Source: an uncultured Acidobacteriota bacterium
GTDB lineage: Bacteria; Acidobacteriota; Vicinamibacteria; Vicinamibacterales; JAKQTR01
Assembly (NCBI GenBank): GCA_963813325.1
Contig: CAWEYM010000002.1
Coordinates: 70,391 to 134,390 of the forward strand
DNA length: 64,000 nt
Direction: 5' to 3'
How positions within the stretch are numbered: position 1 is the first letter of the stretch; every line of letters starts with the position of its first letter. Below, one piece after another: positions 1 through 64,000 of this stretch. The translations under genes were made by a program, and so were the position numbers. Below the pieces are notes generated by a model. The model worked only from the letters and a program-made list of their open reading frames with translations, did no database searches and had not been told where the DNA came from.

Positions 1-566
1 TCGTCTCAACCCTGCTCGCCCCGTCGGCGGGCACCGTTCTGTACGGCACGACGACGGCGCATGACGCGGGCCCGGGCCTCAGGTCGCGGCTCGGCATGCT
101 CGGCCACGACCTCTACCTCTATCCCGAACTGACCGCGCGCGAAAACCTCGAGTTCTTCGGCCGGCTCTATGCCCTCGACGGTGTGAGCGAGCGCGTGGAT
201 CGGGCCCTGGCGCGCGCCGGGTTGAGCGAGCGGGGCACCGACGCGGTGTCCGGGTTCTCGCGCGGCATGCGCCAGCGGCTGGCGCTCGAGCGCGCTCTGC
301 TCCACGGACCCAGGCTGCTGCTGCTCGACGAGCCGTTCACCGGCCTGGACGACGCATCGGGGCAGGCGCTGGTGGCGCGGCTGAAGGAACTCCGGGACGA
401 CGGGGCGATTATCCTCGTCGCGACCCACGACCTGGACCTCGCGGAAGGGCTGCTCGACACGGTTGCGGTGCTCCGCGATGGGCGGTTGCTGCTGGTCGAG
501 CCCACCGCCGGCACTCTCCGGGAACGGTACCGCTCCGCGGTGGCCGCCGTCCCGCGCGCCTCGTAG
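1..566 (+). CDS. ccmA: Heme ABC exporter ATP-binding protein CcmA, 5' end outside the window
   Basis: The reading frame is open from the window edge (frame starting at nt 3). It carries an ABC signature-like FSRGMRQRLALERAL, Walker B LLLLDEP and H-loop ATHD. It is immediately followed by ccmB and ccmC. Confidence 0.85.
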   Translation, partial: VSTLLAPSAGTVLYGTTTAHDAGPGLRSRLGMLGHDLYLYPELTARENLEFFGRLYALDGVSERVDRALARAGLSERGTDAVSGFSRGMRQRLALERALLHGPRLLLLDEPFTGLDDASGQALVARLKELRDDGAIILVATHDLDLAEGLLDTVAVLRDGRLLLVEPTAGTLRERYRSAVAAVPRAS

Positions 567-575
567 GAGCATCTG

Positions 576-1259
576 GTGGCGCAGTTCTTCCGGGTGGCGT
601 GGGTGGTGATGCGCAAGGACCTCACGGTCGAGGTGCGCAGCCGGGAGGTCATCTACACGACCGTGTTCTTCGCCGTGTCGTGCGTGCTCGTGTTCGCGTT
701 CGCCCTCGTGAAGGAGGGGCGCCCGCTCGAGGACGCCGCCGCCGGCATCCTGTGGATCGCGATTTCCTTTGCCGGGACGCTCGGGCTGGGCCGGACCTTC
801 GAGCGCGAACGCCACACGGAGACCCTGCGGGCCCTGATGCTCGCGCCGTCGGAACGTCCCGCGATCTACGTCGGCAAGCTGCTGGGCATCGTCAGCCTCC
901 TGCTCGTGGTGGAGGCCATCCTGGTGCCGCTCGTCGGGCTGCTGTTCTCGGCGCCCGTCTTTGCCGAGCCGCTCTGGCTGGCCGTCTTGCTCGTTGCCGG
1001 CACGATCGGATTCTCGAGCGTCGGGACGCTGTTCGCGGCGATGCTCATCAAGGCGCGGAGCCGGGACGTGCTGCTGCCGGTGCTGCTGTATCCGATTACC
1101 GTCCCGGTGATCATCGCCGGCGTGCGCGGGACGATGGCGCTGCTGCAGGCGACGCCAGACGTCCCGATGGCGCGCTTCTGGGCGGCGCTCCTCGTGTTCT
1201 TCGACGTCGTGTTCGTGACCTTGTCGCTGTGGACGTTCGAGCCGCTCATGACAGAATAG
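576..1259 (+). CDS. ccmB: Heme exporter permease CcmB
   Basis: 227-aa polytopic membrane protein located between ccmA and ccmC. The N-terminus MAQFFRVAWVVMRKDLTVEVRSRE is typical of CcmB. Its stop TAG lies inside the first unit of the heptamer array. Confidence 0.85.
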   Translation: MAQFFRVAWVVMRKDLTVEVRSREVIYTTVFFAVSCVLVFAFALVKEGRPLEDAAAGILWIAISFAGTLGLGRTFERERHTETLRALMLAPSERPAIYVGKLLGIVSLLLVVEAILVPLVGLLFSAPVFAEPLWLAVLLVAGTIGFSSVGTLFAAMLIKARSRDVLLPVLLYPITVPVIIAGVRGTMALLQATPDVPMARFWAALLVFFDVVFVTLSLWTFEPLMTE

Positions 1260-1297
1260 GTTATAGGGAATAGGTTATAGGGGATAGGGGATAGGGA
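1256..1297 (+). repeat. Six in-phase heptamer units: ATAGGTT ATAGGGA ATAGGTT ATAGGGG ATAGGGG ATAGGGA
   Basis: Read directly from the sequence. The array is AT-rich relative to its surroundings. The same units occur in reverse complement at 30724-30793. Confidence 0.95.
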
Positions 1298-1304
1298 TTC
1301 GTGA

Positions 1305-1336
1305 GCCGTTTGCCGTTCGCCGCTGATTCGCCGTTC
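1305..1336 (+). repeat. Short GCCGTTY heptad cluster (GCCGTTT GCCGTTC GCCGCTG..GCCGTTC)
   Basis: Read directly from the sequence. The related words GCCGTTCGCC and GCCGTTCGCCGTTCGCC recur at 2588-2622 in the next intergenic region. Confidence 0.7.
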
Positions 1337-1359
1337 GTCGTGTGTCGAGAGCCGCTGCC

Positions 1360-2016
1360 ATGAACAAAGCCTTCACTCCGTTGACTCTCGTCGCAATGGT
1401 GCTCTTCGTCACCGCTCCCGTGATGGTGGCCGGGGCGCCGACGGAAGCGACGATGGGGATGATCCAGAAGATCTTCTACTACCACGTGCCGGCCGCGATG
1501 GTGATGTTCCTGGCCACCTTCGTGTGCGGCGTGGCGAGCGGCGTCTTCCTCTTCAAGCGGAGCGCCGCCGCGGATCGGCTGGCGGTGTCGGCGGCCGAAC
1601 TGTCGGTCCTGTTCGGGGCCATCGTGCTCGTGACCGGCCCGCTCTGGGCCCGCAAGGCCTGGGGTGTCTGGTGGCAGTGGGATGCCCGCCTGACCTCGGT
1701 CCTCCTGCTCTGGATGATCTTCATCGCCTACCTGCTCGTGCGCCGGTACGGCGGACCGGGATCGGAAAAACTGGCCGCGGCCATGGCCATCTTCGGCATG
1801 GCGAACGTGCCGTTCGTCTACGTGTCGGTGAACTGGTGGCGGACGATTCACCCGAACACCAACGTCGTCCGGACGCTGGCGCCCGGCATGCGGGGCCCGT
1901 TCTGGTTCTGCGTGGTGTCGTTCCTGCTGCTGTTCGGCCTGCTGTTATGGCTGCGCACGCGGCTCGAAAACCAGCGGGCGCGAGTCGAACAACTGTACCT
2001 GGCGATGGATGAATAG
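1360..2016 (+). CDS. ccmC: Heme exporter / heme lyase component CcmC
   Basis: Contains the tryptophan-rich heme-handling motif WGVWWQWDARLTS and is a polytopic membrane protein. ATG at 1360; an alternative GTG lies at 1342. Confidence 0.9.
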   Translation: MNKAFTPLTLVAMVLFVTAPVMVAGAPTEATMGMIQKIFYYHVPAAMVMFLATFVCGVASGVFLFKRSAAADRLAVSAAELSVLFGAIVLVTGPLWARKAWGVWWQWDARLTSVLLLWMIFIAYLLVRRYGGPGSEKLAAAMAIFGMANVPFVYVSVNWWRTIHPNTNVVRTLAPGMRGPFWFCVVSFLLLFGLLLWLRTRLENQRARVEQLYLAMDE

Positions 2017-2064
2017 TTGAGACGGGTCGCGGCGCGGCCGGCTGGAGCGGGCGCCGCGGAGGTC

Positions 2065-2367
2065 ATGCGCAACATGCTGAACCGAGCCTTTCGTTATGTT
2101 CCCGCGTGGGCGTCGGCCGCCGTGCTGACCGCCGGTACGGCGTGGGCGTCGCAGCCCCCCTCCGGAAAAGGGGAGTTCGTGCCCGTGGGGTCGGCCCCCG
2201 CCATCGTGGAGTCGCTCCCCGCCGCACCGCTGCTGATTGCGGCCTACGCGTTCGTCTGGGTGGCCCTGCTGGGCTATGTCTGGTTCCTGTGGCGCCGTAT
2301 GAAGACGGTGCAGGACGAGATTCAGACGTTGGAACGGCGCGCCGGCCAGCGCGGCGGAGGCGCGTGA
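2065..2367 (+). CDS. CcmD-like small membrane protein (start uncertain: 2017, 2065 or 2074)
   Basis: The C-terminal TM plus basic/coiled tail LLIAAYAFVWVALLGYVWFLWRRMKTVQDEIQTLERR resembles alternative-type CcmD family proteins. It sits directly after ccmC. The N-terminus looks like a signal peptide. Confidence 0.55.
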   Translation: MRNMLNRAFRYVPAWASAAVLTAGTAWASQPPSGKGEFVPVGSAPAIVESLPAAPLLIAAYAFVWVALLGYVWFLWRRMKTVQDEIQTLERRAGQRGGGA

Positions 2368-2549
2368 TGGGTGAAATGGGCGCCGGTCACTTCATTTATA
2401 TCCCGACGCTTCTCGTGATCGGGATCGTGATCGGCTGGATTCTGGGATCGCGGGCCGCGCGCGACGCCTTCGCAGCGGAGTTGCGGCGGCGCGAAGAGGA
2501 TGCGGTCCGCAAGGCGGCGCGTGCGCAGAAGGCCGAGCGCCAGGGGTAG
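2367..2549 (+). CDS. Small single-TM hypothetical protein (60 aa)
   Basis: The ATG overlaps the preceding TGA (TGATG). It has a TM segment HFIYIPTLLVIGIVIGWILG followed by a charged tail. No family was recognised. Confidence 0.4.
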   Translation: MGEMGAGHFIYIPTLLVIGIVIGWILGSRAARDAFAAELRRREEDAVRKAARAQKAERQG

Positions 2550-2637
2550 AGCAGGGCCCTTCGCCGTGTGCCGCTGCCCGGCCGGAAGCCGTTCGCCCCT
2601 GCCAGGCCGTTCGCCGTTCGCCAGCCTTGCGCCGTGC

Positions 2638-3381
2638 CTACCGTCCGACGGCGAGCCGGTGAGCGAGCGCCGCAGGCAGCCCCGCCTCCAGGATCTTCGC
2701 CTGCGTCCGCTCCAGCGGGTAGTCCACGCGCACCAGCGTGAGTCGGCCCGCCCCGCTGTCGATCACCCCGAAACCGGCGCGCGGGTTCCCGTCCCGCGGC
2801 TGTCCCACCGACCCCACGTTGACCAGGTACTGGCTCGACGGATCGAACACGATGACGGTGTCGCCGAACGGTGCCACCTGGCAGATGTCGAGCTCCTGCT
2901 CCGTCAGGCGGTAGACCATGGCGCAGTGGGTGTGCGCGTAGAGGCACACCGGGCGCGAGGCGGCGCGAATGGCCCGGAGCGCGTCCAGTTCGTCGAAGAC
3001 GTAGGCGTCCTCATCGAAGGGCGTCCCGTGGCAAATCTCGAGGAGATCGTCCACGGCGACGGGACCCGCGGCGAGGGCCGAGAGGTAGGCCTTGTTCTCG
3101 GGCGTGAGGGCTTCGGCCGTCCACAGCGCGCCCTGGCGGGCCAGCGGATTGAACCCCTCCGCGTCCTCGTGCCCGCCAGCCACCTTGTCGTGGTTGCCGC
3201 GAACGGCCGCGAACGGGTGGAGCGATCGGAGCCGATCGATCACGGCGTTGGGCTCGGCGCCGTATCCCACCAGGTCGCCGAGCAGCAGGACCCGGTCCCA
3301 CGCGTACGGCTCAGCCGCGGCGAGCACCGCGTCCAGCGCGTCCAGGTTCGAATGGATATCGCTGAGAATCAGGTAGCGCAT
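2638..3381 (-). CDS. Metallophosphoesterase family protein
   Basis: Carries calcineurin-like motifs: LILSDIHSN, LLLGDLVGYG, VRGNHD and ICHGTP. Confidence 0.85.
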   Translation of the reverse strand: MRYLILSDIHSNLDALDAVLAAAEPYAWDRVLLLGDLVGYGAEPNAVIDRLRSLHPFAAVRGNHDKVAGGHEDAEGFNPLARQGALWTAEALTPENKAYLSALAAGPVAVDDLLEICHGTPFDEDAYVFDELDALRAIRAASRPVCLYAHTHCAMVYRLTEQELDICQVAPFGDTVIVFDPSSQYLVNVGSVGQPRDGNPRAGFGVIDSGAGRLTLVRVDYPLERTQAKILEAGLPAALAHRLAVGR

Positions 3382-3387
3382 CGCCTT

Positions 3388-3888
3388 CTATGCTCCCAGC
3401 CATTCCAGGATGTGCTCGACCAGTTCACCGATCGGCCTGCGCGAAGCGTCGACCCGCAAGTGCGAGAGCTGGTACGCCGCGCGCCGCACGTCATAGAGCA
3501 ACGCCAGCTGGGTCCGGTCGGCCGCGAGCGGGCGGCTGCCGTCGAGCGGGATCCTCGGGACGAGCTCCGCCAGCGGCACGTCGAGCCAGATCGCAGCCCC
3601 GTCGGCCTTGATGACCGCCCGGTTGTCGGGATCCGCGAACGTCCCGCCGCCCGTGGCGATCACCGCGTGGCGCTCCGCCACCAGGTCGAGCAGGACGGCG
3701 CGCTCTACGGCGCGGAAGTATGCTTCGCCATGCCGGGCGAAGATCTCCGAGACCCGCTGGCGCTCCCGGGCCTCGATGGTGTCGTCCACGTCGATCATCT
3801 GCCAGCCCAGCCGGGACGCGAGCGCCCGCCCGACCGACGTCTTGCCCGCTGCCATGAACCCGACGAGGTAGATCTTGTCCGTTCTCAC
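3388..3888 (-). CDS. aroK: Shikimate kinase
   Basis: Has Walker A GFMAAGKTSVG, a shikimate kinase-like core (IDVDD, ATGGG), and overlaps the aroA stop by 4 nt. Confidence 0.9.
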   Translation of the reverse strand: MRTDKIYLVGFMAAGKTSVGRALASRLGWQMIDVDDTIEARERQRVSEIFARHGEAYFRAVERAVLLDLVAERHAVIATGGGTFADPDNRAVIKADGAAIWLDVPLAELVPRIPLDGSRPLAADRTQLALLYDVRRAAYQLSHLRVDASRRPIGELVEHILEWLGA

Positions 3889-5201
3889 GACCGCAGGATC
3901 CCGAGCGTGTCGAAGAACCCCGGGTACGACACCGACACGGCATCGGCCCCGAGAATGGTGGATGAGGCGCGCGCCCCGAGGGCGGCGATCGAGAACGCCA
4001 TCGCCAGGCGGTGGTCCCCGGCGGCGTCGGCCGTGCCGCCCGCCAGCGGCTCACCGCTCTGAACCGTGAAACCGTCGTCGTACTCCTCGGCCGTGGCGCC
4101 GAGGGCGCGGAGCCCCGCCACCAGCGCCGCGATGCGGTCGCTTTCCTTGACCCGCAGTTCGCCGGCCCCCGTGACGGTGAGCGCGCCCCCAAAGGTCGCG
4201 AGCGCGGCGAGGGCGGGAATCTCGTCGATGAGCGCGGGGACGTCCGTCGGGTCGATCGTCGCCGGGCGCAGGGTGCCGTACCGCACGCGCATCGTGCCGG
4301 CGGGCTCCGGCTCGCCCGGATTGAGGATGGCCACGTCGACTTGCGCGCCCATGCGGGTGAGGACGTCGAGAAACGCGATCCGGGTCGGGTTGAGGCCCAC
4401 GTCATGAATCTCGACCTCTGACCCCGGCACCGCGGCAGCGGCCACGGCCCAGAATGCCGCGGAGGACGCGTCGCCCGGCACGCGCACCGTGGCGGGACGC
4501 AGCCGCTGGCCGCCGGCCACCCGGACGCGGGCCTGCGCGTCGATGTCGACCTCGGCGCCGAAGATCCGCAGGGCGAGCTCGGTGTGGTTCCTCGTCGGCA
4601 CCAGTTCGTGCACCGAGGTGATTCCCCGCGCGTGGAGCCCGGCCAGCAGCACCGCACTCTTGACCTGGGCGCTCGGCACGGCTGGATCGAACGCGATCGC
4701 CGACAGCGCGCCACCCGACACGGTCAGCGGCAGGCGGCCATCGTTCGATGTGATCCGCGCGCCCATGCGCTCGAGGGGTTCGATGACGCGGCGCATCGGG
4801 CGCCGTGAGAGGGAGGCGTCCCCGGTGAAGGTCGTGTCGAACCGGTGCCCGGCCAGGATCCCGCACAGCAGGCGGACCGTCGTCCCCGAGTTGCGGGCCT
4901 CAAGTGCGGCGGGCGCCGGGCGCAACGCCCCGACGCCGCGACCCTCGACGATCCAGGCGGTGCCGCCCGACACGTCCTCCCCGGCCGGCCGGACGGGGAC
5001 GCCCAGCGCGGCCAGGCACTCGCGCGTGGCCCGGCAGTCCTCACCTGGCGCCAGGTTGAAGAGGCGGGATTCGCCGTCCGCCAGGGCGGCGAGCATCAGG
5101 ACGCGATGCGAGATCGACTTGTCGCCGGGCACGCGGACGCGGCCATGCAGGCCCTCCCCGGGGCCGATCGGAGCAACCAGCGTGGATGCCACGGCTCGCA
5201 C
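3885..5201 (-). CDS. aroA: 3-phosphoshikimate 1-carboxyvinyltransferase (EPSP synthase)
   Basis: Contains PGDKSISHR, LMLAALADGES and a full-length EPSPS-like sequence. The ORF runs to 5300, but a GTG at 5201 or 5192 gives the canonical N-terminal length. Confidence 0.9.
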   Translation of the reverse strand: MRAVASTLVAPIGPGEGLHGRVRVPGDKSISHRVLMLAALADGESRLFNLAPGEDCRATRECLAALGVPVRPAGEDVSGGTAWIVEGRGVGALRPAPAALEARNSGTTVRLLCGILAGHRFDTTFTGDASLSRRPMRRVIEPLERMGARITSNDGRLPLTVSGGALSAIAFDPAVPSAQVKSAVLLAGLHARGITSVHELVPTRNHTELALRIFGAEVDIDAQARVRVAGGQRLRPATVRVPGDASSAAFWAVAAAAVPGSEVEIHDVGLNPTRIAFLDVLTRMGAQVDVAILNPGEPEPAGTMRVRYGTLRPATIDPTDVPALIDEIPALAALATFGGALTVTGAGELRVKESDRIAALVAGLRALGATAEEYDDGFTVQSGEPLAGGTADAAGDHRLAMAFSIAALGARASSTILGADAVSVSYPGFFDTLGILRS

Positions 5202-5331
5202 TATACCATCACCCTCGGCCCGATTGGCCGACCGGCCGGACGGCCTGGCGGCCGCAAGTTCCCGTTCGCTTGACCCTGGAATCTGGGCTATGTTATTCAA
5301 TCACGACTCGGGCATGTGTTCCGATACCAAC

Positions 5332-5781
5332 ATGGTCCTTCCCCAGCGCGGCGCCAGCGTCAGCCTCCAGTTCTGCAGCCGGTTCGAGATGCTCGATCTG
5401 GTCCAGTTCGTCAGCGACCACGTCGGCCGGATGCTGCAGCTCGAGGAAGACACTGTCGTCTGGATGGAGGTCGCCATCCGGGAGTCGGTCATCAACGCCA
5501 TCAAGCACGGGAACCGGCACGACATCGCCAAGCGCGTGTTCGTGGAGTTCACCGCGCTGCCGGTCGAGTCCCCGACCGAGCTGGTGATCAGGGTCAGGGA
5601 CCAGGGGCTGGGGTTCGACCCCGCGGCGCTGCCAGACCCGCTCGCGCCGGAGAACCTGCTCAAGTCGAGCGGGCGCGGGATCTTCTTCATGCGGAACTTC
5701 ATGGATGAAGTCGACATCCGCCGGGCCCCGGAAGGGGGCATGGAGGTCCGCATGGTGAAGAGGCTGCCGGCCGCAGGCTGA
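5332..5781 (+). CDS. Anti-sigma regulatory factor, RsbW/SpoIIAB-like Ser/Thr kinase (HATPase_c)
   Basis: Has an N-box-like AIRESVINAIKHGN and a G-box DQGLGFD..SGRGIFF. The start is uncertain (ATG at 5290, 5314 or 5332). Confidence 0.7.
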   Translation: MVLPQRGASVSLQFCSRFEMLDLVQFVSDHVGRMLQLEEDTVVWMEVAIRESVINAIKHGNRHDIAKRVFVEFTALPVESPTELVIRVRDQGLGFDPAALPDPLAPENLLKSSGRGIFFMRNFMDEVDIRRAPEGGMEVRMVKRLPAAG

Positions 5782-5800
5782 TCGAACCCTGCCACCTTCC

Positions 5801-6628
5801 ATGCTGCACGATCCCCGGTTCCTGGCGACCGCCATCGACATCGTCCTGCGGGCCGGCGCGATCCAGATGGCCCACCTCGGGCGCGCGATCCGCATCGACA
5901 AGAAGGGCGAGATCGACCTCGTCACCGAGGTGGACCTCGCGGTCGAAGCGATGTTCCGCCGCGTGGTTGCCGAGCGCTTCCCGTCCCACTCCGTGCTGGC
6001 GGAGGAACTCGGCGCCACCAGCGCGTCCGGCGGCGGCGGGCGCAGCGCGCACCGCTGGATTTTCGACCCCATCGATGGCACCACGAACTACGCGCACGGG
6101 CTGCCGATCTTCTGTGCGTCCCTGGCGCTCGAGATCGACGGGCGGGTCGATGTCGCGGCGGTGTACGACCCGTCGCGGGAGGAGTTGTTCACGGCGGAGC
6201 GCGGGGATGGATCCCGCCTGAACGGCTTGCCGCTGTCCGTGTCGCACACGGCCACGCTGATCGACGCGCTCCTCGTGACCGGCTTCCCCTACGACGTCCA
6301 CCAGGATTCAGATGATCTGATCGGGTTGTTCGCCGCGTTCATCGCGCGGGCGCGGGCCGTGCGACGGCTGGGCTCGGCGGCGCTCGACATGTGCTACGTC
6401 GCGGCCGGGCGCATGGACGCTTTCTGGGAGCAGCGGCTCAAGCCCTGGGACGTCGCGGCGGCCGCGCTCATCGTCGAGGAAGCCGGCGGGACCGTGTCGG
6501 GCGTGGACGGCCGCGCCTTCGACCTGCAGGCGGGCCACGTGCTGGCCTCCAACGGGGCCCTCCACGAGCAGATGCTCCTCACGATCGCCGGGTTCAAGGC
6601 CGATCGTTCACGAAACCGGACGCCCTGA
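5801..6628 (+). CDS. suhB: Inositol monophosphatase family protein
   Basis: Carries the motifs EELG, FDPIDGTTNYAHGLP and WDVAAAALIVEEAGG. Confidence 0.85.
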   Translation: MLHDPRFLATAIDIVLRAGAIQMAHLGRAIRIDKKGEIDLVTEVDLAVEAMFRRVVAERFPSHSVLAEELGATSASGGGGRSAHRWIFDPIDGTTNYAHGLPIFCASLALEIDGRVDVAAVYDPSREELFTAERGDGSRLNGLPLSVSHTATLIDALLVTGFPYDVHQDSDDLIGLFAAFIARARAVRRLGSAALDMCYVAAGRMDAFWEQRLKPWDVAAAALIVEEAGGTVSGVDGRAFDLQAGHVLASNGALHEQMLLTIAGFKADRSRNRTP

Positions 6629-6691
6629 CATCCGTCCCGGACAGCACAGCGGCCGGGCCCGCCGAATCGTTCGAAATCGGCCCGACGGCGG

Positions 6692-6707
6692 TGGCATCGT
6701 TCCTGCT
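6692..6707 (+). promoter_or_regulatory. Sigma-54-type promoter candidate TGGCATcgttcCTGCT
   Basis: GG and GC elements sit at canonical -24/-12 spacing (consensus TGGCAC-N5-TTGCW, 2 mismatches). It lies about 115 nt upstream of the OMP start. Confidence 0.35.
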
Positions 6708-6820
6708 ACCAGAACGGCCATGCGGGCAGCGCGACGCGGCCGTGCGGTCGGCCGGCGACCAGGCTGGTCCGCCCTGCTCCTGCGGCGTTATCCTGTTATC
6801 AGCCCCGACTGGAGACAGCC

Positions 6821-7519
6821 ATGCTACGACGCATCTGGTGCGTATCGATCCTGACGTTCGGCACCCTTGCGCTTTCGAGCACGCCCGCGCGGGCGCAGCA
6901 ATCCGTGACCTTCAACTTCGGCTATTTCGCCGTGAGAGGTGAGGACTCGCGGGTCGCTGGCGATGTGCTGTTCGAGAACCGGAACTACCTGTTCTTCGCG
7001 GTGAAGGACTTTTCCGGCGCCACCTTCGGCGGGGAATACCTGGTGAACATCGGCGATTTCCTCGAGGCCGGCGCCGGCGTCAACTACTACGCCCGCACGG
7101 TTCCCAGCGTGTACGACCAGTGGGTGAACAGCGACGGGTCGGAGATCCAGCAGGATCTGCGCCTGCGGGTCGTCCCCATCTCCGCGACGGTGAGGGTCCT
7201 GCTGCTGGGGCGGCACGCGCCGGTGCAGCCGTACGTGGGAGGCGGCGTCGGCCTCTTCCGGTGGCGGTACTCGGAGACGGGCGACTTCGTGGACTTCACC
7301 GATGGCAGCGTGTTCCGGAGCCGGTACGAGGCCCAGGGCACCGCGGTCGGGCCCGTGGCGGTCTTCGGGGTGCGGTTTGTCGGCGGCCGGCACCTGGGGC
7401 TCGGCCTGGAGGTCCGCTACCAGAAGGCGGAAGGCAAGCTGGACGCGACGCAGTTCTACGGCGACCGCATCGACCTGGGCGGGTTCAATACGCTGGGGAC
7501 GATTCAGGTGAGGTTCTGA
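6821..7519 (+). CDS. Outer-membrane beta-barrel protein
   Basis: Has the signal peptide MLRRIWCVSILTFGTLALSSTPARAQQ, alternating beta-strand pattern and a C-terminal aromatic residue (..IQVRF). Confidence 0.7.
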   Translation: MLRRIWCVSILTFGTLALSSTPARAQQSVTFNFGYFAVRGEDSRVAGDVLFENRNYLFFAVKDFSGATFGGEYLVNIGDFLEAGAGVNYYARTVPSVYDQWVNSDGSEIQQDLRLRVVPISATVRVLLLGRHAPVQPYVGGGVGLFRWRYSETGDFVDFTDGSVFRSRYEAQGTAVGPVAVFGVRFVGGRHLGLGLEVRYQKAEGKLDATQFYGDRIDLGGFNTLGTIQVRF

Positions 7520-9062
7520 CGCGCCGGTAGAGCGCAACGCCGCCGCCCTCGGCGACGCGTGCGAATCCGTGCAGGAAGCCGGGGCGCTGCCTGGCCAGCT
7601 GGGCCAGCATGTCGCCCCCTTCCGCCTGCTCCTCGACCAGGATCCAGCCCACGTGCGGGTACGGGCTCACGAGCGCAGCCTGCCAGATGTCACCATTGCC
7701 CTCGTGCAGGAAGTCCCGGATCGCGAAGCCCTCGAGTGAGAGTTCCTGCATGTAGTGGGCGAGCGATCCCATGCTGGCCATGATCGGCTGGCGGTCGTAG
7801 CTCCCCACGAGCGCCGCCGTCACGGCGGCGCGTCCCAGCCGATTGGGCCTGTCCCACTGCGCCTCGAGCACCATCGGGGCACGTTGATCGAGCGGGCGCG
7901 GGCCCAGGGCCAGTGCCGCCGCCGCGAGCGCGCCGGCCACGAACCGCGCGCGCCCGGCGAGGCCGATGCCGAGGCCGAGCGCGATGCCCATCGCGGGGAT
8001 CAGCGGGATCATGTAGCGAATCCGGAACGGGTGTCCCTCGTAGAACGCGTACCAGGGCAGCGTCCCCGCGGCCAGCAGCGCGAGCGGCACGAGGGTCAGG
8101 CCCCGCTTCGCGCGCATCGCCACCGCCGCGACGACCGCCAGGACCCCGCCCGCGGCGAGCAGCAGCGGGGGATAGCTGGTCAGTTCGTGCACGCCCCACC
8201 AGACCGACACCAGCGCGCGCGCGGGCCGGCCCATGGCGAGGTTCTCCGGCACGAAGAAGCCCGACTGCACGAACCACGATCCGACGGTGGCCCGGCCCAG
8301 GATCAGGAACCCCGCGATGGCGGCAGCCGGGTACACCGCCATCCGCCAGATCCGCGACAGCGCGATCCGCCACGGCACGCGTTCCAGCAACAACCCCACG
8401 AACCCAAGGCCGAAGATCGCCGCCGTGACGGGCCAGGCCTCGTAGCGTGTCAGGCACGCGGCCGCCATCGCGAGGCCGGCCAGGCGCACGTGGCGCGACG
8501 ACCCGTCGGCGAGCCCCTTGATGCCCCACCACACGGCGAGCATCGTCAACGCCATGAGCAGAGGCTCTGTCATCGGCGTCGCCTGGAGGTACAGGACATC
8601 CGGACTGAGGGCGATCGCCAGGACGGCCGCCGCCGCGGCCACGCGCGACCCCGAGGCCCAGAGGACGATGCGCGCCATCAGGAACACCGTCGCCGCGAAC
8701 TCCACGACCGACATGGCGATCGCGAACGCACCGGTCCGGTAGAACACGTCCACCTGGACGGGGATCATCCCGAGCAGGTGCGGCAACGGGAGCCACACGG
8801 CGCCGATCTGCACCCATCCAGGTGTGATGCTGTCGATGATGCGCCTGGCCACGACCAGGTGCGCCTTGGCGTCGTAGTGACTCAAGGCCAGACCGGCGCG
8901 CGAGTAATACACGGCGACCGCCGCTCCCGCGACACCGGCCGCCACCGCCAGCAGGGCGGGCAGCAGCCGCGCGGAACCGAGTGAGAAGCCGGCGAAGCGG
9001 GCGGGTCGCGGTTGGCGCGGGCGGTCGGCTATAATTGGCAGGTTTCCCCGATGGTGATCCAC
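7485..9062 (-). CDS. Polytopic GT-C-type (ArnT/PMT-like) membrane glycosyltransferase, putative
   Basis: Has about 10 or more predicted TM segments, an early loop motif SHYDAKAHLVVARRI and a C-terminal soluble domain. Its 3' end overlaps the convergent OMP gene by 35 nt. Family assignment is by general architecture only. Confidence 0.55.
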   Translation of the reverse strand: MDHHRGNLPIIADRPRQPRPARFAGFSLGSARLLPALLAVAAGVAGAAVAVYYSRAGLALSHYDAKAHLVVARRIIDSITPGWVQIGAVWLPLPHLLGMIPVQVDVFYRTGAFAIAMSVVEFAATVFLMARIVLWASGSRVAAAAAVLAIALSPDVLYLQATPMTEPLLMALTMLAVWWGIKGLADGSSRHVRLAGLAMAAACLTRYEAWPVTAAIFGLGFVGLLLERVPWRIALSRIWRMAVYPAAAIAGFLILGRATVGSWFVQSGFFVPENLAMGRPARALVSVWWGVHELTSYPPLLLAAGGVLAVVAAVAMRAKRGLTLVPLALLAAGTLPWYAFYEGHPFRIRYMIPLIPAMGIALGLGIGLAGRARFVAGALAAAALALGPRPLDQRAPMVLEAQWDRPNRLGRAAVTAALVGSYDRQPIMASMGSLAHYMQELSLEGFAIRDFLHEGNGDIWQAALVSPYPHVGWILVEEQAEGGDMLAQLARQRPGFLHGFARVAEGGGVALYRRVRTSPESSPAY

Positions 9063-9086
9063 GGTGTCTCGTTGGCTGCGTGTAAC

Positions 9087-9112
9087 CCAGATTCCACTCT
9101 ACACCAGATTCC
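9087..9112 (+). promoter_or_regulatory. Direct repeat CCAGATTCC x2 (period 17) in a divergent promoter region
   Basis: Read directly from the sequence: cCCAGATTCCactctacaCCAGATTCC. It lies between the divergent GT-C gene (minus) and the yqaA-like gene (plus). Confidence 0.3.
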
Positions 9113-9169
9113 GCCCATGACGTCTCCCGCCGCCCCACGACCGCCCACCCTTGCCGCGCAGGGGGCCCG

Positions 9170-9775
9170 ATGAAGCGATTCGTCGTATGGGCGCAGGCGT
9201 TCGCGATGGGGATTGGCGGCCCGGGGCTCTTCCTCATCGCGTTTCTCGACTCGTCATTCGTGTCGCTGCCCGAGATCAACGACATCCTGATCGTCTGGAT
9301 GGTCACCCGGCACAAGTCGCTGCTGCTGTACTACGCGGGCATGGCCACGCTGGGGTCGATCGCCGGCTGCCTGGTCGTGTACGGGATCGCGCGAAAGGGA
9401 GGGGAGGCCCTCTTGCGGCGGCGCTTCAAGGGTGATCAGGTCGAGCGGGCCACGGCGGCGTTCCGGAAGTACGGCGTGGCCGCCATCATCGTCCCCTCGA
9501 TGCTGCCCCCGCCGATGCCGTTCAAGATTTTCGTGCTCGCGGCGGGAGTCGCGCGCATGTCCGTGCCGAGTTTCGTGCTGTCAGTCGGGTTCGGCCGCGG
9601 CCTGCGCTACCTGCTCGAGGGCCTGGCGGCCTACTACTACGGGGACGCGGCCCTCGCCTACATGCGCGAGCACGGCAACGCCGTGGCGTTGTGGCTGACC
9701 GCAGCCTTCGGCACCGGCCTGGCCGCGTATTACTGGTGGCACCGGCGCCAGCGCCGGGCGCCCGGCAGCGTGTGA
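9170..9775 (+). CDS. YqaA/DedA-superfamily (VTT domain) membrane protein
   Basis: The N-terminal GGPGLFLIAFLDSSFVSLPEINDILIVWM and the overall four-TM layout are typical of the YqaA family. Confidence 0.7.
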   Translation: MKRFVVWAQAFAMGIGGPGLFLIAFLDSSFVSLPEINDILIVWMVTRHKSLLLYYAGMATLGSIAGCLVVYGIARKGGEALLRRRFKGDQVERATAAFRKYGVAAIIVPSMLPPPMPFKIFVLAAGVARMSVPSFVLSVGFGRGLRYLLEGLAAYYYGDAALAYMREHGNAVALWLTAAFGTGLAAYYWWHRRQRRAPGSV

Positions 9776-9872
9776 GTGCCGTGCCGAGCCGTGCCCGCGC
9801 GGAATTGACCGCCGGTTCGGGCGGACCCTATAATCCGGGGCGCATCCTGCGCCACGCCTTGCAGCCAACGCC

Positions 9873-10832
9873 GTGACGATACCCGACCTGTCCGTCGTCA
9901 TTCCGATCCGAAACGAGGCCGCCAGCATTCCCGAGCTGTACCGGCAGCTGACCGACACGCTCGGACGCTGGGGCCGGCCCTACGAAGTCATCGTGGTCGA
10001 TGACGGCAGCACCGACAACAGCTTCGATCTGCTCGCCGCCTGCCAGGCCGGCGACCCGCGATGGCGCGTGATTCGCTTCCGGCGCAACTTCGGGCAGACC
10101 GCCGCGTTCTCGGCGGGCTTCGCGCACGCGCGGGGGCAGCTGATCGCCACCTCGGACGGCGACCTCCAGAACGACCCCGCCGACCTGCCCGCGCTGGTCG
10201 CCCTCGTCGAGCAGGGCGCAGACATCGCCGCCGGCTGGCGCAAGGAACGCAAGGACCCGTTCCTCACGCGGCGGTTGCCCTCGATGATCGCCAACTGGAT
10301 CATCTCGCACACGACAGGGGTGAAGCTGCACGACTACGGCTGCTCGCTGAAGGTCTTCCGGGCCGAGGTGGTCAAGCCGCTGCGGCTCTACGGCGAGATG
10401 CACCGGTTCCTGCCGGCCATCGCGAGCGAGTTCGGCGTGACGATTGCCGAGCAGGTGGTGAACCACCGGCCCCGCCGGCACGGGCAATCGAACTACGGCC
10501 TCTCCCGCACGGTGCGCGTCGTGCTCGACCTGCTGACGGTGAAATTCCTGCTGAGCTACTCGACGCGCCCGCTGCAGATCTTCGGGCTGCTCGGGATCAT
10601 CATGGGCGGCCTCGGCGCGATCATCACCGGGTGGCTGGCCTACCAGCGCCTCTTTGGCTACCAGTCGATCGCGAACCGGCCGTTGCTGCTGTTCGGGATC
10701 CTGCTCGTCTTCACCGGCGTCCAGCTCATCACGCTCGGCCTGCTCGCGGAGATGCAGGCCCGGACCTACCACGAGTCGCAGGACAAGACGACGTACGCCA
10801 TCCGCGAGATCCGGGAGTCGAACCCCGACTGA
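9873..10832 (+). CDS. Polyprenyl-phosphate glycosyltransferase, GT2 (GtrB/ArnC-like)
   Basis: Carries VVIPIRNE, VVDDGSTDNS and the DXD motif SDGDLQND, plus two C-terminal TM helices characteristic of GtrB/ArnC-type enzymes. GTG start. Confidence 0.85.
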   Translation: MTIPDLSVVIPIRNEAASIPELYRQLTDTLGRWGRPYEVIVVDDGSTDNSFDLLAACQAGDPRWRVIRFRRNFGQTAAFSAGFAHARGQLIATSDGDLQNDPADLPALVALVEQGADIAAGWRKERKDPFLTRRLPSMIANWIISHTTGVKLHDYGCSLKVFRAEVVKPLRLYGEMHRFLPAIASEFGVTIAEQVVNHRPRRHGQSNYGLSRTVRVVLDLLTVKFLLSYSTRPLQIFGLLGIIMGGLGAIITGWLAYQRLFGYQSIANRPLLLFGILLVFTGVQLITLGLLAEMQARTYHESQDKTTYAIREIRESNPD

Positions 10833-11040
10833 CCCCGGCGCTCAGTTGAGTTGACCATGCGCGGGGCCGTAGCGCGCGGGCTTCAGCCCGCGTGCCCGGA
10901 GCGAACATACTCATCACACGTGAGTTCCGGTGTTAATCCCGGCGCTACAGTTGAATTGACCATGCGCCGGGCCGTAGCGCGCGGGCTTCAGCCCGCGTGC
11001 CCGGGTGCGAACACCGTCGACCGTTGTGAGCCCCGGTGAG
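10833..11040 (+). repeat. Tandem duplication, about 105-bp unit x2, each with a GC hairpin CGCGGGC-TTCA-GCCCGCG
   Basis: Copy 1 (10833-10899) and copy 2 (10938-11004) are near identical (CCCGGCGCT..TTGACCATGCGC.GGGCCGTAGCGCGCGGGCTTCAGCCCGCGTGCCCGG). The tails are diverged but alignable (GCGAACA..GTGAG..CCGGTG). The repeat lies between two convergent GT2 genes. Confidence 0.85.
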
Positions 11041-11058
11041 GTTAGTAGCCGCCCGCCC

Positions 11059-11808
11059 TCACCCGCGGCGGTAGCGCGCGAACGTCCGCGTGCCGATGAA
11101 CCAATCCCGCAAGCCGATCTTCTTGCCCTCCGCCCGGCTGCGCGGGAAGTACGAGATGGGCACCTCGACGATGCGGTACCCGCGCGCAAGGACCTTGGCC
11201 GTGATCTCGTGGTCCAGTTCGAACCCCGTCGTCTCCAATGTCAGGTGGTCGAGCACCTCGCGCCGGAACAGCTTCAGCGCCGTGACCGTGTCGCTGAGGT
11301 AGTGGCCGGTCAGCGCGAGCGCGACGAGGCTGAGGCTCCGGCCGCCCGCGTAGGCGGCCCACGATTGGGCCGGGTGCTTGCCGCTCAGCAGGTTGACGAG
11401 CCGTCCGCGCTGCGGATGCTTCAGGTAGCGGCTCCCGTACACGATGTCGGCCGGGCGGTCGATCAGCGCCCGAAGCATCGGGAGATAGTCACCGGGGTCG
11501 TACTCGAGGTCCGCGTCCTGGATGATGACGTAGTCGCCCGTGGCGCGGGCGAGGCCGGTCCGCACGGCGCGGCCCTTCCCGCCGTTCCGCGCGTGGCGCT
11601 CCACGATCACGCCAGGCACCGATGCCGCGACCGCCGAAGTGCGATCGCGCGAACAATCGTCCACGACGATGATCTGCGCAGCCAGGCCGAGCGACGCGAG
11701 ATCCACGGCTCGAATCCGCTCGAGCAGCGTGCCGATGAAGCGCTCTTCGTTGTACGCGGGAATCACCACCGAGAGCACGGGCGACGAACCGGGCACGGCC
11801 GGTGTCAT
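11059..11808 (-). CDS. Glycosyltransferase family 2
   Basis: Carries VVIPAYNEE, VVDDCSRD and the DXD-like QDADLEYDP. The start ATG overlaps the upstream stop (ATGA). Confidence 0.85.
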   Translation of the reverse strand: MTPAVPGSSPVLSVVIPAYNEERFIGTLLERIRAVDLASLGLAAQIIVVDDCSRDRTSAVAASVPGVIVERHARNGGKGRAVRTGLARATGDYVIIQDADLEYDPGDYLPMLRALIDRPADIVYGSRYLKHPQRGRLVNLLSGKHPAQSWAAYAGGRSLSLVALALTGHYLSDTVTALKLFRREVLDHLTLETTGFELDHEITAKVLARGYRIVEVPISYFPRSRAEGKKIGLRDWFIGTRTFARYRRG

Positions 11809-12593
11809 GTGGGCAGGTCCCCGGGGGCGCCCGTCTGGCGGGCGCGCCCGGCGAGATAGGCCTCGACGTTGCGCAGGTCGTCGGGCGTATTGATGCCGAG
11901 TGCTTCCATGCGGTCCTCGCACGGGAACGTCAGGACGTCCCCGCGGCTCGACATCCAGGGGATGAACGGCAGGAAGTTGCGCTCGCGCGTCGCGCTGCCC
12001 GGCTCGGCAGAGCGGGCGAAGTCCGCGAGGTCGCGCAGGTACGCGCGTCCGCTCAGGCTGAACAGGCCCATCTCGCTCTCGCCCGTCGCCGGGATGGCGT
12101 CGCCTTCCCGCCGGTGCCGGATCCGGACGATGCGGCCCGTGTCGTCCCGCTCCAGGTGGACGTACGGATCGGGTCCGACGGCGGTCGGGAACACCAGCGG
12201 GGCAGCGGCCTGCGATTCCTCGATCGCCGCCAGGCGCTGCACGGTGAGCGGATGCACCGCCACCTGGTCGCACCACGTGATCCACACGCGGTCCGGTGCG
12301 AGGCCCCGCACGAGCCGCGCAGGGACCAGGATCGCGTCGAGCATGCCTGTCGGATGGTCCTGGAACGCCAGGTCCACGCGCACCGTGCACGACGTCAGCC
12401 GGGCCAGGTGCTCCCTGACCGCGCCCTCCGCGTCCGGGTGCACGACGAGCGCGACACGATCGACCCGCTCCTGGTACAGCTCGAGCAGATGATCGATCAT
12501 GGGACGTCCCGCGACCGGGACGAGCAGCTTGGGAAGGCTCGCCTTCAGGCGCGATCCCGAGCCGGCGGCGGGAACGACGAGCATGCGTCTCAT
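11805..12593 (-). CDS. Nucleotidyltransferase (NTP_transferase/MobA-like fold)
   Basis: The N-terminal VVPAAGSGSRLKASLPKLLVPVAGRPMI matches the sugar/phospho-acid nucleotidylyltransferase signature. There are ATGA overlaps at both ends. Confidence 0.75.
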   Translation of the reverse strand: MRRMLVVPAAGSGSRLKASLPKLLVPVAGRPMIDHLLELYQERVDRVALVVHPDAEGAVREHLARLTSCTVRVDLAFQDHPTGMLDAILVPARLVRGLAPDRVWITWCDQVAVHPLTVQRLAAIEESQAAAPLVFPTAVGPDPYVHLERDDTGRIVRIRHRREGDAIPATGESEMGLFSLSGRAYLRDLADFARSAEPGSATRERNFLPFIPWMSSRGDVLTFPCEDRMEALGINTPDDLRNVEAYLAGRARQTGAPGDLPT

Positions 12594-14632
12594 GCGCGTG
12601 GCGGCGCGCCGGCCCGCGGCAGGCCGCGGAAGCGCGCGGCCACGATGCTGCCGAGCGACGCCAGCCCGTCCAGCACCGTGGTTCGCTTGACGCGCTCCGG
12701 GGACAGCGCCACGAAGCGCACGTAGACCTCCTGCAGTTCGGCGCGACGCCGCATCAGGGTCGACAGGAGTCGCTGGTTGGCCTGCTTCGCGGAGACGCGG
12801 ACGTCGGCCTCGATCAGGAACCGCAGGCGCATCGCGCGCGCGCCCGACAGGGTATCCGAGATGTAGCGGCCGTACAGCAGCAGGTACGCAATGCTCAACG
12901 CATAGCTGCCGACGGCGCTGATGGTGCCGAGCAGCATGTTGTGCCGGTAGCGCAGGCGGTACGATTCCTCGATGTCCCGGACCGAGAGGCGCCGGCTGCC
13001 CCAGACAGCGTCCAGCCGCCCGAACAGGAGCGGCGAGATCAGGCTGACGATGTCTTCGCCGCGGTACATCCCGGACGATTCGAAGAGCACGACGTAGTCG
13101 AAACCGCCGGCGGTCAACTGGGGTTGAAGCAACGCGTCCCAGGTGGCTTCCGGCGCCTCGACCCGGACGACGGGGAACGGCAGGCGGCCCACGAAGGTGT
13201 CGTCGAGCGCCTCGTGGCTTCCGTGAAAGACCGTGACCGCGGCGTCCTGGCGCTCGATGCCGCCCCTCACCATCTCGAGAATCGTCTGGCTGAGCTTGTT
13301 CTCCGAGTCGACGTCGTGCAGCACGACGGCCACCTTCGGCGTGCGGCGGCGCGACAGGAATCCCGTGATGAACGGGGTCAGCAGCTTGGCCGCATCGTGC
13401 CGGCCGGTCACGCCATCCTCGTAATGGCCAATCCGGACCAGCCGCGGGTCGTCCAGCGCGTCCAGCTTCCCGAGCGGCACGTACGGCCGCCCGTCTTCCG
13501 GCCGATCGGGCTCGTTGATGAGGTAGTGCGTGATGAGGGCGGGCGTCGGCACGTGCAGCCGCCCCTTCTCCTTCAGGTAGTAGACCGCGCGCTCGATGAT
13601 GTCGACGGCGCTGCTGCCGGCGATCTCCGCGTCGGTCTGGATGTTCGTCACCAGGAGCTTCGTGGCGCCCAGGTTCCCCGCGATGGCCTCGCTCAGCCCC
13701 GGCGTGAGGTAGGACGGGAACAGGCTCGAGTGCTGGGTGCCGGGCGCGTACACGATGAGATCAGCCGACACGATCCGGTCGACCAGGCGAGGGTTCAGCG
13801 CCACCCTCCGGGATCGCGACGTGAGGTAGGCCGCGCACGCGTCGGGGGCGGCCGTTGCCAGCCGCCCCTGCTCCTCGCTGCCCAGGGGACCCGCGATGAG
13901 AAAAATGTCCCGGACCTGGTTCCGGCGCTTGGCGTCGACGATCGCCTCTTCACTGGCCAGCACCGCCCCGTGCGCATCCAGCGCCACCAGGTAGGCATCG
14001 GTGCCGTCGGTCACGTTCTCGACGAGCCCCGCGGGCAGTCCGACGAGCGCGCAGTAGTCGTCAACCGCCGCGTTGAAGCGCCGCTGCTGCAGCAGGAACG
14101 ACCCCGCGAAGATCAGGTTGCCGATCGCGCAGTCCGAGAAGTCGAAGGGACGGCCCGTGCCGGCCCGTTCGCGCTCGAACGCAGCCAGGCGGTCGGCCAA
14201 CTGGGTGCGCCGCGCGATCTCCAGTTGTGCTGCGAGCGTGTGGACCCGCAACGCATCGGGCGTCCCGAGGCTTGCCGGCGTCGTCCCGATTGTCGAGAGG
14301 ATGGCCTGTGCGTCGTCCGGTTCGCAGCCGACCGGGAGCCTGTAGTCCAGCAGTTCCACGAGGGCCGGAGGACACGTGCCCAGTTCCCGCGCCAGGTGCG
14401 ATGCGTTCTTGCGGAAATCCGACGGCCCCAGGCTGTCGCCCAGGAAGCGCCTGACCCTGCCGGTCGACGCCCCATCGTCGTAGCCGTTGATCGCAATCGT
14501 GAGATCGATATTCGGGTCGGTGACCAGGCGCTTGGAAAGCGCCCCCGAGCCCCGCCCGCCGGAGAACAGCACGACCCGGACCCGCGGGTCAGGAGAGGCA
14601 GGTGGGCCATCCGCGACGAAGCCGTGTGTCAT
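12590..14632 (-). CDS. Fusion protein: YvcK/CofD-superfamily domain plus C-terminal GT2-like domain
   Basis: The N-terminal part has VVLFSGGRGSGALSKRL, TIAINGYDDGASTGRVRRFLG and ADLIVYAPGTQHSSLFPSYLTPGL (compare GGGTG, DDGGSSGRLR and GPGSLYTS in YvcK/CofD). The last roughly 230 aa resemble a glycosyltransferase-A-fold tail with a terminal TM/amphipathic region. Confidence 0.7.
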   Translation of the reverse strand: MTHGFVADGPPASPDPRVRVVLFSGGRGSGALSKRLVTDPNIDLTIAINGYDDGASTGRVRRFLGDSLGPSDFRKNASHLARELGTCPPALVELLDYRLPVGCEPDDAQAILSTIGTTPASLGTPDALRVHTLAAQLEIARRTQLADRLAAFERERAGTGRPFDFSDCAIGNLIFAGSFLLQQRRFNAAVDDYCALVGLPAGLVENVTDGTDAYLVALDAHGAVLASEEAIVDAKRRNQVRDIFLIAGPLGSEEQGRLATAAPDACAAYLTSRSRRVALNPRLVDRIVSADLIVYAPGTQHSSLFPSYLTPGLSEAIAGNLGATKLLVTNIQTDAEIAGSSAVDIIERAVYYLKEKGRLHVPTPALITHYLINEPDRPEDGRPYVPLGKLDALDDPRLVRIGHYEDGVTGRHDAAKLLTPFITGFLSRRRTPKVAVVLHDVDSENKLSQTILEMVRGGIERQDAAVTVFHGSHEALDDTFVGRLPFPVVRVEAPEATWDALLQPQLTAGGFDYVVLFESSGMYRGEDIVSLISPLLFGRLDAVWGSRRLSVRDIEESYRLRYRHNMLLGTISAVGSYALSIAYLLLYGRYISDTLSGARAMRLRFLIEADVRVSAKQANQRLLSTLMRRRAELQEVYVRFVALSPERVKRTTVLDGLASLGSIVAARFRGLPRAGAPPRA

Positions 14633-14701
14633 CGTGTGTCGGCGTGCAGTATAACCCGTCCGCCGCTGCCATCCGCAACGGGGGCGCGGGTGGACCTTGG
14701 G

Positions 14702-16784
14702 TCAGCGGCCGCCGGAGACGACGCTGTAGATGCGGACCTCGGCGTTCGCGAACACCCGTCGGAAGAAGTCGGGATGCCCGTCGAACTTCGCCAGCGCGTC
14801 GGAGGGAAACGCGGCGCGCTCCGCGCGGTCCACGTAGATGTAGTCGATCCCGAGCGCCCGTGCGGTGTCCCAGGCGGCCCTGGCGTCGAGGGTCGCGTAC
14901 ATCGTCCGGACCTGCAGGGAGCGTTTCTCGAACTCGGGCCGGCGGAGCAGCGAGTAGGCCATCCCGGCCGCCATCCGGCGGTGCGCGAAGGTCGGGATGA
15001 GCGTCCACGTGTCGCGCTCACGGCTGGTCGGCTCCATCTGCACGGTGGCCCGCGGGTCCGTCGCGCGGCGAATCCACTGGAACGCCTCCTGCTCGTCGGG
15101 GGTGACGCGCAGCGTCCAGCGAAAACCCGGCCCCATGCCCCGGTTGTCGGTGTCCTGGGCGTTGTACCAGTCGATGAGCGTGGTGGGCAGGCCCACGGCA
15201 AAGCACAGGACGAGCGCGACAGCGCCCACTCGCCGGACGGCAGGCCGGAGACCCGCGTCAATCCCGAGAGCGACGAGGGCCGGCAGGCTCACGAGCATGA
15301 CCTGGCCCGCGCGAAAGCCCACATAGGCCTCGTCGGGCGGAATCCACAGCAGGTAATAGAGCGCCAGGCCCACCAGCAGGCCCGCCGCCGCCGTGATCGC
15401 ATGGCGAGGCGTGCGGCGCGCAGCCCACAGGCCGACGGAGGCGGGCAGCAGCGCCGGGCCGAGACCGAGGAGCAGCACGCGGATGGGGGAGTGGGCGGCC
15501 AGGCCGCCCCAGCCGATCTTCATCGCGCCCGACGTACCTTCCAGCATGCCAGTTCGCACGCACCAGGCGAGCGCGACGGCTACGGGAACGGCGGCAAGCG
15601 CGTGGCGGCCGAGCCGCGCGACCGCACGCCGGGGCTCCCTCAGCGAGTCCGCCGCGACGGCTGCGGCGAACACCAGGCTGAAGGCGGCGCCGAGAAACGG
15701 GCTCATCGTGACTGCCGCGCCCAGCGCGAATCCGGCGAACAGGATGGCCGCCAGGCCCGCCGAGGCTCCCTCGGCCGCCGCGACGATCAGCGCGATGAGG
15801 CCAAGCGCACATGCCGTCGCGTGCTGCGGCACCCACCACAGGGATCGTGGCAACCCGTCGATGCGCAGGCCGCCAAAGGTCCACGCCGCGACTGCGTCGA
15901 TATTCAGATCTCGCACCAGCGAGAGCGGCCGGCCGCGCCGCAAGCAGGTCGAGCAGCGCCCAACTGCCTTCCGCGCTCGAGGCCAGCACCACGAACGCGA
16001 CGGCAGCAGCAATCGGCCCCGCCCGCGGCACCGCCGCCCACGCCGCCAGGAAGACCATCGCGATCAGAAGGACGCCCGTGCAGAGCGCGTTGACCAGCAG
16101 CGTCGGCTCGATCCGGACCGCGAGCCGGGCCGGGGCGTTGCCCACCACCGCGGCAGGAACGAGGAAGTACGTCCAGTAGTAGTGAAGCGGCTGACTGGCC
16201 AGGTACGGGTTGCGCGGCGGGGACGCGAATTTCGACACCTCGGCCGTCAACGCCGTGTGCCAGAAGAAGTCCATCGTGAAGTAGGCGCGATACGCCCGCG
16301 AGCCGTCCGGTTCGCGGAGGCCGACCTTCAGGAACGGCGAGGCCGTCAGCGCGGGGACCAGCAGCAGGACGAGGAGCAGCGCCGCCGTGTCGCGGCGCGT
16401 CCACGGGTGAAGTGTGACGGCAGGGCCCCGCCAGGCGAGACCGAAGACCGGCCACGTGACACCGTTCAGGATCAGCCACGCGGCCGCCAGTTCGCCACCC
16501 CCATGGTAGCCAAGCCGGATCGACGCCCACACGGTCAGGCTGGTCAGCGCATAGCCCAGCAGCGCCCCTGCCACCCAGCCGGCCGCGTGGCGCCGGCCGA
16601 ACAGGGCGAAGCCGACGGGTAGTCCTGGAACGGTCGCGAGCAGGTAAACGCCGAGGTAGATCAAGCCGCCGCCGGCGCCGACGCCGGCGGCAGTCGCCAC
16701 GATGGCGGCAACAAGAACAGCTGCGGCGCCCCAGGCCACCGCCGCGCCCGGGGCAGGCGCGGCTGCGGCGTCGGATCCGGTCAC
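14702..16784 (-). pseudogene. Large polytopic membrane protein (putative glycan transferase/polymerase) split by a +1 frame change near 15920-15947
   Basis: The protein-like sequence runs in the frame of ORF 15258..17576 from GTG 16784 down to ..SAEGSWALLDLL. It then continues in the frame of ORF 14702..16012 (RRGRPLSLVRDLNIDAVAAW..). Each frame is non-protein-like beyond the junction. The start GTG overlaps the upstream TGA. Confidence 0.6.
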
Positions 16785-17755
16785 GCGCGAGCCTCCGGGG
16801 TATCGGCCGGGTTCATGCCCCCTGTGGCGTAGAGCAGGCCGCCCGGCAGATTGCCCACCACGCCCAGCGCCACGAACAGCACGGACAGGGCGAAGGCCTC
16901 CGGCCGGCCGACGCCCGCCTGGCCGAAGAACCACACAAAGGCGGCCTGGCTGGTGCCGAGGCCGTTGACCGTGACAGGGAGCAGCATGACCAGGAGGATG
17001 AGCGGAATGAACGCGAAGTACAGACCGAGCGGCATCGCAATCCCAAGCGCCAGCCCGAGGTAGTAGGCCTGGATGACCCGAAGCACCTGGACGCCGATCG
17101 ACCCGAGCAGCACGTTGACAAGGTCGCCGCGCCGCACCGCGTACTGCTGCATGGCCTCGATGAGCTTCACCCCGATCTGCCGCAGGCGCACCCACGGCAG
17201 GCGCTCGCAGACCCACCGGCCGGCCGTTTCGGCCCGGCTGCTGAACACGAGTACGGCGGCCACGACGCACACGGCCGTCGTCACCGCGAGCGACGCCACC
17301 ACGATCGGGTCCGATGCCAGGCGCCGGACGATGAACAGCCCCGCAACGGCCATGATCAGGATCGAGAGGACGCCGAGCATCCGGTCCATGAGCACCGAGG
17401 CGACCGCGCCGGACCCGCTGACGCCGCGCCGCGAGAGCGCGAAGGCCCGCACCGCGTCGCCGCCGACGCTGGCGGGCAGGAAGGTGCCGACGAACGTGGA
17501 GACGAAGAAGATCCGCATGACCACCGACAGGCGGGGTCCGGCCGGGCCGGTGAACGGCCGGAGCAGCACGAGCCACCGGTAGGCCATCAGCGTGCGGTCC
17601 GCCAGGACGAGCAGAGCGGCGATCCCGATGGGGCGAAGGTCCGCGCCGGCGGCCGCGGCCAGGATGGCCGGCGGGTCGCTCTTCCAGAACACCACGACCG
17701 TCAGGGCGACCGCTACCAGTGCACGGAGGGCCCCGCCGGCCGTTGGGCGTTTCAC
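16781..17755 (-). CDS. Flippase-like / lysylphosphatidylglycerol-synthase-TM-region family (UPF0104) membrane protein
   Basis: Has a multi-TM layout with ADRTLMAYRWLVLLRP and GTFLPASVGGDAVR motifs, shared with the paralog at 20321-21331. GTG at 17755 overlaps the rSAM stop (GTGA). Confidence 0.7.
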   Translation of the reverse strand: MKRPTAGGALRALVAVALTVVVFWKSDPPAILAAAAGADLRPIGIAALLVLADRTLMAYRWLVLLRPFTGPAGPRLSVVMRIFFVSTFVGTFLPASVGGDAVRAFALSRRGVSGSGAVASVLMDRMLGVLSILIMAVAGLFIVRRLASDPIVVASLAVTTAVCVVAAVLVFSSRAETAGRWVCERLPWVRLRQIGVKLIEAMQQYAVRRGDLVNVLLGSIGVQVLRVIQAYYLGLALGIAMPLGLYFAFIPLILLVMLLPVTVNGLGTSQAAFVWFFGQAGVGRPEAFALSVLFVALGVVGNLPGGLLYATGGMNPADTPEARA

Positions 17756-18912
17756 TGAGGCGTGGGAATCGACGAGGAATGGCGACTCGGGTCGCGCTTG
17801 ACCCGGTAGGCGCGCATCAGGAATTTCGCGTATGGGAAGAACTGCTTCATCGCGCCGACGTTCACCTGGCACGGGCTCAGGCAGTGCTTGCAGATGGTGT
17901 CCTTGAACGCCTCGCGGTCCGCGATGTGCTCAGCCTTGAAGTACAGGGCTTCGGCGTCCGTGTCGGCCACGTTCCCGATCGACTTGGAGTTCTCGCAGTA
18001 GAACAAGGCGCCGTCCGGGTTCAGCAGCAGACCCTGCGACTGGAACGGGCAGGGCATCGTCCGGACGTAGCCGTTGGCGATCATGTCCGCGTAGTGCAGG
18101 TACATGAACGCCTGCCCGCTCAGCACCGACTCTTCCTCGACGCGATCGAGGAAGAACTGCCGCATGAACTCCTCTTCCTGGCCCTTGAAGCCGATCGACT
18201 GCTCGAGGTCCTTGTTCCCCAGCATGGCGTCCGTGAACCGCAGCATGTTGAAGACGATGTCGAGGTTCCGGTCCTTCGCCCATGCCAGGATGTTCTTCGC
18301 GTCCAGCATGTTGGTGGCGAAGATGGTCGCCGCGAGACCGAACTGGAAATTCGGGTACTCGAAGGCCAGTCGCTCCATCGCCTCGATGGTCTCGAACGCC
18401 TTGTCGAAGCCGTGCTTGACGTGCCGCACCTGGTCGTGGATGTCGCCGATGCCGTCGAGGGACACGCGGATGCTGACGGGGATGTCCTTGTCGGCGCAGA
18501 ATTTCACGATGCGGCTGAACTGCGGGATCGCCCGATGCGGCGTGAGCCCTGTCGTGTTGATGCCCAGCTTCCGCAACCGCGGCAGGCGCCGCACGAACAG
18601 TTCCACCATCTCCGGCAGGTCGTTGCGCGTGGTCGGCTCGCCGCCCGAGATGTTCAGGTTCTCGATGGCGCCCCAGAAGGGATGCGCCATGACCCGGTCG
18701 AGTTGCTCGAGCGACAGGTCCGACTTGCGGTCGCCGCGCTTCCAGTTGTGGCACATCTCGCAGCGCGCGTCGCAGACGAACGTGCAGTTGTAGATCAGGA
18801 CGGTCGGCCGGATTGGCTTGATCTTCGCCGCGATGAACGTGTTGGCCAGGTCGCGCGGCACGCCGGCCGCGGTCTTCGCCAGATACTGGAGAGTGAACGT
18901 GTTCTTGGACAT
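17752..18912 (-). CDS. Radical SAM protein with C-terminal SPASM/twitch-like Cys cluster
   Basis: Contains CDARCEMC (CX3CX2C), CPFQSQGLLLNPDGALFYC (CX12GX4C) and CKHCLSPC. ATG at 18912 is preceded by GGAG. The in-frame extension to 19017 is probably untranslated, because the promoter lies inside it. Confidence 0.85.
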   Translation of the reverse strand: MSKNTFTLQYLAKTAAGVPRDLANTFIAAKIKPIRPTVLIYNCTFVCDARCEMCHNWKRGDRKSDLSLEQLDRVMAHPFWGAIENLNISGGEPTTRNDLPEMVELFVRRLPRLRKLGINTTGLTPHRAIPQFSRIVKFCADKDIPVSIRVSLDGIGDIHDQVRHVKHGFDKAFETIEAMERLAFEYPNFQFGLAATIFATNMLDAKNILAWAKDRNLDIVFNMLRFTDAMLGNKDLEQSIGFKGQEEEFMRQFFLDRVEEESVLSGQAFMYLHYADMIANGYVRTMPCPFQSQGLLLNPDGALFYCENSKSIGNVADTDAEALYFKAEHIADREAFKDTICKHCLSPCQVNVGAMKQFFPYAKFLMRAYRVKRDPSRHSSSIPTPQ

Positions 18913-18963
18913 GTGAGCGGGGGCTCCGCCGCAGCACCGGGCCTGGCCCGGCCGCAACGTTCC

Positions 18964-18992
18964 ATCGTAGCCTGCGCACAACGGGGGGTCAA
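18964..18992 (-). promoter_or_regulatory. Sigma-70-type promoter TTGACC-N17-TACGAT
   Basis: On the minus strand: TTGACCccccgttgtgcgcaggcTACGAT, about 50 nt upstream of the rSAM start codon. Confidence 0.5.
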
Positions 18993-19021
18993 CCTGAGGG
19001 GAGGCGGCGAAAGCCATGGGC

Positions 19022-19045
19022 GGGGCGCCACCTGGGTGGCGCCCC
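19022..19045 (-). terminator. GC-rich hairpin (10-bp perfect stem, 4-nt loop) after the lipoprotein gene
   Basis: GGGGCGCCAC-CTGG-GTGGCGCCCC lies about 15 nt downstream of the stop at 19060. There is no U-tract. Confidence 0.4.
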
Positions 19046-19059
19046 GCCCGCGGGAGGTC

Positions 19060-20226
19060 CTACTGGCAGCCCGGGCGCGGCTGGTAGGTCTTCGGGTAGA
19101 CGTAGTCGGTCCCGGCCTCACCCCACGTCAGCCGGAGGGGCACGCTCGTGTTGTCGTAGTCGAACCCGATATCCACGCCAATCCAGACGCCGTTCTTCTT
19201 GTAGTCCAGGAAGTCGATGCTGATCTCGGGGCCGCCGCGCTTCAGGTTCCACGCCAGGTCCATCCCGCCGCAGATGCCGGCCTCGATCATCCGGTCACGG
19301 ACGTAAGCCATGTTGGCCTTCCGCACGTCGAGAGACACGCCACCCCGGAGGCGATCGGGATAGTGACTCTCGGCCCACCTGACCACGTCCGGCCCGTTCG
19401 TCGGCCACCCGCCCGGCGGCGGCGGGTCCGGCGGCGGCGGGTCCGGGGGCGGCGGCGGTTCGGGCGCGGTCGGTGTCAGAAACGTCTGCGTCGGCGACCA
19501 GGCACCGGTCGTGTTGGGATCGTAGGCCCGCACGCGCCAGAAATATCGCTTGTCGTAAGTCAGTTCCTGCGCCAGCCGGAACTTGGTCTCGGTGGCCTGC
19601 TCCGGGACCGTCACGACGGCCACGATCGCGGTGAACGGCTCGTTCTCGGAGATCTGGAAGGTGTAGGCGATCGCGCCGACCGGGCCCGACCGGGAGGCGT
19701 TGCGGGTCTTGAACTCCGGACGCTCACTGTTCGTGCGGACGCCCCCTACCGGGCTGATGGGCTGCGGCACGCCCAGGTCGACGGGCGTGTAGACCGTAAA
19801 GCTGGCCGCGGCGGAGTAGGGCCCGGTATTGGCGCCATCCAGCGCCCGCGCCCGCCAGTAGTAGGTCCGGTCTGGGGCCAGCGCGTCGGGCAGTCGAAGG
19901 CTGGTCCGGCCGTTGCCGCCGGGTTCGACGCCCTCGCGGTTGAACACCTTCTGCCTGAACTCACCGTCCGTGGCAATCTCAAAAACGTAAGACAGGGCGC
20001 GCTCACCGTTGGTCGATGCGTTCTCGATGAGCAGCGTGACCGGCTGCTCCGTCGTCTTGACGGGGACGCCCTGGGGTTCGAGAGGCTTGGGCGCCGTGAT
20101 GTTCACCCCGGCGATCGGGCCCGCAATCGACGGGCTCGTTGGATTCTTGCTCTTTTCCGCCCCGCAACCGGCCAGCATGGCGACCGCCAGACCGCAGGCG
20201 AGGATGCCAGATGCCGTGTGTTTCAT
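19060..20226 (-). CDS. Lipoprotein with two tandem beta-sandwich-like repeats, a poly-Pro linker and a C-terminal globular domain
   Basis: Has the lipobox LAGC at MKHTASGILACGLAVAMLAGCG. The repeats end ..RTYYWRARALDGANTGPYS..FTVYTP and ..KRYFWRVRAYDPNTTGAWS..FLTPT. The linker is PEPPPPPDPPPPDPPPPGG. Confidence 0.75.
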   Translation of the reverse strand: MKHTASGILACGLAVAMLAGCGAEKSKNPTSPSIAGPIAGVNITAPKPLEPQGVPVKTTEQPVTLLIENASTNGERALSYVFEIATDGEFRQKVFNREGVEPGGNGRTSLRLPDALAPDRTYYWRARALDGANTGPYSAAASFTVYTPVDLGVPQPISPVGGVRTNSERPEFKTRNASRSGPVGAIAYTFQISENEPFTAIVAVVTVPEQATETKFRLAQELTYDKRYFWRVRAYDPNTTGAWSPTQTFLTPTAPEPPPPPDPPPPDPPPPGGWPTNGPDVVRWAESHYPDRLRGGVSLDVRKANMAYVRDRMIEAGICGGMDLAWNLKRGGPEISIDFLDYKKNGVWIGVDIGFDYDNTSVPLRLTWGEAGTDYVYPKTYQPRPGCQ

Positions 20227-20290
20227 GACCTGATGACCCCGTGAATGAGTCTAGACAAGGACACGCCGGGCGTGGTCCACCCCCGCTTCC

Positions 20291-20306
20291 TCCAAGTATC
20301 GTGCCG
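20291..20306 (-). promoter_or_regulatory. Sigma-54-type promoter candidate cGGCACGatacTTGgA
   Basis: The minus-strand reading CGGCACGATACTTGGA matches TGGCACG-N4-TTGCW at 13 of 16 positions with correct spacing. It lies about 65 nt upstream of the lipoprotein ATG. Confidence 0.35.
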
Positions 20307-20320
20307 AGGGCCGGGAGACT

Positions 20321-21331
20321 TTAGGCTGCCACGGAACCGCGACCAATGTAGGCCACCGCGCCGGATAGGGAAAACAGGATGATGAGCGCGGCCCCGACGA
20401 ACGACACGATCAGGGCCGACTCGATCGGCAGGCCAAGGCGGGTGAAATAGAACGAAAAGGTGGCTTCCCGCACCCCGAACCCGTTCACCGACACAGGCAG
20501 CATCTGGACGATGAACGAGATCGGCACGATCACCGCCAGGTGCGCCGCCGAGACCGGGATGTGCATGCTGTGGACGATCGCCACGTAGAAGCCCACCAGG
20601 ACCACCTGAACGACGACCGCGCCGCCGAAGCAGGCCAGGAGGGAACGAGGCTGCTTGCCGAACCGGCCGAGCGCCGCCGTGAACCGGGCAATCCGTTCGT
20701 CCACCCACTCCTGGTGGAACACCCGGAGCGGGCTGAGGAGCTTGCCGATGCCCTGGGGCATGAAGACGATGGGCAGCGCGATGATGACGCCGGCGCCGAA
20801 CACCGCCCACAGGAGCGGGGCAGCCCGAAGCCCCCTGGCGTCAGCCGTAACCAGCGAGGCCCCGAACGCGGCTACGAGGAAAAGCCCGAGGAGTCCGATC
20901 CCGCGGTCCATCAGCACGATCGTCGTGGCCAGGGTTTTCGACCCAGCCTGCTGGACCGTGTCCCGAATGCGAATCACATCCCCGCCGATGTTGCTCGGGA
21001 GGAAGTTGTTGAAGAACGTGGCCACCAGGTAGGAGTTCACGAGGCGCGAGCCCGGAACCTGGATATGCTGGGCCTGCAGGAGCAGATGCCACCGCCAGGC
21101 GCTGACCAGGAGCATGACCAGGTAGAGGCCGAGGGCCGCACCGAGCCAGAGCGGCGAGGCCGCACGCAGATAGGTGCCCAGGCGCGAGAAGTCGGTCTTC
21201 GAGAACAACAGCGCCAGCAGGCCGCCACTGACGGCAATCTTGAATGCCAGAATCAGAAGCCGACGGGTGAGGCTTGGTGCCGAGGTGGGGTCGGTGGCGT
21301 CTTGCATGCAGGAATCGAGGCCGGTCGCCAT
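20321..21331 (-). CDS. Flippase-like / LPG-synthase-TM-region family (UPF0104) membrane protein, paralog 2
   Basis: Carries SAWRWHLLLQAQ and NNFLPSNIGGDVIRIRD and has a multi-TM layout. An alternative ATG lies at 21307. Confidence 0.75.
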   Translation of the reverse strand: MATGLDSCMQDATDPTSAPSLTRRLLILAFKIAVSGGLLALLFSKTDFSRLGTYLRAASPLWLGAALGLYLVMLLVSAWRWHLLLQAQHIQVPGSRLVNSYLVATFFNNFLPSNIGGDVIRIRDTVQQAGSKTLATTIVLMDRGIGLLGLFLVAAFGASLVTADARGLRAAPLLWAVFGAGVIIALPIVFMPQGIGKLLSPLRVFHQEWVDERIARFTAALGRFGKQPRSLLACFGGAVVVQVVLVGFYVAIVHSMHIPVSAAHLAVIVPISFIVQMLPVSVNGFGVREATFSFYFTRLGLPIESALIVSFVGAALIILFSLSGAVAYIGRGSVAA

Positions 21332-21431
21332 GGCCGGACATGAGCCGGCCGTCAGCGGAAGGCTACCATGCGCGGCACGAGGTGTCCACCCCTAAAGGCT
21401 TCAGAGAAGGGAAGTTCCGGACATCGCCGCG

Positions 21432-21460
21432 TTGACCTTTGCCGCCCGCTCCCCTACAAT
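21432..21460 (+). promoter_or_regulatory. Sigma-70-type promoter TTGACC-N17-TACAAT
   Basis: TTGACCtttgccgcccgctccccTACAAT lies about 60 nt upstream of the GT4 start at 21520. Confidence 0.55.
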
Positions 21461-21519
21461 CGGTCGATTGGTCGGATGGCGCCCATCTCGCAGGGGGCGC
21501 GCGCCTGCTTGGCATCGCG

Positions 21520-22707
21520 ATGCACATTCTGATGATCGCGCCGGAGCCGTTCTTCGAGCCCCGGGGCACGCCCTTCAGCGAATATCACCGGATCCGGGCC
21601 CTGGCGGATCTGGGCCACACCGTGGACCTGGTGACCTATCCGTTCGGCCGTGACGTCGCGCTGCCGGGACTCCGCATCTTCCGGGCCGCGCGGCCTCCAC
21701 TGGTCCACCGCGTCAGGATCGGGCCCTCGATGGCGAAACTCCCGCTCGACGCGTTGCTGGCGGTGAAAGCGTTTGCGGTGGCGCGCCGGGGCCGGTACGA
21801 CCTGGTCCACTCTCACGAGGAAGGGGCTGCGATCGGCATCGCCGTGGCCCGTCGGCTCGGGGTGCCGCACCTCTACGACATGCACTCGAGCCTGCCCGAG
21901 CAGTTGGCCAACTTCCGCTTCAGTCAGTCGAAGCTGCTGACCGGGCTGTTCCGGCGGCTGGAGCGGCGCGTCGTCGGTCGTTCCCGGGTCGTGATCGTGA
22001 TCTGCCGCCACCTGGAAGAGGTCGTGCAGCGCATCGACCCTGACGCCAGGACGGTGCTGATCGAAAACGCGCCCGGCGCCGGCGAGGCCCGTCCCATCCA
22101 GGGGCCCAACCCCGTGCGCGCGCAGCTCGGCCTGGCTCCGGACGAGCCGATCGTGCTCTACACCGGGACCTTCGAAGCCTATCAGGGCCTGGACCTGTTG
22201 TTTGCCGCCATGCGGACGGCCCTTGGTCGCGTCCCGCGCGCGAAGCTGGTGATGGTCGGCGGGCATCCGGACCAGGTGGAGCGTGCCAGGCGCGAGGCCG
22301 CGCAGGCTGGCGTGGCCGGCTCGACGATGTTCACCGGCGAACGGCCATCCGACGAGATCCCGCTGTACCTCGATGCCGCCGACGTGCTGGTGTCGCCGCG
22401 CAGCCGCGGCAAGAACACGCCGCTGAAGATCTATCAGTACCTGCGCGCCGGCCGGCCCATCGTCGCAACCGCCCTGCTGACCCACACGCAGGTGCTCGAT
22501 TCGAACGTCGCGATCCTGACCGAGGCGACGCCAGCGGCCTACGGGCAGGGCATCGCCGAGGCGATCCTGAACCGCGAACTGGCAACCGCGATCAGTCGGC
22601 GGGCGCGCGAGCTGGCGGACACGAAGTACACCTACGAGGCGTACGTCGAGAAGACGAAGCGGGCGATCGGGCTGCTGGCCGAGCCGGCGATTGCGGAGGG
22701 TGCGTGA
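21520..22707 (+). CDS. Glycosyltransferase family 4 (GT-B)
   Basis: Begins MHILMIAPEPFFEPRGTPFS and has a GT-B C-terminal domain with PRSRGKNTPLKIYQYLRAGRPIVAT. Confidence 0.85.
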   Translation: MHILMIAPEPFFEPRGTPFSEYHRIRALADLGHTVDLVTYPFGRDVALPGLRIFRAARPPLVHRVRIGPSMAKLPLDALLAVKAFAVARRGRYDLVHSHEEGAAIGIAVARRLGVPHLYDMHSSLPEQLANFRFSQSKLLTGLFRRLERRVVGRSRVVIVICRHLEEVVQRIDPDARTVLIENAPGAGEARPIQGPNPVRAQLGLAPDEPIVLYTGTFEAYQGLDLLFAAMRTALGRVPRAKLVMVGGHPDQVERARREAAQAGVAGSTMFTGERPSDEIPLYLDAADVLVSPRSRGKNTPLKIYQYLRAGRPIVATALLTHTQVLDSNVAILTEATPAAYGQGIAEAILNRELATAISRRARELADTKYTYEAYVEKTKRAIGLLAEPAIAEGA

Positions 22708-23501
22708 GCCGGCCGGAGCCCGGTGGTGTTCCGGCGCCTGGCACGGGGGCAGGCGGCCCCGAACGGGACCATTACAGCTATCGTGTGTACGCCGACCCCT
22801 CGATGGCCGAGCAGTTCGAGGCCGCCCGCTTCGGTGGCGCGATCGGACAGCTCCTGGCGCGGAGCCAGGAAGACGTGCTGTTCCGGTTCCTCGGGCCGCT
22901 CGAGGGCGTGGCCGTGCTGGATGTCGGCACGGGCACGGGACGGGCGGCGCTGGCGGTGGCCCGGAAGGGTGCGGCCGTCACGGGCGTCGACGCGTCGCCG
23001 GAGATGCTGCGGGTCGCCGTCGAGCGGGCCGCCGCCGCCGGCGTGGCGGTTCGATTCGAGGTGGGCGACGCGCACGCCCTGGCGTTTCCGGACCGGTCGT
23101 TCGACGCGGCCGTCAGCCTCCGTGTCCTGATGCACACGCCCGACTGGCGGCGGTGCCTCGGAGAGTTGTGCCGCGTGTCCCGGTCGCGTGTCGTGTTCGA
23201 CTACCCGTCGGCGACGAGCGCCGCGGCAATCCAGGCCCTGGGGCGTCGCATGGTGGCCGCGACGGGGCGAACCGTGGAAGCCTACCGGGTGCTGCGCGGC
23301 GGCGCGATTCGCGCGGTCCTCGAAGCCCACGGCTTTCGCGTCAAGGGGGTGCACCGCCAGTTCGTCCTGCCGATTGCCGTGCACAAGCTGATCGGGTCGC
23401 GTGGATTCACGGAGGGCGTCGAGCGCGTGCTGGCGGCCGTGGGCCTGCTCCGGCTGTTTGGCTCCCCGGTCACCGTGGTAGCCGAGCGATGCGAGTTCTA
23501 G
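22704..23501 (+). CDS. Class I SAM-dependent methyltransferase
   Basis: Has motif I VLDVGTGTGRAA and ends motif II-like. The GTG start overlaps the upstream TGA (GTGA). Confidence 0.8.
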   Translation: MSRPEPGGVPAPGTGAGGPERDHYSYRVYADPSMAEQFEAARFGGAIGQLLARSQEDVLFRFLGPLEGVAVLDVGTGTGRAALAVARKGAAVTGVDASPEMLRVAVERAAAAGVAVRFEVGDAHALAFPDRSFDAAVSLRVLMHTPDWRRCLGELCRVSRSRVVFDYPSATSAAAIQALGRRMVAATGRTVEAYRVLRGGAIRAVLEAHGFRVKGVHRQFVLPIAVHKLIGSRGFTEGVERVLAAVGLLRLFGSPVTVVAERCEF

Positions 23502-24511
23502 TCACCGGCGCCACCGGGTTCACGGGCGGGCATCTGGCGAGGGGCCTTCGGGCCCGCGGGCACGATGTGCGGGCGCTCGTGCGCCGGCTGGAGAGCGGGG
23601 CCGAGGACCTCGAGCGACTGGGTATCGAGTTGTGCGAGGGCAATCTCACGGACCGCGGGTCGCTCGGGCGCGCCGCCGACGGCGTGCAGGTCGTCTATCA
23701 CGTTGCCGCCATCTACCGGCAGGCCAGTGTGGGGGCGGCCGAATACGCGGCGGTGAACGCCCGCGCGGTCCAGTGGCTGGTGGAGGCCGCGGCACAAGGC
23801 GGGGCGGTCAGGCTGGTGCATTGCAGCACGGTGGGTGTGCACGGCGACGTCGAGCACCCGCCGGCGGGCGAGGACGCGCCGCTGCGTCCCGGTGACGAGT
23901 ACCAGCGCACCAAGCTCGAGGGCGAGCGGCTGGCCCGGGCCGCCGCGGAGCGGACGGGTCTGGAACTGGTCATCGCCCGGCCCAGCGGGATCTACGGGCC
24001 GGGAGACCGCCGGCTGCTCAAGCTGTTTCGGGGCGTGGCGCAACGTCGATTCGTCACCCTGGGATCCGGCGAGATCTTCTACCATCTGACGTACATCGAC
24101 GACCTGGTCGAGGGATTCCGGCTCTGTGGCGAGGTGCCGGCGGCGGCAGGCCGGACCTACATTCTGGCCGGGGGTGAGGTCACGCGGTTGAACGAACTGA
24201 TCGGCCTGATTGCCGGGGAAGCCGGCGTCCCGCCCCCGCGCCTGCACCTGCCCGTGTGGCCGTTCTGGGCGGCGGGCGCGCTGTGTGAGGCCATCTGCGT
24301 GCCCTTGCGGATCGAGCCGCCGCTCTACCGTCGCCGCGTGGACTTCTTCACGAAAAGCCGCGCGTTCGACATTTCACGGGCACGAGCCGAACTGGGATTC
24401 GCCCCGCAGGTCGGCCTGCGGGAGGGCATCCGCCGGACGCTGGCGTGGTACCGCGCCCAGGGCTGGATCCAGGGCCCCGGCAGGCGGGGATCGGGGAAGG
24501 GCGATGACTGA
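23489..24511 (+). CDS. NAD-dependent epimerase/dehydratase (SDR)
   Basis: Begins MRVLVTGATGFTGGHL with an extended SDR fold. It overlaps the upstream gene by 13 nt. Confidence 0.85.
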   Translation: MRVLVTGATGFTGGHLARGLRARGHDVRALVRRLESGAEDLERLGIELCEGNLTDRGSLGRAADGVQVVYHVAAIYRQASVGAAEYAAVNARAVQWLVEAAAQGGAVRLVHCSTVGVHGDVEHPPAGEDAPLRPGDEYQRTKLEGERLARAAAERTGLELVIARPSGIYGPGDRRLLKLFRGVAQRRFVTLGSGEIFYHLTYIDDLVEGFRLCGEVPAAAGRTYILAGGEVTRLNELIGLIAGEAGVPPPRLHLPVWPFWAAGALCEAICVPLRIEPPLYRRRVDFFTKSRAFDISRARAELGFAPQVGLREGIRRTLAWYRAQGWIQGPGRRGSGKGDD

Positions 24512-25274
24512 GACGCGCGCGATTCCCAAGGCGCAGGAGCAGTTGTTCGACGCGCGGTCGTCGGCGCTGCAGAAGTACGCCGCGCTCGTGGTCGGCCGCC
24601 CGGGCATATGGGCGCTCGTCAAGCACGAGTTCGTGACCCTGCTGAGCCAGGCGGTGCCGGGCGCGCTCGGGCTCGTGCTGCGCAAGCTGCTGTACCCGCA
24701 ACTGCTCGGCGCCTGCGGGCGCAACGTCGTGTTCGGCCAGAACGTCGTCCTGCGCCACCCGGGCAAGATCCGCATTGGCGACAACGTGGTCGTCGACGAC
24801 AACTGCCTGCTCGACGCGAAGGGCGATCGGAACGACGGCATCAGGATCGGCAGCGGGGTGTTCGTGGGACGGAACACGATCCTCTCGTGCAAGAACGGCG
24901 ACATCACGCTCGGCGATCGCGCCAACATCGGGTTCAACTGCGAGGTGTTCTCGGCGAGCCGCGTCACGATCGGGTCGGACACCCTGCTGGCCGCGTACTG
25001 CTACGTCATCGGCGGCGACCACGACTTCAGCGACACGACGAAGCCGGTGCTGGCCGGCGAGCGCAGTTCGGCCGGCGTGTCGATTGGCGACGGGGTCTGG
25101 ATGGGTGCGGGCGCCAAGATCCTCGACGGCGTGGACATTGGCCAGCACGCCATCGTCGGTGCCGCCGCCGTCGTCCGGCAGGCCGTGCCGGCCTACGCCA
25201 TCGCGGCAGGCGTGCCCGCGAAGATCATCGGCACACGGGCGCCCGAGCCCGCGTCGGGACACGGACCATCATGA
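24504..25274 (+). CDS. Left-handed beta-helix (hexapeptide repeat) acyl/acetyltransferase
   Basis: Has repeated [LIV]G-x4 hexapeptides (IRIGDNVVVDDNCLL, IRIGSGVFVGRNTIL, VSIGDGVWMGAGAKIL) and an N-terminal TM-like segment. Confidence 0.8.
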   Translation: MTETRAIPKAQEQLFDARSSALQKYAALVVGRPGIWALVKHEFVTLLSQAVPGALGLVLRKLLYPQLLGACGRNVVFGQNVVLRHPGKIRIGDNVVVDDNCLLDAKGDRNDGIRIGSGVFVGRNTILSCKNGDITLGDRANIGFNCEVFSASRVTIGSDTLLAAYCYVIGGDHDFSDTTKPVLAGERSSAGVSIGDGVWMGAGAKILDGVDIGQHAIVGAAAVVRQAVPAYAIAAGVPAKIIGTRAPEPASGHGPS

Positions 25275-26479
25275 CGGACCGGAAGCTGAACATCCTGCAG
25301 ATCTGCGATCATCTCGGCTGGGAAGGATCCCGCATGCACGGGGTCAAGCGGCTGTTCGCCTGGATGATCCCGCGCTTCGACCCGGCGCGCTACAACGTGT
25401 CGCTCGTCAGCCTCCGGAAGAAGGACCTGTCGGAGGAAACGCTGGAGTCGTTCGGCGTCGACATCACGTACCTCCACAAGTCGAAGTTCGATCCGGCGAC
25501 GCTGACCGCGCTGCTGAAGGTCATCGACGCCAAGCGGATCGACATCCTGCACATGCACGGGTACGGCGCGACGACCTTCGGGCGCGGGGCCGCGGCCATC
25601 CGGAGGCTGCCGGCCATCCTGCATGAGCACGCGAACCTGACGGACACGCCGTGGTTCCAGAAGGTCGCCGACAGGGCGCTCGAGCCGTTCACCGACATCG
25701 CGATTGCCGTGTCGAAGAGCACCGCCGACTTCGTGATCAACGCGCGCCTGGTCCGGCCGGAGAAGGTGAAGGTGGTGTACCTGGGCGTCCCCCTCGACGA
25801 GTTCAGCCTCGTGCGCAGCCCGGCTGGAATCGCGGAGGCCCGGCGCGAGATCGGCCTGGCGGACGACGACTTCGCGATCGGGAGCGTGACGCGATTGCAC
25901 GACTCGAAGGGCAACGAGTACCTCGTGGACGCGGCGCGGATGGTGCTCGACGCGAACCCGCGGGCCAGGTTCTTCCTGGTTGGGGAGGGCCCGCTGCTCC
26001 CCGCGTTGCAGGCACAGGCGGCCCGGCTCGGCCTCGGGGACCGGTTCGTGTTCTCGGGGTTCGTTCGCGACGTGGCCCGGATCCTGTCGGCCTTCGACCT
26101 GAGCGTGTTCCCGTCGTTGTGGGAGGGGACGCCGCTCACGGGCTTCGAGGCGCTCGCGGCCGGCCGCGCAATTGTGGCCACCGACGCGGACGGCCTGGTC
26201 GACATCCTCCGGGACGGGTACGATGCGCGCATCGTGCCGAAGCGCAACGCGCGGGCCCTGGCCGACCAGATCCTGGCGCTCATGGGCCAGCCGGACGAGC
26301 GGGCGCGGCTCGCGGCCAACGCGCGGGTCACGAGCCGCCGGTACGACATCAACACGTTCGTCAGGAAAATGGAACGGCTGTACCCGCTCCTCCACGAGAC
26401 GTCGCGGCGGACGCACCGCCGCGGCATCCTCGAGGCGGACCTGGACTTCCTGGCGGCCGACAATCCCGATCGGGTGTAA
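25271..26479 (+). CDS. Glycosyltransferase family 4 (GT-B)
   Basis: Contains FPSLWEGTPLTGFEALAAGRAIVATD (EX7E-type motif). The start forms an ATGA overlap with the upstream gene. Confidence 0.85.
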   Translation: MTDRKLNILQICDHLGWEGSRMHGVKRLFAWMIPRFDPARYNVSLVSLRKKDLSEETLESFGVDITYLHKSKFDPATLTALLKVIDAKRIDILHMHGYGATTFGRGAAAIRRLPAILHEHANLTDTPWFQKVADRALEPFTDIAIAVSKSTADFVINARLVRPEKVKVVYLGVPLDEFSLVRSPAGIAEARREIGLADDDFAIGSVTRLHDSKGNEYLVDAARMVLDANPRARFFLVGEGPLLPALQAQAARLGLGDRFVFSGFVRDVARILSAFDLSVFPSLWEGTPLTGFEALAAGRAIVATDADGLVDILRDGYDARIVPKRNARALADQILALMGQPDERARLAANARVTSRRYDINTFVRKMERLYPLLHETSRRTHRRGILEADLDFLAADNPDRV

Positions 26480-26483
26480 CACG

Positions 26484-28390
26484 GTGGACGAGCCAGCCAG
26501 CAACACGGGTTCACCCGTCACGACCGAGACCCGGCCGTCCCATCGCATGGATGCGGCGCCGGGCCTGGTGGCCGCCGTGCTCGTGCTCTGCGTGTACGGG
26601 GGCCTGGGCCTCTCGGTGGACTTCTCGCGCGCCGCGTTCGGCATCCAGAGCGACGAGGCCACCTACTACATGATGGGGCACAGCCTGGCCGAGGACGGCG
26701 ACCTGGCCTACCGCCGCGAGGACCTGGCGCGCGTCTGGCGGGACTTCCCGACGGGCCCGTCGGGCGTGTTCCTGAAGAAGGGCCGCGACCTCGACGTCTC
26801 CGTGAACGGGACCCCCCCGTTTGTCCACGTGCAGTCGGCGCCCGATCCGGACGCCGCGGAACTGTTCTTTGGGAAGTCGTACGCGTACCCACTGTTTGCG
26901 GCGCCGTTTGTCGCCCTGTTCGGCACCAACGGGTTCCTGGTGTTCCACGCGGTGCTGCTCGCCCTGATGGTCCTCGCCGGCTACCTGTTTCTCAACGCCC
27001 GGACGTCGCCCGTCCCCGCGCTCGTGCTGGCGGTCGGGTTCCTGATGGCCTCGGTGGCGCCGGCGTACTACGTGTGGATCACGCCGAGCTCTTCGACCTC
27101 GCGCTGGTCGTGCTGGGGTATTTCGCCTGGCTCTACAAGGAGGTCGCGCGGCCCGACGGCGTGCCCCGGGGGGCCCGCTGGCTCCTCCAGCCGCGTTCGG
27201 ACATCGTGGCGGTGCTGCTGCTGGGCGTGGCGACCTTCTCGAAGCCGTCGAACATCCTCCTGGTCCTGCCCCTGCTGGCGTGGCTCGTCATCAAGCGACG
27301 ATGGCGCCGGGCCGCGGCCTGCGGCCTCCTGTTCGGCGCGTGCGGCGCCGTGCTGCTCGCTGGCAACGTGGCGGTCACGGGCGACTGGAACTTCCAGGGC
27401 GGCGACCGTCGGACCTTCTACGGGGTCTACCCGTTCCAGGACCGGCTGGTGAGTTGGGATGCGGTCGGGCAGGACCGCGCGACCAACCGCGTCCTGACAG
27501 AGATCATCTTCGACCGGCGCGTGTTCTGGACCGTCTTCTCGCACAACCTCGCGTACTTCTTCATCGGTCGGTACTCGGGGCTGTTGCCGTACTTCTTCCC
27601 GGCCGTGTTCGCGCTCGGCGCGTTCCTGGTGCGCCGGCGGTGGCGACGGCCCTGGCAGTGGCTGGTTCTCGGCGCTGCGCTGGCCGAGATCCTGCTGCTG
27701 ATCATCTGGATTCCCTACAACTACTTCGGCGGCGGGGGAGTGCTGGGCAATCGGTACTTCATGAATACGTACGGGCTGTTCCTGTTCCTGCTGCCGCCCG
27801 TCGAATCGATTGGGGCAGCGATCGTCCCGTGGGTGGTCGGCGGCCTGTTTGCCGCCCAGATCACGCTCAATCCCTTCTTCGCGTCCTTCAACCCGGCCGA
27901 GCATGCCAAGCAGGGCCCGCTCCGTCTGCTGCCCGTCGAGCTCACCCTGGTCAACGACCTGCCGATCAACACGCAGGCCAATCGCGCCCGCGTCTGGTTC
28001 GGCCAGCAGCGCCGCTTCCAGATCTACTTCCTGGACGACAACGCGTTCGGGCGGGAAGACCTGAGCTTCTGGGTGCGCGGCCGGTCGACGGCCGAGTTCC
28101 TCGTGAAGACCGTTGAGCCGGCCTCGAGTCTCCGGCTGGTCATCGACACGGGCGATGTGCCCTCGCGCATCACCGTGTCGCGCGGGTGGTGGAGCCAGAC
28201 GGTGGATCTGCCGCCGAAGCAGTCGACCACGGTGTCCGTCCCGCTCGACGCGGGCTTCCCGTACCAGGGCACGCGTGTCTGGGTGGTGTCGGTGCGCGGC
28301 AGCGGCGGGTTCGTGCCGATGTTCCTCACGGCCGGCTCGACCGACAACCGGTATCTGGGCGTGCGCGTCACGCCCGAGTTGATGCCCTAG
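26484..28390 (+). pseudogene. GT-C-type (GT39/83-like) polytopic membrane glycosyltransferase split by a -1 frame change near 27080-27090
   Basis: The first part (frame of ORF 26172..27452) has the first-loop acidic motif SDEATYYMMGHSLAEDGDLAY and reads ..APAYYVWITP. The protein-like sequence then continues in the frame of ORF 27074..28390 (ELFDLALVVLGYFAWLY..). The start is GTG 26484 or ATG 26547. Confidence 0.6.
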
Positions 28391-28404
28391 AGGCGGATGC
28401 ACAC

Positions 28405-29448
28405 GTGAAGCGCATCGCGGTGGTGACGTCGAGCCCGCTGCTGGCCGAAGGCGGTCACCTGGTGATTGCCCGGGCGCTGGTCGCCGCGCTGAGGGAAGCC
28501 GGGCATGAAGCGGGGCTCATCCTCACCCCCCAGAATCGCTTCGGCCGGCAGGCGTCCGCCTACGTCGCGACATGGCTGACCGATGTCGGCGTGACCCATA
28601 ACGGCGGCCACGTCGACCACGTGATCAGTTTCCGGTACCCCAGCTACGCGGTCCGCCACCCGTCGCACGTGTGCTGGCTCAACCACCGCATGCGGGAGTA
28701 CTACGACCTGTGGGATCGCTTCAGCGGCCCGCTGTCGTGGCGCGCACGGATCAAGGAACGGATCCGGCGACGGGCCATCCACGCGGTCGACCGGTATCTC
28801 CTCACGCGCAACGTGTCGCGTCTCTACGCGCAGTCGCGCACGATCCAGCGCCGCCTCGAGCGCTTCGGGGGGATTCCAGCGGAGGTGCTGTACCCGCCCC
28901 CGCCGCAGAGACCCTACCGGTGCGACGAGTACGGTGACGACCTGTTCGCCGTGTCGCGCCTTACGCCGCTGAAACGGATGGACCTGCTCATCCGCGCCCT
29001 CGCGGAGCCGGACGCCGCGGGCATCCGCTGCACCATAGCGGGGGATGGCGACGAGGCGGCCCGGCTCGACGCGCTGGTGCGCGAGCTCGGCCTCCAGGGC
29101 CGCGTGCGGCTGATCGGCGCGGTGGGCACGGATGACCTCGTCGAGTACCTCGCCCGCTGCCGGGCGGTGGTCTTCCCGGCCTTCGAGGAGGATTTCGGCC
29201 TGGTCACGGTCGAGGCCTTCGCCTCGCGCAAGGCCGTCGTCACCTGCACGGACAGCGGCGGTCCAGCGGAACTGGTGGAGGACGGGGTGCAGGGCTTCGT
29301 GTGCCTGCCCGAGCCTCGCGCCCTTGCGGGGGCCCTGCGCCGGCTGGCAGACGACCTGGCGCTAGCCGAGCGGATGGGCGCGGAGGCCGCCCGCGTGGCC
29401 TCGGCGATCACGTGGCCGCGCACGGTGGAGAAACTCCTCCTGCGGTAG
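28405..29448 (+). CDS. Glycosyltransferase family 4 (GT-B)
   Basis: Contains FPAFEEDFGLVTVEAFASRKAVVTCTDSGGPAE (EX7E motif). GTG start. Confidence 0.8.
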   Translation: MKRIAVVTSSPLLAEGGHLVIARALVAALREAGHEAGLILTPQNRFGRQASAYVATWLTDVGVTHNGGHVDHVISFRYPSYAVRHPSHVCWLNHRMREYYDLWDRFSGPLSWRARIKERIRRRAIHAVDRYLLTRNVSRLYAQSRTIQRRLERFGGIPAEVLYPPPPQRPYRCDEYGDDLFAVSRLTPLKRMDLLIRALAEPDAAGIRCTIAGDGDEAARLDALVRELGLQGRVRLIGAVGTDDLVEYLARCRAVVFPAFEEDFGLVTVEAFASRKAVVTCTDSGGPAELVEDGVQGFVCLPEPRALAGALRRLADDLALAERMGAEAARVASAITWPRTVEKLLLR

Positions 29449-29461
29449 ACTGGGTCCACCG

Positions 29462-30256
29462 ATGGCCTACCGCAGCTCCCTCGAAGCCCGGCTTGCCCGG
29501 AAAGTGACCAGGGCCGCCGTGGCGTACAACCTGATTGCCGACGGCGACCGCATCATGGTCGGCCTCTCGGGCGGCAAAGACTCCTGGGCCTTGATGCAGA
29601 TCCTCGATGTCCTGCGCCAGCGCGCCCCGATCCGCTTCTCGCTGGTTGCGGTGACCGTGGACTCCGGCTACGAGGAATTCCGCAGCGACCTGGTGGCTGC
29701 GGCCTGCGCCGATCGCGGCTGGGAGCACCACCTGGAGCGCACGTCCATCGGCGAGGTGATCGACGACCTGCTCGAGCCGGCCGACACGCCTTGTTCACTG
29801 TGCGCACGACTGCGGCGAGGGGTGCTCTACCGGCTGGCGACGAGCCTCGGCGCCACGAAGATCGCCCTCGGCCATCATGCCGACGATTTCGTGGAGACGC
29901 TGCTCCTCAACCTGTTCTTCGCGGGCTCGATCAAGGCGATGCCGGCGCGCCTGGTGTCCGACGACGGCCGCCACGTCGTCGTCCGCCCGCTGGTCCTGGT
30001 CACGGAACACGACGCCCGGGCCTATGCGAAGGAGAGCGGCCTCCCCATCATCGGGTGCTGCTGCCCGGCCTGCGGCGACTTCAGCCTGCAGCGGCAGCGG
30101 ATCAAGCGACTGGTCGCAGACCTGGAGCACGAGCACCCGGGTGTGAGGAAGTCCCTCCTGCGCGCGCTCGCCAACGTCGCGCCGCGCCATCTCCTCGATA
30201 CGCGGCTGAACCCGGTCGCCGACACGGTGCGCGACCTGGCCCGGTCCGCATCATGA
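29462..30256 (+). CDS. ttcA: tRNA 2-thiocytidine biosynthesis protein TtcA
   Basis: Has the PP-loop SGGKDS and the Cys motifs CSLCARLRRG and GCCCPACG. Confidence 0.85.
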   Translation: MAYRSSLEARLARKVTRAAVAYNLIADGDRIMVGLSGGKDSWALMQILDVLRQRAPIRFSLVAVTVDSGYEEFRSDLVAAACADRGWEHHLERTSIGEVIDDLLEPADTPCSLCARLRRGVLYRLATSLGATKIALGHHADDFVETLLLNLFFAGSIKAMPARLVSDDGRHVVVRPLVLVTEHDARAYAKESGLPIIGCCCPACGDFSLQRQRIKRLVADLEHEHPGVRKSLLRALANVAPRHLLDTRLNPVADTVRDLARSAS

Positions 30257-30702
30257 GAGCGGTCGTCCAGCGGGTCACCTCGGCCCGCGTCGTGGTCGAC
30301 GGCGTCACGGTGGGCGACATCGGCCACGGACTGCTGGCGCTCGTCGGTGTCGCCGGCGACGATGGGCCGGCCGACGTGCGGTACATCGCGACGAAACTGA
30401 ACGACCTGCGCGTGTTTCCCGATGAGCAGGGCAAGATGAACCGGTCGCTGGGCGAGGCCGGCGGATCGATCCTCGCGGTCTCGCAGATCACGCTCTATGG
30501 CGATTGCCGTCACGGCCGGCGGCCGTCGTTCACGCGGGCCGCGGGGCCGGAAGCGGGGCGCCTGCTCTTCGACGCCGTCGTCCAGAGTCTGCGTGAGGCC
30601 GGAGTGGTCGTGGCGACGGGAACCTACCAGGCGCACATGGCCGTGGAACTGGTGAACGACGGGCCGGTGACAATCCTGCTGGACAGCCGCAAGGAGTTCT
30701 GA
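30253..30702 (+). CDS. dtd: D-aminoacyl-tRNA deacylase
   Basis: Begins MRAVVQRVTSARVVVDG and contains SQITLYGD and NDGPVT motifs. The start forms an ATGA overlap with ttcA. Confidence 0.9.
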   Translation: MRAVVQRVTSARVVVDGVTVGDIGHGLLALVGVAGDDGPADVRYIATKLNDLRVFPDEQGKMNRSLGEAGGSILAVSQITLYGDCRHGRRPSFTRAAGPEAGRLLFDAVVQSLREAGVVVATGTYQAHMAVELVNDGPVTILLDSRKEF

Positions 30703-30723
30703 CGGGCGCTATGACCTCCCTTT

Positions 30724-30793
30724 AACCTACAACCTATAACCTACAACCTATAACCTATAACCTATAACCTACAACCTACTCCCTATTCCCTAT
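30724..30793 (-). repeat. Ten in-phase heptamer units (plus strand AACCTAY x8 then TCCCTAT x2), the reverse complement of ATAGGTT/GTAGGTT/ATAGGGA
   Basis: Read directly from the sequence. The units are identical to those at 1256-1297 but in opposite orientation. The last 18 nt (30776-30793) encode the glpD C-terminus ..IGNRE plus its stop. Confidence 0.95.
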
Positions 30794-32407
30794 GACGGGC
30801 GCGTAGAACCGTGCGAGGCCCGACACCTCCTCGGCCTGGCGTGCCGCGTCCCAGCCCAGGTCCCGGGCCAGCATGGCGAGGCTCGCCCGCACGGCCGCCT
30901 GGCCCGGGTGCCCGGCGACGCCAAGACCCGTGCGCCGGACCACGACGTCGGTCAACGTCAGTGCCATTTCGGCGCGAACCGCGTGGACGAGTTCAGCCAG
31001 GATCGCGGGAGACGCCGGTGTGATCGGCGCAGCCAACTCAGGACGCTCGCGGCACAGCGCCGCGACCTGGCGCCACCCTGTACCGTGCGTCTCCACGAGG
31101 TGGACGGCCGCCGCGTCGGTGAGAATCTCCCGCGTCGACCCGACAGCCTCGCGCCGCTCGCTCTCCAGCGACGGCATCTCCCCGCCCGGCAGCGGCGTCG
31201 TGCCGGTCCGGCAGGCCGGGGACCTGCCCAGTTTGCCGCAGGCCGCGTCGATCGCCTGTTGAGCCACGCCGCGCGCGGTCGTGTATTTCACGCCCACCAT
31301 CGAGATGGCGCCGTCGACCCCGTCCCGGGCATGATCGACGACGCGGTGATGCCCGCGCAGCCCGAGGGTGCCGTTGCGGTTCCGCTCGGCCGGCACGACG
31401 CCCCGGTGCACCAGCGTCACATCGCGATCCGTGAGGGCCAGGTCCGGGAACGCGCTGTTCACCTCACTCACGAACGCGGACAACTCGGCGGGCGCCACGT
31501 CGGACTCGTGCGGTTCGACGAGACGATCCGAGTGCGAGGTGCCCACGAGCGCGCGGCCCTGCCACGGCATGATCAGCAGTAATCGGCCGTCGGACGTGGG
31601 AGCACCGATGGCGGTCGACCCGGCGGGCCGGCCGGTCACCAGGTTCATCGCCTTCAGCAGCGGGAAGTCGTGCGGCGCGCCCATCGCCTCCATGAAGCGG
31701 CCGGTGAACGCCCCGGCGGCGTTGACCACGACACGGGCCTCGACCTCGAGGGTCTGTCCCGTGACGCGGTCGCGCACCGCGAACCCGGTGACACGTCCGT
31801 TCGACACCCGCGGCGCGAGCGCCTCGACGTAGTTCGCCAGCACGGCGCCGTGGGCGTCCGCGGCCAGAGCGAAGGCCAGCGTGAGCCGATCCGTGTGCGC
31901 CATGTGGTAGTCGTACCACCGGGCCCCGCCCGTGACGTGGGCGGGGCGCTCGCCGCCGAAGACCGCCGCGCACGCCTCGCGCGAGATGAGCCGCCCTGCC
32001 GGCAGTCGCAGGGACGGCCACAGGCCCGCGTTGCGATCGAAGCCGACGCAGGCATCGAGCCACAGGCCGGCCTGCATCGCGAGGCGGCCTCGCATCAGCG
32101 TGCGCGTCGTGTCGATGACGAAGGGCAGCGGGGCGACCAGGTGCGGAGCGATGCGCGCGAGCGCACGCCGCTCGCCGACCGAGAAGCGGGCCTTGACGAG
32201 GTCGCCGCGCTGAAGCGATCGCAGGCCGCCGTGCACCGTCTTGGCGTGGTTGAACGAACTGCCGCTGCCGAAGTCGCCGCGCTCCACCAGCGCGACAGAG
32301 AGCCCCCGTTGCGCGGCGTCGTACGCCGCGGCCAGGCCGTGGATGCCGCCGCCAATGACGAGGACGTCGTGTCGGCGCGCGGTGAGGCGAGCGAGATCGC
32401 GGATCAT
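30776..32407 (-). CDS. glpD: FAD-dependent glycerol-3-phosphate dehydrogenase/oxidase
   Basis: Has the N-terminal dinucleotide fold DVLVIGGGIHGLAAAYDAAQRG, the motif GSGSSFNHAKTVHGGLRSL and a C-terminal GlpD-type domain. Confidence 0.85.
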   Translation of the reverse strand: MIRDLARLTARRHDVLVIGGGIHGLAAAYDAAQRGLSVALVERGDFGSGSSFNHAKTVHGGLRSLQRGDLVKARFSVGERRALARIAPHLVAPLPFVIDTTRTLMRGRLAMQAGLWLDACVGFDRNAGLWPSLRLPAGRLISREACAAVFGGERPAHVTGGARWYDYHMAHTDRLTLAFALAADAHGAVLANYVEALAPRVSNGRVTGFAVRDRVTGQTLEVEARVVVNAAGAFTGRFMEAMGAPHDFPLLKAMNLVTGRPAGSTAIGAPTSDGRLLLIMPWQGRALVGTSHSDRLVEPHESDVAPAELSAFVSEVNSAFPDLALTDRDVTLVHRGVVPAERNRNGTLGLRGHHRVVDHARDGVDGAISMVGVKYTTARGVAQQAIDAACGKLGRSPACRTGTTPLPGGEMPSLESERREAVGSTREILTDAAAVHLVETHGTGWRQVAALCRERPELAAPITPASPAILAELVHAVRAEMALTLTDVVVRRTGLGVAGHPGQAAVRASLAMLARDLGWDAARQAEEVSGLARFYAPVIGNRE

Positions 32408-32430
32408 CGGGAACGGGGCCGCGCGATCCG

Positions 32431-33249
32431 TTGCCGGTCGCGTCCAACTATTCTATAGTAGCGCCCGTGGCGCACGCGACAGCTCCTTCGTCCGCGACGA
32501 TCGGCGACGTTCGTCGGTACTGGAATCAGCACATCCACGATCTCGAGATCACGAAGCATCCCGTGGGCTCGCCCGGGTTCTTCGCGGATCTCGACGAATA
32601 TCATTTCGACAAGCTCCATCACCTGCTGCGCCTGGTCGATTTCGACGGCCACCGGGGCGCGCGCGTGCTGGAGGTGGGGTGCGGGGCGGGCGTCGACCTC
32701 GTGCGCTTCGCGCGCGGCGGAGCGCACGTCACCGGCGTGGACGTCGCGGATTCGGCAATCGCCCTTGCGCGCCGGAATGTCGGCCACCAGCAGCTGCGGG
32801 CCGAGCTGGCCGTGGCTGACGGCGAGTGCCTGCCGTTTCCAGCCGACACGTTCGACTTCGTGTACGCGCACGGCGTCATCCAGTACACCGCCGACGACCG
32901 CCGCCTCGCCGACGAGGTGCGCCGCGTGCTCAAGCCCGGCGGGACGGCCCTGTTCCAGGTCTACAACCGGATCTCGTGGCTGAATGCGCTGTCGAAAGTG
33001 ATGAAGGTCGGCCTCGAGCACGAGGGCGCGCCCTTCCTGCGCAAGTACAGCCCTGGCGAGTTCAGGCGGCTCCTCGACGGCTTCGCCACGATCCGCATCG
33101 TGCCGGAGCGGTTTCCTGTCCGGTCGAGGCTGCACGGCGGCTGGAAGGGCGCCGTCTACAACGGCCTCTTCGTCGGGCTCTTCAACGCGCTGCCGCGATC
33201 GCTGGTCCGTCGGTACGGCTGGCACCTGCTTGCGTTCTGCCAGAAGTAG
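32431..33249 (+). CDS. Class I SAM-dependent methyltransferase
   Basis: Has motif I VLEVGCGAGVDL and the Methyltransf_11-like FDFVYAHGVIQY. The start is uncertain (TTG 32431 or a downstream GTG). Confidence 0.75.
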   Translation: MPVASNYSIVAPVAHATAPSSATIGDVRRYWNQHIHDLEITKHPVGSPGFFADLDEYHFDKLHHLLRLVDFDGHRGARVLEVGCGAGVDLVRFARGGAHVTGVDVADSAIALARRNVGHQQLRAELAVADGECLPFPADTFDFVYAHGVIQYTADDRRLADEVRRVLKPGGTALFQVYNRISWLNALSKVMKVGLEHEGAPFLRKYSPGEFRRLLDGFATIRIVPERFPVRSRLHGGWKGAVYNGLFVGLFNALPRSLVRRYGWHLLAFCQK

Positions 33250-33284
33250 ACGGACGGCGTCCGGACGCCGGATCGGATCCGCCC

Positions 33285-34091
33285 ATGCTCGATCTCATCA
33301 AGGCGCACGCGTACGGCAACGACTTCCTGTACGTGGAGCATGCCGACCTCGCCTCCCCCGACTGGGCCGGGCAGGCTCGCGCCGTGTGCGACCGTCACAC
33401 GGGGATCGGCGCCGACGGCCTGATCATCTTCACCCGCACTCCGCGTGGCGCCGCGATGCGGCTCGTCAACGCGGACGGCAGCCATGCCGAGGTCTCGGGG
33501 AACGGGGTGCGGGGCCTGGCGGCACTTCTGGCGCGCGATCGGGGCCTCGGCCCAGGCGGGCCGGCGGATCCGGCGACGCTCGTCATCGAGTCGGACGCCG
33601 GTGACAAGGTGCTCACGCTGCTCGACGTGCAGGGCGGACGCTACGTGTTCCGGGCGGCGATGGGCACCCCGGAGGCGATTGCCGAGGTCGTCCTCGACGT
33701 GGCGGGCGATCCCGTGCGCGCGGTGACGCTGCGCGTCGGCAACCCGCAGTGCGTGGTGCTCGAGCCCGCGCTGGACGAGGCCCGCTACCGCCGGCTCGGG
33801 CCAATCCTCGAACGGCATGCGGCGTTTCCCGCGGGCACCAACGTGGAGTTCGCTGTCGTCGAAGCGGCCGATCGCGTGCGCATCCTGATCTGGGAGCGCG
33901 GCGTCGGTCCGACCAGCGCATCCGGCACCGGGGCGTGCGCCGCCGCGGTCGCCGCCGCGGCACACGGCGGCGCGTCGCGGGATGTCGAGGTCGTCTCGCC
34001 GGGAGGAACGCAGCGCGTGGAGTGGCGGCCCGAGGGCCTCTTCCTGACGGGGTGGGCCGAAGTCATCATGGAGGGACGATGGACCCGGTGA
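33285..34091 (+). CDS. dapF: Diaminopimelate epimerase
   Basis: Contains HAYGNDFLYV and the catalytic Cys contexts GNPQCVV and SGTGACAAA. Confidence 0.85.
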   Translation: MLDLIKAHAYGNDFLYVEHADLASPDWAGQARAVCDRHTGIGADGLIIFTRTPRGAAMRLVNADGSHAEVSGNGVRGLAALLARDRGLGPGGPADPATLVIESDAGDKVLTLLDVQGGRYVFRAAMGTPEAIAEVVLDVAGDPVRAVTLRVGNPQCVVLEPALDEARYRRLGPILERHAAFPAGTNVEFAVVEAADRVRILIWERGVGPTSASGTGACAAAVAAAAHGGASRDVEVVSPGGTQRVEWRPEGLFLTGWAEVIMEGRWTR

Positions 34092-35620
34092 TCCGCAGCC
34101 AGGAGGAGGCGATCGAGTCGACGGAGACGTACTCGGCCGCCGAGCAGCAGTTCAATCGGCGCCGGCATACCCTCGGCCTCGTCCTCGGCCCCGCCGTCTT
34201 CCTCCTGGTGCTCGGCTTGCCGATGGGCCAGACCACGCCGCAGGCCCATCACATGGCCGCGATTCTCGCGCTCGTGGTGACCCTCTGGGTGACCGAGGCG
34301 CTTCCGGTCCCCATTACCGCACTGCTCGGGCCCACGCTGGCCGTCCTGCTCCGCGTCGCGCCGGCCAAGGAGACCCTGGCGCCCTTTGCCGACCCGATTA
34401 TCTTCCTCTTCATCGGGTCCTTCATTCTCGCCGAGGCCATGTACGCCCACGGGCTCGATCGCCGCATCGCGTACACGGCCCTCGCGTCGCGATGGGTCGG
34501 GAGCAGTGCCGGCCGGATCATGGTGACCTACGGGGCGGTGGCCACGGTCCTGTCGATGTGGATCAGCAACACGGCCACGGCGGCCATGTTGTTCCCGATC
34601 GGGATGTCGATCATCACTCACATCGGCCGGAACCGGCAGACCGACCCGGCAGCGTTCCGCCGGTTCAGCCTGTGCCTGATGCTGATCACGGCGTTCGGCG
34701 CGTCGATCGGCGGCCTCGCCACGCCGATCGGCACGCCCCCGAACCTGATCGGGATCGGCATGCTCCGCAATCTTGCCCATGTGGACATCTCGTTCTTCCG
34801 ATGGATGGGCCTGGGGCTGCCGCTGTCGGTGGGGATGTTCGCCCTCATGGCGGCGGGGTTCTGGTTCGTCGGCGCCCGCGGCATCACCCTGGCGGGCGAC
34901 AGCGCGCACCTCGTCCGCGAGGAACTGGCGCGCATGGGCCGGCCGTCGCGTGCCGAGCGCAACACCCTGCTGGCCTTCGGCGCCACGGTCATCTTGTGGA
35001 TCCTGCCGGGCCTGCTCGCCATTGCCGGCGCCGGCGATGGCGCCTTCGCCCGTGCGTACGGCGCGGCGGTGCCCGAGGCGATCGCGGCCCTGGTCGGCGC
35101 GATCCTGCTCTTCCTCCTCCCGGTAGACTGGCGGGCGCGTCGTTTCACGATGACCTGGGAGCGGGCCGTCCGTATCGACTGGGGGACCATCCTGTTGTTC
35201 GGCGGTGGCCTGTCCATGGGGTCGCTGGCCTTCTCGACCGGGCTGGCGGCCTCCATCGGGCACGGCATCACGGCCTGGCTGCCGTCCCAGTCGCCGCTGG
35301 CCTTCACGATGCTCTTCACCGCCCTGGGAATCCTGCTGACCGAGACCACGTCGAACACGGCCGCCGCGAGCATGGTCGTCCCGATTGCCATCGCGGTGTC
35401 CCAGGCGGCTGGCATCAGGCCCATCGAGCCGGCGCTCGGCGCCACAGTGGGCGCGAGCCTGGCCTTCATGCTGCCCATCTCGACCCCGCCGAATGCCATC
35501 GCGTACAGCTCCGGCCAGGTCCCGATTACTGCGATGATGGCCTATGGGATCTGGCTCGACGTCGTGGGGTTCGTCCTGACCGTCGTTGCTGTGATGGTCC
35601 TCGGCCCGGTGCTCTTCTGA
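34079..35620 (+). CDS. DASS/SLC13-family anion:sodium symporter
   Basis: About 12 or more TM segments with two hairpin-type SNT motifs (WISNTATAAM, TETTSNTAAASM). It overlaps dapF by 13 nt. Confidence 0.8.
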   Translation: MDPVIRSQEEAIESTETYSAAEQQFNRRRHTLGLVLGPAVFLLVLGLPMGQTTPQAHHMAAILALVVTLWVTEALPVPITALLGPTLAVLLRVAPAKETLAPFADPIIFLFIGSFILAEAMYAHGLDRRIAYTALASRWVGSSAGRIMVTYGAVATVLSMWISNTATAAMLFPIGMSIITHIGRNRQTDPAAFRRFSLCLMLITAFGASIGGLATPIGTPPNLIGIGMLRNLAHVDISFFRWMGLGLPLSVGMFALMAAGFWFVGARGITLAGDSAHLVREELARMGRPSRAERNTLLAFGATVILWILPGLLAIAGAGDGAFARAYGAAVPEAIAALVGAILLFLLPVDWRARRFTMTWERAVRIDWGTILLFGGGLSMGSLAFSTGLAASIGHGITAWLPSQSPLAFTMLFTALGILLTETTSNTAAASMVVPIAIAVSQAAGIRPIEPALGATVGASLAFMLPISTPPNAIAYSSGQVPITAMMAYGIWLDVVGFVLTVVAVMVLGPVLF

Positions 35621-35718
35621 CGTGTCAGAATGTGCCACGCGGGGAGGCGCGCCAGCCGGCAACCTCCGCGTACCGCAAGACCGTGGCGGTGGCGCGAGCG
35701 CGCGCGGCGCGGCTGACG

Positions 35719-36315
35719 CTAGCGGGGGGGACGCCGCTGCCGGGGCTGGCGCCGTTCGATGGCCGCCTTGAGATCGGCCTGGGCCTTCTGGATGGACTCG
35801 ACTGAGCCGACGAGAGCGGCCTGCGCCGGCAGGTACGCCTGTTGGTCGGCCTCCGAGCGCGCCTTTTGCATCGTCGTCCTGGCAGCGGCGATGGCCGCAC
35901 GGGCGTCGTCGAGGCTGCCGGCCGGGACGCGCGCCTCCTGGGCCGATTCGAGCAGGCGGGATGCGGCAGCCGCCTCGGTACCGAGGGCAGCGAGCGTTCG
36001 CTCCACGTCTCCAAGGACGGCGGCCTTGTGATCGGCGGCTTCGCGCGCGGCGTCCTGGGCGCGTTCGCGGCTGTCGAGCGCCTGGCTGAGCGCGAGCCGG
36101 TAGTCGTGTTGCGTGACCGCGTCGCGGGACCGCTGCAGGGCGTCGGAGGCCGCCTTGAACGTGTCGGCGGCGTACCGCTCGGCGCCGGCCGCGCGGGCCG
36201 CGTCCAGCGCGCCCTGGGCCCGCTGCATTTCCTTGTCGGGAGGAGAGCCGCACGCCGTAGAGACCAGACCCGCAACGAGCACGCTGCACGCGACGCCGAG
36301 TAGCCGAAAGCGCAT
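35719..36315 (-). CDS. Alpha-helical lipoprotein, function unknown
   Basis: Has a lipobox-bearing signal peptide MRFRLLGVACSVLVAGLVSTACG followed by an Ala/Arg/Asp-rich helical sequence. Confidence 0.6.
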   Translation of the reverse strand: MRFRLLGVACSVLVAGLVSTACGSPPDKEMQRAQGALDAARAAGAERYAADTFKAASDALQRSRDAVTQHDYRLALSQALDSRERAQDAAREAADHKAAVLGDVERTLAALGTEAAAASRLLESAQEARVPAGSLDDARAAIAAARTTMQKARSEADQQAYLPAQAALVGSVESIQKAQADLKAAIERRQPRQRRPPR

Positions 36316-36372
36316 TTGGTAGAGTATACGGGACCCGCTGAACCTCGTCCACGTTCCGAGGATGTCCGCGAC

Positions 36373-37125
36373 ATGGATCAGACGTCCGTGCAACACCTTG
36401 CGGCTGCGCTACGCGCCGCCCGCGCCGTCGTCGCGCTCACGGGCGCCGGGATGTCGGCCGAGAGCGGAGTGCCGACGTTCCGGGGGCCAGGTGGGTTGTG
36501 GAGGCAGTACCGGCCTGAAGATCTGGCCACGCCGGACGCGTTCGAGCGTGACCCCGGCCTGGTGTGGGAGTGGTACCGCTGGCGCCGCGACAGGATTCGC
36601 GGGGCGGAGCCGAACCCCGGGCACCTGGCGCTGGCCAGGCTCGAGTCGAGGCTCTCCGGGTTCCTTGTCGTCACGCAGAACGTGGACGGACTCCACCGGC
36701 GAGCCGGCAGCCGCCAGGTCATCGAACTGCACGGCAATCTCTGGCGCGCCCGCTGCCTGCGGGGCTGCGGCTACGTGGTCGATCAGTTCACGGAGTCGCC
36801 GGCGGAGCCTGACGAAGATCCGCGCCGCGTGCCGTCCTGTCCGTGCGGGTCGATGCTGAGGCCGGACGTGGTCTGGTTCGGTGAGGCGCTCGACGTCGAG
36901 TCGCTGGAACGGTCGTTTCACGCCGCCTCCGCCTGCAACGTCCTGCTCGTCGTCGGCACGTCGTCGCTCGTGTACCCGGCCGCGGCCCTGCCGCATGCCG
37001 CCGCGGGCGCCGGGGCGCTCGTGGCCGAGATCAACGTCGACGAGACGCCTCTCTCGGCGCACGCCGGGATCGTGATCCGGGGACCGTCCGGCGTGGTCCT
37101 GCCCGAGGTGGAGCGGTGCCTCTGA
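36373..37125 (+). CDS. cobB: NAD-dependent protein deacylase (sirtuin, CobB type)
   Basis: Contains GAGMSAESGVPTFRG, TQNVDGLH and ELHGN, plus the Zn ribbon CLRGCG..CPCGS and RPDVVWFGE. Confidence 0.85.
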   Translation: MDQTSVQHLAAALRAARAVVALTGAGMSAESGVPTFRGPGGLWRQYRPEDLATPDAFERDPGLVWEWYRWRRDRIRGAEPNPGHLALARLESRLSGFLVVTQNVDGLHRRAGSRQVIELHGNLWRARCLRGCGYVVDQFTESPAEPDEDPRRVPSCPCGSMLRPDVVWFGEALDVESLERSFHAASACNVLLVVGTSSLVYPAAALPHAAAGAGALVAEINVDETPLSAHAGIVIRGPSGVVLPEVERCL

Positions 37126-37790
37126 GCCAGCTTGCGCCCCGGGACCGGCCGCGCGAGAAACTGGCCCGCCTCGGCGCATCGGCGCTCGGCGACAACGAGT
37201 TGCTGGCGGTCGTGCTGGGCGCCGGCACCCGCCGCTTGAGCGCCCTGGGCGTCGCCGACGCGATGCTGGAGAGCGCCGGAGGGTTGCACGGCCTGCTGCG
37301 CTTCACGCACGACGAACTGCGTCGTGTGAGGGGCGTGGGGGAGGCGCGCGCGTCACAGGTGCTCGCCGCGGTCGAACTGGGACGGCGCACGCTGGCGCGC
37401 AGCCCCCGGGACCGGCCGTCCATGCGCAGCCCGCGGGATGTGGCGGCGCACCTGCTGCCGGAGTACGGGGGACGTCCCGTCGAGCACTTCGGCGTCGTGC
37501 TGCTCGACACGAAGCACCGGGTGCTGAAGACCACGGTGTTGTCGATCGGAACCCTCGACCGCAGCGTGGTGCATCCGCGCGAGGTGTTTCGCGAGGCCGC
37601 GACGGGGCGTGCCTCGGGCCTCGTTCTGTTCCATAATCATCCATCAGGCGATCCGACGCCGAGCGGCGACGATGTGGCGCTGACGCGGCGCCTCGTGGAA
37701 GCCGGCGAGTTGATGGGGATCGAGGTGCTCGATCACCTGATCCTGACGGCGACGCGCTACTGCAGCCTCCGCGAAAGCGGCCGCCTCTGA
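37116..37790 (+). CDS. radC: RadC-family JAB/MPN domain protein
   Basis: Has an N-terminal HhH-like RPREKL..LGDNELLAVVLG and the JAMM motif HNHPSGDPTPSGDD. It overlaps cobB by 10 nt. Confidence 0.85.
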   Translation: MPLSQLAPRDRPREKLARLGASALGDNELLAVVLGAGTRRLSALGVADAMLESAGGLHGLLRFTHDELRRVRGVGEARASQVLAAVELGRRTLARSPRDRPSMRSPRDVAAHLLPEYGGRPVEHFGVVLLDTKHRVLKTTVLSIGTLDRSVVHPREVFREAATGRASGLVLFHNHPSGDPTPSGDDVALTRRLVEAGELMGIEVLDHLILTATRYCSLRESGRL

Positions 37791-37810
37791 GGGACCCGCG
37801 GCGATCGACC

Positions 37811-39232
37811 ATGGCAAAGACGCTGTACATCGACTGCTTTTCCGGGGCCTCGGGCGACATGCTGCTCGGCGCGCTGCTGGATCTCGGCCTGCCGCTCGAC
37901 GATCTGCGCCGCGCGCTTGGAAGCCTCGGCGTCGGCGGCTTCCGTCTCGACAGCGAGCGCGTGCTGCGCTCCGGCATCTCGGCGACGCACTTTCTGGTCC
38001 TCGAGGACGACGGGCTGGCCGGCCGGTCAACGGACGCCCACGCGGGCGGGGATCGGCACGAACACGGGCCCGGCCACGACGATGATCGCGCCCACGGGCC
38101 TGACCCTGGGCACGGACACGCGCACGATCATGGACACGACCACGGGCACGATGGACACGCCCGGGGGCCTGACCCTGGTCACGCGCACGACCAGGGCCAC
38201 ACGCACCATGCCGGACACCAGCCTCACCGGAGCCTCGCGGAGATCCATCACCTGATCGACCACGCCGCGTTGTCCGGGAGCGGGCGGCAGCGGGCGAAGG
38301 ACCTGTTCACGCGGCTGGCCGAGGCGGAGGCCGCCATTCACCAGATGCCGCTGGACCGGATCCACCTGCACGAGGTGGGTGCGCTCGACTCGATCATCGA
38401 CATCGTGGGCCTCGTGTTCGCCTTCGAGTGGCTCGGCGCGGACCGCATCGTCGCGTCCCCGCTCAACGTCGGCGGCGGAACGGTGAAGACCGCGCATGGC
38501 GTGCTGCCCGTGCCTGCGCCGGCCACGCTCCGGCTGCTGGCAGGCGCGCCCATCTACTCGCGCGGCGGCGAGTACGAACTGGTGACGCCGACAGGGGCAC
38601 TGGTGGTCACGGCTTACGCGCAGTCCTTTGGCGTGATGCCGGCGATGACCGTGCGCTCGATCGGCTACGGAGCCGGCACACGCGATCTGGCCGGCAGCCC
38701 CAACGTGCTCCGCATGGTGATCGGGGAGGACGACGGGACGGCCGCCCGCCACGAAGTCGTCGTCATCGAGTTCGAGATCGATGACATGAACCCGCAGATC
38801 TTCGGCGTCCTGATGGAGCGCCTGTACGCCGGCGGGGCGCTCGAGGTGTTCTACACGGCGGTCCAGATGAAGAAGAACCGGCCGGGCACGCTGGTGACCG
38901 TCGTCGCGCCGCCGCCGCGGCGGGACGAGCTGTGCGGGATCGTCTTCAGGGAGACCACGACCATCGGCGTCCGATACACGGTGATGGAGCGCGAGTGCCT
39001 GGCGCGGGAGACCCTGACGGTGTCGACGCCGATCGGGGCGGTGAGGTTCAAGATCGCCCGGCGCGCCGGGCAGGTGATGAACGCCTCGCCGGAATTCGAG
39101 GACTGCGCCCGGCTGGCTGCCTCCAGCGGGCTCCCGGTGAAGGAAGTCCAGGCGGCCGCGCTCCAGGCGTACCGCGAACACACTCAGGATGACGCGGCGC
39201 CCGGGCGCACGCCTGGAATCGAGGAGGAGTGA
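37811..39232 (+). CDS. larC: Nickel insertion protein LarC (DUF111) with extended His/Asp/Gly-rich insert
   Basis: Begins MAKTLYIDCFSGASGDMLLGALLDLG. The His-rich tract is HAGGDRHEHGPGHDDDRAHGPDPGHGHAHDHGHDHGHDGHARGPDPGHAHDQGHTHHAGHQPH, followed by a conserved C-terminal domain. Confidence 0.85.
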   Translation: MAKTLYIDCFSGASGDMLLGALLDLGLPLDDLRRALGSLGVGGFRLDSERVLRSGISATHFLVLEDDGLAGRSTDAHAGGDRHEHGPGHDDDRAHGPDPGHGHAHDHGHDHGHDGHARGPDPGHAHDQGHTHHAGHQPHRSLAEIHHLIDHAALSGSGRQRAKDLFTRLAEAEAAIHQMPLDRIHLHEVGALDSIIDIVGLVFAFEWLGADRIVASPLNVGGGTVKTAHGVLPVPAPATLRLLAGAPIYSRGGEYELVTPTGALVVTAYAQSFGVMPAMTVRSIGYGAGTRDLAGSPNVLRMVIGEDDGTAARHEVVVIEFEIDDMNPQIFGVLMERLYAGGALEVFYTAVQMKKNRPGTLVTVVAPPPRRDELCGIVFRETTTIGVRYTVMERECLARETLTVSTPIGAVRFKIARRAGQVMNASPEFEDCARLAASSGLPVKEVQAAALQAYREHTQDDAAPGRTPGIEEE

Positions 39233-39657
39233 TGACCGACGAACGGCCTGCTGGCACCCCCGTCCCGTCAACGACCGTCGCAGCGTCGCCGGTTGCCTCA
39301 ACTGCGACCGGCGCCGTGCCGGCCACCGACGAGCGGATCGGCATCGACGACGTCATGAAGGTCGACCTGCGCGTGGCGCGGGTCGTGGCGGCAGAGAAGG
39401 TCCCGAACTCGCGCAAGCTGATGAAGCTCGACGTCGATCTCGGCACCGAGCGGCGAACGCTCGTGGCCGGCATCGCGGAAGCCTACGAGGCCGGGGCCCT
39501 CGTCGGCCGGCTGGTCGGCGTCGTGGTCAACCTCAAGCCGGCCACGTTGATGGGCATCGAGTCGAACGGGATGATCCTGGCGGCGAGCGTGCCGGGCGGG
39601 CAGCCGGTTCTTGTCGGTTTCGACCGCGAGATTCCGCCGGGCGCGCGGATCAAGTAG
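39229..39657 (+). CDS. tRNA-binding (EMAP/CsaA/MetG C-terminal-like) domain protein
   Basis: Contains DLRVARVVAAEKVPNSRKLMKLDVDLG..RTLVAGIAEAY and NLKPATLMGIESNGMILAA. The start overlaps the larC stop. Confidence 0.75.
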   Translation: MMTDERPAGTPVPSTTVAASPVASTATGAVPATDERIGIDDVMKVDLRVARVVAAEKVPNSRKLMKLDVDLGTERRTLVAGIAEAYEAGALVGRLVGVVVNLKPATLMGIESNGMILAASVPGGQPVLVGFDREIPPGARIK

Positions 39658-39661
39658 CGCG

Positions 39662-40441
39662 ATGGTGGATTCGCACTGCCACCTTGCCGACGAGGCTTTT
39701 GCCGGCGATCTCGATGCGGTGATCGACCGCGCGCAAGCAGCCGGGCTGTCGGGCGCGCTGTGCGTGGTCGACGCCAGCGACGACGGGGAAGTGGCCCGGG
39801 CGGCGGAAGTCGTGCGGCGGTGGCCGGCGATTCACACCACGGCCGGCATCCACCCGCACCGGGCGGCCCCCTGGGCAGGCCATCCCGAGGCGGTCGTGCG
39901 TCTGGTGCGCACCGGCCTGGCTGCCGGGCCGCGCGTCCGCGCCATCGGCGAGATCGGCCTCGACTACCACTACGACTTCGCGCCGCCCGCCGCCCAACGG
40001 GAGATCTTCGCGGCGCAGGTCGGGCTGGCGGCCGACGTCGGCCTTCCGATCGTGATCCACACGCGCGAGGCCGACGAAGACACCTTCGCCATTCTCGCCG
40101 AGGCCGGCGGCGGCCGGGTGCGTGGTGTCTTTCACTGCTTCTCTGGCGACGCCGCGATGGCAGCACGCGCGGTGGCCATCGGGTTCTACGTGTCCTTCTC
40201 CGGGATCGTGTCGTTCCCCAAGGCGGAGGCCATCCGCGAGGCGGCACGCGTGGTGCCCCTGGACCGGGTACTGGCCGAAACCGACAGCCCGTATCTCGCG
40301 CCCGTGCCGCTGCGTGGCAAGCGCAACGAGCCCGCGTGGGTCACGCACGTGGTGGAAGCCCTGGCCGCCGCGCGCGGGGCGACCCCCTCCGAGACCTCCG
40401 CCGCCGTCACCCGCAACTACGCCGCGCTGTTCGGCAAATAG
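39662..40441 (+). CDS. tatD: TatD-family metal-dependent hydrolase
   Basis: Contains MVDSHCHL, GEIGLDYHYD, IHTREA and HCFSGD motifs. Confidence 0.85.
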   Translation: MVDSHCHLADEAFAGDLDAVIDRAQAAGLSGALCVVDASDDGEVARAAEVVRRWPAIHTTAGIHPHRAAPWAGHPEAVVRLVRTGLAAGPRVRAIGEIGLDYHYDFAPPAAQREIFAAQVGLAADVGLPIVIHTREADEDTFAILAEAGGGRVRGVFHCFSGDAAMAARAVAIGFYVSFSGIVSFPKAEAIREAARVVPLDRVLAETDSPYLAPVPLRGKRNEPAWVTHVVEALAAARGATPSETSAAVTRNYAALFGK

Positions 40442-40541
40442 CGCCGGCAGGATGCGGAAACACGCGCTCCAGGCGTGTCTCATCGCGTTGACACCCCGTC
40501 TCCAAGTATGGTCTGATGAACTTCGAAACGCTGGCATACCG

Positions 40542-41531
40542 TTGAAGCACACTTCCCTCGACCTCGCGCAGATCTTCGAACCGATCCGGCTGGACCTCGA
40601 GAAGGTCGACCAGGAGTTCGCTCGTCACATCCAGTCCCAGGTGGAGCTGATCCCGAAGATCGGGAAGTACATCCAGTCGAGCGGCGGCAAGCGGATCCGG
40701 CCGGCGGTCCTGTTGATGGCCTCGCGGCTGGGCGACTCGCAGGTCGATCGCGCGATCCTCTACGCCGCCGTCGTGGAGTTCATTCACACCGCCACGCTCG
40801 TGCACGACGACATCATCGACGACTCCGACCTGCGGCGGGGTCGCCTGGCCGTCCACTCGCAGTGGGGCAACGACATCACCGTCCTGCTGGGCGACTACCT
40901 CTACATCAAGTCGATGGCGCTCGCCCTGACCCACGACGAGCTGGAGATCATCCGGCTGCTGTGCGACGTCACGCTGCGGATGATCGAGGGCGAGCTCTAC
41001 CAGCTCACCAAGAACGGCGACCCGGACATCACCGAGGACGAGCACTTCGAGATCATCCGGCGCAAGACCGCGTACCTGTTCGGCGGCTGCACCCAGATCG
41101 GCGGGCTGCTCGCCGGCCTGCCGCCAGAGCAGGTGCGGGCGCTCGGCGAGTACGGGTTCAACCTCGGGATCGCGTTCCAGCTGGTCGACGACATCCTCGA
41201 CCTCACCGGCGACACCAAGGCCCTCGGCAAGCCCGTCGCCAGCGACCTGCGGGAGGGCAAGATCACGCTGCCGCTCATCTACCTGCTGCAGCACGCCGAT
41301 GGCCAGGGTCGGGAACTCGTGCGCAGCGTCGTGCGCGATCGCTCCGTATCGGCCGATCAATGGGCCGCCATCAGCGGGCTGCTCGCCGAGCACCGGTCGC
41401 TCGAGCGGGCCTACGACCGCGCGCGGCAGATCGCGACCGACGCGAAGCAGCACCTCGAGGTGTTCCCGGCGAGCCCCGAGCGGGATGCCCTGATGTCGCT
41501 CCCGGACTACATCCTGTCGCGCGATCGCTGA
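40542..41531 (+). CDS. ispB: Long-chain polyprenyl diphosphate synthase (IspB-like)
   Basis: Has FARM LVHDDIIDDSDLRRG and SARM FQLVDDILD. The start is uncertain: TTG 40542 gives the canonical length, and an in-frame ATG lies at 40452. Confidence 0.8.
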   Translation: MKHTSLDLAQIFEPIRLDLEKVDQEFARHIQSQVELIPKIGKYIQSSGGKRIRPAVLLMASRLGDSQVDRAILYAAVVEFIHTATLVHDDIIDDSDLRRGRLAVHSQWGNDITVLLGDYLYIKSMALALTHDELEIIRLLCDVTLRMIEGELYQLTKNGDPDITEDEHFEIIRRKTAYLFGGCTQIGGLLAGLPPEQVRALGEYGFNLGIAFQLVDDILDLTGDTKALGKPVASDLREGKITLPLIYLLQHADGQGRELVRSVVRDRSVSADQWAAISGLLAEHRSLERAYDRARQIATDAKQHLEVFPASPERDALMSLPDYILSRDR

Positions 41532-41583
41532 CGCCGCCGGCCACGCGCGGCGGGACACGCGCGGCGTCCGCCAACACCAGTGA

Positions 41584-45190
<3,607 letters not shown>

Positions 45191-45191
<1 letters not shown>

Positions 45192-46561
45192 TGAAACCAC
45201 GGATCCTGGTGGTTGACGACGAGTCGGCCATCCGCGACTCGATGCGGATGATCCTCGAGTACGAGGGCTACGACTTCCTGGGCGCCGCGACGGGCGAAGA
45301 GGGCATCGCCGTCGTCCAGCGGGAGTCGGTGGACCTGGTGTTTCTCGACATCAAGATGCCGGGCATGGACGGCCTCGAGACGCTCGGCCGGATCAAGAGC
45401 GCGGCGGACTCGCTGCCGGTGGTGATCATCTCCGGCCACGGGACGGTCGCCACCGCGGTCGAGGCCACCAAGCTGGGGGCGTTCGACTTCATCGAGAAAC
45501 CGCTGGCGAGCGAGCGCATCCTCCTGACCATCCGCAACGCCATCGGCTTCAGCCGCCTGCGCGACGAGAACCGGAACCTGCTGCGCGCCGTCGAAGTGCG
45601 CCACGAGATGGTCGGCACGAGCGAGGCGCTCCGGCACGTCGTCGAAGCGGTGGGCAAGGCCGCGCCGACCAACGCGACCGTGCTCATCCGGGGCGAGAGC
45701 GGCGTCGGCAAGGAACTCGTCGCCCGCATGATTCACAAGAACAGCCTGCGCCGCCGCGAGCGGTTCGTGCAGGTGAACTGCGCCGCGATCCCCGAGGAAT
45801 TGATCGAGTCGGAGCTGTTCGGGCACGAAAAGGGCTCCTTCACCGGCGCCACCGAGAAACAGATCGGCAAGTTCGAGCAGGCCGATCGCGGCACCATCTT
45901 CCTCGACGAAGTCGGCGACATGAGCCCGAAGACCCAGGCCAAGGTCCTGCGGGTGCTGCAGGAGGGGGAGGTCGAGCGGCTCGGCTCCGCGCGCACGCTG
46001 AAGGTGGACGTCCGCGTCATCGCCGCCACCAACAAGGACCTCGAGTCCGAGATCGAGAAGGGGACCTTCCGCGAGGACCTGTTCTTCCGGCTCAGCGTCA
46101 TCCCGATTCACGTGCCGCCGCTGCGCGAGCGCCCGGACGACATCCCGCTGCTCGTCCGCCATTTCGCCGACCAGTTCGGCCGCGAGAACAACTTCCGGCC
46201 CAAGCGTTTCACGCCCGAGGCGATGGACGTGATGCAGCGCAACCGCTGGAAGGGCAACGTCCGCGAGTTGCGCAACACGGTGGAACGCGTCATCATCATG
46301 AGTCCGGGCGACAGCGTGGACGTGGCCGATCTGCCGGAGACCGTGCGGGTCGACCTGCGGCCGTCGGCGCCCGACAACGGGCAGGATCGTTCGGGCACGC
46401 TCCGCGAATTCAAGGAGTCGGCCGAACGGGCGTTCCTCCTCGGGAAGCTGCGGGAGAACGGCTGGAACATCTCGAAGACCGCCGAGGCCATCGGGACGCC
46501 GCGCAGCAACCTCTACAAGAAGCTCGAGCAGTACAACATCCGGCAAGAACAGGAGTCCTGA
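45191..46561 (+). CDS. Sigma-54-dependent response regulator (REC-AAA+-HTH, NtrC family)
   Basis: Has REC LVFLDIKMPGMDG, Walker A GESGVGKE, an intact GSFTGA loop, and a C-terminal Fis-type HTH NISKTAEAIGTPRSNLYKKL. Confidence 0.9.
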
Positions 46562-46571
46562 AGATCCATCT

Positions 46572-47062
46572 CCGCCGCAGTCGGGCCAGACGACCGCCGC
46601 TGCCGGCCTGACCGGCGCCCACGGGGCGCCGGCACCAGCCGGCAGGGGAGGAAAGTCCGAACTCCGCAGGGCAGTGCGCCGGGTAACGCCCGGTCAGGGT
46701 GACCTGAAGGAAAGTGGCACAGAAAATATACCGCCCGCCTTCGCGCCTTCGGCGCTTCGGCGTGGCAGGCCCTCGTGGGCGTGCCCGCCGTAGCTCGCTG
46801 GCCGGCCGCAAGGCTCCAGCGAGCGGGGCAGGTAAGGGTGAAAAGGTGCGGTAAGAGCGCACCGCGCCCGCGGCAACGTGGGTGGCAGGCAAAACCCCGC
46901 ACGGAGCAAGACCAAATAGGGAGGCGTTCGAGGGTGGCCCGCCCGATGCCTCCGGGTCGGTCGCTGGACCCCGCCAGAGATGGCGGGGCTAGAGGAATGG
47001 TCGTCGCCCGCGGGGGTTGTCCCCGCGGGAACAGAATTCGGCTTACGGCCCGGCTGCGGCGG
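46572..47062 (+). ncRNA. rnpB: RNase P RNA, bacterial type A
   Basis: Conserved blocks are present: GGAGGAAAGTCCGAAC, GGGTAACGCCCGGT, CACAGAAAATATACCGCC, GGTAAGGGTGAAAAGGTGCGGTAAGAGCGCACC, AGCAAGACCAAATAGG and GAACAGAATTCGGCTTAC. P1 pairing is CCGCCGCAGTCGGGCC / GGCCCGGCTGCGGCGG. The ends are approximate. Confidence 0.88.
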
Positions 47063-47092
47063 TTCGTCTCGATTTGAACAGGGGGCGTGCTC

Positions 47093-48034
47093 ATGGCGGC
47101 GTACCTGGTGACGGGTGGAGCGGGCTTCATTGGTTCCCATCTCGCGGAGGCCCTGGTCGATCGCGGCGAACGGGTGCGCGTGGTGGACAGCCTGGTGACC
47201 GGCAAGCGCAGTAACCTGGCGCACCTGCCGGCCGTCGAGTTCATCGAGGGCGACCTGGCCGACATGGCCGTCGCCCGGCGGGCCGTCGAGGGGATGGACT
47301 ACGTCCTGCACCAGGCGGCGATCCCGTCGGTGCCCCGCTCGGTCGCCGATCCGGTCACGTCCCACCGCTCGAACGTCGACGCCACGCTGAACGTGCTGGT
47401 CGCCGCCCGCGACGCGGGCATCCGCCGCGTCCTCTTTGCCGGATCGTCGTCGGTGTACGGGGATGCGCCGACGCTGCCGAAGCGGGAGGACTTCCCGACC
47501 CGGCCGCTGTCGCCGTACGCGCTGCAGAAGGCCATCGGCGAGGAGTACGGCCGCCTGTTCACGGCGCTCTACGGCCTGGAGTTCGTCAGCATCCGCTACT
47601 TCAACGTCTTCGGCCCGCGGCAGGACCCGTCATCTCCGTACTCCGGCGTCATCTCGCTCTTCATCAGGGGCCTGGTCGACGGGCGTGCCCCGACCATCCA
47701 CGGCGACGGCGGACAGACGCGCGACTTCACCTACGTGGCCAACGTGGTCGACGGCGTCCTCAGGGCGTGCCACGCCGATGGCGTGTCCGGCCAGGTGATC
47801 AACGTCGCGACCGGGGGGCGGGTGTCGCTCAACGAACTGTACGCGACGCTGTCGTCGCTGACCGGGTCGACAGTCGAGGCGATCTACGGCCCCGCGCGGG
47901 CTGGCGACGTCCGGCATTCCCAGGCGGACATCACGAAGGCGCGGCAGTTGCTCGGCTATGCGCCCCTCGTGTCGCTCCAGGAGGGCCTCGCCAACACGCT
48001 GGCGTGGGTTCGTGCCGACGTCGTCCAGGCCTGA
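47093..48034 (+). CDS. NAD-dependent nucleotide-sugar epimerase (extended SDR)
   Basis: Contains VTGGAGFIGSHL and the catalytic YALQK (YxxxK). An alternative GTG lies at 47087. Confidence 0.85.
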   Translation: MAAYLVTGGAGFIGSHLAEALVDRGERVRVVDSLVTGKRSNLAHLPAVEFIEGDLADMAVARRAVEGMDYVLHQAAIPSVPRSVADPVTSHRSNVDATLNVLVAARDAGIRRVLFAGSSSVYGDAPTLPKREDFPTRPLSPYALQKAIGEEYGRLFTALYGLEFVSIRYFNVFGPRQDPSSPYSGVISLFIRGLVDGRAPTIHGDGGQTRDFTYVANVVDGVLRACHADGVSGQVINVATGGRVSLNELYATLSSLTGSTVEAIYGPARAGDVRHSQADITKARQLLGYAPLVSLQEGLANTLAWVRADVVQA

Positions 48035-48162
48035 CCTCCCGCGCTGACCTCGCGCGCCTGTTCGGTCGTCCCTGAGGGGGCGTCAACCGGCGGCGCGCCA
48101 CGCGTCCTGCGCCGTTGCCCCGTCAACCTGCCAGATTGCCCATGTTTGCGGCGACAGCGGTG

Positions 48163-48184
48163 TGCCTGCAGGAGGCCGCAGGCA
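48163..48184 (+). promoter_or_regulatory. Inverted repeat TGCCTGC-N8-GCAGGCA (possible activator site)
   Basis: Read directly from the sequence. It lies about 120-140 bp upstream of the sigma-54-type promoter at 48303. A third TGCCTGC half-site lies near 48255. Confidence 0.3.
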
Positions 48185-48302
48185 ACTCCAGGTCACAGTT
48201 CCGCCGCCTCGCCGACGTCGCCGGCCGGCCAGGTTGAGTCGGCCGAGGCGGAAGTGCCTGCCTGACAACACGTTTCTCGAACGACCGCGCGCAGCGCGTG
48301 GT

Positions 48303-48318
48303 TGGCCGCCACCTTGCG
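48303..48318 (+). promoter_or_regulatory. Sigma-54-type promoter candidate TGGCCGccaccTTGCG
   Basis: The GG and TTGC elements are at exact canonical spacing, about 125 nt upstream of the comEA GTG. Confidence 0.45.
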
Positions 48319-48441
48319 CAATGACGACACGAGCCCTGTTCTCGCGCCCGACCCGGTGCCCGACCTCCGCCGGCAACGGCGTGGGGACGGGGCCCGCCAT
48401 TACTGCAGGCCCATGCCTGCCCATGCGAAAGGAGCCAGACC

Positions 48442-48786
48442 GTGCGTTATCCCACAGCGATTGCCTTGGCGTGCCTGCTCGCCGTCCTGACCGGTACGAC
48501 GGTGGCCGGCGCCGCCAGCCCGCAGACCCCGGCGACGACCTCCGAGGCCAAGGCCCTTGCGGGCCCGGTGGTCAACATCAACACCGCGACGGCCGCCCAG
48601 TTGGAGGCCCTGCCGGGCATCGGCCCGAAGATGGCGTCGCTCATCGTCGAGTACCGCCAGAAGAACGGCAACTTCAAGAAGATCGAGGAACTGATGAACG
48701 TGAAAGGCATCGGCGAGAAGAGCTTCCTGAAGCTGAAGGGCCGGCTGACGATCGGGGCCCCGGCCGCCGGCACGGCCGCCCGCTGA
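48442..48786 (+). CDS. comEA: ComEA-type periplasmic helix-hairpin-helix DNA-binding protein
   Basis: Has a signal peptide and the HhH motif INTATAAQLEALPGIGPKMASLIVEYRQKNGNFKKIEELMNVKGIGEKSF. The RBS AGGAG lies 8 nt upstream of the GTG. Confidence 0.8.
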   Translation: MRYPTAIALACLLAVLTGTTVAGAASPQTPATTSEAKALAGPVVNINTATAAQLEALPGIGPKMASLIVEYRQKNGNFKKIEELMNVKGIGEKSFLKLKGRLTIGAPAAGTAAR

Positions 48787-48816
48787 GGCTCGCCAGGCGC
48801 AGGAAGGGCGCGCAGG

Positions 48817-49479
48817 ATGCTGGCCCATCACTCGGCGTCGATGACCGCGCACCACGGAGCAGCCGTGGGTCGGCCCGCCCCCCGCGGATTGTGCCGGCCC
48901 TGCGCGCCGTCTGGCTTTACCCTCCTCGAACTGCTGCTGGTGGCGAGTGTCGCGGTCCTCGTCGCCGGAATCGGGATACCCGGAACACTCTCCGGGCTCG
49001 ACCAGGTCCGCGCGTCGGCTGCGGCCAGGTATGTCGCCGGCCGGCTGCAGGACGCCCGGATGGAGGCCGTGAAGCGGGGTGCTAATGTCGGCGTTCGCTT
49101 CACGACCGGGCCGTCGGGCGTGACGCTGGGCATGTTCCTCGACGGCAACAGCAACGGCGTCCTGGCACTGGACATCGCCAAATCCGTGGATGGTCCCATC
49201 ACGCCACCGGAGCGGCTCGAGGACCGCATCGGCGGAGCGTGCTTCGGCGTGGCGGACGGCGTCGGAGACCCCGAGACGGGGACGATGCTGCCGGCCGACC
49301 CGATTCGTCTCGGCTCGGGGAACATCCTGTCGTTCAGCCCGCTGGGGTCGGCCACCTCCGGCACTTTGTACATCCGCGGACGCGGGCGACAGCAGTACGC
49401 GGTGCGGGTGCTCGGGGCGACGGGCCGGGTGCGGGTGCTGCGGTACGACTTCGCGAGCCGTCAATGGACGACGCCGTGA
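48817..49479 (+). CDS. GspH/FimT-family minor (pseudo)pilin
   Basis: Has the prepilin cleavage/methylation motif G|FTLLELLLVASVAVLVAG and a GspH-like body. The C-terminal region has GRGR and GRVRV motifs. The RBS is AGGAAGG. Confidence 0.75.
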   Translation: MLAHHSASMTAHHGAAVGRPAPRGLCRPCAPSGFTLLELLLVASVAVLVAGIGIPGTLSGLDQVRASAAARYVAGRLQDARMEAVKRGANVGVRFTTGPSGVTLGMFLDGNSNGVLALDIAKSVDGPITPPERLEDRIGGACFGVADGVGDPETGTMLPADPIRLGSGNILSFSPLGSATSGTLYIRGRGRQQYAVRVLGATGRVRVLRYDFASRQWTTP

Positions 49480-49847
49480 ATCCGTCCGGCGATCGGCGCG
49501 CACATCGGCGAGCCGGACGAGAGAGTTTTCGGGCCCTGACGGCGCTGCGGGTACGGCCTGGCCGAGACGCCTGCCTGGTGAATCTCTCGTGCGGGGGCCT
49601 GGCGCTGGACGCCTACGCCCGTCTCTTGCCCGGTTCGGCTGTCGAGGTGCTCCTGGTCGCCGAGTCGGGCGTCCACGTTGTCAGGGGATCGATTGCCCGG
49701 TGCTACGTCGCTGGCATCCACCCGGACAGCGGTGTCCGCTATCGCGCCGGGGTGCGGTTCGACCACCCGCTGGGGGTGTCGGAGGTTTCGCGGTTGCGTG
49801 GGGCAGTTCCTTCCCACAATGAACTGGTTGGCCCAGCCCGTGAGTAG
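49464..49847 (+). CDS. PilZ domain protein
   Basis: Has RxxxR (RRAHRRAGR) and N-x-S-x-x-G (NLSCGG) motifs at PilZ-typical spacing. It overlaps the pilin gene by 16 nt. Confidence 0.7.
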   Translation: MDDAVNPSGDRRAHRRAGRESFRALTALRVRPGRDACLVNLSCGGLALDAYARLLPGSAVEVLLVAESGVHVVRGSIARCYVAGIHPDSGVRYRAGVRFDHPLGVSEVSRLRGAVPSHNELVGPARE

Positions 49848-49928
49848 TCCGTGCTCACGTGGCCGCCCTCGGGCTCGGCGAATGACCGCGATTGGCGCGA
49901 AGTTGGAGAAGCCGGCAGCAGGCTGCGT

Positions 49929-49944
49929 TGGCACCGCGCTTGAT
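49929..49944 (+). promoter_or_regulatory. Sigma-54-type promoter candidate TGGCACcgcgcTTGAT
   Basis: The -24 element TGGCAC is perfect and the spacing is correct, but -12 reads TTGA instead of TTGC. It lies about 40 nt upstream of the ATG at 49983. Confidence 0.3.
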
Positions 49945-49982
49945 AAGGAATCGGGATAGCGGCCCCTGGGAGTTTCGACACT

Positions 49983-51500
49983 ATGAGATGCGATGCCGGA
50001 CGTTGCGGCAATCTCGTCGGGCGAGTGGCGCGGCAGCCAGAGCGTCGTCGGGGCGCCGAGGCGATTGTCGCGGCCATCGTCTCCGGGATTCGTGGGCACG
50101 GCGCCGGCGTCGGACTGCGGGGGCTGTTCGAGGATGCCGTCGGAAGCGTGGTACCCGTGGTCAGCGTACGGCTGTGTTCTCCCGGGGAACACGAGCGCCT
50201 GGCGGCTGCGCCCGGCGGCGAGGATTCCGTCATCCGGATTCCGGTGCGTTCGTGTCCCGGATCGGAGCCCGCAGTACTGGAGCTGCACGCGGACCCGGCG
50301 CGCCCGCTCGACGCCTGGGACCGGCAGGTCGTGGCACGTTCCGCGCAGTTGGCGACGCTGGTGCTCGAGGTCGAGAGGACGCACGCGTGGCGCGAACTGG
50401 GCCGGCGGCCGTTTCGCGGGGAGGATGGCGCAGCGCCGCTCATCGGATCGAGCCGGGGGATGCGCCTGCTGCGCGAGAAGATCGAGCGCGTCGCCGCCAC
50501 CGATTTCACCGTCCTCGTGGAAGGTGAGAGCGGCAGCGGAAAGGAGCTGGTCGCCCACCAGATCCACGACCTCAGCCGGCGGCGGCGCGGCCCGTTCGTC
50601 GCGATCAACTGCGCGGCCCTGGTGGAATCGCTGCTCGAGGCCGAACTGTTCGGCATCGAGGACCGGACCGCCACCGGTGTCCGCGGACGACGTGGGAAGT
50701 TCGAACACGCGACGGGGGGAACCTTGTTCCTGGACGAGGTGGCCGACCTCTCGCTGTCGGCCCAGGCCAAGCTCCTTCGCGCGATCCAGGAATGCGCCGT
50801 CGAACGAGTCGGCGGTCACCAGACCTACCACGTGGACATCCGCCTGGTGGTCGCGACCAACAGACGGCTCACCGAGCTCGTGGACCACGGGCTGTTCAGG
50901 CACGACCTGTACTACCGTCTCAGTGGCATCGACCTGCGCGTGCCGGCCTTGCGCACCCGGCGGGAGGACATCCTTGAACTCGCCACGTACTTTCTCGACC
51001 GGCATGCGGCGGTCCGGCACCTGAGTCTCTCACCCCCGGCGTCCGATGCGCTCCTCACCTACGACTGGCCCGGCAACGTGCGCGAGTTGGAGCGATTGAT
51101 GGAGGGGGCCGTCGCCCTCGTGACGGGGACCCGGATTGAGGTGGACGATCTCCCGGCCGCGGTGCGCGGTCGGTTCTCGGACGCGCTCCTGCCGGCGCTC
51201 GAACAGGGCGACACGCTCCGGTGCTGGGGCGGGCGCTACGCGCGCCTCGTCTACGAGCGTTGCGGCCGCAGCAAGCGCGAAGCGTGCCGCGTCCTGGGCA
51301 TCAGCTACCACACCTTGCAGGGGTACCTTGCCCAGAGCGCGTTCGGCAGCGAAGCGGACTACGCTTCGTCGAAGCCACCGGAGGACGGAGGGGCGGTGCC
51401 GCCCGCAGCCGGCGCTGTGGGCCTCGCGTGGCCCGAGGAATCGGCGACGATGGCGCACCCGGCCGTTGCGGCGTGCGCCGAAGGGCCACCCGAACCGTAG
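49983..51500 (+). CDS. Sigma-54 activator-family AAA+ regulator with a degenerate GAFTGA loop
   Basis: Has Walker A GESGSGKE, Walker B LFLDEV and a C-terminal HTH SKREACRVLGISYHTLQGYL. The loop reads ELFGIEDRTATGVRGRRGKFE in place of ELFGHEKGAFTGA. The N-terminal sensory domain of about 150 aa is unassigned (GAF-like?). Confidence 0.85.
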   Translation: MRCDAGRCGNLVGRVARQPERRRGAEAIVAAIVSGIRGHGAGVGLRGLFEDAVGSVVPVVSVRLCSPGEHERLAAAPGGEDSVIRIPVRSCPGSEPAVLELHADPARPLDAWDRQVVARSAQLATLVLEVERTHAWRELGRRPFRGEDGAAPLIGSSRGMRLLREKIERVAATDFTVLVEGESGSGKELVAHQIHDLSRRRRGPFVAINCAALVESLLEAELFGIEDRTATGVRGRRGKFEHATGGTLFLDEVADLSLSAQAKLLRAIQECAVERVGGHQTYHVDIRLVVATNRRLTELVDHGLFRHDLYYRLSGIDLRVPALRTRREDILELATYFLDRHAAVRHLSLSPPASDALLTYDWPGNVRELERLMEGAVALVTGTRIEVDDLPAAVRGRFSDALLPALEQGDTLRCWGGRYARLVYERCGRSKREACRVLGISYHTLQGYLAQSAFGSEADYASSKPPEDGGAVPPAAGAVGLAWPEESATMAHPAVAACAEGPPEP

Positions 51501-51816
51501 TGCCGCTCGTCGACGGCGGGGGGCCGGGCGCAGCGCGGCTGCCAGGGCGAGGAGATCGAGCAGGACCGGAAGACGCGACGGCGAAGGCATCGCCGTGGTC
51601 CGGGGCCTGCCCGGGGAATGGTGAAGCGGGGCGCCAGCGGCCCCGACGAAGGAAACGGCGTGTGAGGTCGACCCCGCGCGGGGGCTTGCCGCGCACGCCG
51701 GGACGCCTCCGGCGGATTCGAGGCTGGCGGGGCGAGGCGCCGCTGCGGCGGCGAGAGGTCGCGCACCGGCCGGGCGGGCCTGCAGGCCCGCCACATCCGT
51801 CTGGTGGGAGGTGCGC

Positions 51817-52617
51817 ATGAGGAGCTGGATTCGTTGCTGCGGAGGGGGTCTGATGGGACTGCTGCTGACCGCGACCGGAGTGATGGCGACCGATTCAGGC
51901 GTCCGGGCCCCCGGCGATTACGGGCCGGCCTCGATCGGCGTCTTCGAGACCGAGCCGCAAGCGGCGCAGCTCGTGCTGACAACGCAGTCCGGCGCGACGT
52001 TGTCGGCTGCGCGGACCGACACCGGCGCCATCGCGATCCGCATTGTCAGCCAGGGGCTGGACGTGCGGAAGATCGTCAGGCCGGACGGGGGCTTCCTGGT
52101 CCGCCTGCGGGTGGGGGCAGACCTGGTGACGGCGCTCGGCGACCAGGGCCGCTTGACCGTGTCGCGCCGGGGACGCACGGTCGTGCTCGAGGCCGCGACG
52201 ATCAGTGAATCGCGGGCCGCCGAGGCGCGTGCCCTGCTGGCGCAGTCGCCCGCGGTGCGGCAGTTCCGCGCCATGGTCACCGCCTTGACGCCCGAGGACA
52301 TCGCCAACCCAGCCTGGGCAGGATTCCTGGTCACCGCGACCTACTTCAGCCTGCTCGACGGCGATACCGACGCGGCGCGCCGGATGGCCATCCGGGCACA
52401 GACCGCTCGCCGCGCGGCGAGCGAGTTCGAAGGGGGGCCTGCCTGCTACGACACGTACCAGATCGATGTCGTGGGAGCGTTCAACGACTACGAGATCTGC
52501 GTGAACAGCTTCGGCTGGTGGAACCCGATGAGCGAGCTGTGCCTGTTCGAGTGGGTGCTCAGGGCTGAGTCGGCGTGGTTCACCTTTCTTGGGTGCTCGT
52601 CGTTCCCCGTGAAGTGA
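51817..52617 (+). CDS. Secreted hypothetical protein with Cys-rich C-terminus
   Basis: Has the signal-like N-terminus MRSWIRCCGGGLMGLLLTATGVMA and a C-terminal region with 5 Cys (CYDTYQ..EICVNSFGWWNPMSELCLFEW..FLGCSS). No family was recognised. The start is uncertain (51811, 51817 or 51853). Confidence 0.5.
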   Translation: MRSWIRCCGGGLMGLLLTATGVMATDSGVRAPGDYGPASIGVFETEPQAAQLVLTTQSGATLSAARTDTGAIAIRIVSQGLDVRKIVRPDGGFLVRLRVGADLVTALGDQGRLTVSRRGRTVVLEAATISESRAAEARALLAQSPAVRQFRAMVTALTPEDIANPAWAGFLVTATYFSLLDGDTDAARRMAIRAQTARRAASEFEGGPACYDTYQIDVVGAFNDYEICVNSFGWWNPMSELCLFEWVLRAESAWFTFLGCSSFPVK

Positions 52618-52625
52618 GGGCAATC

Positions 52626-52823
52626 ATGGACAAGTCGACCTGGAAATGGGGTGCCGACGTGGTGATGGGGGTGCTGCTGGCGGGGCTGGTGGCCCCGGCA
52701 ACACTGGCCTTGCCGGCCCCGTGGCGGGGCCCCTGGATGCTGTGGACCGTGCTCGCCCTGTCGGTCGGGGCGGTCACGGGAGCCCGGCTCCTGTGCGCGC
52801 GTCGGGCGAAGACCCGCCAGTAA
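52626..52823 (+). CDS. Small two-TM hypothetical protein
   Basis: The protein is MDKSTWKWGADVVMGVLLAGLVAPATLALPAPWRGPWMLWTVLALSVGAVTGARLL. The gene starts 9 nt after the upstream stop. Support is weak. Confidence 0.35.
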   Translation: MDKSTWKWGADVVMGVLLAGLVAPATLALPAPWRGPWMLWTVLALSVGAVTGARLLCARRAKTRQ

Positions 52824-52986
52824 CCCGCCCTGCGGGACGAGCGCCGCCCGGACGCCCCCACGGGCCCGGGAGCCCGGCGCTGCGCCGGAGGGCCGGAAAC
52901 CGCGTCTGCCCGGGGAGCGGAGGCTTGACCGGGTCGCCACCGGCATAGTACCGTTGGCAGGTTTTCGGCCCCTCTCGCGCATCCCC

Positions 52987-54105
<1,119 letters not shown>

Positions 54106-54107
54106 AC

Positions 54108-54479
54108 ATGTATCCAGCGGATCGCAAGTACACGAAGGACCACGAGTGGATCCAGGTCGCGGGCGACGCGGGCAAGGTGGGGATCACGGACTACGCGCAG
54201 CAGCAGCTCGGCGACGTGGTGTACCTCGAATTGCCGCAGGTCGGCCGCACGTTGAAGCAGGGTGAGAGCTTCGGCACGGTCGAGTCGGTCAAGGCGGTGT
54301 CCGAGCTGTACAGCCCGGTGTCGGGCCAGGTGATCGCCGTCAATACCGCCCTCGCCGAGAAGCCCGAGCAGGTGAACAGCGACCCGCACGGCGCGTGGAT
54401 GGTGGAGATTCGCGTGAGCCAGCCCGCCGAGTTGTCGGTCCTGCAGGAAGCCGCGGCCTACACGGACCTGGTCAAGTAG
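54108..54479 (+). CDS. gcvH: Glycine cleavage system H protein
   Basis: Contains YTKDHEWI and the lipoyl-lysine context TVESVKAVSELYSPVSG. Confidence 0.9.
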   Translation: MYPADRKYTKDHEWIQVAGDAGKVGITDYAQQQLGDVVYLELPQVGRTLKQGESFGTVESVKAVSELYSPVSGQVIAVNTALAEKPEQVNSDPHGAWMVEIRVSQPAELSVLQEAAAYTDLVK

Positions 54480-54630
54480 CGGGGGAGTCCGTCAGGGACG
54501 GGCCTGCGTGGCGCGCCGGGGGGCCGCGCGGCAGGCCCTCGGCCGCGCCAGCCCTCCAGCGTCAGCGCCAGGCCCTGTCGGGCCGCCGCGCCCCGAGCGG
54601 GCGACCGCCCGATCCCACGTGAGGTCATCC

Positions 54631-57510
54631 ATGAATCCCGAGACAGGCTCGTTCGCGGCCCGCCACATCGGACCGCGCCCGGACGAACGCGATCAGATGC
54701 TGGCCACCATCGGTGTCCCCAGCCTCGACGCCCTGATGGACGAAGCGATCCCGGCCGGCATCCGGCTCGATCGCCCGCTGGCGTGGCCAGACGGCGAGAG
54801 CGAGCACCAGTTCCTCCGGCGGCTGCGCGCCGTCGCGCGCCGCAACCTCGTCTACCGCTCCTACATCGGCCTCGGCTACGCCGACTGCGTGACGCCCAGC
54901 GTCATCCTGCGGACGATCTTCGAGAACCCCAGCTGGTACACGCCCTACACGCCCTACCAGGCCGAAATCGCGCAGGGCCGGCTCGAGGCGCTGCTGAACT
55001 TCCAGACGGTCGTGCGCGACCTGACGGGCATGGACATCGCCAACGCGTCGCTGCTCGACGAGCCCACCGCCGCGGCCGAGGCGATGACCATGTTGCACCG
55101 GGTCCAGGGCCGCCAGGGGACCGAGGCGCGGAACGCGTTCCTGGTGTCGGACGGCTGCTACCCGCACACGCTGGACGTGCTGCGCGGCCGGGCGGAACCG
55201 CTCGGGATCGAGCTGCGCATCGGGCCGCCCGAGTCGCTGGTGTTCGATGACACCGTGTTCGGCATCCTGATCCAGAACCCGGATGCCGGCGGCGCCGTGG
55301 CCGACCTGCGTGGGATCATCGAACGCGCGCACACCGCGGGCGCGTTCGTCGCGGTCGCGACCGACCTGCTCAGCCTGACGCTGCTCACGCCGCCCGGAGA
55401 GGTCGGCGCCGACGTCGTCCTCGGCAGCGCCCAGCGGTTCGGCGTCCCGATGGGCTACGGCGGGCCGCACGCGGCGTTCTTCGCGACGCGGGAGTCGTTC
55501 GTGCGCCAGGCCCCCGGCCGCATCATCGGCGTGTCGGTCGACGCGCAGGGCAACCGCGCCTACCGCATGGCCCTGCAGACCCGTGAGCAGCACATCCGGC
55601 GCGAGAAGGCGACGTCGAACATCTGCACGGCCCAGGCGCTGCTCGCCACGATGGCCGGCATGTACGCCGTGTACCACGGGCCCGAGGGGCTGCAGGGGAT
55701 CGCGCGGCGCGTGCACGGAATGGCCGTCGCACTCGCCCGTGCGCTCGAGTCCCTGGGCTGCACGCAGCTCAATGCGACCTACTTCGACACGATCCGCCTC
55801 CGGCTGCCGGGGACCGTGGGACAGGACGCCGTGCGCCGCGAGGCGCTTGCCGCCAGCATCAACTTCCGGTACCCGGAGGGCGGCGGCGAGATTGGCATTG
55901 CCCTGGACGAGGCGGCCGAGCCGTCGGACGTCCAGGCCATCGTGGACGTGTTCGCCCGGGCGCTCGGGCGCGGCTCCCACGCGGTGCGCTTTGACCAGGA
56001 TCAGGATGGGAACCCGGCGTGGCCCGCGGCGCTGTCGCGGACGACCGCGTTCCTGACCCACCCGGTCTTCCACGCGCACCGGTCCGAGCTCGGCATGACC
56101 CGCTACATCAAGAGCCTGGAACGGAAGGACGTGGGCCTCGACACGTCCATGATCCCGCTCGGCTCGTGCACGATGAAGCTCAACGCGGCGACCGAGATGC
56201 TGCCGGTCACGTGGCCCGAGTTCGGCAAGCTGCACCCGTTCGCGCCGGCGGAGCAGGCCCAGGGCTATGCCGAGGTGTTCCGCGGCCTCGAGGCTGCGCT
56301 CCGCGAGATCACGGGCTTCGCCGCCGTGAGCCTGCAGCCCAACTCGGGCGCCCAGGGCGAGTTCACCGGCCTCCTTGTCATCCGGGCCTACCACCGCGAT
56401 CGCGGCGATCACGGCCGCCACGTCGTCCTGATCCCGTCCTCCGCGCACGGCACCAACCCGGCAAGCGCGGTCATGGCGGGCATGCAGGTCGTCGTGGTCG
56501 CGTGCGACAGCCGCGGCAACGTCGATGTCGCGGACCTGAAGGCCAAGGCGGCGCAGCACCACGACACGCTGGCTGCCCTCATGATCACGTATCCCTCCAC
56601 GCACGGGGTGTTCGAGGACGCCGTCGTCGAGATCTGCCGTATCGTCCACGAGCACGGGGGGCAGGTCTACATGGACGGCGCGAACCTCAACGCGCAGGTC
56701 GGTCTCACGAGCCCGGCGCGGATCGGCGCCGACGTGTGCCACATGAACCTGCACAAGACGTTCGCGATTCCCCACGGCGGCGGCGGGCCCGGCATGGGCC
56801 CGATCGCGGTCGCCTCGCACCTGGCGCCCTACCTGCCGGGCCACGCGCTCGTGCCGGTCGGCGGCGCGAAGGCCATCCCGGCCGTGGCGGGCGCACCCTG
56901 GGGCAGCGCGAGCATCCTGCTGATCTCCTATGCCTACATCAGCATGCTCGGCGGGCGCGGCATGACCGAGGCGACCAAGTACGCGATCCTCAACGCCAAC
57001 TACATCAAGTCGCGTCTCGAAGGGCACTACCCCGTGCTCTACACCAACGCGAACCGGCGGGTCGCCCACGAGATGATCTTCGACCTGCGCGCGTTCAAGC
57101 GCGCCGGCATCGAGGAACTCGACGTCGCCAAGCGCCTGATGGACTATGGCTTCCACGCGCCGACCGTGTCCTTCCCGGTGCCCGGCACGCTGATGGTCGA
57201 GCCCACGGAGAGCGAGCCCAAGGATGAGCTGGATCGGTTCTGTGATGCGCTGATCGCGATCCGGGCCGAGGTCCAGGAGGTCATCGACGGCCAGGCCGAC
57301 CCGAAGGACAACGTCCTCAAGAACGCGCCGCACACGGTGGCCGTGGCGGCCGCCGATGCGTGGCCCCATCCCTACAGCCGGTCCAGGGCGGTCTTCCCGC
57401 TGCCGTTCGTGAAGGCGAACAAGTTCTGGCCCGCGGTGGGGCGCATCGACAATCCGTACGGCGACCGCCACCTGATGTGCGCGTGCCCGCCGGTGGAAGA
57501 CTACCAGTAG
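54631..57510 (+). CDS. gcvP: Glycine dehydrogenase (decarboxylating), single-chain P protein
   Basis: A 959-aa protein with the PLP-lysine context CHMNLHKTFAIPHGGGGPG and the motif YTPYQAEIAQGRLEALLNFQ. Confidence 0.95.
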   Translation: MNPETGSFAARHIGPRPDERDQMLATIGVPSLDALMDEAIPAGIRLDRPLAWPDGESEHQFLRRLRAVARRNLVYRSYIGLGYADCVTPSVILRTIFENPSWYTPYTPYQAEIAQGRLEALLNFQTVVRDLTGMDIANASLLDEPTAAAEAMTMLHRVQGRQGTEARNAFLVSDGCYPHTLDVLRGRAEPLGIELRIGPPESLVFDDTVFGILIQNPDAGGAVADLRGIIERAHTAGAFVAVATDLLSLTLLTPPGEVGADVVLGSAQRFGVPMGYGGPHAAFFATRESFVRQAPGRIIGVSVDAQGNRAYRMALQTREQHIRREKATSNICTAQALLATMAGMYAVYHGPEGLQGIARRVHGMAVALARALESLGCTQLNATYFDTIRLRLPGTVGQDAVRREALAASINFRYPEGGGEIGIALDEAAEPSDVQAIVDVFARALGRGSHAVRFDQDQDGNPAWPAALSRTTAFLTHPVFHAHRSELGMTRYIKSLERKDVGLDTSMIPLGSCTMKLNAATEMLPVTWPEFGKLHPFAPAEQAQGYAEVFRGLEAALREITGFAAVSLQPNSGAQGEFTGLLVIRAYHRDRGDHGRHVVLIPSSAHGTNPASAVMAGMQVVVVACDSRGNVDVADLKAKAAQHHDTLAALMITYPSTHGVFEDAVVEICRIVHEHGGQVYMDGANLNAQVGLTSPARIGADVCHMNLHKTFAIPHGGGGPGMGPIAVASHLAPYLPGHALVPVGGAKAIPAVAGAPWGSASILLISYAYISMLGGRGMTEATKYAILNANYIKSRLEGHYPVLYTNANRRVAHEMIFDLRAFKRAGIEELDVAKRLMDYGFHAPTVSFPVPGTLMVEPTESEPKDELDRFCDALIAIRAEVQEVIDGQADPKDNVLKNAPHTVAVAAADAWPHPYSRSRAVFPLPFVKANKFWPAVGRIDNPYGDRHLMCACPPVEDYQ

Positions 57511-57523
57511 CGCGGCCGCGCTA
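57508..57523. terminator. Perfect 16-bp palindrome TAGCGCGGCCGCGCTA containing both convergent stop codons
   Basis: The TAG of gcvP (57508-57510) and the reverse-complement TAG of the racemase-like gene (57521-57523) form the outer arms. It is a possible bidirectional hairpin. Confidence 0.3.
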
Positions 57524-58639
57524 GGAACGTGCGGCCTGTCCCTGGATGCGAGGGCAGGCCGCCCGCACCACGAGTCGGCCGACCTCGCGCGGGGGGCCGA
57601 CGATGGTCGGCAGGCCCGTCACGCGCTGGACGTCCCCCGCGAGCGCCTCGAAGCCAGGCCCGACGAGCAGGAACGTGGCCCCGGCCCTCTTGAGGCGCTG
57701 CGCCCCGTCGATGGCGTCGGGCAGCTGCGCGGCGAACATCCTCAAGTGATCCTGGTCGCGCGCTGCCCCGAGTTGCTCGACGGTGGCCGAGAAGATCGCT
57801 CGCAGGAGGTCGATGAACGCTGGCGCGGCGCGAAGCTTCTCGACGAGATCGATGGTCGCTTCGGGTCCGAGTCCGCCCGCAATGCCGATCGGCCCGTCGC
57901 CCGGCAGCAGCCCGGACGCCAACGCCGCGGTGGCATCGATGAGCGGCACCTGCTGGCCGTTCGCGACCATGTGCGCGCCCTTCAGCACGAGCGGAATCTC
58001 GGTGCACCCGAGGATGAGCGCCCCCGCGCCGCGATCGACCAGACGGCCGGCGGCTTCCTCCAGGAGTTGGAACGGGAGTCCGTCGGTGTGGCCGGCCTTG
58101 ATGCCGCCCGGGCCATAAATGGCCTCCATCACGAGGCCGTCCTGCTCACCGCGCGTCGACACGAGGTCCTCGACCAGCCGGGCCCGCTCGCTCGCCGGCG
58201 ATCCCGGGCGAGAGGGCGACGGCCCGATCGCGTCCGGCGGGACGAGAGCCCTCAGGCCCGCGCGGTGAACGGCCCTCTGGTAAAGGCCGCTCGAAATCGT
58301 GCCGGTCGTCGCGAGCACGCCCACCGTCCCGACCCCCAGCCGTGCGGCCTGGCCGGCTGCGAGATCGATCATGTCGATGAGGGGAACCGGCGGCGCCCAG
58401 CCGGAGTCGGCCATCGCCGCATGCAGGAAGTAGTGGGCGGTGTTGCAGGGCACGCCGAAGCGTGAGGCCCCCATCTCCGCCAGCACCTGAGCGGACGCCT
58501 GCAGGTGGGGCAGCGGTGATGGCCCTGTTCCCCGGATGGCGGCGGTTCGATCGGGTGTCTCCGGATCGAACACCACGAGGATTTGTGCGTCGCCCTGCCC
58601 AAGGACGCCAGGGATCTCGACCTGGTCTCGCATGTCCAT
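57521..58639 (-). CDS. Asp/Glu racemase-superfamily protein with atypical 1.5-copy architecture
   Basis: Both catalytic Cys motifs are present (GVPCNTAHYF and LILGCTEIPLV). The N-terminus starts at the RDQ..PDRTAAI segment and lacks the usual IGIxGGMGPxAT strand. A C-terminal extension of about 125 aa begins PIGIAGGLGPEATIDLVEKL..ARDQDH. Confidence 0.75.
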   Translation of the reverse strand: MDMRDQVEIPGVLGQGDAQILVVFDPETPDRTAAIRGTGPSPLPHLQASAQVLAEMGASRFGVPCNTAHYFLHAAMADSGWAPPVPLIDMIDLAAGQAARLGVGTVGVLATTGTISSGLYQRAVHRAGLRALVPPDAIGPSPSRPGSPASERARLVEDLVSTRGEQDGLVMEAIYGPGGIKAGHTDGLPFQLLEEAAGRLVDRGAGALILGCTEIPLVLKGAHMVANGQQVPLIDATAALASGLLPGDGPIGIAGGLGPEATIDLVEKLRAAPAFIDLLRAIFSATVEQLGAARDQDHLRMFAAQLPDAIDGAQRLKRAGATFLLVGPGFEALAGDVQRVTGLPTIVGPPREVGRLVVRAACPRIQGQAARS

Positions 58640-58725
58640 GTCCCCGTCGGCCGCTGTCCCGGCCCGCCCGCGATCGCCCCGCCCACAGGCGGCTGGCTGC
58701 TCGCCGTCCCGGCCGTCAGCCGCGA

Positions 58726-59637
58726 TCAGCCGGCAGCAGATGGCCGGAAGGTCAATCCCGCCCGGGCACGCCGCCGGAACTCGGCCAGCACCCGGAGGGT
58801 GACCGGTCCGGGCGCGCCGCTGCCGATCGCCCGGTCGTCGACCCGGACGACGGGTACGATCTCGCGCGTGGTCACGCTGAGGAACGCCTCGTCGGCCCCG
58901 AACAGGTCCTCGTCCCGCAGGGTCGTCTCACGAGCGGGAATCCCGAGGGCCGGCGCAAGCTCGAGGATGAGTTCCCGCGTGATGCCTGCCAGGATGCCCG
59001 CCGCGAGCGGGGGCGTCAGCAGTTCGCCCGCCTTGACGATGAAGATATTCGACTGCGCACCCTCGGCCAGTTCGCCGCGATGGTTGCGCATGAGGGCCTC
59101 GTAGGCCCCTCGCTGCATGGCTTCCTGCGTCGCCAGGGCACTGTTCAACAGATTGTTGGACTTGATGGACGGATTGACCGAGTCCGGGTGATTCCGCACG
59201 ATTGAGACCACGGCAATCCCCACCCCCTTCTCGTAGATCGCTGGAGGGGTCGGCGTCAGGGGCTTCACGATGACGACCATCGTCGACGCCGGGCTCGACG
59301 CCGGGTCGTAGGTGCCGTCCCCCACGCCGCGCGTGAGCAGGATCCGGACGTACAGGTCGGAAACCTTCAGGCCGGCGCCGGGGCCCGCATGGAAGGCGGC
59401 GATCGTTTCACGGATTGTCCGGGACATCTCGGCGTCCGCCATCGGCACCGCAATCCGGATCATGCCGGCGGACGTCCGCAGGCGCCGCAGGTGCCGGTCG
59501 AGCGAAAACGGCTCGTCGTTGTAGGTCCGAACGACCTCGTACACGCCCTCCCCGAACAGGAACCCGTGATCGAAAATCGACACGACGGCGTCCCGTTCGC
59601 CGCAGATCCGCCCGTTGACGTTTGCGATCGCTACCAT
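58726..59637 (-). CDS. Class IV (branched-chain / D-amino-acid) aminotransferase
   Basis: Contains FDHGFLFGEGVYEVVRTY, LDRHLRRL and the fold-type IV C-terminal EAFLSVTTREIVPVVRVD. Confidence 0.85.
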   Translation of the reverse strand: MVAIANVNGRICGERDAVVSIFDHGFLFGEGVYEVVRTYNDEPFSLDRHLRRLRTSAGMIRIAVPMADAEMSRTIRETIAAFHAGPGAGLKVSDLYVRILLTRGVGDGTYDPASSPASTMVVIVKPLTPTPPAIYEKGVGIAVVSIVRNHPDSVNPSIKSNNLLNSALATQEAMQRGAYEALMRNHRGELAEGAQSNIFIVKAGELLTPPLAAGILAGITRELILELAPALGIPARETTLRDEDLFGADEAFLSVTTREIVPVVRVDDRAIGSGAPGPVTLRVLAEFRRRARAGLTFRPSAAG

Positions 59638-59785
59638 CGTGGCCCCCCGGCGCCCGGCGCCCTGTGCGTCCCTGTGACGCCGGCCGGGCGAAACGATGCA
59701 GGGTACCCCTTATGATAGAGTGCGCGCAAGACGGCCGCCCGGGTCGACCCGTCGCCGGCCGCGCAGCCGCATGGAGGAACCTGTC

Positions 59786-61369
59786 ATGCGCGTCCTGAAC
59801 GCCACGCAGATGCGGGAAGCCGACCGGCGCACGATCGAGGAGATCGGCATCCCGTCGCTCGTGCTGATGGAGAACGCGGGCCGGCAGGTCGTGGCCGCGA
59901 TGGAGGCCAACCTCGAGGACCTCGGCGGCTCGAGTGTCGCGGTCCTGTGCGGCCGCGGCAACAACGGGGGCGACGGCTTCGTCGTGGCGCGGACCCTGTG
60001 GCAGCACGGCATCGACGTCGTGGCGTTCGTCATCGGCGCCGCGGCCGAGGTGAGCGGCGACGCGCGGGTCAACCTCGACGTGGTCGCGCGCCTCGGGGTG
60101 CCCGTCATCGAGGTGCCCGACGGCCCGGCCTGGGAGCTGCAGAGCACCGACGTCCTGAGCCGCGACGTCATCGTCGACGCGCTCTTCGGCACCGGCCTCA
60201 AGACGCCGCTCGGCGGGCTGTACGAGACCGTCGTGGCGGACGTGAACGCGTCGGCGGTGCCGGTGGTCGCCGTGGACCTGCCCAGCGGGCTGTCGGCCGA
60301 CGATCCCGAGCCGATCGGCACGACGATCGAAGCCGACCTCACCGTGACGCTGGGCGCGCCGAAGATCGCGCTGACCGTCCCGCCGGGCGAGACGTTTGCC
60401 GGCCACCTGGTTGTGGCCGAAATCGGCATCCCCCGGACGGTGATCGACGGCATCGACGGTCCGCAGATCGAGGTCCTGACGCGCGAAGCGCTGCGCGCCC
60501 TGGTGCCGCCGCGCGCGCAGGACGCGCACAAGGGCGACTTCGGGCACGTGCTGATCGTCGCCGGATCCCGCGGGAAGACCGGCGCCGCGCACCTGACGGC
60601 CACGGCCGTCCTGCGATCGGGCGCGGGCCTGGCCACGGTGGCGACGCCCGCCTCGTGCCTGCCGATCGTCGCGGCGCTCGGGGCGGAGTACATGACGGAG
60701 CCGCTGCCCGAGACGGTGGACGGGGCGGTCGCCTCCGCGGCGCTCGACGCCGTCCTCGGCCGGGGTCACGATGTCATCGCCGCGGGCCCGGGGCTGGGCG
60801 CCGGTCCCGAGCAGCGCGCCTTCGTGGCCGGCCTGGTCGACCAGGCGACGGTCCCGCTCGTACTCGACGCCGACGCGCTCAACGCCTTCGCGGGCGACGC
60901 GCCGCGGCTCGTGGGGCGCGAAGGGCAGGCGATCATCATCACGCCCCACCCGGGTGAGATGGCCCGCCTGGTCGGCACCAGTGTGGCCGACGTGCAGCGG
61001 CACCGTATCGATGTCGCGCGCGGCTTCGCGACGACGCACCAGCTCTACGTCGTCCTGAAGGGCCATCGGACGATCATCGCCACGCCGGAAGGCCGCGTGT
61101 TCATCAATCGCACGGGCAACCCGGGAATGGCGACCGGCGGCAGCGGAGACGTGCTGACCGGCATGATCGCCGCCTGGCTCGCCCAGTTGATGGACGCCGA
61201 GGCCGCCTGCAAGCTCGCCGTCTACCTGCACGGGGCCGCAGGCGACCTGGCCGAAGCCGACGAGGGAGAAGTGGCGATGACGGCCGGCGACATCCTGGCG
61301 CACCTGGGAGACGCCGTGCTGGAGCTCACCGCCCGGAAACGCACGACGGCGCAGGATCCCGATGCGTAG
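59786..61369 (+). CDS. nnr: Bifunctional NAD(P)H-hydrate repair enzyme (epimerase + ADP-dependent dehydratase)
   Basis: Has the YjeF_N motif CGRGNNGGDGFVVAR and a C-terminal carbohydrate-kinase-like GNPGMATGGSGDVLTG. The RBS GGAGGA lies 8 nt upstream of the ATG. Confidence 0.85.
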   Translation: MRVLNATQMREADRRTIEEIGIPSLVLMENAGRQVVAAMEANLEDLGGSSVAVLCGRGNNGGDGFVVARTLWQHGIDVVAFVIGAAAEVSGDARVNLDVVARLGVPVIEVPDGPAWELQSTDVLSRDVIVDALFGTGLKTPLGGLYETVVADVNASAVPVVAVDLPSGLSADDPEPIGTTIEADLTVTLGAPKIALTVPPGETFAGHLVVAEIGIPRTVIDGIDGPQIEVLTREALRALVPPRAQDAHKGDFGHVLIVAGSRGKTGAAHLTATAVLRSGAGLATVATPASCLPIVAALGAEYMTEPLPETVDGAVASAALDAVLGRGHDVIAAGPGLGAGPEQRAFVAGLVDQATVPLVLDADALNAFAGDAPRLVGREGQAIIITPHPGEMARLVGTSVADVQRHRIDVARGFATTHQLYVVLKGHRTIIATPEGRVFINRTGNPGMATGGSGDVLTGMIAAWLAQLMDAEAACKLAVYLHGAAGDLAEADEGEVAMTAGDILAHLGDAVLELTARKRTTAQDPDA

Positions 61370-61811
61370 ACAGGTCGTGTCGCGGTCCGAGGCCGAGACC
61401 GAGGCGTTCGGCCGCGCGCTCGGCGAGGCGCTGCACACGGGCTCGATCGTGCTGCTCATCGGCGACCTTGGGGCGGGCAAGACCGCGCTCGTGCGGGGGA
61501 TGGCCGCGGGGCTCGGCGTGGACGCAAGGGAGGTCAGCAGCCCGACGTTCACGCTGATCCAGCAGTATCACGGCCGCGTGACCCTGTACCACGTCGATCT
61601 CTATCGTCTCGCGGGCGGGGCGGACGTGGACGACCTGGGGCTGGAGGAGCTGGCGGAGTCGGGGGCCGTGGCCATCGAGTGGGCCGAGAAGATGCCCCGT
61701 CCGGTTCCCGCCGCGATCGTGGTCCACCTCGAGGACAGGGGCGGCGACGAGCGCCTGATCACGGTCGTACGGCCGGATCCCGACCAGCGGGCCTTCACGG
61801 CTCCCGACTGA
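61362..61811 (+). CDS. tsaE: tRNA t6A biosynthesis ATPase TsaE
   Basis: Has Walker A GDLGAGKT, and SPTFTLIQQY and HVDLYRL motifs. It overlaps nnr by 8 nt. Confidence 0.85.
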   Translation: MRRQVVSRSEAETEAFGRALGEALHTGSIVLLIGDLGAGKTALVRGMAAGLGVDAREVSSPTFTLIQQYHGRVTLYHVDLYRLAGGADVDDLGLEELAESGAVAIEWAEKMPRPVPAAIVVHLEDRGGDERLITVVRPDPDQRAFTAPD

Positions 61812-61927
61812 ACGCCGACGGCTCGGCTCGAGGGGCTCGCCGCCCTGCAGCCCGCGGCCGGACGCCCCCTCCGCGTGATTCCCGCTGGCCGAACCCCGAA
61901 TCCATCCGGGTCCCCGATCCCCTGGCC

Positions 61928-63541
<1,614 letters not shown>

Positions 63542-63564
63542 TCAGCCGCGGCGGAGCCTGCGTC

Positions 63565-64000
63565 TCATGCGTCCGCTCCGTGGCACTTCTTGTACTTCTT
63601 CCCGCTGCCGCACGGGCACGGGTCGTTGCGCCCGACCTTCGGCATGTCGCGCCGCACGGTCTTCACGGGCGCGTCGTCGCCGCCGCTGCGAGCCGGGCGG
63701 GGCGCGCCGTCGGCGGCGGCCGCGCCGCCGCCGAAGAAGCTGCCGCCCTGGTTCGGCGCGTTCAGGGTGAGCGGCGCGCTGCGGCGCGGGGCCGGCCGGC
63801 GCACCGCCGGGGCGTCGTCCGAGGCCACGGGCTTGAGCCAGAACAGGTACCGCACCGTCTCCTCGTCGATGCGCGCCTTCATGTCCTGGAACAGCGCGAA
63901 GCTCTCCTTCTTGTACTCGACGAGCGGGTCGCGCTGGCCGTACCCGCGCAGCCCGATGCCTTCCTTGAGATGATCCAGGCTGTAGAGGTGGTCCTTCCAC
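63565..64000 (-). CDS. secA: Preprotein translocase SecA, C-terminal part (5' end outside the window)
   Basis: The frame is open to the window edge and reads [32 protein letters not shown]. The C-terminal zinc motif is [19 protein letters not shown]. Confidence 0.9.

Follow-up and report, generated by a model that had tools for sequence, protein, structure and literature searches.

Heptamers are the commonest long simple sequence repeats (SSRs) of prokaryotes, and polymerase slippage has been proposed as their origin (Mrazek et al. 2007, as summarized in PMC4679880 and PMC4692102). These long SSRs have units of 5 to 11 nt and a scattered phylogenetic distribution, according to the same summaries. 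The closest described counterparts of the sequence considered here are the G-rich heptamers of Rehm et al. (2015), that is, GGGAATC or (GGGANTN)n in Xanthomonas and GGGGA(C/T)T in Nostoc, which are found for the most part on the coding strand, no more than 50 bp beyond a stop codon, at a mean distance of 28 nt from the 5' ORF against 160 nt downstream (PMC4692102). A Xanthomonas genome carries about 180 copies, most of them transcribed; in neither genus was a link to mobile elements found or a function established, and phase variation was judged unlikely (PMC4692102). A second kind, TAACTGA, occurs in marine Beggiatoaceae, Cyanobacteria and Bacteroidetes, where binding by a post-transcriptional regulator has been proposed but not shown (MacGregor 2015, PMC4679880).

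Two further systems offer points of comparison. STRR heptamers form dispersed intergenic arrays, are defined for heterocystous cyanobacteria and serve as fingerprinting markers. HutP recognizes UAG triplets separated by 4-nt spacers and hence repeating every 7 nt; the HutP and TRAP systems belong to Bacillus and operate in 5' leaders.

Two heptamer arrays at gene ends

The window, by which we mean the whole 64-kb stretch of DNA analysed, contains six in-phase heptamers between a ccmB-like gene and ccmC (array 1), exactly as the initial annotation had described them. Overlooked there was a second array built from units of this family, longer than the first, at the junction of a glpD-like gene and dtd (array 2). 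The features concerned are as follows.

576..1259, plus strand: ccmB-like gene, 227 aa, equal in length to its relatives, its 3' end abutting array 1
1256..1297, plus strand: array 1, six in-phase 7-nt units (ATAGGTT, ATAGGGA, ATAGGTT, ATAGGGG, ATAGGGG, ATAGGGA)
1257..1259, plus strand: TAG stop of the ccmB-like gene, in unit 1 of array 1; ancestral, at the same position in relatives without the array
1360..2016, plus strand: ccmC, 218 aa, with its ATG start at 1360 as in homologues
30717..30793, minus strand: array 2, eleven units (ATAGGGA twice, GTAGGTT/ATAGGTT eight times, and AAAGGGA), between the convergent glpD-like and dtd genes
30776..30778, minus strand: stop codon (TAG) of the glpD-like gene, being the third TAG in array 2 and coinciding exactly with the TAG stop of relatives

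Tandem Repeats Finder reported array 1 at 1254-1297 (period 7, 6.3 copies; period 14, 3.1 copies) and array 2 at 30719-30779 (period 7, 8 copies; period 14, 4.3 copies). We found 14 matches to TAGGNNNTAGG in the window, all of them inside the two arrays, against 0.10 +/- 0.33 in dinucleotide-preserving shuffles, none of which reached 14 (0 of 100). Both arrays consist of head-to-tail copies of a 7-nt unit and are longer than composition predicts, as is characteristic of prokaryotic long SSRs. Array 1 has a G+C content of 43% in a window of about 70%, and the earlier description of it as compositionally foreign to its operon is borne out. Its plus strand lacks C altogether, and the run in which it lies (1253-1299, 47 nt) is the longest C-free run in the window, the next longest being 21 nt; array 2 has no C on the minus strand, and the G-free run on the plus strand extends over 80 nt.

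The two loci are separated by 29 kb and lie on opposite strands, and each array is sense to the gene upstream of it. Both are intergenic, apart from 3 nt and 17 nt shared with the ends of genes; non-coding DNA is where this class of SSR is expected, as its unit length is not divisible by three. TAG recurs at offsets 1, 8 and 15, and array 1 therefore closes all three frames within three units, as had been proposed.

Read from the G-tract, the units of array 1 are GGTTATA, GGGAATA and GGGGATA. Like the repeats of Rehm et al., the window arrays have a 7-nt unit with a G-tract, arranged in heterogeneous tandem arrays (from a few to about 26 units) that are dispersed on both strands, overwhelmingly intergenic, near the 5' ORF and beside housekeeping genes. 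Their placement also agrees, as both overlap the stop of the upstream gene on the same strand and hence lie on the coding strand within about 50 bp of the 5' ORF. Three window units (GGGAATA, GGGAGTA and GGGATTC) fit GGGANTN, and a fourth, GGGGATA, is one base from GGGGATT. Agreement is partial within each array: in array 1, GGGAATA and the boundary GGGATTC fit and the two GGGGATA units are one base off, but the two GGTTATA units do not fit; in array 2, GGGAATA and GGGAGTA fit, but the eight GGTT(A/G)TA units do not. The window arrays further differ from those of Rehm et al. in their acidobacterial host, probably a member of the Vicinamibacterales, and in that most of their units are GGTT(A/G)TA, with two Gs only; unlike GGGAATC of Xanthomonas, they also carry TAG. 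In Xanthomonas, most arrays are flanked by identical gene pairs in two species, whereas the nearest relatives available for comparison do not have the window arrays. The 64 kb analysed contain two arrays. The initial annotation had recognized no known repeat family; G-rich heptamers after stops are, however, known from Xanthomonas and Nostoc (PMC4692102), and heptamers rank first among the long SSRs of prokaryotes (Mrazek et al. 2007, as summarized in PMC4679880).

The remaining comparisons are looser. With the long SSRs of the Mrazek type the arrays share tandem head-to-tail units in excess of chance, although that class is descriptive and, in its published summaries, silent on TAG units or stop-codon placement. 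Like the TAACTGA repeats they are genome-specific dispersed heptamers with no predicted RNA structure, and stops in three frames on one strand limit the overlap with gene ends to about 18 nt. The unit differs from TAACTGA, however, and TAACTGA arrays are mostly found a few nucleotides upstream of start codons, whereas the window arrays abut stops: 62 nt separate the end of array 1 from the ccmC ATG, and array 2, with convergent genes on its flanks, is not followed by any start codon. Cyanobacterial STRR sequences are likewise dispersed intergenic heptamers but differ in taxon and unit sequence. The sense RNA of the arrays would resemble HutP or TRAP sites in its UAG triplets at regular short spacing, although it follows stop codons, and we found no terminator or antiterminator context around it.

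Orthologous sites and the origin of the arrays

In relatives that lack array 1 (L121-L126 and L127), ccmB ends ...MTE-TAG at the identical position. This indicates that the ccmB TAG is ancestral and that array 1 was appended to it in register. The ORF does end in the TAG of unit 1 (1257-1259), but the claim that the array supplies the ccmB stop is not supported, as this TAG predates the array. The bases after the TAG in relatives are ACGC or TCGA, and their ccmB-ccmC spacers, of 38 nt and 104 nt, contain no repeat; the junction was already spaced in relatives, contrary to the picture of a tightly packed operon. At the glpD-like locus, the relatives' genes end in FYAPV, five further residues and a TAG that is followed by AGCG or GCGG. 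The two units of array 2 that precede the stop replace the last five codons (EPTEP/DPTEA to IGNRE), such that 15 nt of coding sequence were exchanged without a change in length.

Array 1 is absent from the orthologous ccmB-ccmC site of the nearest relatives and array 2 from their orthologous glpD site, which makes both recent lineage-specific gains. Array 1 is accordingly best regarded as a recent, probably neutral gain in a housekeeping operon, to be annotated neither as a regulatory element nor as the source of the ccmB stop. New here are the acidobacterial example itself and the finding that, at both loci for which the ancestral state was reconstructed, the units are phased on a TAG stop older than the array.

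The reading that we favour, at a probability of roughly 60%, is that the array is a lineage-specific 7-nt simple repeat of the dispersed G-rich, C-poor kind, generated by slippage and tolerated at a TAG stop. Such arrays would arise and grow by slipped-strand mispairing or templated repair synthesis, at or beside the TAG. With a TAG in each unit and a period of 7, expansion, contraction or spread could not extend the upstream frame, and the array would persist; the worst effect on the upstream gene would be the rewriting of a few non-conserved C-terminal residues, as in the glpD-like gene. No dedicated regulatory role would be expected, and copy number may drift. The novel spacer, 100 nt in all of which array 1 makes up 42 nt, would widen the ccmB-ccmC gap by about 60 nt in comparison with the closest relatives, and the RNA so added to the ccm operon would be unstructured and C-free.

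Two observations speak against slippage alone: the loci share ATAGGTT and ATAGGGA although the ancestral bases after their TAGs differ, and slippage adds whole units, yet the replacement in the glpD-like gene left its length unchanged. The sequences surrounding the arrays bear on this point, and they include the following.

1298..1359, plus strand: remaining ccmB-ccmC spacer, with GCCGTTT, GCCGTTC, GCCGTTC and imperfect copies of the ccmB 3' end; no counterpart in relatives
2555..2622, plus strand: second GCCGTTC-type site (period 25, 2.7 copies; GCCGTTC, 2.4 copies)
30700..30709, plus strand: direct repeat copy 1, an exact 10-bp TGACGGGCGC flanking array 2 and including the dtd stop TGA
30793..30802, plus strand: direct repeat copy 2, on the minus strand GCGCCCGTCA, equal to the glpD-like codons Ala-Pro-Val and the first array base

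Array 2 coincides with a synteny breakpoint of about 7 kb, lying exactly where the his operon of one relative (L248) is missing, and the dtd-side copy of the 10-bp direct repeat is not present in that relative. This breakpoint and the exact direct repeat point to repair or insertion at array 2, not to simple slippage. A rival reading is that both arrays were created in a single step, as filler or as insertions, by break repair or templated synthesis, for instance through end joining with iterative slipped synthesis or a reverse-transcriptase-like activity, and did not build up gradually through slippage in replication. Consistent with such an origin, in addition to the events at array 2, are the identical unit types at the two loci; the spacer after array 1, which is pieced together from imperfect copies of the ccmB 3' end (TCGTGAGCCG/TCGAGAGCCG, GCCGCTCAT/GCCGCTGAT, and GAGCCGCT twice); and the repeat at 2555-2622, which is likewise inserted relative to two relatives in which the intergenic stretch holding it measures 0 nt (L121) and 24 nt (L127). 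However, the single 10-bp flanking repeat is not compelling, because shuffles lead one to expect about 0.6 arrays with a repeat of at least 10 nt in the whole set of 192 arrays that we compared (see below). Flanking direct repeats gave no general signal in that set once overlaps with array units were set aside, array 1 is flanked only by an 8-mer direct repeat that is not significant, no inverted repeats were found around the arrays, terminal ones included, and the comparable repeats of Xanthomonas and Nostoc show no mobile-element association (PMC4692102). We therefore consider a one-step origin quite improbable. Target-site duplication as a general trait of the family was rejected, as the excess of long repeats across the 192 arrays was due to array units leaking into the flanks.

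The second heptad family that had been noted after array 1 (GCCGTTT GCCGTTC .. GCCGTTC at 1305-1336) and its recurrence at 2588-2622, where GCCGTTC appears again, are both present, though statistically weak. Allowing at most one mismatch, GCCGTTCGCC has 35 matches against 23 +/- 5 expected, and the 14-mer common to the two sites, allowing at most two, has 9 matches against 5.9 +/- 2.4 expected. On these statistics we did not retain GCCGTTC as a separate repeat family; local imperfect duplications fit better.

RNA structure and regulatory sites

The RNA folds are no more stable than those of shuffled sequences (z = +1.66 and -0.12). A search of the window against Rfam 15 matched only RNase P, at 46578-47060, and the sole match at 1150-1450 had E = 9.2. 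A structured RNA or riboswitch was rejected on these grounds. Nor did a scan of 1000-2800 reveal promoter-like or terminator-like consensus sites at array 1, and a terminator, promoter or insulator there was set aside. The roles suggested earlier, namely a protein-binding array, an insulator or a phase-variable spacer, found no support: array 1 has neither a stable fold nor an Rfam match, and it is not conserved at the orthologous site.

The G-tracts contain one candidate structure.

1266..1296, plus strand: candidate G-quadruplex motif, the only run of four tracts of at least three Gs in either array, with loops of 11, 3 and 3 nt

This quadruplex was not chosen by ViennaRNA when quadruplexes were allowed, and array 2 contains no run of four G3 tracts. 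Because most units carry only two Gs, array 2 is unable to form a three-layer quadruplex and array 1 could do so only by way of the 11-nt loop. A G-quadruplex as a general explanation is ruled out for array 2 and weak for array 1.

A phase-variable (contingency) spacer, whose copy number would switch or tune ccmC expression, had also been put forward. Heptanucleotide repeats tune expression in Haemophilus influenzae, according to PMC8262952 and PMC2651432, and array 1 ends 62 nt upstream of the ccmC start. Its location is nevertheless not that of a contingency repeat: it follows a stop and is intergenic, such that unit changes cannot shift a reading frame, and the scan of 1000-2800 placed no promoter-like site nearby. 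The flanking genes are of the housekeeping kind and not concerned with the surface or host interaction, an array in a related population (CGGCTAT, 5.6 copies) is identical in two samples (L121 and L122), and phase variation was judged unlikely for such repeats in PMC4692102. We consider it very unlikely here.

Placement of heptamer arrays in other genomes

To place the two arrays in context, we drew on two collection scans, which were defined by TAGG and returned at least 120 loci each; they provide examples and not frequencies. TAGG heptamer arrays occur in many phyla, at G+C contents from 0.32 to 0.70, among the matches listed. In the loci retrieved, 491 arrays were called with period 7, and no other period yielded more than 44, although the loci had been picked for a period-7 array; 241 of the 491 lacked the selecting TAGG pattern. 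As TAGG defined the scans, they carry no information on whether TAGG units are preferred to other heptamers. Heptamer arrays are also present in relatives at other sites, namely the CGGCTAT array mentioned above and a GCCAGCC array of 5.1 copies (L249).

Position relative to genes was assessed in a sample of 192 arrays from many phyla. We found that arrays start within 10 nt of a stop more often when the upstream gene is on the same strand (43 of 97) than when they lie antisense beside a gene 3' end (8 of 90; P = 3e-8 by Fisher's exact test), and that in 113 of 158 the 5' neighbour is the closer of the two flanking genes. In 20 arrays the upstream ORF ends within the array itself. The ORFs abutting arrays are genuine Pfam-domain proteins in all 20 cases sampled. 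Among arrays that start after a stop, stop-codon usage is close to background (TAG 15, TAA 14, TGA 9), and nine of 38 are placed in phase, against about five expected. These figures, together with the equal placement of the stop-less GGGAATC of Xanthomonas (PMC4692102), led us to reject the idea that seeding by stop codons alone produces the position bias. By the same token, the stops built into the window units are not the whole reason for the bias, as the stop-less Xanthomonas unit is placed alike (PMC4692102).

Placement on the coding strand close to stops recurs in Xanthomonas, Nostoc, Acidobacteriota, Planctomycetota and Bacteroidota. One way to account for it is that the arrays are functional cis-elements, in which a genome-specific RNA- or ssDNA-binding protein would recognize UAGG or TAGG at 7-nt spacing after coding-strand stops. 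Binding might then affect the stability of mRNA 3' ends, the termination or recycling of translation, or how strongly the downstream cistron is expressed; analogues might be found among periodic triplet binders of the HutP or TRAP type and binders of the S1, Csp or CsrA type such as have been proposed for TAACTGA. Several findings are compatible with this proposal. One unit family occupies both window loci, in each case sense to the upstream gene and running from its stop codon; C-free, unstructured RNA would be accessible; the position bias is strong and strand-specific, both across phyla and in PMC4692102; separate arrays within single contigs tend to be built from one unit family (L058, L145, L156 and L188); and most Xanthomonas repeats of this kind are transcribed (PMC4692102). 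By analogy, UAG with 4-nt spacers would also match the HutP site. However, the orthologous sites in the nearest relatives have no arrays, unit and copy number are heterogeneous within and between arrays, and the genes on the flanks are unrelated housekeeping genes. Neither the RNA folds nor the scan of 1000-2800 offered a terminator or antiterminator structure on which a protein could act, and no binding protein was established in PMC4692102 or PMC4679880. We regard a cis-element role as unlikely on balance, and the effects on mRNA or translation that would follow from it as equally so.

The stop-anchored simple repeat that we favour leaves room for a more directed origin, in which arrays would be laid down or maintained at coding-strand stops by a sequence-specific process, be it an RNA or ssDNA binder or templated repair phased on TAG. 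Such a process would explain the units common to unrelated loci, the phasing on ancestral TAGs and the recurrent stop-proximal placement; we put it forward as a decidedly speculative and rather unlikely extension. Should placement reflect mechanism rather than tolerance, that mechanism could be sought in these arrays, which are both simple and widespread.

An assembly or sequencing artefact is extremely unlikely. The exact genes are found in one assembly only; however, the window holds two arrays with internal unit heterogeneity, both of the affected frames end at ancestral stop positions, and similar arrays occur in hundreds of independent assemblies, among them complete isolate genomes.

Two further observations were made in the survey. 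TAGGTT-type arrays also occur in nine viral contigs, whose G+C contents range from 0.32 to 0.51; none of these contigs is informative for the source genome. Many of the cyanobacterial matches in the scan are arrays of TAGGAGT, TAGGGAA or TAGGGAG.

Heptamer arrays on ancestral stop codons

The observation of a heptamer array at the end of ccmB (array 1) was confirmed and extended, and its interpretation in the initial annotation was partly right. The six units stand as described and, as had been claimed, close all three frames within three units, TAG returning every 7 nt. Tandem Repeats Finder placed the array at 1254-1297, both as period 7 (6.3 copies) and as period 14 (3.1 copies). The motif TAGGNNNTAGG has 14 matches in the window, where dinucleotide-preserving shuffles give 0.10 +/- 0.33, and all 14 are confined to array 1 and a second, longer array (array 2), which the initial annotation overlooked. 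Array 2 lies between two convergent genes, a glpD-like gene on the minus strand and dtd on the plus strand, and occupies nearly the whole of the 73-nt gap between them. The G+C content of array 1 is 43%, against ~70% for the window; C is absent from it, and at 47 nt the C-free run 1253-1299 exceeds the next longest in the window (21 nt) more than twofold.

Arrays 1 and 2 and the ccmB-like gene
576..1259, plus strand: ccmB-like ORF, terminating in the TAG of unit 1 of array 1
1256-1297, plus strand: array 1, ATAGGTT ATAGGGA ATAGGTT ATAGGGG ATAGGGG ATAGGGA
30717-30793, minus strand: array 2, 11 units of the same heptamer family, ATAGGGA ATAGGGA GTAGGTT GTAGGTT ATAGGTT ATAGGTT ATAGGTT GTAGGTT ATAGGTT GTAGGTT AAAGGGA

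The genes around array 1 (ccmA and ccmB before it; ccmC, two small ORFs, a convergent metallophosphoesterase gene, aroK and aroA after it) are ordered as in relatives, and the named relatives of the window CcmC and glpD-like protein are Acidobacteriota/Vicinamibacterales metagenome-assembled genomes; both proteins also match database entries at 100% identity, encoded on a 2.4-Mb NCBI/ENA contig. We compared orthologous ccmB-ccmC junctions from the closest available relatives, loci L121-L126 (CcmC 85% identical) and L127 (81%). In all of them the ccmB reading frame closes with ...(L)MTE-TAG at an identical position; the spacers that follow, of 38 nt and 104 nt, are repeat-free and bear no likeness to that of the window, which at 100 nt exceeds that of the closest relatives by ~60 nt. 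The claim that the array supplies the ccmB stop is not borne out: relatives without the array share this TAG, and array 1 was therefore added in register onto a pre-existing TAG. At the second site, the glpD-like homologues in loci L248 and L249/L250 are 68-70% identical to the window protein and, like it, 543 aa long. Their C-termini read FYAPV-EPTEP or FYAPV-DPTEA before TAG, and that of the window FYAPV-IGNRE before TAG. The in-frame stop in the window is the third TAG of array 2, at a nucleotide position identical to that of the relatives' TAG, and the last five, non-conserved codons are replaced by the two array units preceding it. Each array is thus in phase with an ancestral TAG stop. 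Neither occurs at its site in the nearest relatives; arrays 1 and 2 are recent, lineage-specific gains.

Distribution and placement of heptamer arrays

When one genome per species was scanned for four TAGG units in phase, at least 120 loci were found; the matches listed include many variants of the unit, and their hosts are Cyanobacteria, Acidobacteriota, Planctomycetota, Gemmatimonadota, Bacteroidota, Proteobacteria, candidate phyla radiation (CPR) lineages and one archaeon. In metagenomes, a search for arrays led by TAGGTT likewise gave at least 120 loci, with contig G+C of 0.32-0.70 among the matches listed. Six metagenome contigs (L132, L152, L161, L213, L218 and L234) are packed with long TTTAGGG, TAGGGTG or TAGGGTA arrays; these resemble telomeric or subtelomeric DNA of eukaryotes, not bacterial intergenic repeats, and were left out of the position analysis. 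Over all fetched DNA, from loci that had been chosen for a period-7 array, 491 array calls have period 7 and every other period has at most 44; the selecting TAGG pattern is absent in 241 of the 491. Heptamer arrays are present in the window's relatives too, but they are built of different units and stand in other intergenic regions.

Heptamer arrays in loci of relatives
L121 18816-18854 and L122 10916-10954: CGGCTAT (ATAGCCG on the other strand), 5.6 copies, equal copy number in both samples
L249 10838-10873: GCCAGCC, 5.1 copies, the relative's own heptamer array

Positions were analysed for 192 arrays of at least four units lying more than 300 nt from contig ends, using our own simple gene caller, which was checked on the window. 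Across this sample, which spans many phyla, placement is biased to just after a stop on the coding strand. Where the upstream gene is on the same strand (n = 97 arrays), the median gap is 12 nt; the array starts within 10 nt of the stop in 43/97, and the ORF ends inside the array in 20. The median gap is 118 nt to an upstream opposite-strand gene, 140 nt to a downstream same-strand gene and 120 nt to a downstream convergent gene (within 10 nt in 8/90). Sense and antisense adjacency to gene 3' ends differ strongly (P = 3e-8, Fisher's exact test; P = 6e-4 with overlapping cases removed), and the 5' neighbour is nearer than the 3' neighbour for 113/158 arrays. Pfam domains were found in 20/20 sampled abutting ORFs, most stopping just a few residues short of the C-terminus, and these are therefore real gene ends. 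Among heptamer arrays of these loci that had not been picked by TAGG, the same trend is seen in weaker form; they are enriched in units with a stop (114/159, against 81 +/- 6 expected).

In locus L133 (~4300-4560), a longer repeat occurs three times, ~110-130 nt apart, each copy with an (ATAGGTT)n block between identical flanks; the blocks have 4, 3 and 3 units, a visible change in unit number between paralogous copies. In four G+C-rich soil contigs (L188, L156, L145 and L058), a pair of arrays sharing a unit family occurs, one array on each strand, 0.1-9 kb apart (in L188, G+C 0.70, at 3600-3624 and ~4365-4382), with units such as GTAGGTT/ATAGGTT with ATAGGGG. Such pairs resemble the one in the window, and also the convergent pairs described for Xanthomonas.

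Relation to published repeats

The stop-proximal behaviour of such arrays is already published (PMC4692102). According to Rehm et al. (2015, PMC4692102), each Xanthomonas genome carries ~185 dispersed GGGAATC/(GGGANTN)n arrays, and Nostoc has arrays of GGGGA(C/T)T. The GGGAATC-type arrays are intergenic at 89-93% in two Xanthomonas genomes, with mean distances of 28 nt to the ORF on the 5' side and 160 nt to the downstream ORF; the arrays are mostly transcribed, formed quadruplexes in vitro, and have no association with surface genes or mobile elements and no established function (PMC4692102). Read from the G-tract, the window units GGGAATA and GGGAGTA fit the Xanthomonas GGGANTN pattern and GGGGATA differs from the Nostoc unit by one base, whereas the GGTT(A/G)TA units fit neither; TAG in every unit, and just two Gs in most, are features of the window only. 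On this match of unit and placement we have filed arrays 1 and 2 with the G-rich heptamers of Rehm et al., here in a new phylum. TAACTGA arrays, whose units close every frame, are also known (MacGregor 2015, PMC4679880), and Mrazek et al. (2007), as summarised in PMC4679880, found heptamers to be the most abundant long simple repeats, possibly via polymerase slippage.

Origin of the arrays

We favour a neutral reading, in which slipped-strand mispairing or templated repair at or adjoining a TAG stop would have produced the arrays, and these would persist because a TAG every 7 nt bars any change in the array from lengthening the reading frame. The effect of array 1 would then be 42 nt of unstructured, C-free RNA within a novel ccmB-ccmC spacer. 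This reading is based on two arrays of one family, on the coding strand, in ancestral TAG register, missing in relatives and without structure or regulatory signals. Folded as RNA together with flanking sequence, neither array exceeds shuffled controls in stability (z = +1.66 and -0.12), and the minimum-energy fold is unchanged with G-quadruplexes allowed; a run of four G3+ tracts occurs once in array 1 (1266-1296; loops of 11, 3 and 3 nt) and not in array 2. No Rfam family matches the arrays, neither array region contains inverted repeats, and a scan of 1000-2800 gave no promoter-like sites and no terminator-like site at array 1.

Alternatively, the arrays may have arisen by one-step repair or insertion. 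Array 2 lies exactly at the site where the ~7 kb hisD-hisG operon of L248 is missing from the window: L248 11633-19056 and window ~30700-30800 form a synteny breakpoint, the operon lying between glpD and ttcA-dtd in L248, and tblastn found no his genes in the window. On the other side of glpD, synteny with L248 is retained (methyltransferase, dapF); gene content downstream of glpD in L249 is different again. Array 2 is also bracketed by an exact 10-bp direct repeat, TGACGGGCGC (30700-30709 and 30793-30802), one copy taking in the dtd stop codon and the other coding for Ala-Pro-Val in the glpD-like gene; L248 lacks the copy on the dtd side, and we estimate the chance of such a flanking repeat at this locus at ~0.004-0.007. 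A systematic search showed that such flanking repeats are not general among the 192 arrays, so TGACGGGCGC is kept as an unexplained local observation.

The neutral reading leaves unexplained the unit sequences common to both loci despite differing ancestral contexts, the 15 nt swapped at glpD with length unchanged, and the stop-free GGGAATC units with the same placement (PMC4692102). Because of these points we give it a probability of roughly 0.6; we consider it unlikely that the arrays are binding sites with a function, as the initial annotation had suggested for array 1, and very unlikely that they arose in one step. A sequence-specific process acting at stop codons is quite improbable.

The second heptad family (GCCGTTT GCCGTTC .. 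GCCGTTC) is present at 1305-1336 and again at 2588-2622, as described, but is statistically weak in DNA as G+C-rich as this: GCCGTTCGCC has 35 matches with at most one mismatch (23 +/- 5 expected), and the 14-mer common to both GCCGTTC sites has 9 with at most two (5.9 +/- 2.4 expected). In L121 the gap matching window 2550-2637 has a length of 0 nt, and in L127 of 24 nt, so this repeat-bearing stretch is another lineage-specific intergenic expansion. Within 1236-1359, imperfect copies of the ccmB 3'-terminal TTCGAGCCGCTCATGA occur at 1299 (TCGTGAGCCG), 1319 (GCCGCTGAT) and 1345 (TCGAGAGCCGCT), none significant singly; the spacer that follows array 1 seems to have been assembled from local duplications.

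Other repeat and RNA features of the window
2555-2622: period-25 repeat, 2.7 copies, 74% matches, holding the GCCGTTC units; between a small ORF ending at 2549 and the convergent metallophosphoesterase gene
46578-47060, plus strand: RNase P RNA, bacterial class A, 254 bits, full length; the window's sole Rfam match at gathering score
19413-19466: G+C-rich tandem repeat, period 15, 2.9 copies, CCGGCGGCGGCGGGT, matches 96%, overlapping with a run of CGG triplets; possibly coding for a stretch rich in Gly, Ala and Arg

Follow-up and report, generated by a model that had tools for sequence, protein, structure and literature searches.

A heptanucleotide array on the glpD stop codon of a Vicinamibacterales-like acidobacterium, and the dispersed RTAGGKD repeat family

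In the window analysed here, the whole 64-kb stretch of acidobacterial DNA with a G+C content of 70%, two convergent genes are separated by a short spacer that is filled with tandem heptanucleotides. The gene dtd, for a D-aminoacyl-tRNA deacylase of 149 amino acids (Pfam Tyr_Deacylase, 1.9e-53), lies on the plus strand at 30253-30702, and a glpD-like gene for an FAD-dependent glycerol-3-phosphate dehydrogenase of 543 amino acids (Pfam DAO and DAO_C) lies on the minus strand at 30776-32407; homologues of the flanking genes in the window carry names from the Vicinamibacterales or Acidobacteriota. The array takes up the entire spacer as far as the stop codon of dtd. Reading of the units places it at 30717-30793 as 11 in-phase 7-base repeats, on the plus strand one TCCCTTT, eight AACCTAY and two TCCCTAT. 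The ten units originally predicted at 30724-30793 are present as described (plus strand AACCTAC, AACCTAT, AACCTAC, AACCTAT, AACCTAT, AACCTAT, AACCTAC, AACCTAC, TCCCTAT, TCCCTAT), but one more, the degenerate TCCCTTT at 30717-30723, stands in phase with them and brings the count to 11. The G-rich strand is the minus strand, on which the array starts with two ATAGGGA units, continues with eight RTAGGTT units and ends with AAAGGGA. These eight core units (30724-30779, minus strand) contain GG only, without a G3 tract, and follow each other as GTAGGTT, GTAGGTT, ATAGGTT, ATAGGTT, ATAGGTT, GTAGGTT, ATAGGTT, GTAGGTT. Tandem Repeats Finder reports period 7 with 8.0 copies and 91% matches at 30724-30779, and a further run at 30775-30793; with its near-perfect head-to-tail units (91-93% matches) the array is a heptanucleotide SSR, and its G+C content is about 40-45%.

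A sister array of six units (ATAGGTT, ATAGGGA, ATAGGTT, ATAGGGG, ATAGGGG, ATAGGGA) is located on the plus strand at 1256-1297, between ccmB (576-1259, plus strand, 227 amino acids) and ccmC (1360-2016, plus strand, Cytochrom_C_asm), the latter starting 100 nt past the ccmB stop. The units of the glpD array had been described as exact reverse complements of those at 1256-1297, which is correct for AACCTAT and TCCCTAT (ATAGGTT and ATAGGGA), but not for AACCTAC (GTAGGTT), which is missing there; the ATAGGGG units of the ccmB array are in turn missing from the glpD array. When the motif ATAGGTTATAGG is searched with up to two mismatches, 14 matches are found in the window, every one within the two arrays, and this number was reached by none of 100 shuffles; against 0.15 matches expected by chance, the window holds two loci of similar units. 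The arrays lie 29 kb apart and in opposite orientation. As each is co-oriented with its own upstream gene, array polarity tracks the gene and not replication.

The last five residues of glpD and its TAG stop are encoded by the array, as originally predicted and as can be read directly on the minus strand (GTC ATA GGG AAT AGG GAG TAG, for V-I-G-N-R-E-stop). Two ATAGGGA units plus one base (30779-30793, minus strand) code for I-G-N-R-E, residues 539-543, which fall outside the DAO_C domain (residues 399-524), and the first RTAGGTT unit in the sense of glpD (30773-30779, minus strand) bears the stop at 30776-30778. Since TAG recurs every 7 nt on the minus strand, and TAA or TGA occurs in all three frames of the plus strand, the array carries stops in all six frames, and reading frames entering it from either side close within a few codons. 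A coding repeat was rejected on these grounds (stops in all frames, and 7 is no multiple of 3), as were a CRISPR array (units of 7 nt, no spacers) and telomere-type repeats (internal location, and a unit that is neither TTAGGG nor TTTAGGG).

That each array donates a stop codon to its flanking gene, as the original prediction held, is contradicted by the relatives. The codon position of the glpD stop matches that of homologues of 543 residues, and it matches the array-less relative L123, which has TAG at the same offset. This relative reads GCGCCCGTC, then 15 nt, then TAGGTT; the window likewise reads GCGCCCGTC, 15 nt and TAGGTT, after which the array continues. In L123, TAG followed by GTT makes a single GTAGGTT unit at the glpD stop, which might be the remnant of a lost array or a coincidence, with a probability of roughly 1% once the stop is TAG. 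At the other locus, the first TAG of the array (1257-1259) is the native ccmB stop: TAG stands at the same codon in three array-less relatives, and the tail TFEPLMTE, unaltered by the array, is identical in 100 of 120 homologues. The array at glpD therefore sits on a native TAG stop, with its G-rich strand as the glpD sense strand.

The comparison of glpD homologues, of which the nearest is 70% identical, confirms that IGNRE is a tail specific to this lineage (EPTEP, DPTEA, EPNSA and EPTRS are found at the C-termini of the closest homologues), but the array has not captured the reading frame, as the length of 543 residues is kept. Only five non-conserved residues after FYAPV are replaced and protein length is unchanged; because tails beyond the conserved FYAPV range from 0 to about 25 residues among homologues, such overwriting would be tolerable. 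On the other side of the spacer, the C-terminus of dtd is conserved among relatives right to the stop. No array is found at the glpD or the ccmB locus in relatives at 61-87% protein identity, and no period-7 run occurs in 58 kb of their DNA. The spacer between dtd and glpD measures 9 to 33 nt in the relatives (9 nt in L249, 33 nt in L123), and that between ccmB and ccmC 2, 36 and 107 nt in array-less ones. Either the lineage leading to this Vicinamibacterales-like genome acquired the glpD array, or every relative sampled has lost it.

Both arrays are members of one dispersed family, RTAGGKD, with the units RTAGGTT, ATAGGGA and ATAGGGG. Arrays of this family were found in at least 120 genome contigs, at least 120 metagenome contigs (RTAGGTT units only) and at least 120 viral contigs, counts that are lower bounds and no measure of frequency. 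They span many phyla, with the same units in Acidobacteriota, Cyanobacteria, Bacteroidota, Planctomycetota, Gemmatimonadota and viral contigs; the matches listed from the genome collection are mostly cyanobacterial contigs. One metagenome contig (L162, GC 0.70) carries both unit families, 700 nt apart.

The placement of these arrays is polar. In 95 of 194 arrays from genomes and metagenomes, an open reading frame of at least 100 amino acids on the G-rich strand stops between -100 and +24 from the 5' end of the array, with a peak where the TAG of the first unit is the stop; on the opposite side such a reading frame is observed in 46 of 194, at distances that are flat. The viral contigs replicate the polarity (29 vs. 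10, 65 arrays). Of 74 upstream genes, 43 end with TAG, compared to a background of 25% (p = 5e-9); among the viral contigs it is 12 of 20 (p = 7e-4). This enrichment is partly built in, as the units themselves contain TAG, and where the stop precedes the array by more than 3 nt, TAG makes up just 41% vs. 25% (p = 0.02). Both arrays in the window follow the same placement, the G-rich strand being coding and the array lying at, or overlapping, the stop of the upstream reading frame. No direction of growth or decay of the arrays is discernible, as the residual similarity of flanking units is equal on both sides. Of the original proposal of a dispersed family that inserts at or defines gene 3' ends, the family and its siting at 3' ends are supported, and this siting has a fixed polarity; insertion is not supported.

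The siting at -4 to +13 nt from sense-strand stops in three collections could be read as the mark of a binding platform, in which phased UAGG or TAGG cores would be bound past the stop by a widespread single-strand or translation- or termination-associated protein. Variation is confined to positions 1 and 5-7 of the unit and spares the TAGG core, the same units are spread across phyla, and RNA-binding proteins were proposed by MacGregor for the TAACTGA repeats (PMC4679880). However, the invariance of TAGG is imposed by the search patterns, no candidate protein emerged, and any binding function would be dispensable here, since relatives lack arrays at both loci. I consider such a platform quite improbable.

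The junctions of the glpD array could be taken as traces of an insertion. A perfect 10-nt direct repeat, TGACGGGCGC, which the earlier note had missed, brackets the array at 30700-30709 and 30793-30802 (plus strand) and is found at no other place in the 64 kb. The TGA of the left copy is the dtd stop, and the minus strand of the right copy codes for the conserved A-P-V of glpD. Between the left copy and the array lies a segment read as GGTCATA (30710-30716, minus strand), which is not an in-register unit. Joined to 30700-30709, this segment gives GTCATAGCGCCCGTCA, which is the glpD-proximal GCGCCCGTCATAG in circularly permuted form. A mobile or inserted element would account for this by a heptamer segment of 83 nt that entered via a staggered cut, duplicating the 10-nt target, in a MITE-like or target-primed event (of retro type, or by telomerase-like repeat addition). 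The repeat lies exactly at the borders, a placement with a composition-aware chance of about 3e-4, abutting direct repeats of 8-11 nt are present at some other arrays (L090, L094, L103, L113, L001), and the units recur in many phyla and in viral contigs. Like MITEs, the array is small, non-coding and dispersed, with a direct repeat at its borders.

However, the duplication does not appear to rebuild a viable empty site: excising the insert and one copy gives ...TACGCGCCCGTCAGAACTCC..., in which glpD would run without a stop for more than 60 codons, antisense through dtd, and the glpD stop and the subsequent GTT are at the ancestral offset. Unlike in MITEs, terminal inverted repeats are missing (0 inverted pairs in 30600-30900) and the inside is a pure tandem repeat. 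Nor are bracketing repeats general. A first comparison hinted at an enrichment that would have indicated general target-site duplication, but it was unconvincing once displaced-flank controls were used and array-derived matches discounted: 319 arrays of period 7 show 27 flanking repeats that are 8 nt or longer, mostly array-derived, which is not clearly above the controls (8 and 12), and no direct repeat brackets the ccmB array. Lacking terminal inverted repeats and coding capacity, and with a 10-nt repeat unlike a simple target-site duplication, the array gives no sign of being a mobile element, and I regard an insertion as unlikely.

In accordance with the original description, the array contains no hairpin (0 inverted repeats in 30600-30900, folding energies not better than those of shuffles) and is not a classical REP or terminator, as neither palindrome, stem-loop, U-tract nor terminator-like site is present. 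It resembles REP/BIME elements and intrinsic terminators in being a short extragenic repeat at 3' ends between convergent genes, and differs from them in having no palindrome, hairpin or U-tract. A promoter and terminator scan found no intrinsic terminator between dtd and glpD, and a scan of 30200-31300 on both strands against Rfam 15 gave no match at E <= 1. A displaced terminator hairpin was also rejected: the 33-nt spacer of L123 looked like a GC-rich hairpin, but it folds no better than shuffles (z about 0), and the spacer of L249 has only 9 nt.

The composition of the plus strand would fit a different kind of transcript 3'-end element. Between 30710 and 30793 (84 nt) it has 31 C and 1 G, and in folding energy its RNA is less stable than every one of 200 shuffles (z = +2.5); by a compositional test only, it qualifies as rut-like, that is, about 70-80 nt of C-rich, G-poor, unstructured and untranslated RNA. 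This tract in the dtd RNA could be a putative loading site for Rho, while the G-rich strand in the glpD transcript would be Rho-resistant and R-loop-prone, so that the two together would block read-through into the opposite gene. The missing intrinsic terminator is consistent with such an insulator, and so is the RNA past each stop, which would be ribosome-free since both strands have stops in all frames. In Xanthomonas, G4-capable heptamer repeats are more frequently the site of a transcript start or stop than control repeats (PMC4692102). As in rut sites, the tract of about 84 nt is C-rich, nearly G-free and unstructured right past the stop; unlike in rut sites, it is periodic and not just compositionally biased, and the orientation rule follows the gene on the G-rich strand, the distances on the C-rich side being flat. 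At ccmB the relation is reversed, the C-rich strand of the array being antisense to the operon. Relatives do with spacers of 9 to 33 nt that fold no better than shuffles, and terminators assigned by a heuristic downstream of arrays (5 of 87) are no different from those at control gene ends (142 of 1778), a comparison that is uninformative in itself. Furthermore, the RTAGGKD arrays listed from genomes are mostly cyanobacterial, and cyanobacteria are not known to possess Rho. An insulator seems rather unlikely.

Structure in the G-rich strand, for which the original prediction had recommended a test, differs between the two arrays. ViennaRNA with G4 energies places a G-quadruplex in the ccmB array, which has four G3+ tracts; by the requirement of at least four consecutive such tracts with short loops this array would qualify and the glpD array does not. 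In the latter, G4-aware folding yields none in the minimum free energy structure, and in energy it is no different from shuffles (z = 0.26 and 0.03). A G-quadruplex in the DNA or at the 3' end of the glpD mRNA could make the array a regulatory repeat, and ATAGGGA and ATAGGGG are, in rotation, about one base from GGGAATC and GGGGAYT, repeats that were shown to form G4 in vitro (PMC4692102). Yet eight of the 11 units at glpD are RTAGGTT with GG only, the three GGG tracts are spread as 2 + 1 over 60 nt, and units with GG only and with GGG are alike in arrays, placement and polarity. A regulatory G-quadruplex at glpD appears highly improbable.

Dispersed heptamer repeats are a known class. Mazel et al. 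1990 reportedly described the unit sequences of STRR1-3 in heterocystous cyanobacteria. The STRR (short tandemly repeated repetitive) families of these organisms have the units CCCCAGT, TTGGTCA and CAACAGT. The present arrays share with them the dispersed tandem heptanucleotides, and the RTAGGKD matches listed are mostly cyanobacterial, but the units are RTAGGTT and ATAGGGR and the host is non-cyanobacterial, so that they are not members of the STRR families. The cyanobacterial STRR heptamers are cited as ref. 39 of Rehm et al. 2015, which also cites the long SSR class of Mrazek 2007 (PMC4692102). The same paper describes G-rich heptameric SSRs, GGGAATC in Xanthomonas and GGGGA(C/T)T in Nostoc, with 2-26 copies per locus at many dispersed loci per genome, biased towards non-coding DNA and unlinked to IS elements or transposons; the G-rich strand is coding, 0-50 bp from the stop or overlapping it, and array loci are conserved between Xanthomonas species (PMC4692102). 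The arrays at glpD and ccmB likewise consist of tandem 7-nt units with a stop-adjacent G-rich coding strand. They differ from these heptamers in that the dominant RTAGGTT has GG only and no predicted G4, that the units contain a stop codon, that they occur in an acidobacterium of 70% G+C, and that four units are not preferred (the two arrays have 11 and 6). MacGregor 2015 described TAACTGA direct repeats, in 2 to 43 copies, from Beggiatoaceae, Cyanobacteria and Bacteroidetes; most of them lie a few nt before start codons, and they were suggested to act in translation initiation (PMC4679880). The RTAGGKD arrays resemble them as intergenic tandem heptamers with stop codons and a patchy spread across phyla without an evident mechanism of transfer, but lie on or after stop codons instead of before start codons.

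Taken together, these observations are best explained by a slippage-prone heptanucleotide SSR of the RTAGGKD family that is anchored on the native TAG stop of glpD and needs no dedicated function, a reading to which I assign a probability of roughly 0.55. The array may have started from a TAG(GTT) that was already present at the glpD stop. Template switching or gene conversion, with the rare TAGG microhomology as primer, would have brought in units of the family copied from another array, and replication slippage would later have expanded it. Its local effect would be that of a tolerated, structure-free spacer with stops in all frames that separates two convergent genes. The same units occur in two arrays and in many phyla, and local slippage alone is therefore insufficient: some templating, or selection for the motif, would have to underlie the common units. 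The 12-nt templated patch beside the dtd stop may be the scar of a template switch. The 10-nt bracketing repeat is not cleanly accounted for by the slippage model.

The tight polar siting at stop codons in three independent collections, along with the conservation of loci in Xanthomonas, suggests a function beyond this neutral model. Instead of being passive products of slippage, RTAGGKD arrays might owe their formation or upkeep to a conserved process with a fixed polarity that is coupled to termination of translation or transcription. Repeats could, for instance, be added from a template or by copy-choice synthesis, with TAG stops as primers, or the arrays could be a signal behind the stop codon that a ubiquitous factor recognises. 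I give such a process only a small chance of being right; if true, it would explain the occurrence of identical sense-strand G-rich units on stops across phyla and viral contigs.

The array at glpD is a new example, in a Vicinamibacterales-like acidobacterium, of a class of dispersed heptamers already known from STRR, Xanthomonas, Nostoc and Beggiatoaceae, and it extends the reach of these poorly understood bacterial repeats to this group. As the GG-only RTAGGTT shares arrays, placement and polarity with GGG units, G4 potential cannot unify the class. For annotation, it means that C-terminal residues and stops beside arrays can be encoded by repeats, as IGNRE is here, and that array-adjacent C-termini may differ between strains in 7-nt steps. 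The single glpD locus leaves the role of heptamer repeats unanswered, but the polar anchoring on stop codons, reproduced in three independent collections, provides a concrete handle on this 35-year-old question.

The heptamer array in the gap between the convergent genes dtd (30253-30702, plus strand; Tyr_Deacylase, 1.9e-53) and glpD (30776-32407, minus strand; DAO and DAO_C, 543 residues, DAO_C ending at residue 524), here called array 2, reads on the plus strand AACCTAC, AACCTAT, AACCTAC, AACCTAT, AACCTAT, AACCTAT, AACCTAC, AACCTAC, TCCCTAT and TCCCTAT from 30724 to 30793, exactly as given in the original prediction. An extra degenerate unit in phase, TCCCTTT at 30717-30723, makes it an array of eleven units (30717-30793); Tandem Repeats Finder (TRF) returns period 7, 8.0 copies and 91% matches, plus a separate short TCCCTAT run. 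AACCTAT and TCCCTAT are indeed, as had been claimed, the exact reverse complements of ATAGGTT and ATAGGGA in array 1, the sister array at the 3' end of ccmB (1256-1297); GTAGGTT occurs only in array 2 and ATAGGGG only in array 1. A probe of two units, with 2 mismatches allowed, matches the window 14 times, always within the two arrays (0.15 expected), a number attained by 0 of 100 shuffles. The G+C content is 70% in the window and about 40-45% in array 2.

The window holds a second heptamer family, GCCGTTC, with 7 matches at up to 2 mismatches (2.4 expected) and two places of occurrence: between ccmB and ccmC, immediately 3' of array 1 (GCCGTTT GCCGTTC GCCGCTG, 1305-1325), and as 2.4 copies within a 25-nt repeat (2589-2622) after a small open reading frame with a TAG end at 2547-2549. 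A Gemmatimonadales MAG (L115, 7076-7226; L-numbers denote DNA stretches fetched for comparison) carries (GGTGAAC)n/(CCGTTCA)n arrays, and at 19413-19466 the window has a CGG-rich repeat of 15-nt period (CCGGCGGCGGCGGGT, 2.9 copies, 96% matches by TRF).

On its sense strand glpD ends ...TTC TAC GCG CCC GTC ATA GGG AAT AGG GAG TAG GTT GTAGGTT..., where two ATAGGGA units encode the last five residues, IGNRE, and the TAG of the first RTAGGTT unit is the stop codon. The ccmB gene (576-1259) ends ...ATG ACA GAA TAG GTT ATAGGGA..., its stop being the first TAG of array 1, and ccmC starts 100 nt after it, at 1360. As the two arrays are oppositely oriented, and in each the gene on the 5' side has the G-rich strand as its sense strand, their polarity follows the gene and not the chromosome.

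Arrays of the family pattern RTAGGKD with at least 4 units were found in at least 120 stretches of a one-genome-per-species collection, where the listed matches are mostly from cyanobacteria, the others from Acidobacteriota, Gemmatimonadota, Planctomycetota, Bacteroidota, Chloroflexota, Nitrospirota and more. Metagenome stretches with RTAGGTT arrays number at least 120, and so do, among the matches listed, viral contigs with RTAGGKD arrays (IMG/VR, L250-L369), some of them giant-virus MAGs. The proposed dispersed family is supported, with the same units at two loci in the 64-kb window and in other collections. Among the matches listed, 95 of 194 arrays from genome and metagenome contigs have on their G-rich strand an open reading frame (100 aa or longer) that stops within -100 to +24 of the array's 5' end, the distances clustering at -4 and +3, positions at which the frame ends on the first unit's own TAG; on the other side a convergent reading frame ends within 100 nt in only 46 of the 194, and the distances are flat. 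The corresponding numbers for the viral contigs, again among the matches listed, are 29 and 10. Of 74 upstream stops, 43 are TAG, versus a 25% background (p = 5e-9), an excess that the TAG within the units partly builds in; when the stop lies over 3 nt before the array, TAG accounts for 41% versus 25% (p = 0.02). The viral arrays show polarity towards upstream stop codons as elsewhere. The metagenome contig L162 (G+C 0.70) has two arrays 700 nt apart (3594-3624 and 4333-4388, with a thymidylate-kinase-like reading frame between them): one is of GGTT type and lies 11 nt past a TAG stop, the other is (CCCCTAT)8. Its unit families are both those of the window, so that a related organism is probable.

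The names that homologues carry put the window in Vicinamibacterales/Acidobacteriota. After the 100% matches, all on one 2.4-Mb contig, the closest glpD product is 70% identical. Conserved sequence stops at ...FYAPV, beyond which the tail length ranges between 0 and about 25 residues, and since the four closest homologues continue with EPTEP, DPTEA, EPNSA and EPTRS, the IGNRE tail, for which this comparison had been suggested, is lineage-specific and array-encoded. Three of these four proteins have 543 aa, as in the window, and the fourth has 542; judged by them, the length and stop position of glpD are unchanged by array 2. The array is absent from both relatives with the same convergent synteny, L123 and L249, whose glpD-dtd spacers measure 33 and 9 nt, and the dtd C-terminus on its other side is conserved to the stop in relatives. 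In L123 the glpD end reads GCGCCCGTC gagccgacgcgctcg TAGGTT cacgcc..., with TAG at the same +15 offset as the window stop and then GTT, which amounts to one GTAGGTT unit at the stop (chance of order 1%, given a TAG stop); this is suggestive, not proof, of a stop context that may have seeded the array, or may be a remnant of one. The ccmB tail TFEPLMTE recurs unaltered in 100 of 120 homologues; three relatives, which lack an array at the ccmB 3' end and have spacers of 2, 36 and 107 nt there, also terminate with TAG at this codon. As the stops are unchanged in array-less relatives, the arrays sit on native stop codons and do not donate them, and the earlier idea that they captured the reading frame has to be abandoned. 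No period-7 run was found in 58 kb of the relatives' DNA, all loci together; the two arrays are gains in the window lineage, or else every sampled relative has lost them. Downstream of glpD comes dtd (window, L123 and L249), hisD (L121, L122) or a GGDEF gene (L247/L248); with a methyltransferase and DAP epimerase conserved upstream, this makes the glpD 3' end a recurrent synteny breakpoint (window 30700-30800; L121, L122, L123, L247, L249).

Array 2 is bracketed by a direct repeat, TGACGGGCGC, at 30700-30709 and 30793-30802, with no other copy in the window; the left copy includes the dtd stop, and the right one codes for A-P-V, conserved in glpD. Shuffles give an expected 0.89 copies per window, from which the chance of another copy no more than a few tens of bases away is about 3e-4, so the duplication is real, and it speaks for an inserted element with target duplication. 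However, removing the insert and one copy yields ...TACGCGCCCGTCAGAACTCC... and leaves glpD without a stop for more than 60 codons, no terminal inverted repeats surround array 2, and at 319 period-7 arrays of the fetched loci the 27 repeats of 8 nt or more that bracket an array, most of them derived from the array itself, do not clearly exceed the 8 and 12 of displaced-flank controls, although a cruder comparison had hinted at enrichment. A simple target-site duplication does not fit these observations, and I regard an inserted element as quite unlikely. Read along the glpD strand, the distal GTCATAGCGCCCGTCA and the proximal GCGCCCGTCATAG are circular permutations of each other, an arrangement resembling a 12-nt tandem-duplication junction, the type of patch left by template switching, and this origin of the duplication is favoured over insertion. 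The earlier statement that the family inserts at or defines gene 3' ends survives in that the arrays mark such ends; insertion is not demonstrated. In L021 (1171-1211 and 4019-4088) and L126 (1899-2105) the array and 21-25 nt of flank are tandemly repeated, a higher-order repeat that creates long apparent bracketing repeats.

Neither strand of array 2 folds better than shuffles (G-rich strand, z = 0.03 to 0.26), the C strand (z = +2.5) folding worse than all 200, and array 2 has no terminator-like site, in agreement with the hairpin-free array originally described; nor does it match an Rfam family. Structure on the G-rich strand, another suggested check, failed to appear in G4-aware folding: no G4 is placed in array 2, whose eight GG-only units and three GGG tracts spread over 60 nt make a G-quadruplex element highly improbable; one is predicted in array 1. 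In L072 (about 1807-1865, (ATAGGGA)n ... TCCCTATTCCCTAT) and L114 (about 1076-1125, (ATAGGGT)n ... TACCCTCTACCCTC) the array is followed by its reverse-complement units, and hairpins are possible, as reported for GGGAATC repeats. The plus strand at 30710-30793 has 31 C and 1 G, a composition that fits Rho loading or an insulator function of the G-free strand. Rho loading clashes, however, with the family's orientation rule, with array 1 and with the cyanobacteria, which are not known to have Rho and in which the arrays are commonest among the matches listed, and I consider a function of this sort unlikely. That array 2 serves as a binding platform seems very unlikely.

The explanation I prefer, with a probability of about 0.55, builds on the tandem structure, the units common to two loci, the gene-linked polarity and the anchoring on native TAG codons, and on the facts that only non-conserved tail codons are overwritten, that relatives lack the arrays, that array 2 has stop codons in all three frames of both strands and that no structure is predicted. 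The array would have nucleated on TAG(GTT) at the stop, acquired its units from a different array, with the rare word TAGG priming either template switching or gene conversion (the arrays apart, the 64 kb hold only about 6 ATAGG per strand), and expanded by slippage. It would persist at the gene end because it is harmless there, any entering frame being closed within three units.

Comparable repeats are known. Rehm et al. 2015 (PMC4692102) describe dispersed repeats, GGGAATC in Xanthomonas and GGGGA(C/T)T in Nostoc, of 2-26 units, mainly non-coding, placed with the G-rich strand on the coding strand 0-50 bp from a stop codon or overlapping it, with no link to mobile elements and with G4 formed in vitro; between two Xanthomonas species 83% keep their locus and the length varies. 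The same paper cites Mrazek et al. 2007 for an over-representation of heptamers among long SSRs of large, high-G+C genomes and Mazel et al. 1990 for cyanobacterial heptamers, while TAACTGA repeats have a patchy cross-phylum distribution (MacGregor 2015, PMC4679880). The window arrays resemble this class in structure, dispersal and placement, but differ in unit sequence, in the stop codon within the unit and in a dominant unit without G4 potential. They belong to a known kind of repeat, for which the array 2 locus is ordinary, and their stop-codon anchoring and GG-only units are useful constraints on what the heptamer-repeat class does.

Follow-up and report, generated by a model that had tools for sequence, protein, structure and literature searches.

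The genes for a ComEA-type DNA-binding protein, a GspH/FimT-family prepilin, and a PilZ protein, found between two PF00158 activator genes in a 64-kb stretch of DNA from a soil acidobacterium of the order Vicinamibacterales (the entire analysed stretch, hereafter the window), form a cassette that, judging from its sequence, most likely supplements type IV pili with regulated DNA uptake. A first-pass annotation of this DNA had grouped the three genes into one module; the genes and DNA motifs that it named were all located where it had placed them, and the module proved to be a real unit, which in ~80 species also retains the activator gene downstream of it. We found no description of a comEA/FimT-like pilin/PilZ/sigma-54 arrangement in the published literature.

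A four-gene block conserved across Vicinamibacterales

The block, in the order comEA, pilin gene, PilZ gene, and activator gene, is syntenic in ~80 species-level genomes of the Vicinamibacterales, whereas the genes on either side of it differ. comEA itself is syntenic in nearly all loci, and the linked activator gene follows 3′ of the PilZ gene in most of them. Inside the module, neither intrinsic terminators nor sigma-70 promoters were detected above chance level. Within the 64-kb window, we found none of the genes pilB, pilC, pilD, pilM–Q, pilT, comEC, dprA, or rpoN. A region rich in glycosyltransferase genes lies near the operon, within the window.

A secreted ComEA, an orphan minor pilin, and a stand-alone PilZ protein

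The first gene, comEA (48442..48786, + strand), is preceded by an AAGGAG ribosome-binding site 8 nt upstream and encodes a secreted 114-aa protein with one helix-hairpin-helix (HhH) DNA-binding domain. Its earlier designation as a secreted HhH protein of the ComEA type held up: the product scored above the cutoffs of both Pfam HHH_3 (86.6 vs. 27 bits) and NCBIfam TIGR00426 (73 vs. 53.1 bits), and its N-terminus, MRYPTAIALACLLAVLTGTTVAGA↓AS, reads as a Sec-type signal peptide. The full-length model TIGR01259 stayed below its cutoff (85 vs. 152) because the protein is devoid of the longer N-terminal part. Of note, the HhH region also exceeded the Pfam T2SSK cutoff (30 vs. 24.2 bits). The possibility of a lipoprotein was ruled out, the sequence containing no lipobox.

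Thirty nucleotides after comEA lies the gene of an orphan minor pilin of the GspH/FimT family (48817..49479, + strand; start codon uncertain). The product matched Pfam GspH (PF12019) with 34.5 bits against a cutoff of 21 and bears the prepilin cleavage motif G↓FTLLELLLV, with the mature protein starting at F34 (48916). A search returned 1338 homologues, and in the homologue alignment G33↓F34 and E38 are invariant or nearly so. The first-pass annotation had pointed to two arginine motifs near the C-terminus, and they fared differently: GRVRV contains a GRxR motif (residues 203–206) that is nearly invariant in the family—with G203 invariant and R204 and R206 present in at least 90% of 32 homologues, and G-x-T-G-R-x-R as a whole nearly invariant among homologues—and GRGR (residues 188–191) is not conserved. 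An AlphaFold2 model of the pilin (pLDDT 87.5) comprises a long N-terminal helix and two beta-sheets. When this model was compared with solved folds (Foldseek), EpsH, FimU, and XcpH emerged as the best matches, EpsH and FimU with a probability of 1.0. Of the two pilins against which the first-pass annotation had suggested comparing the structure, FimU is, next to EpsH, among the solved folds closest to the model, but FimT is not. A sequence profile search of the Protein Data Bank with the pilin family retrieved N-terminal pilin helices only.

We rejected an assignment of the pilin as the type II secretion (T2SS) component GspH, since the GspH equivalog TIGR01708 reached 26.1 bits against a cutoff of 80, covering the N-terminal helix only, and neither the window nor the relatives examined showed gsp neighbours. 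The NCBIfam matches to GspH and XpsH were both weak and N-terminal. The first-pass annotation had itself singled out a neighbouring gsp operon as the context that would speak for a T2SS pilin; none adjoins the gene in the window or in ~80 related loci. Moreover, the 64-kb window contains no prepilin motif besides that of the pilin. In relatives, the 6 kb around the module hold one such motif in 64 of 84 loci and none in 14, and the extra motifs in the remainder look spurious.

The third gene (49464..49847, + strand) encodes a 127-aa single-domain PilZ protein and is, as its 16-nt overlap with the pilin gene indicates, translationally coupled to the latter; the stop and start codons of the corresponding genes likewise overlap or abut at loci L001 and L002. 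While the window protein scored marginally under the Pfam cutoff for PF07238 (22.2 vs. 22.5 bits), 23 of 24 orthologues matched PilZ (best E-value, 9.8e-11), and the domain is carried by P0124 and by the L001 orthologue. Both c-di-GMP-binding motifs noted at the outset, RxxxR and NxSxxG, occur in the window protein (R12-xxx-R16 and N40-L-S-C-G-G, that is, N40-x-S-x-x-G45) and are kept in the family, with RRxxxR in 74 of 74 orthologues and [DN]xSxxG in 69 of 74. Given that both motifs are retained, this PilZ protein should bind c-di-GMP itself. A homologue search with the protein gave one match, a profile search of the Protein Data Bank found no sequence, and an AlphaFold2 model built from a two-sequence alignment (pLDDT 39) was unusable and discarded.

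A conserved sigma-54-type promoter and upstream DNA sites

The sequence TGGCCG-CCACC-TTGCG upstream of comEA (48303..48318, + strand) has the layout of a sigma-54-type promoter, with GG at 48304–48305 and GC at 48316–48317; the sequence originally highlighted, TGGCCGCCACCTTGC, corresponds to 48303–48317. In the window alone, the pattern TGGC-N7-TTGC is at chance level, with two occurrences in 64 kb vs. 1.86 expected. Across relatives, however, GG[CTA]-N7-TTGC (GG-N10-GC) was present 5′ of comEA in 70 of 75 loci compared with 8.4% of random control windows, and other GG-to-GC spacings occurred in 1–11 loci only. We therefore accept the promoter on the strength of the ~80-species comparison, the window alone being insufficient: sequence, spacing, and position are conserved far above chance. 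From the position of this promoter, the operon transcript is predicted to start at ~48329.

Farther upstream, the inverted repeat TGCCTGC-N8-GCAGGCA (48163..48184, no strand assigned) that had been proposed as an activator site is present in the sequence but, within the window, no better than chance: the 411-nt spacer contains nine inverted repeats of 7 nt or more, this one included. Relatives do not conserve its left arm, but its right arm overlaps a conserved activator-type site, AGGCAACTCCAGGTCACA (48180..48197, + strand), an imperfect palindrome with the family consensus (TGA)CAAC-N4-G[GT][CT]G[TA]CA. The idea of an activator-type site ~120 bp above the promoter was consequently borne out, albeit with a site that differs from the repeat first drawn. 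In 45 of 63 loci, the conserved site has its CAAC at −119/−120 relative to the promoter GG, and ~38 of the 71 motif matches in 0.92 Mb fall 5′ of comEA. From this arrangement, we infer that the linked activator binds the palindromic site. Between it and the promoter, GACAACACGTTTCT (48264..48277, + strand; family pattern TCAA-N4-TT(C)C) resembles the IHF consensus, WATCAANNNNTTR, and represents a putative IHF site; conserved columns in this region span −38 to −28 from the GG, plus an AA at −51.

The linked activator departs from the canonical GAFTGA loop

The activator gene that belongs to the conserved block (49983..51500, + strand) encodes an enhancer-binding protein composed of a variable N-terminal domain of ~150 aa, an AAA+ sigma-54-interaction domain, and a probable C-terminal Fis-type helix-turn-helix. 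The protein scored 200.5 bits for PF00158, additionally contains an AAA_lid_14 domain, and aligns with ZraR as far as the helix-turn-helix of the latter. At the C-terminus, Pfam HTH_8 gave an E-value of 0.22 only; the region is conserved as NKRxAcRxLGISYHTL. The N-terminal domain had no Pfam match and is poorly conserved, with three weak matches in a homologue search using the N-terminal 156 aa. In the L1 loop (ELFGIEDRTATGVR; family sequence ELFGIE[DE]RTATGVR in ~64 of 71 orthologues), the canonical GAFTGA is missing and replaced by RTATGV, leaving only the T and G of GAFTGA in place. This substitution makes the ability of the linked activator to activate sigma-54 uncertain: the phenylalanine of GAFTGA is normally required (PMC4641369). 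There is a single precedent, GVATGV in DVUA0100 of Desulfovibrio, for which driving sigma-54 promoters is a prediction. FleQ-type c-di-GMP binding by the linked activator was dismissed, as its sequence GKELVAHQIH has H-Q at the contact where FleQ has R-N. Four species have their activator gene split by a serine-recombinase element.

Of the two activator genes described as flanking the module, both are present, but the upstream NtrX-like gene (45188..46561; PF00158) is not linked to it, given that its distance from comEA varies between species. Located 3 kb upstream of the module, this gene encodes a canonical GSFTGA loop and goes with ligA/htrA in relatives. The linked activator gene, in turn, appears to have a promoter of its own: a second sigma-54-like element with a non-canonical –12 element, TGGCAC-CGCGC-TTGAT (49929..49944, + strand), precedes it, and TGGCA[CT]-N5-TTG[G/T/A] was found between the PilZ and activator genes in 59 of 68 loci vs. 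7.4% of controls, with TTGC never occurring. In ~23 loci, the ATG follows this element 13–15 nt downstream, and the resulting transcript would hence be leaderless. The palindromic site found above the comEA promoter was not enriched ahead of the activator's own promoter.

A structured leader RNA precedes comEA

Between the operon promoter and comEA, a covariance model and RNA folding delineate a structured 5′ leader in the form of a long imperfect hairpin (48331..48395, + strand) with the apical loop GCCCGACCUCC. Across the family, this hairpin measures 63–80 nt and begins at approximately +2 to +5 of the predicted transcript. The covariance model scored the window leader at 42.5 bits and returned about one match per locus, each just 5′ of comEA. 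Pairing in the closing stem reaches 97%, and each of its seven pairs covaries (e.g., AU:31/GC:31). As the stem contains ~20 G-U pairs and no A-C pairs, an RNA read from the + strand is favoured over a DNA palindrome. A set of proposed P2 pairs (columns 16–19 with 77–80) was mostly unpaired in the MAFFT alignment—owing to register shifts—and was dropped from the model.

Within the apical loop, GCCYGACC(UCC), the GCCYGACC portion is nearly invariant and the UCC part less conserved. In most clades the loop comprises CCUCC, complementary to the GGAGG ribosome-binding site of comEA; a CCCCAU loop complements the (G/A)UGGGG loop of an additional downstream hairpin, and the partner sequence changes along with the loop sequence between clades. 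In the window copy, pairing between loop and ribosome-binding site is weak (−7.3 kcal/mol). Since the loop can pair with the GGAGG of comEA, the leader probably sets comEA translation and/or mRNA stability.

A comparison with Rfam 15 yielded no match at the gathering threshold for 12 representatives (the window plus 11 diverse loci), and searching the spacer at E-values up to 10 gave two matches, both at chance level. Throughout the ~1.4 Mb searched, leader matches were confined to the front of the comEA operon, save for a second copy at L057, where promoter and leader together precede the gene of an outer-membrane beta-barrel protein, arguing that the two behave as a portable control cassette. 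A metagenome scan with a degenerate leader pattern returned 80 loci, nearly all of them chance matches; only L094 and L152 were scored by the covariance model, and both are comEA leaders. Support for the leader as a new RNA motif is good, and the motif is associated with one defined gene.

A working model and its alternatives

We infer that the cassette functions in DNA uptake, and the balance tips slightly toward a vertically inherited accessory operon that, under its own sigma-54 circuit, would adapt a type IV pilus with genes elsewhere to the capture of DNA. The linked activator would receive a signal through its variable N-terminal domain and may bind the palindrome ~120 bp above the promoter, and a DNA bend at the IHF-like site could then allow the activator to meet sigma-54 RNA polymerase at GG-N10-GC. 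The ensuing transcript would open with the stable hairpin, whose CCUCC loop may pair with the comEA GGAGG. Exported ComEA would bind incoming double-stranded DNA and so provide for its retention in the periplasm, while the FimT-like pilin, cut at G↓F, would enter the pilus with its arginine-rich C-terminal surface (AVRV-G-x-T-G-R-x-R) facing the DNA. Finally, the co-translated PilZ protein would bind c-di-GMP and thereby couple pilus or uptake activity to this second messenger. Several observations count against this model: none of the pilus, comEC, dprA, and rpoN genes named above lies in the window, the closest solved folds of the pilin do not include FimT, the loop of the linked activator reads RTATGV, the activator's own promoter lacks the palindromic site, and in the leader the loop pairs weakly with the ribosome-binding site of the window copy and has a less conserved UCC. 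Nor did our literature search reveal any account of naturally competent Acidobacteria. A FimT-like reading of the pilin is favoured because the GRxR motif is nearly invariant and the gene is an orphan, both as for FimT of Legionella, in which the two arginines of GRxR mediate DNA binding and whose gene is likewise an orphan (PMC8897410).

The operon might instead serve a pilus or pseudopilus function without DNA import, in which the pilin would be a FimU/GspH-like adaptor minor pilin, the HhH protein would tether biofilm-matrix DNA, and PilZ would tie the operon to c-di-GMP-controlled surface behaviour. The best structural matches of the pilin (EpsH, FimU, and XcpH), its weak N-terminal NCBIfam matches to GspH and XpsH, and the T2SSK score of the ComEA HhH region would all fit such a role, as would the glycosyltransferase-rich region near the operon and the classical link of c-di-GMP and PilZ with surface life. 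Yet, we deem it unlikely, considering that the pilin never occurs beside gsp or other minor-pilin genes in ~80 loci, falls far under the GspH equivalog cutoff (26 vs. 80), and conserves the GRxR of DNA-binding FimT, and that ComEA models score well above T2SSK on a protein endowed with a Sec signal peptide rather than a prepilin leader. Alternatively, imported DNA could serve nutrition rather than transformation, supplying P, N, or C, with sigma-54 induction under nutrient limitation. The components would be identical to the transformation set, so the same gene evidence fits equally, and sigma-54 regulons often respond to nutrient limitation. Besides, E. coli requires its com homologues, including that of ComEA, to use DNA as a nutrient, and cultured Vicinamibacteraceae reportedly grow on nucleic acids. 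No nuclease or nucleotide-transport gene was linked to the operon among the loci examined, however, and although sequence does not separate nutrition from transformation, we give this alternative the same low likelihood as a function without import.

Two further alternatives concern regulation. The linked AAA+ protein may not be the activator of the comEA promoter at all, being sigma-54-independent or a repressor, and another, canonical activator would then drive the promoter. RTATGV in place of the GAFTGA with its normally required phenylalanine, together with the canonical GSFTGA activator 3 kb upstream, lends this some plausibility. We nevertheless find it doubtful, because the AAA+ gene is strictly linked with operon, promoter, and palindrome across ~80 species, the probable helix-turn-helix of its product is conserved, the upstream activator sits at varying distances and travels with ligA/htrA, and the GVATGV protein of Desulfovibrio is predicted to drive sigma-54 promoters. 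As for the leader, its 5′ hairpin could possibly be a mere mRNA-stabilising stem-loop or a DNA-level palindrome or operator and no regulatory sensor, a reading to which we accord somewhat more weight. Indeed, it is a single long hairpin that begins a few nucleotides from the predicted start site, we found no multi-stem junction in it, and the fold of the window copy (−54.3 kcal/mol) is modest in significance (z = −2.4). Three features nonetheless argue for a regulatory RNA: the loop GCCYGACC is nearly invariant, although loop conservation would not be needed for stabilisation alone; the stem, with its many G-U and no A-C pairs, points to an RNA of the + strand; and the loop complement changes together with the loop between clades.

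At the other extreme, the cassette could give a major soil phylum a competence switch that is both complete and autonomous. This would require three unusual layers to hold jointly, namely that the RTATGV enhancer-binding protein still drives sigma-54; that the GCCYGACC-loop leader constitutes a new class of cis-regulatory RNA, sensing a ligand or protein and gating ComEA translation via a pseudoknot or kissing contact between loop and ribosome-binding site; and that the serine-recombinase mobile element, which in some species is inserted in the activator gene at its Walker A codons, serves through its excision as an on/off switch, much like the comK prophage of Listeria. We regard this combination as very unlikely.

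In soil, the Vicinamibacterales rank with the most abundant bacteria, and gene exchange in them is scarcely understood. Should the accessory-operon model be true, a FimT-like DNA-receptor pilin in one operon with ComEA would take the FimT mechanism beyond Gammaproteobacteria, and the operon would provide a genetic marker of DNA-uptake capacity in metagenomes. On the same condition, its promoter region offers a clean, testable sigma-54 circuit with a linked activator devoid of GAFTGA, the leader lends itself well to study as a candidate translational switch of a new kind, and the recombinase insertions hint at control of the circuit by mobile elements.

Relation to known systems

Sigma-54/PilR-type control is familiar from the pilA genes of Pseudomonas, Myxococcus, and Geobacter. 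In both that setting and the operon described here, a pilin gene lies behind a GG-N10-GC promoter accompanied by an activator-type site farther up and a site resembling that of IHF. In contrast to PilR, however, the linked activator is devoid of a receiver domain, with a variable N-terminal domain and an L1 loop that reads RTATGV; moreover, the circuit is directed at comEA and a minor pilin, not at the major pilin. Single-domain PilZ adaptors are likewise known, as in the PilZ-FimX-PilB system of Xanthomonas and MapZ of Pseudomonas, and the present protein resembles them as a small stand-alone PilZ domain tied to pilus biology. Unlike the protein called PilZ in Pseudomonas and Xanthomonas, this family keeps RRxxxR and [DN]xSxxG.

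The leader is comparable to leaders that sequester the ribosome-binding site, and to cis-regulatory RNAs in Rfam, in being a 5′ UTR structure with a CCUCC loop near a strong ribosome-binding site. It differs in that it is a simple hairpin whose invariant GCCYGACC is not accounted for by pairing with the ribosome-binding site.

ComEA is, like its counterpart in Vibrio cholerae and ComE of Neisseria, a small secreted protein with one (HhH)2 domain (PMC3879209). While Vibrio comEA is controlled by TfoX/QstR/CRP (PMC3879209), the present gene is preceded by a sigma-54 promoter with a structured leader and shares its transcript with a pilin gene. With FimT of Legionella pneumophila and Acinetobacter baylyi (PMC8897410), the pilin has in common the PF12019 domain, a type IV prepilin N-terminus, an orphan location away from a fimU-pilVWXY1E cluster, and a conserved C-terminal GRxR in an arginine-rich region. 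It stems, however, from Acidobacteriota rather than Gammaproteobacteria and displays no detectable sequence orthology to FimT; it is larger, with ~187 aa in the mature form, and its modelled GRxR opens a beta-strand, followed by ~14 residues, instead of residing in a flexible tail. Finally, no linkage to comEA or a PilZ gene is described for fimT in the FimT papers cited, whereas here the pilin gene stands in one operon with both.

A conserved comEA–pilin–PilZ–activator unit

On the plus strand of the window (70% G+C), gene calls and domain searches placed comEA (48442–48786) behind a 407-nt spacer that follows an NAD-epimerase gene (47087–48034), and downstream of it a GspH/FimT-family prepilin gene (48817–49479), a PilZ gene (49464–49847) and a sigma-54-activator-family gene (49983–51500; hereafter, the linked activator). 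The layout described in the first-pass annotation was correct throughout, including the 30-nt gap between comEA and the pilin gene, the 16-nt overlap of the latter with the PilZ gene, and the motifs G|FTLLELLLV (pilin) and RxxxR/NxSxxG (PilZ). Further upstream on the same strand lie ligA and htrA, an NtrX/NtrC-like response-regulator activator gene (45188–46561) and, between this gene and the epimerase, the bacterial class A RNase P RNA (46578–47060; Rfam, 254 bits). The 3′ side is occupied by a gene for a 268-aa hypothetical secreted protein without a family match (51811–52617), followed by gcvT, gcvH, and gcvP, likewise on the plus strand.

The protein collection contained 1338 homologues of the pilin. 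For comparison, we used 80 loci from one scan of species-representative genomes, nearly all labelled Vicinamibacterales or Acidobacteriota. The order comEA–pilin–PilZ–activator was kept in nearly all of them (tblastn), while the upstream epimerase and downstream gcv genes varied in distance or were absent (tblastn, gene calls), which marks these four genes as the conserved unit. In relatives, the NtrX-like activator gene accompanies ligA/htrA, not the module. The RNase P RNA neighbourhood recurs in several relatives, and weak homologues (26–42% identity) of the 268-aa secreted protein occupy the same place in about one-third of the loci.

Neither pilus-assembly, secretin, comEC, dprA, nor rpoN genes were found within the 64-kb window, where the module is surrounded by housekeeping and glycosyltransferase genes. 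Many genes for glycosyltransferases, methyltransferases, LPG-synthase-type membrane proteins, and radical-SAM proteins fill a long stretch at 9873–29448, a probable cell-envelope or exopolysaccharide cluster. Our literature search turned up no publication dealing with competence or pili in Vicinamibacterales.

A sigma-54-type promoter region upstream of comEA

The two DNA motifs on which sigma-54 control had been proposed, TGGCCG-N5-TTGCG and the inverted repeat TGCCTGC-N8-GCAGGCA, are present as described. Judged from the window alone, they are not beyond chance—TGGC-N7-TTGC occurs twice in 64 kb versus 1.86 expected, and the repeat is one of nine inverted repeats of ≥7 nt in the comEA spacer—and the case rests on the relatives. 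These strongly support the sigma-54 reading: of 75 loci, 70 have GG[CTA]-N7-TTGC in the 320 nt before comEA, compared with 8.4% of random windows from the same loci, and spacings from N4 to N10 other than N7 occurred in only 1–11 loci.

When the loci were anchored on the promoter GG, an upstream site, (TGA)CAAC-N4-G[GT][CT]G[TA]CA, emerged with its CAAC at −119/−120 in 45 of 63 loci. The site is perfectly palindromic in several species (e.g., TCAACCGCGGTTGA), and this position upstream of the comEA promoter accounts for over half of the motif's occurrences in 0.92 Mb. In the window, the conserved site (48180–48197) overlaps the previously suggested enhancer repeat by the right arm alone; the left arm is not conserved, and the enhancer site needs redrawing. 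The anchored loci also share a TCAA-N4-TT(C)C element at −38 to −28, which we take to resemble an IHF site. As read from sequence, this is the layout of a standard sigma-54 promoter region, with a predicted start site and presumptive binding proteins.

A structured leader RNA precedes comEA

In every locus, a long imperfect hairpin of 63–80 nt begins 13–15 nt past the TTGC, at the predicted start site. All seven pairs of its closing stem show compensatory changes already in a plain MAFFT alignment, and the structure outscores every shuffled and every slid control. A covariance model built from 48 leader sequences matched once in almost all loci, each time immediately before comEA (~1 Mb searched; at about 5400–5670 in the related loci L001–L084). 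The window copy (48331–48395, plus strand) scores 42.5 bits, with a fold of −54.3 kcal/mol (z = −2.4). Across 63 distinct sequences, pairing in the closing stem reaches 97% (e.g., AU:31/GC:31 and CG:25/UA:24/UG:7), and the presence of ~20 G-U and zero A-C pairs points to an RNA read from the plus strand and away from a palindrome in the DNA. Covariation extends to the apical stem, although only ~70% of cells there are paired, partly owing to shifts in register. The loop at its tip, GCCYGACC, is almost invariant and extended by UCC in most clades.

No Rfam 15 family matched the leader in the window or in 11 diverse loci, and a paper search found no published description; we regard the structured leader between sigma-54 promoter and comEA as new. 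A metagenome scan added two further copies, both again preceding comEA–pilin, and in the sequences searched the leader was found in front of the comEA operon only, a second copy in locus L057 apart. Downstream of the hairpin follow a G-poor spacer and a strong ribosome-binding site, AAGGAGGA, to which the loop CCUCC is complementary. In a clade with the loop CCCCAU(C), an extra downstream hairpin bears a complementary (G/A)UGGGG loop. In our working model, such loop pairing would control translation and/or stability of the mRNA; this leaves the invariant GCCYGA part unexplained.

The arrangement differs in three relatives. In L057 the entire control region is present twice: its additional copy (3110–3340; upstream-site-like sequence, GGC-N7-TTGC, and leader with loop GGCCCGACCUC) is followed by an ORF (3406–4479) without homologue in the other loci, which encodes a secreted outer-membrane beta-barrel protein (PF13505, 29 bits). 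In L021, two leaders (3439–3511 and 5521–5593) flank a ~2-kb insert that might carry a toxin-antitoxin pair; the duplication could reflect insertion with target duplication or an assembly artefact. In L036, the leader (5866–5939) directly precedes the pilin gene with no comEA detectable by tblastn, and this locus may represent a lineage after comEA loss.

An atypical linked activator

The AAA+ sigma-54-interaction domain of the linked activator is complete, and at the C-terminus a conserved helix-turn-helix aligns with ZraR. The first 150 residues vary and matched no family. In essentially all (~70) orthologues the L1 loop reads ELFGIE[DE]RTATGVR instead of GAFTGA (residues about 222–235 of the window's protein). 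The one precedent we found is the GVATGV of Desulfovibrio DVUA0100, which is predicted, not demonstrated, to drive sigma-54 promoters (PMC4641369).

A second conserved sigma-54-like element, TGGCA[CT]-N5-TTG[G/T/A], precedes the activator gene itself in 59 of 68 loci (window 49929–49944, plus strand). Its −12 element is never TTGC, and the CAAC-N4 upstream site is absent from this promoter. The activator ATG lies 13–15 nt past the element in about 23 species, suggesting a leaderless transcript.

In four species, the gene is interrupted at the same place, residue about 181–184, around the Walker A codons (L003 7227–9336, L004, L205–L207, L006 about 7267–9325, L074 about 7245–8442, and L077 about 7184–9326). 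The inserted element exceeds 9 kb, a lower bound, and comprises small genes on one strand, an AAA_25 protein gene, and, adjoining the junction, a large serine recombinase gene (52–57% identity across species).

A possible role in DNA uptake

The pilin falls in PF12019, which comprises GspH, FimU, and FimT (PMC8897410). Equivalog models for GspH, XpsH, and ComGD matched its N-terminal helix alone, far under their cutoffs. A confident AlphaFold2 model (pLDDT 87.5) retrieved EpsH, FimU, and XcpH as best solved structures at similar E-values, and structure therefore does not settle the subfamily. Clustering with gsp operons, named in the first-pass annotation as a refutation, was not borne out: no relative has gsp neighbours. 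The 64-kb window contains no other prepilin gene, and relatives have none within 6 kb; Legionella fimT likewise stands alone (PMC8897410). The GRGR highlighted in the first-pass annotation is not conserved; the family instead keeps A-V-R-V-x-G-x-T-G-R-x-R, containing the GRxR whose arginines bind DNA in FimT (PMC8897410). Orphan position and conserved GRxR thus favour a putative FimT-like role.

ComEA carries a Sec-type signal peptide and meets the cutoff of the curated helix-hairpin-helix ComEA model; it also passes the Pfam T2SSK cutoff, at a much lower score than the ComEA models. The window PilZ protein scores slightly below the Pfam cutoff, but 23 of 24 orthologues match PilZ, and the c-di-GMP-binding motifs RRxxxR (74/74) and [DN]xSxxG (69/74) are retained.

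The best fit as a function, we infer, is a regulated DNA-uptake accessory unit. Known parts are newly combined in this arrangement, and its interest is raised by the leader RNA as a new element, by the atypical activator, and by the mobile elements inserted in the activator gene; these insertions recall those of prophages in comK or sigK.
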